A stretch of DNA of 50,431 nucleotides from an uncultured Candidatus Nemicrothrix sp. (GTDB lineage: Bacteria > Actinomycetota > Acidimicrobiia > Acidimicrobiales > Aldehydirespiratoraceae). Both the position numbers and the translations under genes were made by a program. The notes beneath the pieces were generated by a model. It was not told the origin of the DNA. It saw only the letters and a list, made by a program, of their open reading frames with translations, and did not search any database. Shown piece after piece: positions 1-50,431 of this stretch; positions within the stretch are counted from its first letter, which is position 1; each line of letters opens with the position of its first letter. The stretch lies in NCBI GenBank assembly GCA_964513285.1, contig CAZEML010000005.1, positions 1 through 50,431 of the forward strand, written 5' to 3'.

Positions 1-1
1 C

Positions 2-1105
2 TACGAAGGCCAGGCCCGCGAGTACGAGTTCTCGTACGGCCAGCATAACTGGCACGACAACACGGTCCGCGAGTGCCTGGGCGTGCGAGCGGCCGTCGGC
101 TTGTTCGACCAGACCTCCTTCGCCAAGGCTCGCGTGGAGGGCCCCGATGCGCTCGAGGTGCTCAACCACATCTCGGTGGCCAACATCGACGCCCCGATCC
201 ACAAGGCCGTCTACACCCAGTGGTGCAACCACAAGGGTGGCATCGAGGCCGATCTCACCGTGACCCGCATGGCCGACGACGCCTTCTTCGTCGTCACCGC
301 GGCGGCGGCCGAGAACCGGGACTTCACCTGGCTCCGTCGGGCGGCGAAGGGCAAGGACGTCACCATCACCAACGTCACCCACGACTTCGTGATGCTCGGA
401 CTGATGGGTCCCAACAGTCGCAAGGTGCTGTCGCAGATCACCGACGCCGACCTGTCGAACGACGGCTTCCCCTTCGGCTGGAGCCAGCGGATCGAGGTCG
501 CCGGCCAGCCGGTGCTCGCCCTGCGCATGAGCTATGTCGGCGAGCTCGGCTGGGAGCTCTACATGCCCAACGACAACGCCGGTGCCGTGTACGACGCGAT
601 CGTCGCGGCCGGCGCCGAGCACGGGCTGGTTCACGCCGGCTACCACGCGATGAACTCGCTGCGGCTCGAGGCGGGCATGCGCCACTGGGGGCACGACATC
701 ACCGACGAGGACACCCCGATCGAAGCCGGTCTCGGCTTCGCCATCGACTGGGACAAGGGTGACTTCCTCGGCCGTGACGCGCTGCTCGCCCAGAAGGACG
801 CCCCGCGCTCGAAGCGGCTCATCCAGTTCAAGATCGAGGATCCTGAGCTGCTCACCTACCACGACGAGCCGCTCTACCGCGACGGCGTCGTCGTCGGCCG
901 GACCTCGTCCTCGATGTGGTCAGCCACCCAGGACCGATGCTGCGCCATGGGCTACGTCGAACACCCCGACGGTGAAGGCATCACCAAGGCCTGGCTCGAT
1001 GAGGCCGAGTGGGAGGTCAACATCGGCGGTGAGCGCGTGCCGGTGTCGACCTCGATCCGCTCCTGGTTCGACCCGCAGAACCAGCGCCCCCACCTGGAGG
1101 ACTGA
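2..1105 (+). CDS. GcvT-family FAD-dependent oxidoreductase (dimethylglycine/sarcosine dehydrogenase-like), 5'-truncated; folate-binding C-terminal part
   Basis: Frame open from window edge; motifs [41 protein letters not shown] of the GcvT/aminomethyltransferase fold. Confidence 0.9.
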   Translation, partial: YEGQAREYEFSYGQHNWHDNTVRECLGVRAAVGLFDQTSFAKARVEGPDALEVLNHISVANIDAPIHKAVYTQWCNHKGGIEADLTVTRMADDAFFVVTAAAAENRDFTWLRRAAKGKDVTITNVTHDFVMLGLMGPNSRKVLSQITDADLSNDGFPFGWSQRIEVAGQPVLALRMSYVGELGWELYMPNDNAGAVYDAIVAAGAEHGLVHAGYHAMNSLRLEAGMRHWGHDITDEDTPIEAGLGFAIDWDKGDFLGRDALLAQKDAPRSKRLIQFKIEDPELLTYHDEPLYRDGVVVGRTSSSMWSATQDRCCAMGYVEHPDGEGITKAWLDEAEWEVNIGGERVPVSTSIRSWFDPQNQRPHLED

Positions 1106-1123
1106 TCGCTCGGGTCGTCGACG

Positions 1124-1957
1124 TCAGTCGGCGATCCGGGTCACCAGCACCGGGCAGGGCGCATGGCGGACCACCTCGGCCGTCACGCTTCCCGCCGCGA
1201 GCCGGTCGACACCGGTTCGGGCGTGGGTGGCCATGACGACGACGCTCGCCCGCCGAGCGGTCGCTTCGGTGACGAGTGCATCGGCGACGTGGCGGTCGTG
1301 GAAGACCTCGAAGTCCACCGCCTCCCGATCGCTCGATGCCATCAAGCGGTCGGCCGCTCGCTCGGCCCCGACGCTGTCGGTCGGCAGGTCCGATCCCCCC
1401 GGCCCGGTTCGGGCCAGGTCGAGCTCGCGGCTGGCCCGTGGATCCAGCACGTTGGCGACGAAGGGATCGAGATCGGTCTCGGCCAACAGCGCGGTGGTGA
1501 GCTGCAGCACGTCATCGTCGTCGCCCCCGGTGACCGACACGATCGCCGGCCCGTGGGTGCGGAAGCGGCCGCGGAGATACCCCGGGCCGATCAGCATCAC
1601 CGGCTGGCCGGGACGGTGGAGGATGTCGTTGGCGACGCTGCCGAGCAGGGCCGCGGAGCGACCGCGGCCGTGCGATGCCATGACGATCATCGCCGGGCCA
1701 TGGCGGTCGGCGAGCCGGCGAAGGTCACCGGCGACCGAGTCGGCGATGGGGACGACCTCCACCACGCGGGTGACCTCACCGGTCGCCTCCGACTGTTCGA
1801 GCACGGTTCGTTCGAGTTCGGTGGGGTCGGCGTCGTACGGATGGAACGCCACGATGCGGATCGGAGCGGACACTCGCCGAGCGAAACACGACGCCGGTCC
1901 GAGCGCCTCGGCCGCCTCCTCGGATCCGTCCAACGGAACGATGATCTCCTGGAACAT
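1124..1957 (-). CDS. Universal stress protein (tandem USP domains)
   Basis: IIVPLDGS start; two USP signatures MASHGRGRS..LLGSVA and MATHARTG..AGSVTAEVVRHAPCPVL; GAGGAG SD. Confidence 0.9.
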   Translation of the reverse strand: MFQEIIVPLDGSEEAAEALGPASCFARRVSAPIRIVAFHPYDADPTELERTVLEQSEATGEVTRVVEVVPIADSVAGDLRRLADRHGPAMIVMASHGRGRSAALLGSVANDILHRPGQPVMLIGPGYLRGRFRTHGPAIVSVTGGDDDDVLQLTTALLAETDLDPFVANVLDPRASRELDLARTGPGGSDLPTDSVGAERAADRLMASSDREAVDFEVFHDRHVADALVTEATARRASVVVMATHARTGVDRLAAGSVTAEVVRHAPCPVLVTRIAD

Positions 1958-2069
1958 GGTGACTCCTCGCTGGTGGTCTGCGGGTGTGGTCTCAGCGTGC
2001 GGGTGAGTGACCGGCCGCGGCCAGGGACCTAGGTCCCGATAGGGGTGCGGTGGGCGGTACGGTCACCCG

Positions 2070-3422
2070 GTGCGTCGGCTCGCCCCCCTTCTGTTCGCTG
2101 CGGTCGCGCTCCTGGTGTCGGCGTGCACCTCGGTCCCACCCGAAGACCTGCCACTGGCGCTCCCGGCGGAGGACGACGAGCCGGCGGCCACCAGCACGAC
2201 GACCACGACCACCACCCTGCCCGAGGTGTTCGACTTCAACGGGGCGATCGCGGTCGGCGGGAACCTCGGCCTGGTCATCGTCGACGAAGAAGGCAATCGG
2301 CTCGCGGTCGCCCCCGACGAACCACAGGGGCAGGCCACCCAACCGACGTGGTCTCGCGACGGCGACCGCGCCGTCGCCCTGGTGCCGACGCCCACCGGGG
2401 CCGAGGTCGTGGTCCGCACCGTCGACGAGGCGTTCGTGCACCCCGCCCGCCGTGGCTACTTCTTCTTCTCGTGGAGTGGCGATGGCCGCTACATCGCCGC
2501 CCTCGGACCGGGTCCGCAGGGAACGACGATGGACATCCTCACCGACGAGGGCGAGCTCGCCACCGAGCTGAGTCTCGACACCCAGAGCTTCTACTTCGCA
2601 TGGGAGCCCGGCGGCGACGACCTGGTCGTGCATCGTGACCGCACGCTCGAACTCGTGCGGGATCCGCTCGAACTCACGACCGTCGAGCCGTTGGGGGAGC
2701 CGGGGCAGTCGTTCCTCGCCCCGGCGTGGATCCCCGGCACTCGGGAGATCGTGATCGTCGACGAGGTCGACGACGGGCGGCTGATCCGGCTCGACGTCGA
2801 CACCGGCGAGCGGATCGATCTCGGCCCGGTGGGCGCCGAGGCCGGCTTGGTCGTCTCGCCCGACGGCAGTCGACTCTTCTTGTCCCACAGCGGTCCGAAC
2901 GTCGAGTTCAGCGACGACATCACCGCGTCGTTCCGACCCACCGATGCGGCACCGGCCCCGGCCATCGTCGATGGGGTCGGCGCTCCCGTTCCCGCACAGG
3001 AGCCCGAGGAGTCCACCGCGGCCTCTGAGATCGTCGTGCTCGAGACCGGGATGCGCATCCCGATCAACAACGAACTGTCGTTGTGGGGCGAGTGGTCCCG
3101 CAACGGTGAGTCGCTGCTGTTCCTGCAGCCCGGCGCCGACGCCGGCGTGTGGCGGGTGCTCGACATCAACGGGGTTCGTGAGATCGGGCGAGCGCAGCTG
3201 AGCGCGACCTTCTTCCGCAACTATGTGTTCTTCGCGTGGCAGTACGTGGAGTCGCCTCGCCTCTGGTCGCCGGACGGCGACGCCATCGTGTTCGGCGCGA
3301 GCGAGAACGGTGTGCCGGGGATCTATGTCCAGCCGCTCGACGGCGAGCGGACCCGGATCAGCGACGGCAACGTCGCCTTCTGGGCACCGGAGCTGCCGTC
3401 CAACGGCGAGTCACCGGCCTGA
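2070..3422 (+). CDS. Lipoprotein with TolB-like/PD40 beta-propeller
   Basis: Lipobox LVSAC, Thr-rich linker, repeated WSxDG motifs (WSRDG, WSGDG, WEPGG, VSPDG, WSRNG, WSPDG). Confidence 0.75.
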   Translation: MRRLAPLLFAAVALLVSACTSVPPEDLPLALPAEDDEPAATSTTTTTTTLPEVFDFNGAIAVGGNLGLVIVDEEGNRLAVAPDEPQGQATQPTWSRDGDRAVALVPTPTGAEVVVRTVDEAFVHPARRGYFFFSWSGDGRYIAALGPGPQGTTMDILTDEGELATELSLDTQSFYFAWEPGGDDLVVHRDRTLELVRDPLELTTVEPLGEPGQSFLAPAWIPGTREIVIVDEVDDGRLIRLDVDTGERIDLGPVGAEAGLVVSPDGSRLFLSHSGPNVEFSDDITASFRPTDAAPAPAIVDGVGAPVPAQEPEESTAASEIVVLETGMRIPINNELSLWGEWSRNGESLLFLQPGADAGVWRVLDINGVREIGRAQLSATFFRNYVFFAWQYVESPRLWSPDGDAIVFGASENGVPGIYVQPLDGERTRISDGNVAFWAPELPSNGESPA

Positions 3423-3458
3423 CCGCTCGTCGTCCCGTCGAGGTGCGATCCTGGCGGG

Positions 3459-4400
3459 ATGCGCTCGGTGCTCGCAACGGTGATGATGTCCTTGGTGGCC
3501 CTCGGCTGTTCGTCCGACGGGTCGACGGTCGCGGCACCGGTCGACGACGATCCAACGTCCACCTCGTCCACGTCGACCACGACCGAGTCGGCGCCGACGA
3601 CGACCACCGAGTCGGCCGCGCCGACCACCACGACGAGCGAAGCGCCCGCCACCACGACCACCGAGCCCGCGGTGATGAGCGACGTGATCGCCGAGCCGGG
3701 TGTGCGTTCGGTCTGGTCGGGCACGATCGACGGCGACATCGCGATCAGCGTCTGGCTCGCCCAGGAGGACCGGTTTCTGTTCGGAGAGCTGGTCTACGAC
3801 GCGGTTGGCGAGCCGATTCCGATCATCGGTGACGTCCGCCCGGCCTCGGATCTCGTCGTGCTGCACGAGTTCGCGCTCGACGGCAGCGTCACCGGAACGC
3901 TGGCGTTCAACGACACCGGTGACCGCTCGATCCCGCTCACGGGGTCCTGGAACGATCTCACCCTCGAGCTGACCTACGACGGCGTCGACGAGCAGCCGGC
4001 GGTCTTCGATCCCACCGTTCGGTCCGGCGAGTACCGCTACCAGTTCCCGCCGTTCGGCGAGGGCGACGACGACGCCTGGGGCCCGGCCGGCTATCTGGGG
4101 ATCTCCGCGCTCGAGGACGGCGTGAGCGCGGTCGTCGAGATCCAGAACCACCGAGGAGCGCCGGGCTACAACCAGGCCTGGATCGAGCCGGTCGAACTGG
4201 CCTTGGACGGCAACCGCTTCGTGTTCGACAGCGACGACGTCGACCCGGACGCCTTCGACGGGCTCGACTGTGCGTTCGAGGTCGTCGTCTTCGACGGCTT
4301 CGCGTTCGTGGAGTACCTCGACGACCGGTGGGATTGCGCGTTCGGGTTCGGGGCGGCCGTGTCCGGGGTCTATGTGCTCACCGACTCGATCGTGGGCTGA
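3459..4400 (+). CDS. Hypothetical lipoprotein with Thr/Ser/Pro-rich linker
   Basis: Lipobox VALGC; TTTTES/EAPA repeats; acidic globular C-terminus; high-GC3 codon pattern. Confidence 0.7.
   Translation: MRSVLATVMMSLVALGCSSDGSTVAAPVDDDPTSTSSTSTTTESAPTTTTESAAPTTTTSEAPATTTTEPAVMSDVIAEPGVRSVWSGTIDGDIAISVWLAQEDRFLFGELVYDAVGEPIPIIGDVRPASDLVVLHEFALDGSVTGTLAFNDTGDRSIPLTGSWNDLTLELTYDGVDEQPAVFDPTVRSGEYRYQFPPFGEGDDDAWGPAGYLGISALEDGVSAVVEIQNHRGAPGYNQAWIEPVELALDGNRFVFDSDDVDPDAFDGLDCAFEVVVFDGFAFVEYLDDRWDCAFGFGAAVSGVYVLTDSIVG
3555..3670 (+). repeat. Degenerate coding tandem repeat (T4-E/S-A-P) forming a flexible, possibly O-glycosylated linker
   Basis: STTTESAP / TTTTESAAP / TTTTSEAPA / TTTTEPA units. Confidence 0.6.
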
Positions 4401-4408
4401 GCCCGAGG

Positions 4409-5491
4409 TCAGTCGAAGACGATGACGCTGCGGGCGACCTCGCCCGACTTCATCGCTGCAAACGCCTCGTTGATCTCTCCGAGCCGTACCCGCTGGGTGA
4501 CCATCGCATCGAGGTGCAGCTTGTCGTCGAGGTAGAACTCGACGAGCTGGGGCATGTCCTCGCGAAAGCGGTTCGAGCCCATGTTCGACCCGGTGAGGGT
4601 CTTCTCCATCAGCAGCGCTTCGGCGTCGATCTCGAGCTTCTGCCCCTGGGGCACCATGCCGATGACGACCGCGGTGCCGCCGTAGCGCACCATCTCGTAC
4701 GCCTGCTCGGAGGTCGACTTCATGCCGACCGCTTCGAACGCGTAGTCGGCGCCGCCACCCGTGAGCTGGCGGACGGCGCGCACGGGGTCTTCGGTGGAGG
4801 CGTCGATCGTGTGGGTGGCGCCGAAGGTCAGCGCCGTCTCGAGCTTGGCCGGGCTGACGTCGATCGCGATGACCCTGCCGGCGCCGGCGATGGCCGCACC
4901 GTTGATCGCCGACAAGCCGATGCCGCCACAACCGATCACGGCGACGCTCGCGCCGACGGGTACGCGGGCGGTGTTGGTGACCGCGCCGAAGCCGGTCATC
5001 ACCGCACAGCCGATGAGCGCTCCGCGGTCGAGGGGCATGTCGTCGCGCACCTGCACGCAGGCGCGTTCGTGGACGAGCATTTGCTCCGCGTAGGAGCCGA
5101 GGTTGTACAGCTGCACGAACGGTTCGCCGTTCTGCGACAACCGCGGTGACGCCGTCGGTGGCCGCCAGGTCTCCTTGCTCTCACAGAGCACGGGTCGGCC
5201 GGCGGTGCAGTTGCGGCACACGCCGCAGAACGCGGACATGCAGGTGATCACGTGGTCGCCGGGGGAGAGGTAGGTGACGCCGGGTCCGACGGCCTCGACG
5301 ATGCCGGCGGATTCGTGGCCGGGCACGCACGGCATCGGGGTCTCGTACAGCCCTTCGATGAAGTGGAGGTCGGAGTGGCAGACACCGGCCGCAGCGGTGC
5401 GGATCAGGACCTCGCCGGGCCCGGGATCGTCGATGTCGACCTCTTCGATGGTCAACGGTTCGCCGGCGCTGCGCAGTACCGCTGCTCGCAT
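4409..5491 (-). CDS. Zn-dependent alcohol dehydrogenase (class III/formaldehyde-dehydrogenase-like MDR)
   Basis: GVCHSDLH, GHESAG, structural Zn CGVCRNC-x7-C, GCGGIG NAD-binding motif. Confidence 0.9.
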   Translation of the reverse strand: MRAAVLRSAGEPLTIEEVDIDDPGPGEVLIRTAAAGVCHSDLHFIEGLYETPMPCVPGHESAGIVEAVGPGVTYLSPGDHVITCMSAFCGVCRNCTAGRPVLCESKETWRPPTASPRLSQNGEPFVQLYNLGSYAEQMLVHERACVQVRDDMPLDRGALIGCAVMTGFGAVTNTARVPVGASVAVIGCGGIGLSAINGAAIAGAGRVIAIDVSPAKLETALTFGATHTIDASTEDPVRAVRQLTGGGADYAFEAVGMKSTSEQAYEMVRYGGTAVVIGMVPQGQKLEIDAEALLMEKTLTGSNMGSNRFREDMPQLVEFYLDDKLHLDAMVTQRVRLGEINEAFAAMKSGEVARSVIVFD

Positions 5492-5554
5492 GCTGCCCCT
5501 TCGAGATGGGTGGTCTTTACCGCCCGTTTCGGGGCGGTTCCGTAGGTTCGGAGC

Positions 5555-5839
5555 ATGTCACAGCACACTCCCGCTCGGTACCACTCCCATCGGACCGTTC
5601 CCCAGGGCTGGAGTGACGACATCGGCCTCTCGGTGGCCTTCAGCCTTCTGCTGATCGTGCCCGCCGTGATCGTCGCCGGCATCCTCGGTGCCGTCGTGGC
5701 CCTCGTCGTCGGCCCGGTCCTGGGCTACCTCGCCAACCGGATGTTCGCCACGCCTGCGACCGTTCCGGTCACCACGTCGTGTTCGGTGTGCGGCGACCTG
5801 ACGATCTCCCGCTCGGGCGTCTGCACCCGGCACCGCTGA
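5555..5839 (+). CDS. Small membrane protein with C-terminal CxxC-x10-CxxH putative Zn-binding motif
   Basis: Hydrophobic hairpin; CSVC...CTRH; TAGGTT -10-like hexamer (5543-5548) 6 nt before ATG. Confidence 0.6.
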   Translation: MSQHTPARYHSHRTVPQGWSDDIGLSVAFSLLLIVPAVIVAGILGAVVALVVGPVLGYLANRMFATPATVPVTTSCSVCGDLTISRSGVCTRHR

Positions 5840-5840
5840 G

Positions 5841-6572
5841 TCAGGCGAGGCGTTCGCCGATCGCCCGACAGGTCGCTTGCACGGCGGCGCCGATCTCGTC
5901 GAGGTCGCGCTCGCCCGGGAAGCGGTAGTCGGGGCCGTAGGCGTTGAGGGCGCCGACGGCGGTGTCGTCGGGCCCGACGATCAGGGCGCCGACGCCGTTG
6001 ACGTCCTCGCTGAACTCCTGCTGGGTCCAGACCGTGCCGGCTCGGGCCTCGAGCACCTTCTGGCGCACGCCTTTGAGCGAGACGACGGTGCTCGGGGTGT
6101 AGGGCACGAGTCCGGTGGCGACGTGGGCCCGGATGGTGGCATCGGTCCAGGTGGCCATCAACGCCAGCCCGCCCGCGGAGGCGTGGTACGGGAGGCGCTC
6201 GCCGGTCCAGTCCTGCACCATCACCGAGCTCTCCGCCACGGCGGTGTCGATGTAGAGGGTGGCGTCGCCGTCGGCGATCGTGAGCGACACGTTCTCTTGC
6301 AGGAGGTCGGCCAACTCCACGATGTGGGGTCGGGCGACCTCCTTCAGCGCGCTCACGGGGGCACCCTGGTGCGACAGCGCGGCGAGGCCCGGCCCGATCG
6401 CGTAGCGACCACCGACGGTCTGGACCGCGCCCTGGTCTTCGAGTGCGATCAGCAGTCGCAGCACGGTCGACTTGGGCAGGCCCGCCTCGCGGGTGACGTC
6501 GGCGAGCGTCGAGGTGCCGGGTCGAGAGGCCAGGGCTCGAAGAACGGTGAACGCGCGGTCGATCGCCTGCAT
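5841..6572 (-). CDS. IclR-family transcriptional regulator
   Basis: AIDRAFTVL..GLPKSTVLRLL HTH; effector domain LPYHASAGG, EFSEDVNGVGA. Confidence 0.92.
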   Translation of the reverse strand: MQAIDRAFTVLRALASRPGTSTLADVTREAGLPKSTVLRLLIALEDQGAVQTVGGRYAIGPGLAALSHQGAPVSALKEVARPHIVELADLLQENVSLTIADGDATLYIDTAVAESSVMVQDWTGERLPYHASAGGLALMATWTDATIRAHVATGLVPYTPSTVVSLKGVRQKVLEARAGTVWTQQEFSEDVNGVGALIVGPDDTAVGALNAYGPDYRFPGERDLDEIGAAVQATCRAIGERLA

Positions 6573-6606
6573 GACGTTAGATAGACTAACAGTCAGAGAA
6601 CGGAAC

Positions 6607-6623
6607 GTTCCACTCAGTGAAAC
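6607..6623. promoter_or_regulatory. Probable IclR operator (imperfect palindrome GTTCCAC-TCA-GTGAAAC)
   Basis: AT-rich dyad in the divergent iclR/gcvT-family intergenic region; second dyad GTTAG-N5-CTAAC at 6576-6590. Confidence 0.55.
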
Positions 6624-6695
6624 ACGCGCCGCGGGGCGGTCGTGGGTGAGTGAGCGTCACGATCTGCACATCACAGAACTGAGGGGAAATCAACC

Positions 6696-9122
6696 GTGAG
6701 GGATGAAGCGCGCGTCGTGATCATCGGTGGCGGCGCCATGGGCGTCGGCCTGCTGTACTTCCTGGCCCACGAGGGCTGGGGTCCCGACACCGTCCTGGTC
6801 GAGAAGGGTGAGCTCACCTCCGGGTCGACGTGGCACGCCGCCGGCCTGGTGCCGAACTTCATCGGCGATCTCAACATGGCGAAGGTCCATCAAGAGGCCA
6901 TCTCGCTGTATCCCAAGATCGAGGAAGAGACCGGCCTGTCGTCGGGCTGGCACGGCTGCGGCGCCCTGCGCTTCGCCGTCTCGGACCAAGACGTGCTCTG
7001 GCATCGCCAGGTCAGCGCCCAACTCGACCAGCTCGGCATCGAGAACGAGATCGTCGGCAAGGACAAGATCCAAGAGCTCAACCCGCTCATGGAGAACATC
7101 GACGACGTCCAGTCCGCGCTCTGGACCCCCAACGACGGCTGGGCCGACCCGACCGGCGTCACCAACGCGATGGCCAAGGGCGCCCGCCAGCTCGGTGCCG
7201 AGATCGTCCGCAACAACCGTGTCACCGACATGAACCAGCTGCCCGACGGGCGCTGGGAGGTCATCACCGAACAGGGCCGCATCGTCGCCGAACACGTCGT
7301 CAACGCCGCCGGCCACTACGCCCCGCAGCTCGGCGCGATGGTCGGGATCGACGTGCCGATCGTGTCGGTGATCCACCAATACATCATCACCGAGCCGCTC
7401 GACGCGATGAAGGCGCTCGACTTCGAGATCCCCGTCACCCGCGACCCGATCTCGTCCTCGTATTACCGCCGCGAGATCGACGGCATCCTCATCGGCCCCT
7501 ACGAGACCGCCGGTGCCCAGACCTACGGCGTCGACGGCATCGACTGGAACCTCGACTTCTACCTGACCCCGCCGGACATGGACGTCATCGCCGACTGCCT
7601 GATGGTCGCCCTGGACCGCGTCCCGGCGTGGGCCGACAGCGGCATCAAGAAGGTCGTCTCCGGACCGATCACCCACACGCCCGACTCCGGCTACCTCATG
7701 GGACCCCAGGCCGGGCTGCGCAACTACTGGCACTGCAGCGGCGCATCGATCGGCATCACCCAGGGTCCTGGCGCCGGCAAGTACCTCGCCCAGTGGATGG
7801 TGCACGGCCAGACCGAGATCAACGTGCGCGGCATGGATCCCCGCCGCTTCGGCACCCACGCCGGTGCGTCCGGTCAGTTCGCCGTCGACAAGGCGATCGA
7901 GGAATACCACCTCATGTACGCCACCCGTCCGCCCGGTGAGCACCACCCCGCGGCCCGCAAGCAGAAGACCAACCCGCTCTATGACCGCCTCGACGCCAAG
8001 GGCGCCCAGTGGGAGGAGGTCTATGGCTGGGAGCGTCCGCAGTACTACGGCGAGGCCGAGTCGCACACGTTCCAGCGCAGCAACGCCTTCGGCATCGTCG
8101 CCGATGAGGTCAAGGGCACCCGCGAGCGGGTCGGCATCGCCGACCTCACCGCCTTCGCCAAGTTCGAGGTCACCGGCGCCGACGCGGCGAAGCTCCTCGA
8201 CCGGGTCAGCGCCAACAAGATCCCGGGCAAGGACGGCGGCATGCGCCTCGTCCACATGCTCACCGACCTGGGTGGCATCGAGTGTGAGATGACGATCACC
8301 CGCCTCGGCGAGGGTCGCTACTACCTGAACTCCGCGATCATGGGCACGACCCACGACGAGGACTGGCTCAACGACCACATCCTCGATGGCGAAGACGTCA
8401 CCGTCACCGACGTCACCGACAGCCACGGCATCCTCGCCGTCACCGGACCCCGCTCGCGCGACGTGCTCGAGACGCTCACCGACGCCGACCTCCACGCTCC
8501 CGCCTTCCGGTGGCTGACCGCGCAGGAGATCACCGTCGCCGGGGTCGCCATGAAGGCCCTGCGGGTCAGCTACGTCGGCGAGCTCGGATGGGAGCTCCAC
8601 ATGCCGATCGAGTCGATGGGCGAGGTGTACGACGCGCTCGTCGCCGCCGGCGAACCGCACGGCATGGTGCACTTCGGCTCCTACGCGATGAACGTGATGC
8701 GCATCGAGAAGGGCTACAAGGCGTGGGGCTCGGAACTCACGACCGAGATCACCCCGATCGAGGCCCGCATCGAACGCTTCGTCGACTTCGACGGCGACTT
8801 CATCGGCAAGGACGCCACGGTCGCTCGCCGCGATCAGGCCGACCCGCTGTCGATGGTGCTCGTCTACTGCGAGATCGAGGACGGCGAGTCCGACCTGATC
8901 GGCAACGAGCCGGCCTACGGCGCGGACGGCGAGGTCATGGGCATCGGCACGTCCGGCGCCTACGGCCACGCGGTCGGCAAGTCGCTCGGCTTCGTGTACG
9001 TCGCCCCCGAGTACGAGGCGCCCGGTTCGACCTTCGAGCTCAACATGCTCGGTGTCCGCCGCACCGCCACCGTGCTCGCCGAACCGGCCTACGACCCAGC
9101 CAACGAGACCATCCGGGCCTGA
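6696..9122 (+). CDS. Dimethylglycine dehydrogenase-like GcvT-family flavoprotein
   Basis: IIGGGAMG FAD motif, GSTWHAAG (covalent FAD His), WERP, RVSYVGELGWELH, RIEKGY; GAGGGG SD. Confidence 0.92.
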   Translation: MRDEARVVIIGGGAMGVGLLYFLAHEGWGPDTVLVEKGELTSGSTWHAAGLVPNFIGDLNMAKVHQEAISLYPKIEEETGLSSGWHGCGALRFAVSDQDVLWHRQVSAQLDQLGIENEIVGKDKIQELNPLMENIDDVQSALWTPNDGWADPTGVTNAMAKGARQLGAEIVRNNRVTDMNQLPDGRWEVITEQGRIVAEHVVNAAGHYAPQLGAMVGIDVPIVSVIHQYIITEPLDAMKALDFEIPVTRDPISSSYYRREIDGILIGPYETAGAQTYGVDGIDWNLDFYLTPPDMDVIADCLMVALDRVPAWADSGIKKVVSGPITHTPDSGYLMGPQAGLRNYWHCSGASIGITQGPGAGKYLAQWMVHGQTEINVRGMDPRRFGTHAGASGQFAVDKAIEEYHLMYATRPPGEHHPAARKQKTNPLYDRLDAKGAQWEEVYGWERPQYYGEAESHTFQRSNAFGIVADEVKGTRERVGIADLTAFAKFEVTGADAAKLLDRVSANKIPGKDGGMRLVHMLTDLGGIECEMTITRLGEGRYYLNSAIMGTTHDEDWLNDHILDGEDVTVTDVTDSHGILAVTGPRSRDVLETLTDADLHAPAFRWLTAQEITVAGVAMKALRVSYVGELGWELHMPIESMGEVYDALVAAGEPHGMVHFGSYAMNVMRIEKGYKAWGSELTTEITPIEARIERFVDFDGDFIGKDATVARRDQADPLSMVLVYCEIEDGESDLIGNEPAYGADGEVMGIGTSGAYGHAVGKSLGFVYVAPEYEAPGSTFELNMLGVRRTATVLAEPAYDPANETIRA

Positions 9123-9151
9123 GGGCCGCCCGACGAAATCGAGGCATCGAG

Positions 9152-10699
9152 ATGACTGACGCTCCCGCCCGTCGCCGGTCCGGTGGTCGTGCCGGCCGCA
9201 TCGCCGCTCGCCAGGCGCCGCTCCAGCAGGACATGCGCCCGGTTCGTCCCGGTCTACCCGGCGGGCTGTACAAGCCCCTGACCGAGGCCGACCTTCAGCA
9301 GGTCTACGACGCGGCGATCTGGCTACTCGAGAACGTCGGCATGGGCTCGCCGATCCCGGACTTCATCGAGGTCGTCACCGCGGCCGGCGGCCGCATGGAA
9401 GGCGACCGGCTCTACTACCCGAAGGCGATCGTCGAGCAGGCGATCCAGACCGCGGCCAAGGAGTTCATCTGGCACGCGTGGGACGAGTCGAAGTCGATCG
9501 AGGTCGGCGGCGACAAGGTCCACTTCGGGACCGGCGGCGCTGCGGTGCTCATGTACGACTATCCGTCGAACTCGTTCCGGCACTCGACCGGCGACGACGT
9601 CTACGACTGTGGCCGCCTCGTCGATGCGCTCGACAACATCCACTTCTACGTCCGCACGGTCGTGGCTCGGAACCACGAAGACAGCCGACTGCTCGACCTC
9701 AACACCGCGTACGGAGCGATCGCGTCGTGCCGTAAGCCGGTCGGCACGTCGTGGTTCGAGAAGCCGCACGTCTATGAGACCGTCGACATGCTCGACATGA
9801 TGATGGGCGGCGAGGGCGAGTTCCGGAAGCGGCCGATCCTGGCCGCCAACAACACGTTCGTCGTACCGCCGATGCGCTTCGCCGAGGAGTCGATCAAGTG
9901 CATGGTCGCCCAGGTCGAGTGCGGCATGCCGATCAACCTCCTGTCGGCCGGTCAGGCCGGCGCGACCTCACCCGCGGCCCTCGCTGGTTCGCTCGCCCAG
10001 GCGCTCGCGGAGTGTCTCGCCGGGCTCACCACCGTCAACCTGATGTCGCCGGGCCACCCCTGCATCATGGGTTTGTGGCCGTTCGTCTCGGACCTGCGCA
10101 CCGGCGCGATGAGCGGCGGCTCGGGCGAGGAAGGCGTGCTCAACGCCGCGGCGGCCCAGGTCGCCAACTGGCTCGGCCTGCCGTCCGGTGTCGCCGCGGG
10201 CATGGCCGACTCCAAGGTCCCCGACGCCCAGGCCGGCTACGAGAAGGGGCTCAACATCGCCCTCGCCGGCCACGCCGGCGCCAACATCGTCTACGAGTCG
10301 GCCGGCATGCTCGCCTCGTTGCTCGCCTGTTCGTTCGAAGGGCTCGTGATCGACAACGACATGCTCGGTTCGATCAACCGCACCGTTCGTGGCATCGAGG
10401 TCAACGCCGAGACCCTCTCGACCCAGGTCATCCAGGACGTGGTCACCGGCGCCGGCCACTTCCTCGGCAGCGACCAGACCCTCGAGCTGATGCAGCGCGA
10501 GTACATCTACCCCGACATCGGCGATCGAGACACGCCCGACAACTGGATGGATGCCGGCGGCAAGGACCAGCTCGTCCGCGCCCACGAGCGCACGACCGAG
10601 CTGCTCGAGAACCACTGGCCCGACCACATCGCCCCCGACATCGACGCCAAGGTGCGCGAGACCTTCGGCATCGACGTCAAGCAGCGACCTAGCGTCTGA
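9152..10699 (+). CDS. Trimethylamine methyltransferase (MttB) superfamily protein, non-pyrrolysine type
   Basis: GATSPAALAGSLAQ..AECLAG, DLRTGAM..GSGE, GMADSKVPDAQAGYEK, ESAGML..LVIDND motifs; ATG 9152 chosen (ORF-track extension from 8510 overlaps upstream gene). Confidence 0.92.
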   Translation: MTDAPARRRSGGRAGRIAARQAPLQQDMRPVRPGLPGGLYKPLTEADLQQVYDAAIWLLENVGMGSPIPDFIEVVTAAGGRMEGDRLYYPKAIVEQAIQTAAKEFIWHAWDESKSIEVGGDKVHFGTGGAAVLMYDYPSNSFRHSTGDDVYDCGRLVDALDNIHFYVRTVVARNHEDSRLLDLNTAYGAIASCRKPVGTSWFEKPHVYETVDMLDMMMGGEGEFRKRPILAANNTFVVPPMRFAEESIKCMVAQVECGMPINLLSAGQAGATSPAALAGSLAQALAECLAGLTTVNLMSPGHPCIMGLWPFVSDLRTGAMSGGSGEEGVLNAAAAQVANWLGLPSGVAAGMADSKVPDAQAGYEKGLNIALAGHAGANIVYESAGMLASLLACSFEGLVIDNDMLGSINRTVRGIEVNAETLSTQVIQDVVTGAGHFLGSDQTLELMQREYIYPDIGDRDTPDNWMDAGGKDQLVRAHERTTELLENHWPDHIAPDIDAKVRETFGIDVKQRPSV

Positions 10700-10776
10700 C
10701 CGGTCGACTCGTCGCCCACCCTCCGAACACTTCGTACCTGACACCAACCGTTCAGTGGTTGCCGGGGTTCGTCGAA

Positions 10777-11808
10777 TCAGTGTTCGTCGAAGGCGATGAC
10801 TGGTGGTGCCCAGCGACTGAGTGGATCCGCAGGCGAGCCATCGCCCCACGACGCAGTCGAGGAGTGGAGGGAGCGGACCAGCACCGCAGGGCGCTTGGCG
10901 TCGGAAACGAGCCGACCGCTCGGCTGGTCGATCTCGAACGCGGCATCATGGAGAAGGTCGACGTCGTCAAGGTGTCGCGGCCACGCGATCAATTCGGGGG
11001 GAGCGACGGGGTCGAGGGCCCGGAGGAGGCCCAGCCGACCCGCACGAGTTCCGGTCCACTCGACCAGATGGGCGATGCCGAGATGGCAGGTCGGCCGGTT
11101 GATCGCCAACAGCGCTGAGGCTTGATGATCCGGCCCAGCGAACTCCACCACGCGATAGTCGGCCAGCGGGTTCGCCAGTCGCCATCGCCAGAACGCCTGA
11201 TCGCGGACCGGTTCGATCGCGTCGACGGCCCCATCCTCGGCGAGTCGGCGAGTCCACTCAGAACCAGAGCGTGGACGCGACACGGTGAGGTCGGCGATGC
11301 GCTGACGGTCCAGCTGCCCGAACGGGCCCATCGAGCGCCCCAGTCGCGTTCGGCGCATCGGAGGCCCCGTCCGTCGTGCGGTGGTACGGGGTGTGGTCGC
11401 CCGCCACCTGTGCATGAGCATCGTGGGGACGTAGGAACCCTGCGCGAGGTCGACCATCAGTCGATGCCCGTCGGACGCCAGTCGCTCAGCGAGGCGCTCG
11501 AGTAGCGCGACGAAGGTGGTCGAGGGTGCCCGGTGCCGGTCCACGACCAGGTCGCCGACGATCGGGATCACGAGATCGTGGCCATCGAGTCGCCAGCGCG
11601 AGCCATGGGCCGCCGCCAGCCCGACGATTCGCCCGTCGACGCGTGCCGCTGCTATCCGGGCCGTCATCGGCGCCGGGTTGTGGACGAACTTCCACTCTGC
11701 GTACGCGCGGTTGCGTTTCGGCCCCCCACCCCACAACTCGCCCCACAGGTCGAACGCCCCGCCGAGGTGTTCCGGGCTCAGCTCGACGACGTCGAAGTTG
11801 GTCGACAT
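10777..11808 (-). CDS. GNAT-family acyltransferase (tandem GNAT-like)
   Basis: AYAEWKFVHNP, DGRIVG, VGDLVV, RDQAFWRWRLANP motifs typical of polysaccharide-locus GNATs; ATG 11808 overlaps the upstream gene end. Confidence 0.65.
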   Translation of the reverse strand: MSTNFDVVELSPEHLGGAFDLWGELWGGGPKRNRAYAEWKFVHNPAPMTARIAAARVDGRIVGLAAAHGSRWRLDGHDLVIPIVGDLVVDRHRAPSTTFVALLERLAERLASDGHRLMVDLAQGSYVPTMLMHRWRATTPRTTARRTGPPMRRTRLGRSMGPFGQLDRQRIADLTVSRPRSGSEWTRRLAEDGAVDAIEPVRDQAFWRWRLANPLADYRVVEFAGPDHQASALLAINRPTCHLGIAHLVEWTGTRAGRLGLLRALDPVAPPELIAWPRHLDDVDLLHDAAFEIDQPSGRLVSDAKRPAVLVRSLHSSTASWGDGSPADPLSRWAPPVIAFDEH

Positions 11809-12563
11809 GTCACGTAGAACCAGAAGCTCCGCCGGTCCGGCGCTTCGACCACGACGGGACGTCCGTTGAAGTCGTACATCGAGATCTCGTCGAACCCTGC
11901 TGCGATCAGCTGATCGAACTGGTCGAGCTTGGTGATGAAGTAGGTGAGGCAACCCGGTCCGGCTTCGGGATCACTCCAGAGGGCGTACTCGTCGGTCTCG
12001 ACCTGCCCGCCGCGGACCCGCCACCAGCTCGCGACGTTGCGCATCTGGGTTCGGGCCCAGGCCAGCGTCGGTCGTGTCGTGAGTCGGAGTGCCTTGATGT
12101 GGCCGCGGGCGTCTCGACTGTGGAACGAGAACACGAAGAGCCCACCGGGGACCAGAACTCGTCTCGCTTCGGCGAGGATGCGCAGGCGGGTTGGATGATC
12201 GACAGTGTCGATGCCGTTGAAGCTGAACAGCACCACGTCGAAGGTGTGGTCGCCGAATGTGTGAAGATCCGACGCATCGCCGCGTACAAAGGTTCCGGTG
12301 GGGTAGCGACGCCGACAGGCCTCGACCATGGCCGGCGAGAAGTCCAAACCGACGTAGGTGGAAGCGGTCGCCATGAGATGGCTGGAGGTCCGTCCTCCAC
12401 CGACTCCGAGGTCGAGTACCGCGCCGCGGAACTCGTCAGCATGGTTGGCGATGATCTGCTTCTCGGGTTCGTTGAGACGGTCCGAGGCCGTGTACTCGGC
12501 AACGACCTCATCCACCAGATAGTGCTCGCGGTTGGTCACCGTCGGGTCGAAGGGTGAGGTCAT
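11778..12563 (-). CDS. Class I SAM-dependent methyltransferase
   Basis: VLDLGVGGGRT, YVGLDFSPAMV, GDAS, FDVVLFSFNGID, RVLVPGG. Confidence 0.9.
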   Translation of the reverse strand: MTSPFDPTVTNREHYLVDEVVAEYTASDRLNEPEKQIIANHADEFRGAVLDLGVGGGRTSSHLMATASTYVGLDFSPAMVEACRRRYPTGTFVRGDASDLHTFGDHTFDVVLFSFNGIDTVDHPTRLRILAEARRVLVPGGLFVFSFHSRDARGHIKALRLTTRPTLAWARTQMRNVASWWRVRGGQVETDEYALWSDPEAGPGCLTYFITKLDQFDQLIAAGFDEISMYDFNGRPVVVEAPDRRSFWFYVTCRPTSTSSS

Positions 12564-12796
12564 CGTTCGTCGGTTCGCGCTCGGACGAAGGCGGCGATGC
12601 GCTCCGGAGTCCGGAATCGGTCGAGGTCGAGGTCATCGAAGCCCACGGTGACGCCATGGAGTTCCTCGAGCAGTTCGAAGAGTGTCATGAAACCGAGCGA
12701 GTCGAGGACGGCTTCGTTCACCAGGTCGGTGTCCGGGTCGATGTCCTCGACGGCCAGATGCGTCTCCAGGAACTCGATCGCCGCCGCCGGGGTCAT
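12560..12796 (-). CDS. Acyl/aminoacyl carrier protein (DltC-like)
   Basis: 78 aa, acidic; LDSLG phosphopantetheine Ser; FRTPERI end motif; 4-nt overlaps with both neighbours. Confidence 0.88.
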   Translation of the reverse strand: MTPAAAIEFLETHLAVEDIDPDTDLVNEAVLDSLGFMTLFELLEELHGVTVGFDDLDLDRFRTPERIAAFVRARTDER

Positions 12797-14322
12797 CGGG
12801 CCACCTCGGTCCGCGTCGACGGTTCGAAGAGCTCGGCGACCGCCCGGTGATCGATCTTCCCGTTCGCGGTGGTCGGGATCGTGTCGACCGGTAGCCAGCG
12901 GCTGGGAATCATGTAGCTCGGGAGGTGGCCTCGCAGCATCTGGCGGAGCCGGGCAGGCGAGAGCGGTTCGGCCTCGTCGTTGACGACGTAGGTCGCCGCG
13001 ATCTGGGTGCCGTCGAAACCGGATGACTGGAGCGCGACGACTGCGACGTCGTCGAGCTCATCGATCATGGCGAGTCCGGCAACGATCTCGTCGAGTTCGA
13101 TGCGGTGGCCTCGCGACTTCACCTGACGGTCCCGTCGCCCCTCGAAGTGCAGGACCCCGTCGTGGTCTTGCCGGGCCAGATCGCCTGTTCGATACCGGCG
13201 CTCGGTCGCCGTGTGCACGAAGGCCTCGTCGGTACGGAGCGGGTCTTGCCAGTAGCCGTCGCTGAGGCCGACGCCGCCGATGTGGAGCTCGCCGATCGAT
13301 CCGATCGGGGCGGGATCGCCATCGGGGCCGACGACGGTCGCCGTCTCTCCCGCACACGGCCGTCCGATGGGGATCGGTGGAGCGTCTGGCTCGGGACACT
13401 CGAGCACGTCGTGATACGTGCTGGCGATCGTGGTCTCGGTCGGTCCGTAGAGATTGGTGAAACGCCGTCCCGGTAGATGACGCATCCAGTAGTGCACCGT
13501 CGGTGTCGACAGGACCTCTCCACACCACAGCACCCGGCGGAGATTCGGCAGGTCGCGGCCCGCCAGCCCGTCGTAGCCGGCGACGGCGCGAAGGACCGAC
13601 GGCACCGAGAACCATTGGGTCAGGCCACGATCGGCGATCACATCGACGAAGGTCGCTGGGAGGAGATCGTGCTCGGTCGAGGCGATGTGGATCTCCGCAC
13701 CTGCGCTGAGCGAGCCGAAGACATCGTGCATTGCGAGGTCGAAGAACAGCGGAGCATGCGCTGAGTGCCGATCACCGGGCTGGACGTCGAAGTGTGCATT
13801 TGCCCAGTCGACGAAGGCGAGCACGTTTCGGTTCGAGATCGGAACGCCCTTTGGCAGTCCCGTGGACCCCGACGTGAAGAGCAGGTACGCGGTGCTGTTC
13901 GAGGTTCGGTCGGGGGAGGGCGTTCGGCCGGTCGAGATGAGGTCCTCGATCGCGACGACTGGCCCAGGCCAGGTGTCGCCTCCCGCCGCCAGGTCGAGCG
14001 AGTTCTCCCGGACGAAGATCTGCGGCTTGGCCGCGTCGAGCATCGCATGGCGCCGTCGGACCGGAGCGGTCGGGTCGAGGGGAACGAACGTCGCCCCGAC
14101 CGCGTTCACGGCGAGCATCAAGGCGATCGTGTCCGCCTGCTTCGGAAGGGCGAAGGCGGCCCGCTGTCCCCGTCTGACGCCGTGGTCAAGGAGTCCTGTC
14201 GCGAGGCGACGGGTCCGGTCGAGGAGGTCGCCGTACGTCGTCGTCGAGTCCACGTCGACCACCGCGCGCGCCGTCGGCCACGCCTCGGCCGCACGCTCGA
14301 ATCGGGTGAAGAGAGTCGACAT
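12793..14322 (-). CDS. Stand-alone amino-acid adenylation enzyme (DltA-like)
   Basis: A3 YLLFTSGSTGLPKG, A4 FDL, WCGE, NLYGPTE, YRTGD, GRRDRQVK-RGHRIELDEI, NGKID; start 14322. Confidence 0.9.
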   Translation of the reverse strand: MSTLFTRFERAAEAWPTARAVVDVDSTTTYGDLLDRTRRLATGLLDHGVRRGQRAAFALPKQADTIALMLAVNAVGATFVPLDPTAPVRRRHAMLDAAKPQIFVRENSLDLAAGGDTWPGPVVAIEDLISTGRTPSPDRTSNSTAYLLFTSGSTGLPKGVPISNRNVLAFVDWANAHFDVQPGDRHSAHAPLFFDLAMHDVFGSLSAGAEIHIASTEHDLLPATFVDVIADRGLTQWFSVPSVLRAVAGYDGLAGRDLPNLRRVLWCGEVLSTPTVHYWMRHLPGRRFTNLYGPTETTIASTYHDVLECPEPDAPPIPIGRPCAGETATVVGPDGDPAPIGSIGELHIGGVGLSDGYWQDPLRTDEAFVHTATERRYRTGDLARQDHDGVLHFEGRRDRQVKSRGHRIELDEIVAGLAMIDELDDVAVVALQSSGFDGTQIAATYVVNDEAEPLSPARLRQMLRGHLPSYMIPSRWLPVDTIPTTANGKIDHRAVAELFEPSTRTEVAR

Positions 14323-14328
14323 ACCGTC

Positions 14329-14359
14329 ACCGGTGCGCGACGGCTGGGCCAGAAATACA
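14329..14359 (-). promoter_or_regulatory. Putative ECF-sigma promoter copy 1: TGTATTTC-N15-GCACCGGT
   Basis: Ends 6 nt before the ATG of the adenylation gene; matches three other copies with the same spacing. Confidence 0.7.
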
Positions 14360-14457
14360 CCCATGCTCAGATCGGGCCACGCCGGGGCCGCTTCGGCGGG
14401 GCCCCCTCCATGCTCTAGAGTCCAGCCGAGCAAGTGCCGTCCCGGGGAGGACATCCA

Positions 14458-14649
14458 ATGAAGATCGTGGTCGATTTCGATCTCTGCGAGAGCAACGCCA
14501 TCTGCATGCAGATCGCGCCCGACGTGTTCGAGGTCCGCGACGATGACTTCCTGTACGTCCTCAACGAGAACCCCGACGACAGCGATCGTGAGCGCATGGA
14601 AGAGTGCGTCCAGCGCTGCCCCAAGCAGGCCATCTCGATCGAGGACTGA
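14458..14649 (+). CDS. Ferredoxin ([3Fe-4S] P450-partner type)
   Basis: CESNAIC...CP motif; GGGGAGG SD. Confidence 0.92.
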   Translation: MKIVVDFDLCESNAICMQIAPDVFEVRDDDFLYVLNENPDDSDRERMEECVQRCPKQAISIED

Positions 14650-14658
14650 TCGGGCCGC

Positions 14659-15861
14659 ATGGCTCGACAATCGATCCACATCGTCGGCGCCTCGCTCGCC
14701 GGTATCCGCGCGGTGGAGGCCCTGCGCCGGCGCGGCTACGACGGACGAGTCGTCCTGCTCGGCGACGAACCGTATCGCCCCTATGACCGGCCGCCGCTCT
14801 CGAAGCAGGTGCTGGCCGGCGACTGGGACGTCGACCGCATCGCGCTCACCAAGCCCGAGAAATGGGATGAGCTCGATCTCGACTTCCGGCCGGGCGTCCA
14901 GGCCACCGGCTTCGACCTCGCCAGCCGGGTGCTGTCCACCAGCGACGGCGACGACACCGTCGACGGGCTGCTGATCGCGACCGGCGCTCGCTGTCGAACC
15001 CTTCCCGGCACCGAGGCCATGGCCGGCGTCCACGTGTTGCGCAGCCTCGACGACACGCTCGCGCTCCGAGCCGAGCTCGACGACGGCCCGAGTCGCGTCG
15101 TCGTCGTGGGTGCGGGTTTCATCGGGGCAGAAGTCGCCGCGACCTGTCGAGGCCGGGGCCTCGAGGTCTCGATGATCGAGGCGTTGCCGACCCCGCTCGG
15201 TCGCGTGCTCGGCGAGGAGATGGGCCAGGTCTGCGCCGACGTGCATCTCGAGCACGGGGTCGACCTCCGCACCGGTGTCGGCGTCGACCGGCTCGAAGCC
15301 GACGAAGGACGCGTCGCCCGCGTGGTGTTGACCGACGGTGCGGTGATCGACGCCGATGTTGTCGTGGTCGGCATCGGCGTGATCCCCAACACCGAGTGGC
15401 TCGAGGGCTCGGGCTTGACCATCGACAACGGGGTCGTGTGCGACGCCACGATGCTCGCCGCCCCCGGCGTCACCGCGGCGGGCGATGTCGCCCGCTGGCC
15501 CAATGGGCGGTTCGACGAGGTCATGCGCGTCGAGCACTGGGACAACGCCATCGAACAAGGGGTCCATGCCGCGGAGCGACTCCTCGTCGACGACGACGCC
15601 GCCACGCCGTTCGAGCCGGTGCCGTGGTTCTGGTCCGATCAGTACGACCGCAAGATCCAGCTGGCCGGCCGGGTGCGCGCCGACGACGAGACCCATCTCG
15701 CCACCGGGTCGCTCGAGGAGCGGCGCTTCGCCATGTTGTACGGCCGGGGCGGAAAGCTCGTCGGCGTGCTCGGGTTCAATCGGCCACGGCACGTCATGCA
15801 GTACAAGACGCTGATCCAGGACGGCGCCTCGTTCGCCGACGCGATCGCCGCTGCGATCTGA
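14659..15861 (+). CDS. Ferredoxin-NAD(P)+ reductase (FAD-dependent, putidaredoxin-reductase-like)
   Basis: GASLAG, PYDRPPLSK, ATG, GAGFIGAE, AAGDVA, RVEHW, PWFWSDQY. Confidence 0.93.
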   Translation: MARQSIHIVGASLAGIRAVEALRRRGYDGRVVLLGDEPYRPYDRPPLSKQVLAGDWDVDRIALTKPEKWDELDLDFRPGVQATGFDLASRVLSTSDGDDTVDGLLIATGARCRTLPGTEAMAGVHVLRSLDDTLALRAELDDGPSRVVVVGAGFIGAEVAATCRGRGLEVSMIEALPTPLGRVLGEEMGQVCADVHLEHGVDLRTGVGVDRLEADEGRVARVVLTDGAVIDADVVVVGIGVIPNTEWLEGSGLTIDNGVVCDATMLAAPGVTAAGDVARWPNGRFDEVMRVEHWDNAIEQGVHAAERLLVDDDAATPFEPVPWFWSDQYDRKIQLAGRVRADDETHLATGSLEERRFAMLYGRGGKLVGVLGFNRPRHVMQYKTLIQDGASFADAIAAAI

Positions 15862-15863
15862 CA

Positions 15864-16502
15864 GTGAACGCGCCCACCGCCGTCCTCCTCGTGCTCGCGG
15901 GCATCGCCGCGGTGATCGACTGGTGGGGGGTCAGCAAGGCGCGCGTCAGCGTCGAGTTCATCTCCAAGCCGCTCGTCATCATCGCCTTGATCGGCGCGGC
16001 GCTGTCGATCGACGCGAGCGACGGCATCGTGCGCGGGCTCGTGATCGCGGCCCTCGGGGCGGCCCTCGTCGGCGACGTCGTGCTCTCCACCCCCGACGCC
16101 CGGTTCGAGGCGGGTGTGTTCGCCCTGATGGTCGCCCACGTGCTCTACATCACCGCGTTTCTGCAGTCCGGCACGCTCGACCTCGGGGCCGAGATCATGG
16201 CTGGTCTACTCATCGTCGGTGTTGGCTTCGGCGCCGTGCCGCAGATCCTCGCCGGCGCGAGAGATCAGGGACGCGTCGTCTCGGTCGGGGTCATGGTCTT
16301 CGGCATTCTCGCCGCGACCATGGCCACGCTGGGTGCGGCTACCGCAGAGCCGACGGCGGCGCTCGGCGGGGCGCTGTTCCTCGCGTCTGACGCGCTCCTC
16401 GCCTGGAACCGGTTCGTCACGCCCGCCCCCGGCGGGCGTGCGCTGGTCCACGCCACCGACCATCTGGGTCAGTTGGGCCTTGTGCTCTGGCTCGCTGCCT
16501 GA
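15864..16502 (+). CDS. YhhN/lysoplasmalogenase-family membrane protein
   Basis: SKPL, GDVVL, AHVLYI, GALFLASDALLAWNRF, HLGQ motifs; GTG start 15864. Confidence 0.8.
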   Translation: MNAPTAVLLVLAGIAAVIDWWGVSKARVSVEFISKPLVIIALIGAALSIDASDGIVRGLVIAALGAALVGDVVLSTPDARFEAGVFALMVAHVLYITAFLQSGTLDLGAEIMAGLLIVGVGFGAVPQILAGARDQGRVVSVGVMVFGILAATMATLGAATAEPTAALGGALFLASDALLAWNRFVTPAPGGRALVHATDHLGQLGLVLWLAA

Positions 16503-16633
16503 ACCGCCAGTTCGTCTGGCTCAACGAGTCTGAGTAATTCGGCTCATTTCGCTCCAGCGCCCTAGTACGCCCTGCGGTCGCTTCGCTACTACTGGCGTCC
16601 ACGGCGACCGTGAGAGGGACGGAGCGGGACACG

Positions 16634-17224
16634 ATGACCGACACCGAGCACCGGCTGAGGGGCCACCGGCATGCCGACCTGGCGACCGCGCCCGATCGAG
16701 ATTTGCTCGCCGCGTGTCGCGCCGGCGATGCGCACGCGTGGGAGCTGCTGGTCGCCCGGTATGAACGACTCGCGTTCCACATCGCCCGGCGTGAAGGGCT
16801 TGATGTGGACGCCGCCTCCGACGTGGTGCAGACCACGTTCTCGGCGCTGCTCAGCAGCCTTGATCGGCTGGAGGACTCCGATCGGGTCGGGGCGTGGCTG
16901 GCGACGGTCGCCCGCCGACAATCGTGGCGCGTGCGCGAACGAGGTCGCCGAGAAGCGCCGATCATCGACGACGAGACGCAACTCGATGTCGCGGTCAACG
17001 ACCCCGCGATCGAGCAACCGATGTGGGTCTACCAAGCGGTGCAGCAGCTCGGCGAGCCCTGTCGCACCCTGGTCACGGCCCTCTTCTTCGATCCGGCCGA
17101 ACCCAGCTACGAGGACATCGCCTCTCGACTGGGGCGTCCGGTGGGGAGCATCGGGCCGGTGCGGGCACGGTGCCTCGGCCGCTTGAGGACGCTCCTCGCG
17201 TCCGACATGGAGGGTGTGGCATGA
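16634..17224 (+). CDS. ECF-type RNA polymerase sigma-70 factor
   Basis: Region 2 (GDAHAWELLVARY, DVVQTTF, AWLATVARR) and region 4 (SYEDIASRLGRPVGSIGPVRARCL); alternative GTG start 16610. Confidence 0.93.
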   Translation: MTDTEHRLRGHRHADLATAPDRDLLAACRAGDAHAWELLVARYERLAFHIARREGLDVDAASDVVQTTFSALLSSLDRLEDSDRVGAWLATVARRQSWRVRERGRREAPIIDDETQLDVAVNDPAIEQPMWVYQAVQQLGEPCRTLVTALFFDPAEPSYEDIASRLGRPVGSIGPVRARCLGRLRTLLASDMEGVA

Positions 17225-17628
17225 GCGAATCGAACGGGCGCAACGAGCGACTCGGTCGACGACTCGGTCAGGCCGAGGCCGACGCGATGTTGCGTGAGCT
17301 TCCGCCCTCGCTGCTCCCGACCGTCGATGCCCTCCTCGACGCTGGAGACGCGCTCCCGCTGGCTGAGGAGCCGCCGCCATCGTTGCGACACGAGCTCCGG
17401 AAGATCTTCGCCGAGCATCACCGGTCCGGAGTCGACGACATCGCGTCGAGTCTGATCGACTCGTATGTCGTTCGCGAGCCGGACTACGACAGCCGGCGAG
17501 CGGCGGCTCTGGCCGGAGTTCGCGGTCTGGCCGCGGGGACGACGCTCACCTACGGCCTCCCCGATGGAGAGGTCGTGAGCGTCGCGGCGGCCCATCATCG
17601 TTTCCGTCTCGACCTGGCGGTCCGGTGA
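17221..17628 (+). CDS. Small soluble protein, candidate anti-sigma/protease substrate
   Basis: ATGA-coupled to sigma and overlapping the CHAT gene start; EPPPSLR and YDS-x6-AGVRG motifs; no TM segment. Confidence 0.65.
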   Translation: MSESNGRNERLGRRLGQAEADAMLRELPPSLLPTVDALLDAGDALPLAEEPPPSLRHELRKIFAEHHRSGVDDIASSLIDSYVVREPDYDSRRAAALAGVRGLAAGTTLTYGLPDGEVVSVAAAHHRFRLDLAVR

Positions 17629-20273
17629 TGTCGGTCGCCAGTGACGACCTGGCGGTGGTCGTCGGCGCGGCGTCGACCGGGTCCGATGACGTCCTCGCCG
17701 CCGCGGTCGAAGCCTCGCTCGCGGCGGCTCCGGTCGAGCTGGGTGCCGCTGATGAGCACCACCGTCGAGTCCGGCGGGCACTCGTTGACGCCGGCCGATT
17801 CGGCCCGATCCCGGACCTCGACTACCGCCACGCACGCGTGTTGGTTCAGCTGGGCGATCTCGAGGGTGCGATCGAGCGGATCGATGCCGCCGCGGCTGGC
17901 TTTCGGTCCGCCGGGCGGTCCTTCGACGCCCTCCGGACCGGTCTTGGCCGGATCCACGCCCTCGGTGACTGCGGTCGGCATCGAGAAGGAATCGAGACCG
18001 GGCAGGCCGCGTTGGCCGAGATCACCCGCCTGATCGACACGGGCGCACTCGATCCTGACGACGAGAGCGTTCAGCGGACACGCGCAGCGTTCGACGAGAA
18101 CACCGCCACGGCGTTGGGCTACCTCGGCCGTCACGCCGAAGCCTCGACTCGTCTCGAAGCCGCGAGCGAGGCCTATGGCCGGCTGGGACTCGACGACGAC
18201 GCCAATCGGGCGCAGGCGATCCTGGGCATCGAACTCATGAACGCGGGGCGGCTCGCCGAGGCGGACCGAACGCTCTTGGTGGTTCAGAGCCGCTTCGATG
18301 CGCGCGGCGACGCATTCGAGGTCGCCAAGTGCCAGAGCCGTCGAGGGACGATCGCGCTGCGAGCTGGGCGCTGGGACGATGCCCTCTCGCTCCTGCAGAA
18401 GGCGGCGACGACCATGACGCGCCTCGACGCCGGTCCAGAGCGGGTCCGGGCCCTCGCCGCCCGCGCCTTCGTCCATCTCAGCCTCGGGCTCGTCGAGGAG
18501 GCGATCGCCGGCTACACGGTGGTGGCCGAGTCGAGCGGAACGATGGGTCTGGACACCGAGCTCGCCCACGCGTCGTTCGGACTCGGCATCGCGCTCGGCC
18601 GTCAGCAGCGGCGAGATGAGGGCAGCCGCGCGCTGGGACGGGCGATCGCGCTGTTCGAGAGCGTCGGGGATCAACCGATGGTCGCGCGCTGCCTTCTGGC
18701 CTTGAGCGACGTCGACGACGACCCGATCGAGCACGCCCTCGCCGCCCTCGACCTGCTCGACCCCGAGGAACGGCCCGCCGATGCCGCCTTCGCCCACCTT
18801 CGGGTTGCGGGTCTGGGACACGATGTCGAGTCTCACCTGCGAGCGGCCGAAGATCTGGCCGCCCCGCTGGGGTCGCCGCATCTGGATTGGCGGGTGGCAT
18901 TCGCGCTCGCATCGCATGCCCACGATCAGGGGCGTTCTGCTGACGCGTTCGCCCACGCCCAGGTCGCCGTCGACATCGTCGACGGCATCCGGTCGTCGGC
19001 CCCCTCCGAACTGCTGCGTGACTCGATCGCCGGCGACCGGCGAGCGCCAGCCGTGCTGCTCGCGACCCTGTGCGAGCAGCTGGGTGACTTCGCCCGCGCT
19101 GCGGAGATCGCCGACCAGGCGAGACCGCTGCACCGCCATGCGCCCCCGATGCCGCGAACGACGCGACCGCATCGCCTCGACGACCTCTATACCGACCTCC
19201 TGCGGCTCCCGGCGATGGCCACGGAGCAGGTCCGCGAGGAGATTCGTGGCCTCGAGCAGCGGGATGCGAGCGCGACCGACGTCGGCACCGGCAGCGACCA
19301 GACCGTGGTGGTGTTCCAGCGGAGCCTCGAGGGCTTCGTCGGTCTGCTCCGACGTGCCGGGACATGGTCGCGCTTTGCGCTGACGGCAACCGATGGCGAC
19401 GTCGACCGGGCGGTCGGCGATCTCGCCGCGCACTGGCGCCGCATGGTGGTTCCGGGCCTCGCTGACCGGCACGGGGACGAATTGCAGCTGCTCAGTGTCG
19501 AAGCGATCCGGCAGGTGGAGAAGCTGCTGTGGGCCCCGATCGCTGATCGACTTGCGCAGGCCGAGCCGGTGGTGGTCGTCGCCGATGGGATCCTCGCCGG
19601 CGTTCCGTTCCACGCATTCGCAGCGAACCGGGACCGGGTGCTGTCCGTCGCCCCTTCGGTTGGGCTGGCGGACTCGCTCGCACATCGTCGTCCGGCCTCG
19701 GGCGTTGTCGTCTTCGGTGTGCCGGACATGCAGGCACCGGCGGTCGGGGAAGAGGCGCGTCGAGTCGCTGCTGTCCACGATGGCGCGGTGCTCCGGATCG
19801 GCAACGATGCGAGCCATGAGGCTTTGGTCGCTGCCTTGCCGTCGGCGGGGATTGTGCACCTGGCTGCCCACGGTCTTCACCGCCCCGACAACCCCCGGTA
19901 CTCCGCGATCCGCCTGGGAGATCTGTGGCTGACTGCGACCCGTGCCGAGGCGCTGCGTCTCGACGGCCAGATCGTCATCCTGAGCGCGTGCGATGTGGGC
20001 ATCGATGCCGTCGCCCACGAGGCCTCGCCGATCGGTGGACTTCCTCGTGCGTTCCTCGCTGCCGGTGCCTCTGCGGTGATCGCAGCGGCGTGGCCGGTCG
20101 ACGACCAGATCACCTTGGAGTTCATGGTGCACCTGCACGAGGCATTGCGTGCCGGCGAGTCGTCTGCGGAAGCGGTCCGTCGAGCCCGATCGATGGTCGC
20201 TCTCCGCCACCCCCATCCGTTTCATTGGGCCGCGTTTCACCATGTGGGCGCCGGCCAACCCGAAGGAGCATGA
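17625..20273 (+). CDS. TPR-repeat + CHAT (caspase-like, clan CD) protease
   Basis: Helical TPR-like N-terminus; CHAT motifs LAGVPFHA, VHLAAHG (His), ILSACDVG (Cys), GLPRAFLAAGA, WPVDD, HPFHWAAF. Confidence 0.92.
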   Translation: MMSVASDDLAVVVGAASTGSDDVLAAAVEASLAAAPVELGAADEHHRRVRRALVDAGRFGPIPDLDYRHARVLVQLGDLEGAIERIDAAAAGFRSAGRSFDALRTGLGRIHALGDCGRHREGIETGQAALAEITRLIDTGALDPDDESVQRTRAAFDENTATALGYLGRHAEASTRLEAASEAYGRLGLDDDANRAQAILGIELMNAGRLAEADRTLLVVQSRFDARGDAFEVAKCQSRRGTIALRAGRWDDALSLLQKAATTMTRLDAGPERVRALAARAFVHLSLGLVEEAIAGYTVVAESSGTMGLDTELAHASFGLGIALGRQQRRDEGSRALGRAIALFESVGDQPMVARCLLALSDVDDDPIEHALAALDLLDPEERPADAAFAHLRVAGLGHDVESHLRAAEDLAAPLGSPHLDWRVAFALASHAHDQGRSADAFAHAQVAVDIVDGIRSSAPSELLRDSIAGDRRAPAVLLATLCEQLGDFARAAEIADQARPLHRHAPPMPRTTRPHRLDDLYTDLLRLPAMATEQVREEIRGLEQRDASATDVGTGSDQTVVVFQRSLEGFVGLLRRAGTWSRFALTATDGDVDRAVGDLAAHWRRMVVPGLADRHGDELQLLSVEAIRQVEKLLWAPIADRLAQAEPVVVVADGILAGVPFHAFAANRDRVLSVAPSVGLADSLAHRRPASGVVVFGVPDMQAPAVGEEARRVAAVHDGAVLRIGNDASHEALVAALPSAGIVHLAAHGLHRPDNPRYSAIRLGDLWLTATRAEALRLDGQIVILSACDVGIDAVAHEASPIGGLPRAFLAAGASAVIAAAWPVDDQITLEFMVHLHEALRAGESSAEAVRRARSMVALRHPHPFHWAAFHHVGAGQPEGA

Positions 20274-21457
20274 TGCGCCGAATTGTTTCTGTTCTGCTCG
20301 CTGCGATGGTCATGACCGTCGCGCTGGCGAATCCCGCCGCAGCGAAGAAGAGCGACGAGCCCGAGATGCTGGTGATCCGTGTCACCAGCGGCGAAGTGGA
20401 GGATCTCGCCGACGAGCACGACTTCGCGGTGGTCGACACGCTGATCGCAAGCCGCGGTGTGTACGTGATCGAGGTCGTCGATCCTGGGAAGAAGTTCGAG
20501 AAGGATCTCGAGAAGGATCGCCGAGTCGCGTGGGTGGAGGACTACGAGGTTGAGCGGGCCGGCGACGACCACTGGTACGCCTGGCCGGCCACCGAAGTCG
20601 TCGGTGCCGCCGAAGCCGACCTCGGCGGCTGGAGCGAAGCCTTGCGTCTCGACGAGATCCATCAGTCGACGACCGGCGACGGTGTCGTGGTCGCGGTGAT
20701 CGACACCGGGCTGGATGTCTCTCACCCCCATTTCGAGGGACGGGCCAGGGCCGGCTGGGATCTGGTCGACGACGACGCCGACGTCTCCGAGAGCCGGAAC
20801 GGCGTCGACGACGACGGCGACGGTGTCGCGGACGAAGCGTTCGGACATGGCACCCACGTCGCCGGCGTGATCCACATCCTCGCCCCCGACGCAGAGATCG
20901 TCGGCTACCGAGCGCTGAACGACGACGGCGAAGGCGATGTCACGCTCATCGCCGAGGCGATCAACATGGCCGTCGAGGACGGTGCGGACGTGATCAACCT
21001 GAGTTTCGGCACCGCCACGAAGCCGAAGTCGAAGCTCCTGAAAGAGGCGCTCAAGGACGCCAAGTCCGAGGGCGTGACGGTCGTGGCCGCCGCTGGCAAC
21101 GACGGCGGCAGCGCCAAGCGGTACCCCGCTGCGGAGAAGGACGTGGTGTCGGTCGGGGCGTTCAACCACGGCGGATCTGGATCAGCGACCTTCAGCTCGC
21201 GGGGGAAGTGGGTTGACGTCTCCGCCCCCGGCGTCGATGTGACCAGCGCGCTACCGGGAGGTGGCTATGGCACCTGGAGCGGTACGTCGATGGCGGCACC
21301 GGTCGTGACCGGGCAGGCCGCGCTCTTGTACCAGCTCGATCCCGACCCTAAGCCGAGTGACGTACGCAAGTGGATCCGAGACAGCGCGGACAAGGACGGC
21401 GGCGACACCGACAAGGGTCGGATCAACATCTTCGACAGCCTCCGCAAGGCCAGATAG
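20270..21457 (+). CDS. Secreted S8 (subtilisin-like) serine peptidase
   Basis: Signal peptide ending NPAAA; triad VIDTG / HGTHVAG / GTSMAAP; oxyanion AAAGN; AAGGAG SD; ATGA overlap with CHAT stop. Confidence 0.93.
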   Translation: MMRRIVSVLLAAMVMTVALANPAAAKKSDEPEMLVIRVTSGEVEDLADEHDFAVVDTLIASRGVYVIEVVDPGKKFEKDLEKDRRVAWVEDYEVERAGDDHWYAWPATEVVGAAEADLGGWSEALRLDEIHQSTTGDGVVVAVIDTGLDVSHPHFEGRARAGWDLVDDDADVSESRNGVDDDGDGVADEAFGHGTHVAGVIHILAPDAEIVGYRALNDDGEGDVTLIAEAINMAVEDGADVINLSFGTATKPKSKLLKEALKDAKSEGVTVVAAAGNDGGSAKRYPAAEKDVVSVGAFNHGGSGSATFSSRGKWVDVSAPGVDVTSALPGGGYGTWSGTSMAAPVVTGQAALLYQLDPDPKPSDVRKWIRDSADKDGGDTDKGRINIFDSLRKAR

Positions 21458-21495
21458 CGGGACGGCCCGGACGGGCCCACATCGAGATCAACCAG

Positions 21496-21536
21496 CAGCG
21501 ACGGTCGGGTGATGATCCGGCCGTCGCTGTATTTCT
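21496..21536 (+). terminator. Intrinsic terminator after the sigma-CHAT-S8 operon
   Basis: 15-bp stem CAGCGACGGTCGGGT/ATCCGGCCGTCGCTG (2 G-U pairs), loop GATG, followed by TATTTCT. Confidence 0.65.
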
Positions 21537-21558
21537 GCGGTGCGTTTCGGGCACTGGT
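21528..21558 (+). promoter_or_regulatory. Putative ECF-sigma promoter copy 2: TGTATTTC-N15-GCACTGGT
   Basis: Upstream of the giant glycan-assembly gene; favours the GTG start at 21600 over 21540. Confidence 0.7.
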
Positions 21559-21599
21559 TCGTTGGCGTGCGAGGGACGGACGCCGGAACGGACCCGGTC

Positions 21600-24500
21600 G
21601 TGGAAACCCTCACCTCCAAAGCGACTCCACTGGAGGCGACCGTCGCCCCCCAGCCGAGCGCGTTCAGCCGGTACCGGGGTTGGCGCCTCGTCGTGAAGCG
21701 GTCCGGCGATCGTGTCGTTGCCGCAGGAATCCTCTTGCTCCTCGCGCCGCTGCTCCTCGTCATTGGGGTGGCGGTGCGAGTGACCTCTCCCGGCCCGAGC
21801 CTGTTCCGCCAATACCGGGTCGGCCGCGGGGGTGAGCTGTTCGTCATCTACAAGTTCCGCACGATGCGGAGCGACGCCGAGTCGTGGCTCGCCGCTCAAC
21901 CCGACCTCGCCCAGCAGCACCGAGACAACGACTTCAAGCTGGCGATCGAGGACGACGTTCGCATCACGCCACTCGGCCGGTTCTTGCGGCGCACGTCCTT
22001 GGACGAGCTGCCCCAACTCGTCAACGTCCTGCGCGGGGAGATGAGCCTCGTCGGACCCAGGCCGGTCGTGCCCGATGAGGCGGCCCGCTACGAGCAGTAC
22101 CTCCCGTCCTACTACGCGGCGTACCCCGGCTTGACCGGGCTCTGGCAGGTATCGGGCCACGAGGCGGTCGGCTACCCCGAGCGGGCGCGCCTCGACGCCG
22201 ACTATGTGGAGAGCTGGAGTCTTCGCCAAGACTTCTCGATCGCGGCGCGGACCGTCCCGGAGATGATCCGCAGCCGTCGAGCCCCACGACCAACCCTCAT
22301 CGACCTGCGGTCGGCCCCGTCGGTGTCGCTGGTGGTCTCGACGATCGGTCGCCCGGCGGAGCTGACCCGACTGCTGGCATCGGTTGAGCGCGAGGCGGAG
22401 CTCGTCCAGCTCGAGGTGATCGTCGTGGACCAGAGCGACGGCGCCGCAACCGCCGATGTCGTCGACTGCTTTCGCGACAGCCTCCTGATTCGCCACGTGC
22501 CGTGTGAGCGAACGGGCGTGTCGCTGGGCCGCAACCGTGGCCTCGCCGAGGCGCGCGGACGCTATGTGATGTTCCCCGACGATGACGCCTGGCTATCGGG
22601 CACGACCCTGCAGCGAGCGGTGACGTTCTTGGAGGCCAACTTCGACGTTGACGGGTACTCGGCTCGGCTCGCCGACGAGCGCGGTGCGAACAGCATGTTG
22701 CGGTGGCGACGGCGCGCCCAGTGGGTCACCCGTCGCAACCATCATCAGACCTCGATCGGTTCGGCGCTCATCGTGCGTCGCTCGGCGGCTCACCGAGTCG
22801 CGGGGTTCGACGAGCAGATGGGTCCGGGCGCCGGCACCTGGTACGGGTCGTGTGAAGATGCGGACTTCCTCCTGAAGGTCGTCGGGCGGGGTCGCGTCTG
22901 GTACGACCCGCTCGCCGTCGTCCATCATCGAGACGACCGGTCCGATGAGGGCGATCATGCGGTGGCCAAGTCGTTCGCCTACGGCTGTGGGCAGGGCCGC
23001 CTGTGGCGTCGGCACCTTCCCCTTCCATGGGCGCTCCTCCTGCTCGCTCGCCGACTGGGAAGTTCGGTCGTCGCTGACCTGCGCGTGAGCCCCGGGGTGG
23101 GGCGGGTTCGTCGGGCGTGGGTTCGAGGCGCAGCCAACGGTCTCCTCGCCCGGCCACCCCTCGACATCGAGTTGGACGGACGCGTCGCTGCGCCGACACC
23201 AGCCCGAGAGTCGGCGCCGACGACCGGTGAGTTCGGCACGTCGTTTCGGTGGCGCCTGTTGCTGTCGGCGGCCGGTGTCACCGCGAGCTTCTCGCTGACC
23301 GTGTTCGCGGCACGAACCTTCGGGGCTGCCGAGCTGTCGGCGTTCTACGTGTTGGTGTCAGCACTGGCGATCGGGCCCGTCCTCGGCCGCTTCGGCTACG
23401 GAACCCACATCGTCCAGCGGCTCGGCGAGCTACGCGCAACCGCGGACTTCGACGTCGCCGTCGCGGCGGGACGCGCCGCGGTGCGCTCGACGTTCCTTCC
23501 CTCGGTCGGGGGCGCGGTTGTGCTCTCGAGTGTGCTGCTCGGGACCGTTCCTGGTGGTCGCTCGGCACCGGTCCTCGCCTGCGCCGCGGCGGTGGTCGCC
23601 GCGGAGTCGGTGCGAATGACGTATTCGGACGTGTTTCTCGGGCTCGGGCTCCCTCGGTGGAGCGCAGGCCTCGCCCATCAACTCCGAGCGGTCGTCGTCG
23701 TGGCCTCGGTGGGTGCTCTGGCCGCGGTCGGTGTGGCCTTCGACCTCCTCACAGTGCTCGCGGTGATGGTCGGCTGTGGCCTGCTGTTCGTCGGGATCGG
23801 CGCGGTCCGTCTGACCGCGCTCCAGGCAGAACGAGGCGCTCATACGGCAGAGGAGCGGCCGCTGCGGGCGCTGGTGTCGATCGGCGTCCCGTTCATGGTC
23901 GTCGACCTCGTCGCCCTCGCCGTCGCTCGCGGCGACGTGTGGATCTCATCGCTGGTGTTCGGGGAGGACGATGCGTCGCTGTACGGCACCGCGTCGATCC
24001 TGGCGATGCAGCTCGCCATCCCGGTGGGGCTCGCGAATGTCGCGCTCGCCCCGGTCGCCGCTGGCTACCTGAGCCAACGACGCACGGCCGAGCTCGAACG
24101 GCTCGTGCGGCGCCTCGTCACCGGACTCACGATCTTCGCGGTGCTCTCTCTGGTCGTCGTGGTCGCCGCTGGGTCCATCGGACTTCGCGTCGCGTTCGGC
24201 GAGCGTTTCGCCGACGCCCAACTCGAACTGATCATCCTGACGATCGGGAACCTCGGGCTGGTGGTGTTCGGCATGAGTCCGGTGGTGTTGGTGATGGCGG
24301 GGCGTCAGCGGCTGGCCATGCGGTTGTCGGCCGCCTGGCTCGGGTCTGCGGTGCCCTCGATGGTGGTGGCTGCCCTGCTCGCGGGCCGGGTTGGTCTCGC
24401 GATCGCATCGGCGACCGCGACGATCGGACTCGTGCTCGTGCTCGCTGTGGCCACATGGGTCACCACCGGGGTGGTCGTCACGCCGTACCTCTGGACCCGT

Positions 24501-25925
24501 CGGCGCCGGGGCGTCCGCCGCCGAGAGGACGTCCAGCGGTCCGTGCGCCGGTCGACGGTGGCGCGGGCACCCCGTTCGGTGTGGTGGTTGTGGCCGGCCG
24601 CGCCGCTCGTGCTCGTGACGATCCCGACCCTGGTGCTGTCAGGAGTGATCGATGAGGCGACCTTCGTCTCCGCGTGGCGCACGCCGAAGGCGATGGATCT
24701 CTCGACGTTCACGACCCTGCTCGGTGGGGCCCTCGCGCTGTTGGTCGGCATGTCGGCCCGCGCGCTCGTCCGGCGCACCCCCGCTCAGATTCCGCCGAGC
24801 CGGTTCGTGGCCTCGATTCCGACCCGCCGGCTCGAAGCGGCGTTCCAGCTGCTCGTCGCGGCGACCATGCTCGGGTACGCCGCGTGGATCAGCAACGGTG
24901 TGGTCAACGCTGGCCTCCGACTCTCCGATGTCGTCGACTTGCTCGCGACCCAGGACAACTCCGGCCTGGCACTGAAGGCCAAACTTCCGACGATCGCCGG
25001 GGTCACGACACTCACCCAGTTGGCGATCGCCGCGGTCATCATCGGTGTCGTCATCGACCTTCGTCGACCGACCCGTTGGGTACGTGTGACCTACCGACTC
25101 GTGATCGCTCTGGCTCTCGTACGTTCGTTCATGCTGGCCGAACGCCTCGCCGCGATCGAACTCCTCGTACCACTTGTCACCTTGCGGGTCGTCGCCGCAT
25201 TCATTCGGGGCAATCGAGAGCAACGGCTCGGTGTCGCGCTGGCTCCGGCGTTCGCCGCGATCCTGCTGGTGACGGCCTTCGTCGGGTCCGAGGCGAGCCG
25301 CAGCTGGAACTTCTATCGGGACCAACGCGAGCAGTCGCTCGTGGCGTTCGGGACCGAGCGGCTCCTCGGCTACTACGTGACCGCCCACAACAACGGGGCG
25401 ATCCTGCTCGACGAGGACACCCCGTCGACCGGCGTGCCGTTTGAGACCATCGCGTTCTTCTGGGAGGCGCCGCTCGACCCATTCGGGCCCGGGACGCCCG
25501 TACCCTTCGACGGGCCGGCGGTGGTCGCGGAAGCGGTCGACCATCGCAGCGAGGCACTCGGGCGGTCAGGCAATCCCGAGTTCAACAGTCCGAGCGGACT
25601 GGCCGCTCCGTTCGTGGACTTCGGCGTCGTGGGCGGCCTCGCGTTCTTCCTCGCCGCCGGCTTGGTGATCGGTGCGCTGCACACCGGCCTACTCCAGGGC
25701 ACCAGCTGGGGAGTCTTCTTCTACCCGGTGATGTTCGTCGGGCTGCTCGAGCTCCCGCGGTACCAGTACTGGGCGCAGGGCCGTTCGACGCCGGCGTTGG
25801 TCGCGCTGGCGCTCGTCGCGGTCGTCGGCAGTCGACTCGACCGCCTCACCGCGACGCCGCCGCTGGTCGCGGACGTGCCCTACTTCGCCGACTGGGGTCG
25901 CCGCCTGGGTGAGGAGGCCACATGA
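21600..25925 (+). CDS. Multidomain polysaccharide assembly protein: priming phosphoglycosyl transferase + GT2 + Wzx-like flippase + Wzy-like polymerase
   Basis: PGT KFRTM, DVRITPLGRFLRRTSLDELPQLVNVLRGEMSLVGPRP (~21680-22270); GT2 VVSTIGR, VVDQS, FPDDD (~22320-23150); multi-TM flippase-like (~23230-24500); Wzy-like ERLLGYY, NPEFN, FVDFG (~24580-25900); no internal stop. Confidence 0.8.
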   Translation: METLTSKATPLEATVAPQPSAFSRYRGWRLVVKRSGDRVVAAGILLLLAPLLLVIGVAVRVTSPGPSLFRQYRVGRGGELFVIYKFRTMRSDAESWLAAQPDLAQQHRDNDFKLAIEDDVRITPLGRFLRRTSLDELPQLVNVLRGEMSLVGPRPVVPDEAARYEQYLPSYYAAYPGLTGLWQVSGHEAVGYPERARLDADYVESWSLRQDFSIAARTVPEMIRSRRAPRPTLIDLRSAPSVSLVVSTIGRPAELTRLLASVEREAELVQLEVIVVDQSDGAATADVVDCFRDSLLIRHVPCERTGVSLGRNRGLAEARGRYVMFPDDDAWLSGTTLQRAVTFLEANFDVDGYSARLADERGANSMLRWRRRAQWVTRRNHHQTSIGSALIVRRSAAHRVAGFDEQMGPGAGTWYGSCEDADFLLKVVGRGRVWYDPLAVVHHRDDRSDEGDHAVAKSFAYGCGQGRLWRRHLPLPWALLLLARRLGSSVVADLRVSPGVGRVRRAWVRGAANGLLARPPLDIELDGRVAAPTPARESAPTTGEFGTSFRWRLLLSAAGVTASFSLTVFAARTFGAAELSAFYVLVSALAIGPVLGRFGYGTHIVQRLGELRATADFDVAVAAGRAAVRSTFLPSVGGAVVLSSVLLGTVPGGRSAPVLACAAAVVAAESVRMTYSDVFLGLGLPRWSAGLAHQLRAVVVVASVGALAAVGVAFDLLTVLAVMVGCGLLFVGIGAVRLTALQAERGAHTAEERPLRALVSIGVPFMVVDLVALAVARGDVWISSLVFGEDDASLYGTASILAMQLAIPVGLANVALAPVAAGYLSQRRTAELERLVRRLVTGLTIFAVLSLVVVVAAGSIGLRVAFGERFADAQLELIILTIGNLGLVVFGMSPVVLVMAGRQRLAMRLSAAWLGSAVPSMVVAALLAGRVGLAIASATATIGLVLVLAVATWVTTGVVVTPYLWTRRRRGVRRREDVQRSVRRSTVARAPRSVWWLWPAAPLVLVTIPTLVLSGVIDEATFVSAWRTPKAMDLSTFTTLLGGALALLVGMSARALVRRTPAQIPPSRFVASIPTRRLEAAFQLLVAATMLGYAAWISNGVVNAGLRLSDVVDLLATQDNSGLALKAKLPTIAGVTTLTQLAIAAVIIGVVIDLRRPTRWVRVTYRLVIALALVRSFMLAERLAAIELLVPLVTLRVVAAFIRGNREQRLGVALAPAFAAILLVTAFVGSEASRSWNFYRDQREQSLVAFGTERLLGYYVTAHNNGAILLDEDTPSTGVPFETIAFFWEAPLDPFGPGTPVPFDGPAVVAEAVDHRSEALGRSGNPEFNSPSGLAAPFVDFGVVGGLAFFLAAGLVIGALHTGLLQGTSWGVFFYPVMFVGLLELPRYQYWAQGRSTPALVALALVAVVGSRLDRLTATPPLVADVPYFADWGRRLGEEAT

Positions 25926-28318
25926 CTGGACGGTCGCGCTGGCTCGTCCTGGCGACCCACGTGCCGAGCGATGGCGCCGGCGGTGGGATGGCTCGCCAGA
26001 CCGTCGAGCTGATCCGGGCTCTCCGCGCCCGTCCGGATCTCGACGTCTCGGTCCGTTGCCGACGCGACGCGGTGGGGTTTTTCGTCGACGAGGTCGGGCT
26101 GGCCGCGGACCGGGTGGTGGTCGGACGTGGGGGCGTCCTTCGGCGCTCGTTGGTCGAGTGGTTGGGTCGCCCGCGGCTTGCGGATGGCTCGGCGCCGGAT
26201 GTCGTCGTGGGCCCCAAGCACCTGGTGCCGCGACGGACACGTGCGCTCACCGTTCTGGTCGTCCACGACTTCCTCCCGCTGGATCGGCCCGACGATTTCG
26301 GGTGGGTCAAACGGCGCCTGCTTCCGCTGCCCTACCTCGACTCGATTCGGCGCGCTGACGTGGTCGCGTGTGTGAGCGAGGCCACCGAGGAGCGCCTCCA
26401 GACTCACACCGGCAGGCGTCGGCGTGTCGTCGTGGCGCCGAACGCGCTGTCGACCTCCCTGTCGACCGCACCGCCGCGGCCGGTCGACGGGCTGGAGGGT
26501 GGCCGGTTCGCGCTCGTCGTCGGTGACCCGTCACCGCGGAAGAATCTGCCGTTCGTGTTCGAGGTCTGGGAGCGGGTGCAGCGAGCCGTCCCGGACCTCC
26601 GGCTCGTGCGCGTGGGGCCGCCGGGATGGGGACTCGACGAGTCGTCGGCGGCTCGTGATCGTCTGCTGGCCCGAGGCGGTCTCGTCGAACTCGGACATGT
26701 GTCTGATGGGCAGCTCAGGTGGCTGTATGAACACGCGGCGATGACCCTCTGCCCGAGTCTGCTGGAGGGCTTCGGGCTGCCGGTCCTCGAGGCGATGGCG
26801 TTCAGCAGCCCAGTGCTCTTGTCGCCCGACCCTGCACAGGTCGAGGTCGCTGCCGGTCGCGGCACCGTCGTGCCGTTGGAGGTCGACGCCTGGGTAGCTG
26901 CAGTGAAGGCGACGGCCACACGACGCCGCTCGCCGTCGGCGGTCCTCGGTACCGCGCCTCGTTGGACCTGGAACGACACCGCCGATGCGCTCTGCGTCGC
27001 GACCCGCCCCTCGGGGCGGCAGGACCCACCGCTCGTCCTGCACGTCGCCCAACCCGTGAGCGAGGGGGTCGCCCACTGTGTCGTGGAGACCGCTCGCTGG
27101 CAGGCCGACCACGGCATCCGCCCCGTGGTGGCCTGCCCGGCTCCGTCGGCGCTCGCCTCGGAACTCGAGTCGGCCGGGATCGACGTGGTGCCGTGGAAGG
27201 CCACCCGCGCTCCGGGGCCGGCGACGGTCGGGGAGACCGTCCGACTCGCGCGGGCGGTGCGGCGGATCCAGCCGGATCTCATCCACTTGCACTCGTCGAA
27301 GGCCGGGGTCGCGGGGCGGCTCGCGGTGCGGGGGCGGAGGCCGACGGTCTTCCAACCCCATGGATGGTCATTCCTCGCGGTGACGGGTCTGCCGCACCGA
27401 CTCGCGAGGCGTTGGGAGGCAGCGGCCGCTCGGTGGACCGATGCGGCGGTGAGTGTCAGCGATGGCGAGCAGCGCCTCGCGGAACGCGCCGGAATCGACT
27501 TGCCCGAGCACGTGGTCATCCCGAACACGATCGAGGTGCCACCCCGTGTCGGATCGGCGGCCGGCTCACGACTCCGGGCAGAGCTCGGTCTCGGCGCTGC
27601 TCCGGTCGTGGTCTGCGTCGGACGGCTCTCCGAGCAGAAGGGCCAAGACCTCCTCGTGGCTGCGTGGCCCGCCGTCTTGGCGGCGGTTCCGGCCGCTCGA
27701 CTCGTGCTCGTCGGTGAGGGGCCGGCTCGCGATGCCCTGCAGACCAACGCACCTCGCAGCGTGCACGTGATCGGGAACCGTGACGACGTCGCGGAGCTTC
27801 TCGAGATCGCCGACGTCGTCGCGATGCCGTCGCGCTGGGAAGGCATGTCGATCGCGATGCTGGAGGCGATGGCCGCCGGCCGGTCGGTGGTCGCCGCCGA
27901 CGTGCCCGGTGTCGGCGAGACGATCACGGCTCACGCGGGCGCGGTCGTCGCTGTGGACGATGGCCCCGGTCTGGCTCGCGCCCTGATCGCCCGCCTCGTC
28001 GACCCGGTCCGCGCCGCCATGGAGGGACGACAGGGTAGACGTCTCGTGATCGACCGACATCGACCACAACAGGCCCAGGCCACGCTGCTCGACACCTATC
28101 GGCGTGTGGTGCCCGACTGGGACGCCAACGGGTGGCCGATCCCGGACCCTGCGCCGGAGCAGACGATCGGCGAAGGCGACGACGATCTCGGACTCGACGA
28201 TGTCCTCGATGCGGCGATCATCGACCTTCGCGAAGCGCAGCGTCGAGGCGGTGCCGCAGATCGGCGCGGATCGTGGCCGCGTCGAAGCGGTCCTCGAGGA
28301 GTCGATGCCCGTGGGTGA
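25922..28318 (+). CDS. Double GT4 (GT-B) glycosyltransferase fusion
   Basis: Two E-x7-E motifs: PSLLEGFGLPVLEAM and PSRWEGMSIAMLEAM; PRKN, HSSKAG, GRLSEQKG; GAGGAGG SD. Confidence 0.88.
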   Translation: MTGRSRWLVLATHVPSDGAGGGMARQTVELIRALRARPDLDVSVRCRRDAVGFFVDEVGLAADRVVVGRGGVLRRSLVEWLGRPRLADGSAPDVVVGPKHLVPRRTRALTVLVVHDFLPLDRPDDFGWVKRRLLPLPYLDSIRRADVVACVSEATEERLQTHTGRRRRVVVAPNALSTSLSTAPPRPVDGLEGGRFALVVGDPSPRKNLPFVFEVWERVQRAVPDLRLVRVGPPGWGLDESSAARDRLLARGGLVELGHVSDGQLRWLYEHAAMTLCPSLLEGFGLPVLEAMAFSSPVLLSPDPAQVEVAAGRGTVVPLEVDAWVAAVKATATRRRSPSAVLGTAPRWTWNDTADALCVATRPSGRQDPPLVLHVAQPVSEGVAHCVVETARWQADHGIRPVVACPAPSALASELESAGIDVVPWKATRAPGPATVGETVRLARAVRRIQPDLIHLHSSKAGVAGRLAVRGRRPTVFQPHGWSFLAVTGLPHRLARRWEAAAARWTDAAVSVSDGEQRLAERAGIDLPEHVVIPNTIEVPPRVGSAAGSRLRAELGLGAAPVVVCVGRLSEQKGQDLLVAAWPAVLAAVPAARLVLVGEGPARDALQTNAPRSVHVIGNRDDVAELLEIADVVAMPSRWEGMSIAMLEAMAAGRSVVAADVPGVGETITAHAGAVVAVDDGPGLARALIARLVDPVRAAMEGRQGRRLVIDRHRPQQAQATLLDTYRRVVPDWDANGWPIPDPAPEQTIGEGDDDLGLDDVLDAAIIDLREAQRRGGAADRRGSWPRRSGPRGVDARG

Positions 28319-29432
28319 TCAACCTCGAGCGCAGCTCGTCGTCGGTGAAGAGTCGATCGACCGCGTCCGCGAACTGACCTGGCTCATCTGCGAGGAGGAG
28401 CTCGCGCCCATGCGCCGCACCCAGTCCCGCAGCGCCGAGCGTCGTCGACACCGTCGCGACGCCGTGCGCGAACGCTTCCAGGATCTTGATCCGCGTCCCG
28501 CCTCCCCAGTGGATCGGAACGACGGCGACGGACGCCCGCTGAAGTTCGGGGGTCAGGTCGTTGATTCGGCCCAGGACCTCCACCCCCTCGGTCTCGTGTG
28601 CGGGGTGGGCGTCGTCGAGACCGCCCCCGACGACCCGAAGAACCGCCTCGGGATGACGGGACCGGACGCTCGGCCAGACCGCCTCGACGAGCCAGCCGAG
28701 GCCCTCGTGGTTCGGTCCGTAGCTCAGCGACCCGACGAAGAGCACACGAAAGGGCTCAGGAGGAGGCGCCTCGCCAGCCGCTGGAGATGCGGCGTAGCCG
28801 TTCGGCACGAACCAACCGTTGCCGAGCGAGGCGGCCTCGTGCTCGCTCGGCAGCGAGATGACGTCGACCTTACGATCGGCCTGCGCTTCGAGCGCGCGCC
28901 AGCGTCCGACATCGCGCCGAGCGATCAGCCGGCGGACCCACCCAAGGTCGGTGGCTCCCTCGACGCGACTGCGCAGTTTCTCGCTCTCGAGATCGGTGTC
29001 GATCAGCTCCACTCGGGCGTGAATCCCTCCGCGGCGCGCGGCCTCGTAGGAATCGATTCCCATCGCGATCAAGAGATCGAACGAGCCGGCCGCCTCCCGG
29101 ATCGCGTGATCGGCATCGGACCAGTCGGCCGCGGCCAGAGCCCACGGCAACGAGGTTCGGGCCCAGCGCGACGCGGTCGACCAGGGCTTCCGCGTCGGAA
29201 CGGTGACCGTCGTGACATCCACACCGGCCGACTCGGCGAATCCGGTGTCGGCTTCATGGGGCCCGCGGGGTGCGGCGATCCACCGCACCCGGCCGAGCGA
29301 CGCCGCGACCTGAACCAGCTCGGCGGTACGCCGGCGATACCCCGATGTTGGCGGCCAGCCGACCTCATCGGACACGACCACGATCGACCATTCACCGGCC
29401 GCGTTCGGTCCGGTCTCGAGCGGCGTCCCCAC
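28218..29432 (-). CDS. GT4-family glycosyltransferase
   Basis: WPPTSG, FVGSLSYGPN, GGGTRIKILEAFAHG, STTLGAAGL; TACGAT -10-like hexamer 6 nt before GTG. Confidence 0.87.
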   Translation of the reverse strand: MGTPLETGPNAAGEWSIVVVSDEVGWPPTSGYRRRTAELVQVAASLGRVRWIAAPRGPHEADTGFAESAGVDVTTVTVPTRKPWSTASRWARTSLPWALAAADWSDADHAIREAAGSFDLLIAMGIDSYEAARRGGIHARVELIDTDLESEKLRSRVEGATDLGWVRRLIARRDVGRWRALEAQADRKVDVISLPSEHEAASLGNGWFVPNGYAASPAAGEAPPPEPFRVLFVGSLSYGPNHEGLGWLVEAVWPSVRSRHPEAVLRVVGGGLDDAHPAHETEGVEVLGRINDLTPELQRASVAVVPIHWGGGTRIKILEAFAHGVATVSTTLGAAGLGAAHGRELLLADEPGQFADAVDRLFTDDELRSRLITHGHRLLEDRFDAATIRADLRHRLDAALREGR

Positions 29433-29458
29433 GGCGCCATCGTAGGAGGAACCACCGC

Positions 29459-30313
29459 ATGACTGTTCTGACCCTCGACGAGCCAGAAGGGCTCACTGTG
29501 TCCGGGCCAACCGCGCCACCGCGGCGGTCGCCTTGGCTGCCGATCCTGTCGGTCGTGGTGGTGGCGGTGTGCACCATCGCCGGCGCCGCGCTCGGCTTCG
29601 GTCTCCAGGATCGGGCGACGCCGGAGTACCAGGCAGAGGCCTCGGTGATCGTGCAGTCCACCGCGGCCGAGCTGCTGTTGCGAGACGACCGCCGGTCCCA
29701 GGAGGAACTCGACCGATCGATCAGTACCGACGTGCAGCTGCTTCAGGACCGTCGCGCGGAACTCGAGCTGGAGGCGTTGGCCGGTGCGGCGGTCGACTAC
29801 GACGTCATCCACCGAGACGACACGGACCTGATCGTGATCTCGGCCCGGTCGACGAGTGCGGAGACCGCCGCTGAGCACGCCGATCTCATCGCTCGCTACT
29901 ACGTCGAGGAACGCGCCGCGACAGAGCGGGCCGAGCTCGAGGCTGCGGCTGCGGCGCTCGAGGCACCCGTGGCGTCGCTGGTCGCGGCACTCGAGGTGCT
30001 CGACGCTCAGGTCGTCGAGGTCGATGGCGTCGAGGTGATCGACCGCAGCCTGCTCGCCCAGATCGTGGCGGTCGAGACTGAACTGGCCGCCAATCGGGCG
30101 GCCCTCGAGCAGCTTCGCGTCGAGCTGTCGATCTCCGACGGCGGCGCCCGCGTGGTGGGCCCCGCCATCGTCCCGACGGAGACGATCACACCGACGCCGC
30201 AACGGGTTGCAACGCTGTACGGCGTCATCGGCTTTGGGCTCGGCATCGTGGCGGTGTGGCTGATCGTCCAGGCGGACATCGGCCGCCGGCTGCGCCACGG
30301 GGCCGAGGTGTAG
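29459..30313 (+). CDS. Wzz/CpsC-like polysaccharide co-polymerase (chain-length regulator, no kinase domain)
   Basis: N-terminal TM, TPEYQAEASVIV, coiled-coil middle, Pro-rich PAIVP..PTP before the C-terminal TM; AGGAGG SD. Confidence 0.72.
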   Translation: MTVLTLDEPEGLTVSGPTAPPRRSPWLPILSVVVVAVCTIAGAALGFGLQDRATPEYQAEASVIVQSTAAELLLRDDRRSQEELDRSISTDVQLLQDRRAELELEALAGAAVDYDVIHRDDTDLIVISARSTSAETAAEHADLIARYYVEERAATERAELEAAAAALEAPVASLVAALEVLDAQVVEVDGVEVIDRSLLAQIVAVETELAANRAALEQLRVELSISDGGARVVGPAIVPTETITPTPQRVATLYGVIGFGLGIVAVWLIVQADIGRRLRHGAEV

Positions 30314-30353
30314 CGCCGGGACGCGGCGATCAAGCGAGCCCGGGGGACCGCAC

Positions 30354-31655
30354 ATGGTCGAGGATCCCGATTCGGGGACGGCCGGCGAGCCGGAAGGCCT
30401 GTCGTTCACCGACCACAACGGCCTGGTCGCCCGCCGCGCGGATGCCTACGTGCGAACGATTCCCCCGCACCGGGCAGCGTTTCACCGCGCCCTCTTCGCG
30501 AGCGGTCTGATCGATCAGCTGTGCGCGGCGGGGCTGTTCGTCGAGTCAGCGATCGAGCGAGACGAGGGCGAGGGAGGTGGCCTCGTCGTCGCGCACCGGG
30601 CAATCCAGCCCGTGACGTACCCGCACGAATGGGCTGCGGGTGCCCTGGCGGATGCGGCACGGCTACAGCTCGACCTGACGATGGCCCTCGAGTCGCACGG
30701 GCTCACGTGCGCCGATGCCCACCCGCTCAACATCGTGTTCGAAGGAGCCAGGCCGTGCTTCGTCGACCTCGGGTCGATCGACATCCCTCCGGCGCACACC
30801 GATGGTCGACACTGGCACCGGGCCGAGCAGTTCGAGGCCTTCTTTCTTCGCCCGCTGACGCTGATGGCGCTGGGGCATGGTCGTCTCGCCCGCAACCTCC
30901 TCCGTGACTATGAGGTCGGGGTCGATGACGCGGTCTCAGCAGCGTTGACCGCCACGGCTGGACGGGGCAGGAGGCCCTGGGCTTCGCGATCGACGGCTGA
31001 CGGTACGAGGGCCGGTGCCGCCGCCATCCAGGAGCTGGTTCGAAAGGCGCGGATGCGATTGTGGCCAAGCCGCCGCCGGCATCTCGACCATCTGCGGGCA
31101 CGGCTCGACTCGGTCGACGTCGGTGCCCCGCCGGCCCTCACCCTGGGGCGTCTCCCCCCAGAGCAGCTCGACCAGATCGACCGAATCGTGGCCGAGCTGG
31201 TACCGGAGCGGGTGCTCGATGTCGGCGGCGAGTGGACGACTGCGACCTCCACAGGCACGGACGGAGTCGTCGTCGCGACCACGGACGAGGTACGGCTCGA
31301 GCACCTTCGCGACGCCGCGGCTCGACGAGACGAGCGGGTCGCCGGGGTGTATCTCGATCTCCTGTCGCCGTCGCATGACCTGGCGAACCGGTGGTGGCGC
31401 CCTGCTGCGGAGCGCTTGCGATCGAACCTCGTGATCGGCCTCGGGGTCGTCGAAGAAGCCGCGGGCGTCCGCGCGGTTCGGCCGGAGTTCGCCATCGACC
31501 GGCTCGCCGAGTTCACCTCGGACCGGCTGCTTCTCGGCCCGGTGCAGACGGATCGCAGCTGGGAGCTCCCCGAGCTCGGCTCGCTGTTGACGGCGCGGTT
31601 CGGCACGGTCCGGCGGGTGGGTCCGAGCGGGTCGTGGTTTCTGTGTTCGGTGTAG
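30354..31655 (+). CDS. NoeA-like protein (N-terminal kinase-like segment + degenerate methyltransferase-like C-terminus)
   Basis: SFTDHNG, VTYPHEW, DAHPLNIVF..FVDLGSI, QF..FLRPL resemble the NoeA family; VLDVGG is a degenerate SAM motif. Confidence 0.55.
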   Translation: MVEDPDSGTAGEPEGLSFTDHNGLVARRADAYVRTIPPHRAAFHRALFASGLIDQLCAAGLFVESAIERDEGEGGGLVVAHRAIQPVTYPHEWAAGALADAARLQLDLTMALESHGLTCADAHPLNIVFEGARPCFVDLGSIDIPPAHTDGRHWHRAEQFEAFFLRPLTLMALGHGRLARNLLRDYEVGVDDAVSAALTATAGRGRRPWASRSTADGTRAGAAAIQELVRKARMRLWPSRRRHLDHLRARLDSVDVGAPPALTLGRLPPEQLDQIDRIVAELVPERVLDVGGEWTTATSTGTDGVVVATTDEVRLEHLRDAAARRDERVAGVYLDLLSPSHDLANRWWRPAAERLRSNLVIGLGVVEEAAGVRAVRPEFAIDRLAEFTSDRLLLGPVQTDRSWELPELGSLLTARFGTVRRVGPSGSWFLCSV

Positions 31656-31682
31656 GGGCCCGCCGGGCCGCCGTCGCTTCCC

Positions 31683-32558
31683 TCAGTCGGCGAGCCGCAC
31701 ACGACGAGCCCGCCGAGCCACGCGGCGAGGGAGCGAGCTCATCCGCAGTTCGCGCCGCTGCAGCTTCAGCTCGGCTTCGAGCGGTGAACGGACCGTCGAT
31801 GGCAGGGTCCGGACGTGGCGGCGCAGCCAGCGCAGGAAGCGACGTCGAGCCGCCCGATGCCCACCGTCGCGGTGGGTTCGGCTGGTGCTCGTGTCGGCAT
31901 GTTGGCGATACCAGTACCAGCAGTCGCTGGTGACCCACGAGGCATGCGTCGAGGCCAGCTTCGCGTGAAAGACCTGGTCTTCGAACATGCCGGTGAACAC
32001 GTCCTCGTAGCCACCACACGCGTGGATCGCCTCCCGCCGGACCATGAGATCACAGAGCGAGCGCCACTCGTCGCGCAGATAATCGACGACGAGCTCGGGC
32101 GCCTCGACGCGGTCGTCGTGGACGAGCAAGCGCTGTACGAAGTCCCGGTCGTGGGAACGGCCATCGTGCCCGAACCAGTAGCGCGCAGGGCTGGCGACGA
32201 ACCCGACCTCAGGATGGTTGGCGAGCAGCGCCGACTGGTCCGCGAACTTGGTCGGCTCGAGTACGTCGTCGCCGTCGAGGAAGGTGACGAACTCGCCTCG
32301 GGCCGCCGCGATCCCGAGGTTGCGACTCGCGCTCATCCCGCGGTTGGCGCCGCCCGGGTGCGTGAGCAGCCGCACCCGCTGAGGGTCGGCCTCCACCGCG
32401 CGGGCCGCGATCGCCGGACTGTCGTCGGTGGAGCCGTCGTCGACGAGCAGCAACTCCCAGTCGGTCAGGGTCTGGGCTCGCACGCTGCGGATGGCGTCGT
32501 CGAGATAGCGACCCTCGTTCCAGAAGATCACGATCACCGAGACGACCGGCCGGGTCAC
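31683..32558 (-). CDS. GT2-family glycosyltransferase
   Basis: VSVIVIFWN, VDDGSTD, NRGMSASRNLG, FLDGDD, MFEDQ. Confidence 0.92.
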   Translation of the reverse strand: MTRPVVSVIVIFWNEGRYLDDAIRSVRAQTLTDWELLLVDDGSTDDSPAIAARAVEADPQRVRLLTHPGGANRGMSASRNLGIAAARGEFVTFLDGDDVLEPTKFADQSALLANHPEVGFVASPARYWFGHDGRSHDRDFVQRLLVHDDRVEAPELVVDYLRDEWRSLCDLMVRREAIHACGGYEDVFTGMFEDQVFHAKLASTHASWVTSDCWYWYRQHADTSTSRTHRDGGHRAARRRFLRWLRRHVRTLPSTVRSPLEAELKLQRRELRMSSLPRRVARRARRVRLAD

Positions 32559-34255
32559 GGGTGGACCAGCTGGTCGCTCATCGGAAAGCGGTCTCGTCGC
32601 TCACGGCCGTCGAGGTCGAAGAACGCGTGGAAGAAGGCTCGGGCCTCGGCCTCCGTACACGTGCCGTCGAGGACACGAGGCCAGGTCGCGGCCTCCCGTT
32701 CCCTGATCGCGGCGTCGACTTCGACCCACACCGTCGCGACGCCGAGGTGGGCCAGGCAGCCCAGGCGGTGGAGGCCGTCGACGATGACGTAACGGCGCCG
32801 ACCGTCCTCGGCTTCGAGCGCGGTGACCCGGGGAAAGGCTCGAGCGGCAATCGGTGAATAGCGTCGCCGGATCGCCGGGAGCAGCTGCCGCATCCGGCTC
32901 CACTCCGCAAGCAGGGTCGGCTCGTCGTCCGGGGTGTGCCAGAGGTTGCGGGTTCGGCCCCAGATCTCGGTGGTGTCGACCTTCTCCGCGAGGTCGTGGG
33001 CCCAGCCATAGGCGACCGTCGTCGTCGCCGGGTTTGGTCCGGCCAGACCGCCCCAGGGGTATTCACCGAGCCACAGTCGCGGGAGCCGGCCGTAGGGGTC
33101 GGCGGGGTCGCCCAGCCCGAGGATGTCGTTGAGCCCGGCGATGCTCGTGATCGACGGGTCGTGGAAGAACCACCAGAAGGTCGAGTTCGTCGGATCGGCG
33201 TCCGGATTCTGGTCGAGCGCGTCGAGCATGTCGGAGTACCGACTCCAGGCCTCGGGCCCGTAGCCGAAGGCGAACTCGTCTCGGACATCCTCCAGCGCGA
33301 TGCGGCGAAGCCGACCCCGGGTGAGGAGCGCGGTATGGCGTCCGGTCTCGCGAAGGAGGCGCCCACCGAGGTGGCGGACCCGGCGGACCCGCTGCCCAAC
33401 ACGATGGATCGCACCGTCCTCGGCTCGCCGTCGAGCCGTTCGGTAGGCGGCGCGCACCTCGGCATCGTCGATCTCGTGCTCGTCGAGCAGTCGAGCGACG
33501 ACATCGAGATAGGGGAGCGGGGAGCGCCGCCGATCCTCGACGGGCCGTCCGACCCGGCCGGTGGGCTGGAGTTCGAGGCGATACCGGTACGTCACGTGGG
33601 GGGTGCAGTAGGCGGTGGACGTCAGCGCCAGCTTCGCCATGACGACGGCGTCCTCGTAGCTGCCACGAAACGAGGGATCCGCGCCGCCCGCATCGAGGAA
33701 CCGTTGTCGGCGAAAGGTCGCTCCCGCAGGAATGAGGTCGGGGTCGCGCAGGAAGCTCACCAGGAGCTCCGGGGGAGACAGAACGCGGTCCGTGGGGATC
33801 GCGACGTTCGGTCCGACGACGCCGTATCGGTCGTCGCGTGCGAAATCCTCGATCCGTCCGCTCCATGAGTACCAACGCATGAGCGGACCGAACACGAGCC
33901 CGAGATCGTCGTGACGATCATGGATCGCGAGATGGTGTTCGAGATGGTCGGGCAACAAGGTGTCGTCGCCGTCGAGATACGCGATGAAGGTACCGGTCGC
34001 GGCTTCGACGCCGAGGTTTCGCGACGCCGACATGCCCTCGTTCGTGCCGCCGGGATGACGCACGACCCTGACCCGGTCGGGGTGGCGTTGGGCCCAGCGG
34101 TCGGCGATGTCTTCACTTCCGTCCGTCGACCCATCGTCGACGAGCACGAGTTCCCAGTCGTCACAGGACTGGGCGAAGACACTCCGGATCGCGTCGTCCA
34201 GGAACTCCGCCTCGTTCAAGAAGATGGTGACCACCGAGACCCTCGGGCTGCTCAC
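32555..34255 (-). CDS. GT2 glycosyltransferase fused to a C-terminal domain with a ParB/Srx-like motif
   Basis: VSVVTIFLN, VDDGSTD, YLDGDD; C-terminal YVIVDGLHRL; GTG 34255 overlaps the upstream stop. Confidence 0.8.
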   Translation of the reverse strand: MSSPRVSVVTIFLNEAEFLDDAIRSVFAQSCDDWELVLVDDGSTDGSEDIADRWAQRHPDRVRVVRHPGGTNEGMSASRNLGVEAATGTFIAYLDGDDTLLPDHLEHHLAIHDRHDDLGLVFGPLMRWYSWSGRIEDFARDDRYGVVGPNVAIPTDRVLSPPELLVSFLRDPDLIPAGATFRRQRFLDAGGADPSFRGSYEDAVVMAKLALTSTAYCTPHVTYRYRLELQPTGRVGRPVEDRRRSPLPYLDVVARLLDEHEIDDAEVRAAYRTARRRAEDGAIHRVGQRVRRVRHLGGRLLRETGRHTALLTRGRLRRIALEDVRDEFAFGYGPEAWSRYSDMLDALDQNPDADPTNSTFWWFFHDPSITSIAGLNDILGLGDPADPYGRLPRLWLGEYPWGGLAGPNPATTTVAYGWAHDLAEKVDTTEIWGRTRNLWHTPDDEPTLLAEWSRMRQLLPAIRRRYSPIAARAFPRVTALEAEDGRRRYVIVDGLHRLGCLAHLGVATVWVEVDAAIREREAATWPRVLDGTCTEAEARAFFHAFFDLDGRERRDRFPMSDQLVHP

Positions 34256-35289
34256 AGGAACCTCCACCACCGTTCCAGGCGACGGGCCAGCACATCGGCG
34301 GGCCAGTCGCGGACGTCGAACCGGGGAACGGCGTGAGGGTGGGAACGAACGCACACGGTCCTCGGCTCGACCGTGACGCTCACCCGTGCGGGCGAAGCGG
34401 CCGCGACCGCCATCGTGTCGGCGTCGTGGGCCCCGAACGGATACGAGAACGTGTCGACGGGGCGTTGGAGCGCCGTGCTGAGGTCGGCGAACGAACCTTC
34501 GATCTCGCGCCGCTGCGCCGCGACGGGAAGCTTGGGCAGGATCGGGTGCGTCATGGTGTGGGCTCCGACGCTCGTGCCCTCGCCTCGATCGAAGTCGAGG
34601 AGCTCCGCTCGAGTCATGACGCGGTGGGTCTCGCGCGGCTGCAGCGTCTGGCCGGTGGTGGCGGCGAGCCGGACGAGCGTCTCGGAACGGTGATCCGGGT
34701 CGATCTCGACGAGGAGCTGCCACAGGCGGTGATACAGCTCGACGCGGGCGCTCCTCGCGTCGCCCTCGCGAGCGACGCGGTCGGCGCGGTAGGAGGCGTC
34801 GTCGTAGGTCCGTGTCGCTCCGAGTTCGATCGAGTGGGTTTCGCCGGCGACGTCGACCGAGAGTGGATCGGGAAGGTCCCCCGGAGTGAGGATGAGCTTC
34901 GCCAGCTCGTCCCACCAGAACTCTCGCTCGGCTCCGATCGTCTCCGCGACCGCGAACACCGTCGCGGGGACGCCGTAGGAGCGAAGCAGTGGAGCGGCGA
35001 CGTGGAGATTGTTCGCATAGCCGTCGTCGAAGGTGACGGCGACCGATCGATTGGCGACGACCCCGGTTTCGAGGCCGTCGGTCAGATCGGCGAGATCGAT
35101 CGGCTGACCAAAGGACCGGATGACATCGAGGTGCTCGGCGAAGCGGTCCTCGCTGATGAAGAGCTCCCACGGGTCGACCCCGCCGTCCCCGACCCCGTGG
35201 TACATCAGGACGAGCGCACGCGGTCGGCGGCGTTTGGCCGTCCACGCCAGAGGATGCCGGAGTTCACGGCGCACGTATCGCCAGTTCAC
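34252..35289 (-). CDS. Polysaccharide deacetylase (CE4/NodB-type)
   Basis: LMYHGV, VTFDDGY, GAHTMTHP, FSYPFG. Confidence 0.92.
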   Translation of the reverse strand: MNWRYVRRELRHPLAWTAKRRRPRALVLMYHGVGDGGVDPWELFISEDRFAEHLDVIRSFGQPIDLADLTDGLETGVVANRSVAVTFDDGYANNLHVAAPLLRSYGVPATVFAVAETIGAEREFWWDELAKLILTPGDLPDPLSVDVAGETHSIELGATRTYDDASYRADRVAREGDARSARVELYHRLWQLLVEIDPDHRSETLVRLAATTGQTLQPRETHRVMTRAELLDFDRGEGTSVGAHTMTHPILPKLPVAAQRREIEGSFADLSTALQRPVDTFSYPFGAHDADTMAVAAASPARVSVTVEPRTVCVRSHPHAVPRFDVRDWPADVLARRLERWWRFL

Positions 35290-42944: not shown

Positions 42945-45326
42945 ATGACTGAAACCACTTCCGTCACCGGCGCGTTCACGCGCGGCGAGGGCAAGGACGC
43001 CACCTTCGAGGTCGGCAAGTTCGCCCCTCTCGCCGGCGGTTCGATCACCGCTCGGATGGGCGACACCGTCGTCCTCGTCACCGCCACCGGCGCCAAGTCG
43101 CCCCGCGATGGTGCTGACTTCTTCCCGCTGACCGTCGACATCGAAGAGCGCATGTACGCCGCGGGCAAGATCCCCGGCTCGTTCTTCCGTCGTGAGGCCC
43201 GTGCCGGCGAGCAGGCCATCCTGACCTGCCGTCTCATCGACCGTCCGCTGCGTCCTGCCTTCCCCGACGGGTTCCGCAACGAGGTCCACGTGGTGGGCAC
43301 CGTCCTCGGCGCCGACCAGGAGAACCCCTACGACGTCCTCGCCCTCAACGCGGCCTCGCTCGCCCTGTGCGTCTCGCCGATCCCGTTCGAGGGCCCGATC
43401 GGTGCGGTCCGCATGAGCTGGTCGCCCGACGGCGAATGGGTGCCCTTCCCGACCTACGAAGAGTCCGACGAGTCGGCCTTCGAGATGGTCGTGGCCGGCC
43501 GCCTCGACGGCGACGACGTCGCGGTGATGATGGTCGAGGCCGGCGGCACCGCCAACAGCTGGGAGCTGTACGAGAACGGCACCCCCAAGGTCGACGAGGA
43601 CACCCTCGCCGGCGGGCTCGAGGCCTGCAAGACCTGGATCCGCGAGATGATCGAACTCCAGCAGGAGTGCATCGAGCAGCTCGGCCCGATCGAGAAGATG
43701 GATCCCCCGCTGTCGATCGACTACACCGACGACATCTACGCCGCGGTCGAGGCCGCCGGCACCGATCGCATCGCCGAGACCCAGAAGATCGCCGACAAGA
43801 CCGAGCGTCAGAACGCCGAGGCCGACGTCAACGCGGCGCTCGTCGCTGAGCTCGAGGGTCAGTTCGCCGACAACCCCGACGCCGTCAAGCAGATCAAGGC
43901 CGCCGCTCGTTCGGTCATGAAGAAGGTCGTGCGAAAGCGCATCGTCGAAGAGGGCATCCGCATCGACGGTCGCAAGGCCGCCGATCTGCGTTCGGTCTCC
44001 TCTGAGGTCGGCGTCATCCCGACCTCGCACGGCTCGGGCCTCTTCCAGCGTGGCGAGACCCAGGTCCTCAACATCACGACGCTCGGCATGGGCCGCAGCG
44101 ACATGATGATCGACGACCTCTCGCCGACCGAGAAGAAGCGCTACTTCCACCACTACAACTTCCCGCCCTTCTCGACGGGTGAGACCGGCTTCATGCGTGG
44201 TCCGAAGCGTCGTGAGATCGGTCACGGCGCCCTCGCCGAGCGCGCCGTCTTCCCGGTCGTCCCGAGCTTCGAAGAGTGGCCCTACACCGTCCGCACCGTC
44301 TCTGAGGTCATGGCCTCCAACGGTTCGTCGTCGATGGGTTCGGTCTGCGGCTCGACCCTGTCGCTGATGGACGCCGGTGTGCCGATCAAGGCGCCGGTCG
44401 CCGGCATCGCCATGGGTCTCGTGCACGCCGAGGGCGAGTACGTCACCCTGACCGACATCCTCGGCGCCGAGGACGCGTTCGGCGACATGGACTTCAAGGT
44501 CGCCGGTACCACCGACTTCATCACCGCCCTGCAGCTCGACACCAAGATCTCCGGCATCCCAGCCAACGTCTTGGCCGGTGCGCTGTCCCAGGCTCGTGAG
44601 GCCCGTCTCGACATCCTCGACATCATGCTCGAGGCCATCCCCGAGCCCCGCGAAGAGGTCCGTGACACCGCCCCGAAGATCGTCAGCTTCGAGATCCCGA
44701 TCGACAAGATCGGCGAGGTCATCGGCCCCAAGGGCAAGGTCATCAACACGATCCAGCAGGAGACCGGCGCCGACATCTCTGTCGACGACGACGGCATGGT
44801 CGGTATCGTCGCCATCTCCAGCACCGACAACGAGAAGGTCGCCGAGGCCCGTCGTCAGATCGAGCTGATCCTCGATCCGCCCACCGCTGAGGTCGGCGCC
44901 GAGTACGCCGGTCGCGTCGTGAACATCACCAAGTTCGGTGCGTTCGTCAACATCCTTCCGGGCCGCGACGGCCTGCTGCACATCTCCAAGATCGGTGGCA
45001 GCAAGCGCATCGACAAGGTCGAGGACGTGCTCGAGCTCGGTCAGGAAGTCCAGGTCGTCGTCGAAGACGTCGACCCGAACGGCAAGATCTCGCTCAAGCC
45101 GGTCGGCGACGGCCCCGAGGCCACCGGTGGCGACGCCCCCGAGGCGTCCGGTGGCAGCGATGCCCCGGCCGAGGTCGATGGCGATCAGGAAGCGGTCTCC
45201 TTCGAGGCGGCCTTCGACGCCGACCTCGCCGAGGAGTTCGGCGACCTCGGTCCCGAGGCTCCCCGCCGCTCCGGCGGTGGTGGCGGCGGCCGTGGCCGCG
45301 GCCGCGGAGGTCGCGGGCGCCGGTGA
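42945..45326 (+). CDS. pnp: Polyribonucleotide nucleotidyltransferase (PNPase)
   Basis: FFPLTVD, KIPGSFFRRE, FQRGETQ, RREIGHG, SNGSSSM, GDMDFKVAG, KH and S1 domains; RG-rich tail. Confidence 0.98.
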   Translation: MTETTSVTGAFTRGEGKDATFEVGKFAPLAGGSITARMGDTVVLVTATGAKSPRDGADFFPLTVDIEERMYAAGKIPGSFFRREARAGEQAILTCRLIDRPLRPAFPDGFRNEVHVVGTVLGADQENPYDVLALNAASLALCVSPIPFEGPIGAVRMSWSPDGEWVPFPTYEESDESAFEMVVAGRLDGDDVAVMMVEAGGTANSWELYENGTPKVDEDTLAGGLEACKTWIREMIELQQECIEQLGPIEKMDPPLSIDYTDDIYAAVEAAGTDRIAETQKIADKTERQNAEADVNAALVAELEGQFADNPDAVKQIKAAARSVMKKVVRKRIVEEGIRIDGRKAADLRSVSSEVGVIPTSHGSGLFQRGETQVLNITTLGMGRSDMMIDDLSPTEKKRYFHHYNFPPFSTGETGFMRGPKRREIGHGALAERAVFPVVPSFEEWPYTVRTVSEVMASNGSSSMGSVCGSTLSLMDAGVPIKAPVAGIAMGLVHAEGEYVTLTDILGAEDAFGDMDFKVAGTTDFITALQLDTKISGIPANVLAGALSQAREARLDILDIMLEAIPEPREEVRDTAPKIVSFEIPIDKIGEVIGPKGKVINTIQQETGADISVDDDGMVGIVAISSTDNEKVAEARRQIELILDPPTAEVGAEYAGRVVNITKFGAFVNILPGRDGLLHISKIGGSKRIDKVEDVLELGQEVQVVVEDVDPNGKISLKPVGDGPEATGGDAPEASGGSDAPAEVDGDQEAVSFEAAFDADLAEEFGDLGPEAPRRSGGGGGGRGRGRGGRGRR

Positions 45327-46594
45327 CGGCCAATCCTTCACGCGAGATGGTGTCGTCGTCGTTCGATGACGGCGACACGATCCGCGTCAGCCGACTCGAC
45401 GGCGGCCTTCGGGTCGTCACCGAAAGCCTGCCCCGATCGCGCTCCGTCGCGGTCGGGGCGTGGGTCGGCGTCGGCAATCGAGACGAACCCGCGGCGATCG
45501 CGGGCGTCTCGCACTTTCTCGAACACCTGATGTTCAAGGGATCGTCGACTCGGTCCGCCCAAGACATCGCCGAGGGCATCGATGCCGTCGGCGGTGACAT
45601 CAATGCGTTCACGTCGAAGGAGTACACCGCCTTCCACGCTCGAGTTCCCGCCTGGGAGCTCGACTTCGGGCTCGACACCCTCCTCGACGTGCTCGTCGAT
45701 CCCGGCTTCACCGAGGCCGAACTCGACGCCGAGCGCCAGGTGATCCTCGAAGAGCTCGCCTGGAGCGCCGACACCCCCGACGATGTCGTGCACGGTGTCC
45801 TCGCCGAGAGCCTCTTCCCGGGCCACCCACTGGGCTGGGAGGTGCTCGGCACCGCGGAGTCGGTTCGAGCGATCACCGCCGACGACGTCCGCGCGTTCCA
45901 CGACCAGTGGTACCGCCGCCCGAACATGGTGCTGGCGGTCGTTGGACCGGTCGACCACGACGACATCGTGGCCCGGGTCGACACCGCCCTCGCCAGCCGT
46001 GGCGGCGGGGCTCGGCCCGACCGGGTTCGTCCCGGCAACGAGGTCATCCCCGACGTCGTCACCCAGCGCCCCATCGAGCAGGCCCACTTCGCGAAGGGCT
46101 GGCGATCGGGTGGGCTCCACAGCGACGATCGGTACGGCCTCGCCGTCGCCACCCAGCTCCTCGGTGGTGGCTGGTCGAGCCGTCTGTTCCAGGAGGTCCG
46201 CGAGAAGCGGGGCCTCAGCTACACCGTGTTCGCCTCGGTCGGGTCCTTCGTCGACTCCGGCACCCTGTCGGTCTACGCGGCGACCGCACCCGAGCGGCTC
46301 GCGGAGTTGCGGTCGGTCGTCGACGAACAGCTGACCGACCTCGCCGAGAACGGCCCCGGCGAGCGCGAGCTCGAGGTGGCCCGCGGCGGCTTCGAAGGCG
46401 CGACCGTCCTCGGCCTGGAAGACACGGGCAGCCGGATGGCGCGCCTCGCCACCAATGTGTTGATCCGTGATCGGATCGTCGGGGTCGACGAATATCTCGA
46501 CGCCGTTCGGTCGGTGACCGCCGACGACGTTCGCCGCATCATCGCCGGCATCGTCGGCGAAGCGTCCTCGGTCAGCGTCGTCGCACCCGCCTGA
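45323..46594 (+). CDS. M16-family (pitrilysin-like) zinc peptidase
   Basis: HFLEH inverted zincin motif, NAFTSKE, SRLFQEVREKRGLSY; conserved position after pnp. Confidence 0.93.
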   Translation: MTANPSREMVSSSFDDGDTIRVSRLDGGLRVVTESLPRSRSVAVGAWVGVGNRDEPAAIAGVSHFLEHLMFKGSSTRSAQDIAEGIDAVGGDINAFTSKEYTAFHARVPAWELDFGLDTLLDVLVDPGFTEAELDAERQVILEELAWSADTPDDVVHGVLAESLFPGHPLGWEVLGTAESVRAITADDVRAFHDQWYRRPNMVLAVVGPVDHDDIVARVDTALASRGGGARPDRVRPGNEVIPDVVTQRPIEQAHFAKGWRSGGLHSDDRYGLAVATQLLGGGWSSRLFQEVREKRGLSYTVFASVGSFVDSGTLSVYAATAPERLAELRSVVDEQLTDLAENGPGERELEVARGGFEGATVLGLEDTGSRMARLATNVLIRDRIVGVDEYLDAVRSVTADDVRRIIAGIVGEASSVSVVAPA

Positions 46595-46618
46595 GCGGGC
46601 GAGATCGGTCGGGCCGGG

Positions 46619-47074
46619 TTACAGCCCCGGCTTCCAGATCATGATGACGAGCTGCACGACGAACAGCAGGGTGAACGCGGCGCCGCCGATGCTGAGCTTC
46701 TGCTTCAGCGCGTCGCTGCGGTCGCCTTCGGCCATCGCCTTCTCGCTCGGGCGGATCACGGCATGGAGCAGACCGTTCATCGCGATCCACACGATGACGG
46801 CCGCGACCAGCCAGCCCTGACTGACCTTGAACACCTCGCCGCTCATCCCGGCGACGCCGAACCCGAGCAGGCCCGACACGATCAGCGCGCTGCCGTAGAT
46901 GCGCTGGTTGTTCTGGGCCACGTAGCCCGCCATCGGCGAGATGTCGTGGCCGCCCTGCTCCATCTGCTTGCCCAGGACCGGCATCACGAGGGCCGGTGCC
47001 ATCGCCACCACGGCGGTGAGGATGTGGAGCAGGAGCATGATGTTGTACGGCGTGTCGCCGATCGCTGCGAACAT
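46619..47074 (-). CDS. DUF2269-like integral membrane protein
   Basis: LLLHIL start, four TM segments, C-terminal MIWKP; TACCGT hexamer 7 nt before ATG. Confidence 0.7.
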   Translation of the reverse strand: MFAAIGDTPYNIMLLLHILTAVVAMAPALVMPVLGKQMEQGGHDISPMAGYVAQNNQRIYGSALIVSGLLGFGVAGMSGEVFKVSQGWLVAAVIVWIAMNGLLHAVIRPSEKAMAEGDRSDALKQKLSIGGAAFTLLFVVQLVIMIWKPGL

Positions 47075-47134
47075 GGCGGTGACGGTAGTGGATCCCGGTG
47101 CCGACTGTCGTGGTCGGACGCCTAACCTGCACAC

Positions 47135-47863
47135 ATGATCCGAGTAGGTGTCGTCGGTGCTGCAGGACGCATGGGGCAGGAGGTGTGCCGCACGATCGAG
47201 GCCGATCCGGCCACCGAGCTGGTGTGCACGATCGATGTGGGCGATTCGCTCGATTCGCTCGTCGAGACCAAGACCGAGGTCGTCGTCGACTTCACGGTGC
47301 TCGACGTGGCCCGCGAGACCCTGGCGTTCGCGGGCGCCAACGGCATCCATGCGGTGGTCGGCACGACCGGCTTCAGCGACGACGACCTCGAGACGTTCCG
47401 GTCGGCCTTCACCGCCAGCAACGCGTTGATCGCGCCGAACTTCGCGATCGGCGCGGTGTTGATGATCCGGATGGCCGAGCTGGCCGCGCCACACTTCGAG
47501 ACGGCGGAGATCATCGAGTTCCATCACAACGCCAAGATCGACGCGCCGTCGGGCACGGCGACCCACACCGCCGAGCGGATGGCGGCGGCATCGTCGGAGT
47601 GGGCTGCCGATCCGACGACCCACGAGGTCTACCCCGGGGCGCGGGGCGGCGAGGGTCCGGCGGGAATCCGGGTCCACGGTGTGCGAATGGTCGGTGCGGT
47701 CGCGAACCAAGAGGTCATCTTGGGTACGACCGGCCAGACCTTGACGATTCGCCACGACACCGTCGACCGGACGTCGTTCATGCCCGGAGTTCTCGTCGGC
47801 GTGAAGCGGGTCGCAGACTTCCCGGGTGTCACGATCGGACTCGACGCCTACCTCGGTCTCTGA
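47135..47863 (+). CDS. dapB: 4-hydroxy-tetrahydrodipicolinate reductase
   Basis: GAAGRMG, VDFT, GTTG, APNFAIG, EFHHNAKIDAPSGTA. Confidence 0.97.
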   Translation: MIRVGVVGAAGRMGQEVCRTIEADPATELVCTIDVGDSLDSLVETKTEVVVDFTVLDVARETLAFAGANGIHAVVGTTGFSDDDLETFRSAFTASNALIAPNFAIGAVLMIRMAELAAPHFETAEIIEFHHNAKIDAPSGTATHTAERMAAASSEWAADPTTHEVYPGARGGEGPAGIRVHGVRMVGAVANQEVILGTTGQTLTIRHDTVDRTSFMPGVLVGVKRVADFPGVTIGLDAYLGL

Positions 47864-47873
47864 GCGGCCCACG

Positions 47874-48623
47874 ATGCGCATGTTCTTGACCCCGAAGTGG
47901 ATGCTGTCGCATCTCTTCGTGGTGTCGATGCTGGCGATCATGACCGCGGCGGGGTTCTGGCAGCTCGACCGTCTCGATGAGCGCAAGGCGTCCAACGCGG
48001 AGATCCGCGCCGCGTCGGAGGCGCCGGCCCAACCGATCGAGGACCTGCTCGAGCAGGTGGCCTCAGGCATCGACGTGCCCGACCAGACGTCGGTCACGGT
48101 CGAAGGCCGGTTCCTCGACGATCAGAACCTGTTGATCGCGAACCGCACCTTCGACACCGAGCCGGGCTTCTGGTGGGTCTCGCCCCTCGAGCTCGACGAC
48201 GGACGGGTCGTGATCGTCAGCCGAGGCTGGATCCCGCGCGATGTCGCGTCAGGGGAGAGCCCGCAACGCATCGAACAGCCGTCGGACCCTGCCGCGCTTT
48301 CGGGCCGTCTCTTCGAGAGCGTCGACGGCGGCCGGATCGGGACCGACGTCAACGGCGTCCCCCAGATCAGCCGCCTCGATCTCGAGTCGGTCGAGGAGGT
48401 GCTCGGGATCGACGTCGCCGACCGTTGGGTCCAGGCCATCGATCCCGACTGGGAACGCGGCGTGCTGCCGATCCCGGTCCCGAGGCCGACGCTCGACGAA
48501 GGCCCCCATCTCTCCTACGCATTCCAGTGGTTCTTCTTCACCGGGAGCACGATCGTCGCCTACGCCTTGATCCTGCGCCGACGCCGGCGTGAAGCGGCGA
48601 TCGAGACGGTCCCCGCGGCGTGA
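47874..48623 (+). CDS. SURF1-family protein
   Basis: GFWQLDR, VSRGWIP, HLSYAFQWF. Confidence 0.9.
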   Translation: MRMFLTPKWMLSHLFVVSMLAIMTAAGFWQLDRLDERKASNAEIRAASEAPAQPIEDLLEQVASGIDVPDQTSVTVEGRFLDDQNLLIANRTFDTEPGFWWVSPLELDDGRVVIVSRGWIPRDVASGESPQRIEQPSDPAALSGRLFESVDGGRIGTDVNGVPQISRLDLESVEEVLGIDVADRWVQAIDPDWERGVLPIPVPRPTLDEGPHLSYAFQWFFFTGSTIVAYALILRRRRREAAIETVPAA

Positions 48624-49198
48624 ACGAGCTCGCCGAGCTGACCCTCCTCGCGGTCCGGCTTCGGAGTCGAGGCGTGGCGGCCGCCGTGGCCGCGTCGGTT
48701 GCCGATCTCGCTGGTGGCGACGTCGAGCCCGCAGCCGTCGAGTCGGTGCTCGCCGAGGCCCTCGATCAGGGCCAGGTTCGCCGGCGGGGTGAGGAGGGTC
48801 GGTGGTCGCTGACCCCGGCCGGCGAAGCGGAGCTCAGCGCGCTGTTGGCCGCCGACCTCACCGGCGAGGACCGGGCCGACGTGATGACCGGGTACGAGGC
48901 GTTCCTGCCGCTGAACCGCCGGTTTCTCGCCGCGTGCATCCCGTGGCAGGACGACCCCGACGGGTTGGACGAGTTCGTCGAGTTGGTGGCGGCGTTGGTG
49001 CCGATCGCCGACGCGCTCGCCGACACCCGTTCCCGCTTCGCTGGCTACGGCCCCCGGCTCGTCGGTGCGCTCGCCGAGGCGTCGGCGGACCCCGCGTGGA
49101 TCGACTCACCGACGCGGGACTCGATCCACACCGTCTGGTTCGAGCTCCACGAACACCTCCTCGCCAGCCTCGGCCGGAGCCGAGTCGACGAACGCTGA
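48620..49198 (+). CDS. Winged-helix (MarR-like) hypothetical regulator
   Basis: WSLTPAG wing; C-terminal DSIHTVWFELHEHLL motif of an actinobacterial family. Confidence 0.65.
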   Translation: MNELAELTLLAVRLRSRGVAAAVAASVADLAGGDVEPAAVESVLAEALDQGQVRRRGEEGRWSLTPAGEAELSALLAADLTGEDRADVMTGYEAFLPLNRRFLAACIPWQDDPDGLDEFVELVAALVPIADALADTRSRFAGYGPRLVGALAEASADPAWIDSPTRDSIHTVWFELHEHLLASLGRSRVDER

Positions 49199-49232
49199 TC
49201 GGGCCGATCGGGCCACGGTTGCGCAAACAACA

Positions 49233-49267
49233 CTGACCCCGCCGCCGGCGGGTGGCGACGGGGTCAG
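49233..49267. terminator. Hairpin between convergent genes (probable bidirectional terminator)
   Basis: CTGACCCCG...CGGGGTCAG inverted repeat. Confidence 0.55.
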
Positions 49268-49281
49268 CGCACTGGGAGGCC

Positions 49282-50082
49282 TCAGCGGCCGTCGACCGGA
49301 GGCGCCGCGGCGGCGCCGGCGAGGGCGTCGGAGGCGACGCTGCACGACGCACCGGCCTCGGCGGTCTCGAACTCGAAGTCGCCGAGATCGCCCACGTCGG
49401 GCAACTCGCCGAAGTCCGGCTCGCCGATGATCTCGACCTCGAGGTCGTCGGGGTCGAGCCCGGCGGCTTCCATCTGCTGCTCGTAGGCGTCGACCATCGC
49501 TCGGGTCGTGATGTCGTACGCCTCCTGCATGCACTCGCTCGAGCCGATCACGGTCTGGGCGTAGGCGAAGGCCGCGGGCGTGAGCCGGGAGTTGTCGCTG
49601 ACCCACGGGAGGGCACCGCTGAGCTTCCCGATGAGGCCTTCGTCGTAGGTGACGCTGTCGAGGGTGGCGACGGCGTCGACTCGGGGCCGGACGAACTCGA
49701 TCGCGTCGGCGGGTACGAGCACGCGGGCCGTCCCGTCGTCGCGCACGACGATCTCGACCTCGGTGGCGTCGACACAGGTGTCGATGTCGCCGACCGCGGT
49801 CATCTCGACCGTGTCGGTGCGGTACGTCTGCCCGAGCACGTCGTGGTCGCGCTTGCCCTCGACGGGGACGACGGTGTGGATCCGAGCGCGGCAGTCGAGG
49901 GTGATCGGCTCGATCTCGACGATCTCGGCCTCCTCGGCCTGCACGATCGACGTCGTCTCCGAGGCGACGGCCGGATTGTCCCAGGGCCAGCTGATGTTCG
50001 CGACACCCAGCTGGATGAACACGATCAGTCCGATGACGGCGACGACCAGGACACTGATGAGGGAACGGGAGAAGTCCTGCAT
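49282..50082 (-). CDS. Membrane-anchored hypothetical protein (DUF4230-like)
   Basis: N-terminal TM, acidic beta/alpha body; high-GC3 codon pattern. Confidence 0.6.
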   Translation of the reverse strand: MQDFSRSLISVLVVAVIGLIVFIQLGVANISWPWDNPAVASETTSIVQAEEAEIVEIEPITLDCRARIHTVVPVEGKRDHDVLGQTYRTDTVEMTAVGDIDTCVDATEVEIVVRDDGTARVLVPADAIEFVRPRVDAVATLDSVTYDEGLIGKLSGALPWVSDNSRLTPAAFAYAQTVIGSSECMQEAYDITTRAMVDAYEQQMEAAGLDPDDLEVEIIGEPDFGELPDVGDLGDFEFETAEAGASCSVASDALAGAAAAPPVDGR

Positions 50083-50171
50083 GTCGAGCCCGACGATCCA
50101 GGCGCCGGAAAAGTCGCGAAGAAATCTCAGATACTGGGAGCGCGACGACGGGGTCGGGCGTACAGAGAGCG

Positions 50172-50431
50172 ATGGCAGTGGACGCGGCGCGGCGAGAACG
50201 GGCGGTGACAGTGGAGGAGACGACGATCGACGCCCGGTCGTTCGCGCTGTTCTACGAGCAATCCCGTGAGCGCATGGTCCGCACCGTCTGGGCGACCCTC
50301 GGTGATCTCGAACTCGCGACCGACGCCGTCGACGAGGCGTTCACCCGGGCCTACGAACGGTGGGGGTCGATCGCGGGCGGCGCGAACCCCGAAGGCTGGG
50401 TGTACCGCACCGCGGTGAACGGGGCGACGTC
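50172..50431 (+). CDS. ECF sigma factor, 3'-truncated by window end (absent from ORF track)
   Basis: Translation MAVDAARR...SFALFYEQSRERMVRTVWATLGDLELATDAVDEAFTRAYERW..NPEGWVYRTAVN matches sigma region 2. Confidence 0.85.
   Translation, partial: MAVDAARRERAVTVEETTIDARSFALFYEQSRERMVRTVWATLGDLELATDAVDEAFTRAYERWGSIAGGANPEGWVYRTAVNGAT

What the first reader, a model, noticed from the sequence alone, without database searches (positions are those of the whole stretch)
16634..21457. ECF sigma / small partner / TPR-CHAT caspase-like protease / secreted subtilase: candidate protease-gated switch for surface-glycan synthesis
Seen: four genes joined by 4-nt start/stop overlaps; the CHAT His (HLAAHG, ~19869) and Cys (LSACD, ~19989) are intact; the S8 triad is intact. 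Established: TPR-CHAT proteins are coupled to ECF sigmas in type III-E CRISPR (Csx29/Csx30/CASP-sigma) and in Myxococcus DdvA/DdvS. Here there is no CRISPR, and the apparent output is a polysaccharide island carrying a shared promoter motif. Inference: TPR sensing activates CHAT, which cleaves the small protein, freeing sigma to switch on capsule/EPS (e.g. for phage or predator shielding, or biofilm). I know of no described link between this module and glycan loci, but cannot check novelty.
Basis: partly seen in the sequence, partly recalled or inferred. Interest (0 to 1): 0.87.

Follow-up and report, generated by a model that had tools for sequence, protein, structure and literature searches.

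The report
CHAT-protease sigma switch beside glycan island
A four-gene cassette (stress-type sigma factor, small partner protein, caspase-like protease, secreted protease) is real and recurs in two bacterial phyla; its small protein looks like the sigma factor's missing inhibitor, and a role in controlling the neighbouring sugar-coat genes is possible but unproven.

Summary
Four genes (16634-21457) are joined by ATGA/GTGA overlaps: an ECF sigma, a 135-aa protein, a cytoplasmic TPR-CHAT protease with His749/Cys789 intact, and a signal-peptide S8 subtilase with an intact triad.

The gene set is not new. A 2022 review notes a conserved carboxypeptidase/subtilase/CHAT context for sigma group ECF54, which is said to lack an anti-sigma.

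New here:
- The small protein belongs to a large unnamed family (1,527 cluster representatives).
- It lies directly downstream of the sigma in 38 of 38 CHAT-anchored loci.
- The whole cassette is collinear in 11 of 11 loci anchored on the small protein (Actinomycetota, Chloroflexota).
- It is predicted to clamp sigma regions 2 and 4 like an anti-sigma (score 0.72, best control 0.02).
- It carries one invariant Arg in an exposed "GVRG" loop, a plausible CHAT cleavage site by analogy with Csx29/Csx30.
- The window's copy has an in-frame 62-residue deletion of its beta-domain.

The glycan link is circumstantial. Cassette and island form one 22.9-kb insertion relative to the closest congener, and one other cassette (L089) precedes a polysaccharide cluster. 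Against it: most cassettes do not, a strong hairpin separates S8 from the island, and no shared promoter motif was found.

The parts
16503..16633 (+). Non-coding leader upstream of the sigma gene. It is the left end of the window-specific insertion and presumably holds the cassette promoter, which was not identified.
   Evidence: congener homology ends at about 16505. No sigma-70-like promoter was found, and no conserved motif across orthologous leaders.
16634..17224 (+). ECF-type sigma factor, 196 aa (P0001)
   Evidence: Sigma70_r2 2.7e-9; TIGR02937 55.2 bits against cutoff 42.9. 1,166 homologs at E<=1e-10. Cys143 nearly invariant and Cys180 invariant in 38 module sigmas.
17221..17628 (+). 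Small partner protein, 135 aa (P0002): a predicted soluble anti-sigma and a truncated member of an unnamed family of about 205 aa
   Evidence: No Pfam/NCBIfam hit. Family profile: 1,527 representatives at E<=1e-3. 90% identical to the 197-aa P0231 but missing its residues 120-181. Complex with sigma: score 0.72 against control 0.02.
17257..17421 (+). Predicted sigma-binding helices of the small protein (residues 13-67)
   Evidence: Interface residues: small-protein residues 34-41 touch sigma region 4 (132-136, 147-151, 181-184), and residues 55-63 touch region 2 (36, 40, 62-69).
17515..17526 (+). GVRG motif (residues 99-102). Arg101 is the only invariant residue of the family; proposed CHAT cleavage or recognition loop.
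   Evidence: Alignment A3, 83 sequences. In the AF2 model of P0068 the equivalent loop is the only low-confidence stretch (block pLDDT 63). It lies outside the predicted sigma interface. The cleavage role is inference.
17577..17578 (+). Junction of the in-frame 62-residue deletion that removes the core of the C-terminal beta-sandwich
   Evidence: BLASTP of P0002 against P0231: residues 1-119 align at 90%, then 118-134 align to P0231 180-196.
17625..20273 (+). Cytoplasmic TPR-CHAT protease, 882 aa (P0003): TPR solenoid about residues 40-500, CHAT domain 627-875, His749 (nt 19869), Cys789 (nt 19989)
   Evidence: Pfam CHAT 3.1e-44 and TPR_12. No TM or signal sequence. AF2 pLDDT 82.4. Foldseek: Csx29 8eey_B 3.4e-14, DdvA 8rw5 1.6e-13, separase 9hma 3.9e-13.
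20270..21457 (+). Secreted S8 subtilase, 395 aa: signal peptide about residues 1-25, Asp145/His193/Ser340, no C-terminal anchor
   Evidence: Peptidase_S8 1.6e-51. The mycosin model TIGR03921 scores 177 bits, below its cutoff of 278.75. The hydrophobic N-terminus has KD19 2.05. Signal-like N-termini in 13 of 13 other cassette S8s.
21495..21530 (+). 16-bp perfect hairpin followed by UAUUUCU, about 9 nt before the first glycan gene: a terminator or attenuator at the cassette end
   Evidence: RNA fold of 21455-21545: -47.8 kcal/mol, z -3.9, 0 of 200 shuffles fold as well. Also the only terminator-like site in 15800-22500, though the scan expects 1.7 by chance.
21540..39284 (.). Polysaccharide island of the ABC-transporter-dependent type: Bac_transf+GT2 fusion (21540-25925), double GT4 (25922-28318), GT1 (28218-29432, -), two unassigned ORFs, GT2 (31683-32558, -), GT2 (32555-35245, -), GT4 (35286-36545, -), Wzt with Wzt_C (within 36350-38656, -), methyltransferase (38472-39284)
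   Evidence: Pfam. It lies inside the same window-specific insertion as the cassette. Regulation by the cassette is not shown.

Best explanation
This is a standalone, CRISPR-independent member of the class 'ECF sigma controlled by a TPR-CHAT protease', and its gene set matches what the literature notes for sigma group ECF54.

Proposed working:
1. The small protein holds the sigma inactive by clamping its regions 2 and 4 with N-terminal helices (predicted).
2. An unknown intracellular cue, read by the TPR solenoid, activates the CHAT His-Cys dyad (inferred).
3. CHAT cuts the small protein in its exposed loop after the invariant Arg of GVRG. The sigma-bound fragment is then degraded and the sigma is released (inferred, by analogy with Csx29/Csx30/CASP-sigma).
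4. The free sigma transcribes at least its own operon, so the exported S8 subtilase is an output and not a regulator of the cytoplasmic trio (inferred from topology).

In this genome the cassette arrived in the same 22.9-kb insertion as a polysaccharide island, so read-through or sigma-dependent expression of that island is possible but unproven. The window's small protein has lost most of its beta-domain, so the switch here may be altered: uncleavable, or constitutively unstable.
For: Gene order and coupling:
- 4-nt overlaps at all three junctions.
- In 48 CHAT-anchored loci from the same order, a sigma homolog occurs in 40, S8 in 30 and both in 25.
- A small-family gene lies directly downstream of the sigma, on the same strand, in 38 of 38 sigma loci after two HMM iterations.
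- Anchoring on the small protein instead gives 11 of 11 loci with sigma, small, full-length CHAT and S8 in the window's order: 5 Actinomycetota and 6 Chloroflexota.

Anti-sigma reading:
- ESMFold2 complex of P0001 with P0002: score 0.72 (runs 0.74/0.72/0.70), best of 3 controls 0.02, partner pLDDT 59, runs agree in at least 70% of contacts. The mark was reached by 58 of 80 solved complexes and 2 of 110 mismatched pairs. The interface covers sigma residues 28-74 and 125-188.
- AF2 of the canonical member P0068 (pLDDT 91.4) shows four N-terminal helices plus a beta-sandwich.
- The top Foldseek hit is the ChrR anti-sigma, but at E 0.023.
- zf-HC2 appears weakly on 5 of 83 members and on 11% of a related Atlas cluster.

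Protease:
- CHAT dyad intact and conserved. Fold matches Csx29, DdvA and separase.

Cleavage loop:
- Arg101 is the sole invariant residue in 83 sequences. It sits in the only low-confidence loop of the model.
- Csx30 is likewise cut in a flexible loop of its C-terminal domain while its N-terminal domain binds the sigma (PMC10028731, passages).
- Metacaspases cut after Arg/Lys (preprint 10.1101/2023.06.23.546230, passage).

S8 exported.
Literature context: PMC8999054 passages.
Against: - No experiment exists for any member of this cassette.
- Sigma/anti-sigma complexes are solved, so the complex score may reflect likeness and not binding by this copy.
- P0002 and its close relative P0231 lack the family's nearly invariant N-terminal Asp, Trp, Arg, Trp and Phe.
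- Many members in this order (150-170 aa) lack the first helices altogether, so the anti-sigma domain is not canonical. No zinc ligands are conserved.
- Structural matches to anti-sigma factors are not significant.
- CHAT binding to, or cleavage of, the small protein was not tested; the single complex job went to sigma:small.
- Csx29 does not cut after Arg, so the Arg argument rests on other clan members.
- The 62-residue deletion may make this copy non-functional.
- ECF54 membership could not be tested by model, and the ECF classification paper stresses a 4Fe-4S neighbour for ECF54, not CHAT.
- The HMM iteration used the same small ORF set, so it could drift, although E-values were 1e-21 to 1e-45 for all but one locus (L082, 7.6e-07).
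Confidence: 0.5

Rival explanations
1. One reading: the cassette is a switch whose output is the adjacent polysaccharide island (capsule or EPS switched on when CHAT frees the sigma).
For: - Relative to congener G015, the window-specific insertion (about 16506-39431) holds exactly the cassette plus the island.
- In 14 of 15 congeners the flanking ferredoxin reductase and PNPase genes are 0.6-4.3 kb apart, against 27 kb here.
- The first glycan gene is co-oriented and starts 82 nt after S8, leaving little room for a promoter of its own.
- L089 has the cassette followed on the same strand by Bac_transf, Acetyltransf_6, Wzy_C, GT4 and a Polysacc_synt flippase. L098 has a GT2 next to S8. L049 has a GT2 one gene further on.
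- That makes 4 of 14 collinear cassettes with readable downstream sequence.
Against: - 10 of those 14 cassettes are followed by other genes: GGDEF-EAL, alpha/beta hydrolase, ABC exporters, HAD/SBP, M6 or S8 peptidases, surface-repeat proteins and an unassigned opposite-strand ORF.
- Only 2 of 48 CHAT-anchored loci had any GT-like tblastn hit within about 9 kb.
- A 16-bp hairpin with a U-rich tail sits between S8 and the island.
- No shared promoter motif was found.
- Much of the island is on the opposite strand, so it needs other promoters.
- G000 has six Bac_transf matches, so glycan loci are common in this genome.
- The nearest partial relative of the island's first gene (G028:C189) is on a different contig from that genome's CHAT hits.
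- No control was run for the base rate of GT adjacency.
Confidence: 0.3
2. Direct proteolytic control without an anti-sigma, as proposed in the literature for ECF54: CHAT and/or S8 act on the sigma itself, and the small protein is an accessory (adaptor, chaperone or ligand-binding module) and not an inhibitor.
For: - The review states that ECF54 has no anti-sigma and that proteases may control it (PMC8999054). The classification paper likewise finds no regulator (PMC7826278).
- Short family members lack the first helices.
- Anti-sigma fold matches are not significant.
- The universally conserved part is a CarboxypepD_reg-like beta-sandwich (24 of 83 members, best E 3.2e-8).
Against: - Strict sigma-to-small adjacency and translational coupling (38 of 38) is the classic sigma/anti-sigma layout.
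- The complex prediction puts the small protein between regions 2 and 4 (0.72 against 0.02).
- S8 is exported in 14 of 14 cassettes (window; 13 others), so it cannot reach a cytoplasmic sigma.
Confidence: 0.15
3. A conflict or defence module (a Craspase-like abortive or alarm system without CRISPR) in which CHAT senses an invader and the sigma drives a protective or suicidal programme, with S8 as effector.
For: - The closest solved relatives of the protease are defence proteins: Csx29 and DdvA (PMC11506125 passages).
- The cassette is accessory: the small protein was found in 0 of 40 relatives, and the CHAT protein in 7 of 40.
- It spans two phyla, consistent with horizontal spread.
Against: - PADLOC shows no system membership; only a weak BovA match to CHAT (2.1e-5) and a generic subtilase model.
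- No defence-family hit appeared among the neighbours I scanned.
- No mobile-element hallmarks at the insertion junctions: repeats of 11 nt or less, no tRNA.
- S8 carries a secretion signal, which is unlike an intracellular suicide effector.
Confidence: 0.12
4. In this particular genome the switch is decaying: the 62-residue deletion has disabled the small protein, and the cassette is a non-functional remnant.
For: - The deletion removes five of about eight sandwich strands.
- In Csx30, C-terminal truncation abolishes cleavage (PMC10028731).
- No full-length paralog was found in the 81%-complete assembly.
Against: - The deletion is in frame and keeps both overlaps.
- The sigma, the CHAT dyad and the S8 triad are intact.
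- The short form's 90% cluster holds 3 sequences on 8 contigs, so it is not a one-off assembly error.
- The sigma-binding region and GVRG are retained.
Confidence: 0.2

Closest known systems
ECF54-type sigma neighbourhood (actinobacterial ECF group; Huang et al. 2015, Casas-Pastor et al. 2021, as summarised in review PMC8999054)
   Same: An ECF sigma with conserved neighbours carrying CHAT, subtilase and 'carboxypeptidase' domains. The last item fits the CarboxypepD_reg-like sandwich of the small protein. Proteolytic regulation has been proposed but not tested.
   Different: The group is described as lacking an anti-sigma. Here the 'carboxypeptidase' protein is always the gene after the sigma and is predicted to bind it. 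The cassette also occurs in Chloroflexota. I could not run the group's own model, could not read Huang 2015 (not held), and supplements were closed.
Type III-E Craspase: Cas7-11 / Csx29 (TPR-CHAT) / Csx30 / Csx31 / CASP-sigma
   Same: A TPR-CHAT protease of the same fold (8eey_B, E 3.4e-14) next to an ECF-like sigma. The partner's N-terminal part binds the sigma, and its C-terminal domain carries a flexible loop.
   Different: No Cas7-11, crRNA or CRISPR array, so the activating signal cannot be target RNA. The small protein (about 205 aa, helices plus Ig-like sandwich) shows no detected similarity to Csx30. No Csx31. An exported S8 protease is added.
DdvA/DdvS of Myxococcus xanthus
   Same: An ECF sigma controlled by a protein with a TPR-CHAT module (8rw5, E 1.6e-13, TMq 0.49). 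CHAT-triggered release of the sigma is proposed (PMC11506125).
   Different: DdvA is one transmembrane polypeptide: a zinc anti-sigma domain, a TM helix and a periplasmic TPR-CHAT with an incomplete active site. Here the anti-sigma candidate and the protease are separate soluble proteins with no TM segment and no zinc ligands. The paper reports DdvA-like fusions only in Myxococcota and one Comamonas species.
ChrR-type soluble anti-sigma factors (N-terminal anti-sigma domain plus C-terminal beta-domain)
   Same: A two-domain layout of helical sigma binder plus beta-domain, encoded after the sigma gene. ChrR is the top Foldseek hit.
   Different: The match is not significant (E 0.023). ChrR's domain is zinc-bound and its beta-domain is a cupin, not an Ig-like sandwich. 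No protease partner is known for ChrR (recalled, not checked).

Membership tests
ECF (group 4) sigma-70 family | Sigma regions 2 and 4 only, about 200 aa | tested here: met
   Sigma70_r2 2.7e-9; TIGR02937 matches residues 34-187 at 55.2 bits against cutoff 42.9.
ECF54 group | Score above threshold with the group's own HMM, or placement in the ECF tree | not testable with these tools
   No ECF-group models are on hand. 1,166 homologs carry no group labels.
ECF54 group | Conserved genetic context of CHAT, subtilase and 'carboxypeptidase' domain proteins | tested here: met
   Window. Among 48 CHAT-anchored loci, S8 occurs in 30 and a sigma homolog in 40. 11 of 11 small-protein-anchored loci carry the full cassette. 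CarboxypepD_reg on 24 of 83 small proteins. The feature is taken from review passages.
ECF54 group | Neighbouring 4Fe-4S protein (Casas-Pastor 2021 passage) | tested here: inconclusive
   A ferredoxin-like small ORF lies about 2 kb upstream (around 14500-14655). It belongs to the conserved flank shared with congeners and was not scanned against Pfam.
TPR-CHAT proteases (separase/Csx29/DdvA architecture) | C-terminal CHAT domain with a His-Cys dyad | tested here: met
   Pfam CHAT 3.1e-44. His749 and Cys789 present. Cys789 invariant in 16 orthologs.
TPR-CHAT proteases (separase/Csx29/DdvA architecture) | N-terminal TPR solenoid and overall fold | tested here: met
   TPR_12 3e-13. AF2 helical repeats over residues 7-546. 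Foldseek matches to Csx29, DdvA and separase at 1e-13 to 1e-14 over 700-970 columns.
Type III-E Craspase system | Cas7-11 effector and CRISPR array next to the protease | tested here: not met
   No Cas-family hit among the window proteins scanned. No regularly spaced repeats in 16000-50431.
DdvA-type anti-sigma | A single polypeptide with a cytoplasmic zinc anti-sigma domain, a TM helix and a periplasmic TPR-CHAT | tested here: not met
   Separate genes. Maximum 19-residue hydropathy is 0.99 (small protein) and 1.83 (a CHAT core strand), and there is no signal peptide.
Class I anti-sigma factors | Encoded next to and co-transcribed with the sigma | tested here: met
   ATGA overlap in the window. 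Directly downstream on the same strand in 38 of 38 loci and 11 of 11.
Class I anti-sigma factors | Helical domain that binds between sigma regions 2 and 4 | tested here: inconclusive
   The prediction supports it (0.72 against 0.02), and P0068 has four helices. However, structural hits are weak (ChrR E 0.023; RsiW Z 5.7, rmsd 8.7), and short members lack helices 1-3.
Class I anti-sigma factors (ZAS subtype) | HxxxCxxC zinc motif | tested here: not met
   No conserved His or Cys among the invariant or near-invariant columns of A3/A4. zf-HC2 appears only weakly, on 5 of 83 members (best E 0.011).
S8 subtilases | Asp-His-Ser triad in the Peptidase_S8 fold | tested here: met
   Peptidase_S8 1.6e-51. 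Asp145 and Ser340 located by script; His193 in GHGTH by my own count.
T7SS mycosins | Equivalog score and a C-terminal membrane anchor | tested here: not met
   TIGR03921 scores 177.2 bits against cutoff 278.75. The only hydrophobic segment is the N-terminal signal.
Known anti-phage defence systems (PADLOC) | Match to a system's protein models | tested here: not met
   Only a BovA-like match at 2.1e-5 for CHAT and a generic subtilase model. Nothing for the sigma or the small protein.

The most novel reading that the evidence does not exclude
A widespread, CRISPR-free caspase-type switch. A cytoplasmic TPR-CHAT protease cuts a previously unrecognised soluble anti-sigma (the 'missing' regulator of ECF54-type sigmas) after an invariant Arg, freeing the sigma. 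In this genome the switch was acquired together with an ABC-transporter-dependent surface-polysaccharide island as one 22.9-kb unit, and it gates that island's expression.
Probability: 0.22. Interest if true: 0.8.

Novelty: new variant of a known kind. Interest (0 to 1): 0.55.

Why it matters
Protease-gated sigma release by TPR-CHAT enzymes is currently known from two defence contexts only: Craspase and DdvA. This cassette would extend the principle to a free-standing cytoplasmic module. Its small-protein family has 1,527 cluster representatives, and the cassette occurs in at least two phyla.

It would also supply the missing regulator for a sigma group (ECF54) that the ECF classification lists as having none. 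The proposed mechanism is directly testable: one invariant Arg, one catalytic Cys, and a cultured non-pathogenic host (Nocardioides donggukensis, L092) that carries a full-length cassette.

If the glycan link holds, it would be a new way of switching a cell-surface polysaccharide. If it does not, the cassette is still a tidy model for how bacterial caspase relatives signal outside CRISPR.

Tried and rejected
Promoter motif:
- The repeat finder on 16000-50431 gave only coding-composition echoes.
- Dyad counting and Gibbs sampling on 40 sigma-upstream regions locked onto coding sequence.
- An (A/G)TACGC(C/T) element occurs in only 5 of 16 orthologous leaders and was chosen post hoc. It is absent from the S8-glycan spacer.
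- Pairwise comparison of the sigma leader with 33 other upstream regions gave nothing above the null.
- The sigma-70 promoter scan found 0 sites.

Relatives of the CHAT protein:
- The search for related loci with P0003 alone found nothing in genome contigs or metagenome contigs.

Other blanks:
- RNA evidence: no RNA holder listed.
- Defence-system membership: none.
- Mobile-element hallmarks at the insertion junctions: none. The ARAGORN tRNA-Cys at 1323-1413 lies inside the Usp gene and I treat it as a false positive.
- Fold of the small protein's beta-domain: only generic Ig/FN3-like matches, Z 7.4 or less.

Literature:
- Searches found no paper describing this cassette beyond the ECF54 sentence in PMC8999054.
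- No held paper contains both 'carboxypeptidase regulatory-like' and 'anti-sigma'.
- Huang et al. 2015 (PMC4518836) is not held. Supplements of Casas-Pastor 2021, which hold the per-group descriptions, were closed and may describe the ECF54 context in more detail than I could see.

Rows dropped:
- Of the places listed, I fetched 39 plus G390:C231. I left out all places in the three genomes flagged unpublished (G409, G065, G367), the two G345 places, places already fetched, and the lower-ranked rest.
- L048 and L087 are two halves of one cassette split across contigs.
- Among the 16 collinear cassettes, L050 and L097 end at contig edges, so 14 have readable downstream sequence. L095's downstream ORF was not scanned.

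Full report
WHAT IS THERE. The window is a 69% GC contig of an 81%-complete assembly. Four genes lie between 16634 and 21457 on the + strand and are joined by 4-nt overlaps: ATGA at 17221, GTGA at 17625 and ATGA at 20270. Their codon-position GC is coding-like.
- Gene 1 is an ECF sigma (Sigma70_r2; TIGR02937 above its cutoff).
- Gene 2 encodes 135 aa with no Pfam or NCBIfam hit.
- Gene 3 encodes an 882-aa TPR-CHAT protein (CHAT 3.1e-44).
- Gene 4 is an S8 subtilase with an intact triad and a typical signal peptide.

The sigma, the small protein and CHAT have no hydrophobic segment that could span a membrane. Upstream are unrelated metabolic genes (MttB, an AMP-binding enzyme, ferredoxin reductase, YhhN). 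Downstream is a polysaccharide island with a Bac_transf+GT2 fusion, several GT4/GT2/GT1 genes, a Wzt ABC ATPase and a methyltransferase.

THE CASSETTE RECURS. The small protein was found in none of 40 relatives, and the CHAT protein in 7 of 40. In a sample of the order, 49 of 401 genomes, counting G000 itself, had a CHAT match at E<=1e-10; this tally includes three genomes flagged unpublished.

I fetched about 9 kb either side of 48 such places. A sigma homolog was present in 40 of 48, an S8 homolog in 30 of 48, and both in 25 of 48, in varying order and orientation. Four places had the window's order: L014 in a congener, L049, L050, and L087 with L048.

The ORFs between sigma and CHAT in those loci share motifs with the window's small protein. 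A profile of them finds 1,527 cluster representatives at E<=1e-3 and 402 at E<=1e-10, nearly all 200-215 aa. Every named member is called 'hypothetical protein' and none has a Pfam domain.

An HMM of the family hit 27 of the 48 loci at first pass. After two iterations it found a member directly downstream of the sigma, on the same strand, in 38 of 38 sigma loci, plus three more loci. The iteration used the same ORF set, which is a caveat, but E-values were 1e-21 to 1e-45 for all but one locus (L082, 7.6e-07).

I then anchored independently on the small protein in the named genome collection. This gave 11 loci, 5 Actinomycetota (one cultured, Nocardioides donggukensis) and 6 Chloroflexota. All 11 carry sigma, small protein, full-length CHAT and S8 in the window's order. 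The Atlas search adds Acidobacteriota and Zixibacteria as leads. The S8 proteins of 13 of 13 other cassettes also have signal-like N-termini.

WHAT THE SMALL PROTEIN IS. The family consensus (83 sequences) has these parts:
- an N-terminal 'L.DW.EGRL ... V.WLR.F' region;
- a 'PPP.VRQRLR..F' helix;
- a 'FDSR....L.GVRG' stretch;
- a beta-domain.

The only invariant residue is the Arg of GVRG. AlphaFold2 of a canonical member (P0068, pLDDT 91.4) gives four helices followed by a beta-sandwich. The single low-confidence stretch is the GVRG loop. The sandwich is CarboxypepD_reg-like: 24 of 83 members hit that model, best E 3.2e-8, with NOMO2 as the best weak match among solved-structure sequences. 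That probably explains the 'carboxypeptidase' item in the literature's ECF54 context.

Anti-sigma leads are weak when taken one at a time. The top Foldseek hit is ChrR at E 0.023, RsiW scores Z 5.7 at rmsd 8.7, zf-HC2 appears on 5 of 83 members, and zf-HC2 is on 11% of one related Atlas cluster.

The complex prediction for the window's own pair is clear. The score is 0.72 (three runs 0.74, 0.72, 0.70), the best of three controls is 0.02, partner pLDDT is 59, and the runs agree in at least 70% of contacts. That mark was reached by 58 of 80 solved complexes and 2 of 110 mismatched pairs. Small-protein residues 13-67 lie between sigma region 2 (28-74) and region 4 (125-188). Because sigma/anti-sigma complexes are solved, this shows likeness and does not prove that this copy binds.

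Two complications remain. Many members in this order are 150-170 aa and lack the first helices. The window's lineage has also replaced the nearly invariant N-terminal Asp, Trp, Arg, Trp and Phe.

THE WINDOW'S COPY IS DELETED. P0231, a 197-aa protein 90% identical to P0002, shows that P0002 lacks residues 120-181 in frame. These form five of about eight sandwich strands. The sigma-binding part and GVRG remain. The short form's 90% cluster holds 3 sequences on 8 contigs, so it is probably a real allele. No full-length paralog was found in the assembly.

THE PROTEASE. A profile of 16 orthologs matches the CHAT domains of solved Csx29 proteins (about 1e-9) and chain 8rot_B, which I take to be DdvA (2.4e-8). 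The AF2 model (pLDDT 82.4) matches Csx29 (8eey_B, 3.4e-14), DdvA (8rw5, 1.6e-13, TMq 0.49) and separase (9hma, 3.9e-13) over most of its length.

WHAT IS KNOWN.
[quoted passage not shown] It cites Casas-Pastor 2021 and Huang 2015.
- Casas-Pastor 2021 (passages) lists ECF54 as having no regulator, notes a 4Fe-4S neighbour, and places the group next to ECF58. Huang 2015 is not held and supplements were closed.
[quoted passage not shown] It is fused, transmembrane and periplasmic (PMC11506125, passages).
- In Craspase, the N-terminal domain of Csx30 binds CASP-sigma. Csx29 cuts a small flexible loop in the C-terminal domain of Csx30, and C-terminal truncation abolishes cleavage (PMC10028731, passages).
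- Metacaspases cut after Arg/Lys (preprint 10.1101/2023.06.23.546230, passage).

The small protein here has the same logic as Csx30: a sigma-binding N-terminus and an exposed loop in the C-terminal domain. I therefore propose cleavage after the invariant Arg. This step is inference only.

THE GLYCAN QUESTION. Evidence for a link:
- In 14 of 15 congeners the ferredoxin reductase and PNPase orthologs lie 0.6-4.3 kb apart on one contig. In the window they are 27 kb apart.
- Alignment to the closest congener (G015) joins YhhN (window 16505) to the DUF4333 gene (window 39432) within 87 nt. The insertion is therefore about 16506-39431 and holds exactly the cassette plus the island.
- L089 has a full polysaccharide cluster on the same strand after S8. 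L098 has a GT2 there, and L049 has a GT2 one gene further on.

Evidence against a link:
- The other cassettes are followed by GGDEF-EAL (L014), an alpha/beta hydrolase (L048), ABC exporters (L090, L091), HAD/SBP genes (L092), large secreted peptidases (L093, L094), surface-repeat proteins (L088, L096) or an unassigned opposite-strand ORF (L095).
- Only 2 of 48 CHAT-anchored loci had GT-like hits.
- The 82-nt spacer folds into a 16-bp hairpin with a U-rich tail (-47.8 kcal/mol, z -3.9, 0 of 200 shuffles).
- No shared motif was found.
- Much of the island is on the other strand.
- No relative has an ortholog of the island's first gene, G000 has six Bac_transf matches, and the one partial relative (G028:C189) is on a different contig from that genome's CHAT hits.
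- The junctions show no mobile-element hallmarks.
- I ran no base-rate control for GT adjacency.

A looser pattern is that many downstream genes encode exported or envelope proteins. That is an impression and not a test.

VERDICT. It is supported by prediction and conservation, but the gene set is already noted in the ECF literature.

The additions from this work are:
- the small protein as the likely missing anti-sigma;
- strict collinearity of the cassette across two phyla;
- the invariant Arg loop;
- the export of S8, which makes it an output and not a regulator;
- the deletion in this copy.

Noticed in passing
window 10700-14440: A second window-specific segment. In congeners G004 and G015 the MttB gene end (window about 10699) is joined within about 60 nt to the ferredoxin/ferredoxin-reductase genes (window about 14440). 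G003 (L112) also lacks the segment, but there the homology on the left ends at about window 9122. The extra 3.7 kb holds minus-strand genes: an unassigned 391-aa ORF, a SAM methyltransferase and an AMP-binding enzyme.
   Followed up: partly
window 39878-42325 (-): A second DAO/FAO_M/GCV_T (dimethylglycine-dehydrogenase-like) gene, paralogous to 6696-9122. It is present at this site in congener G015 but absent in G004 and G003, so the stretch next to rpsO-pnp varies within the genus.
   Followed up: partly
L014 (G007:C1, cassette at about 716.9-722.0 kb): In congener G007 a cassette of the same order lies about 7.7 kb beyond the PNPase gene (706.85-709.25 kb). That is the same neighbourhood as in the window but on the other side of pnp, and it is followed by a GGDEF-EAL gene. 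The pnp region may be a hotspot for this cassette.
   Followed up: partly
window about 50170-50431 (+): The window ends inside what reads like another ECF sigma gene: the printed DNA appears to translate to a region-2-like N-terminus. It was not scanned against any library.
   Followed up: no
window about 14500-14655 (+): A short ferredoxin-like ORF (Cys-Pro motif near its end) lies just upstream of the ferredoxin reductase gene. It was noted because the ECF classification paper mentions a 4Fe-4S neighbour for ECF54, but here it belongs to the conserved flank and not to the insertion.
   Followed up: no
sigma proteins of 38 module loci (alignment A2): Two cysteines in sigma region 4 are conserved: Cys180 is invariant within 'R.RC', and Cys143 is nearly invariant. 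This is unusual for ECF sigmas and could be a redox or metal site.
   Followed up: no
window 5546-5839 (+): A small high-GC3 ORF with hydrophobic stretches and a Cys-rich C-terminus (CxxC ... C) lies between the alcohol dehydrogenase and IclR genes. It was seen only in the intergenic print-out.
   Followed up: no
window 1323-1413 (-): ARAGORN calls a tRNA-Cys with anticodon ACA inside the universal-stress-protein gene. It is probably a false positive.
   Followed up: no
L095 (Anaerolineales MAG): Besides the cassette's own S8, four further S8-like matches lie within about 10 kb of the cassette. This local expansion of subtilases was not seen in the other loci.
   Followed up: no
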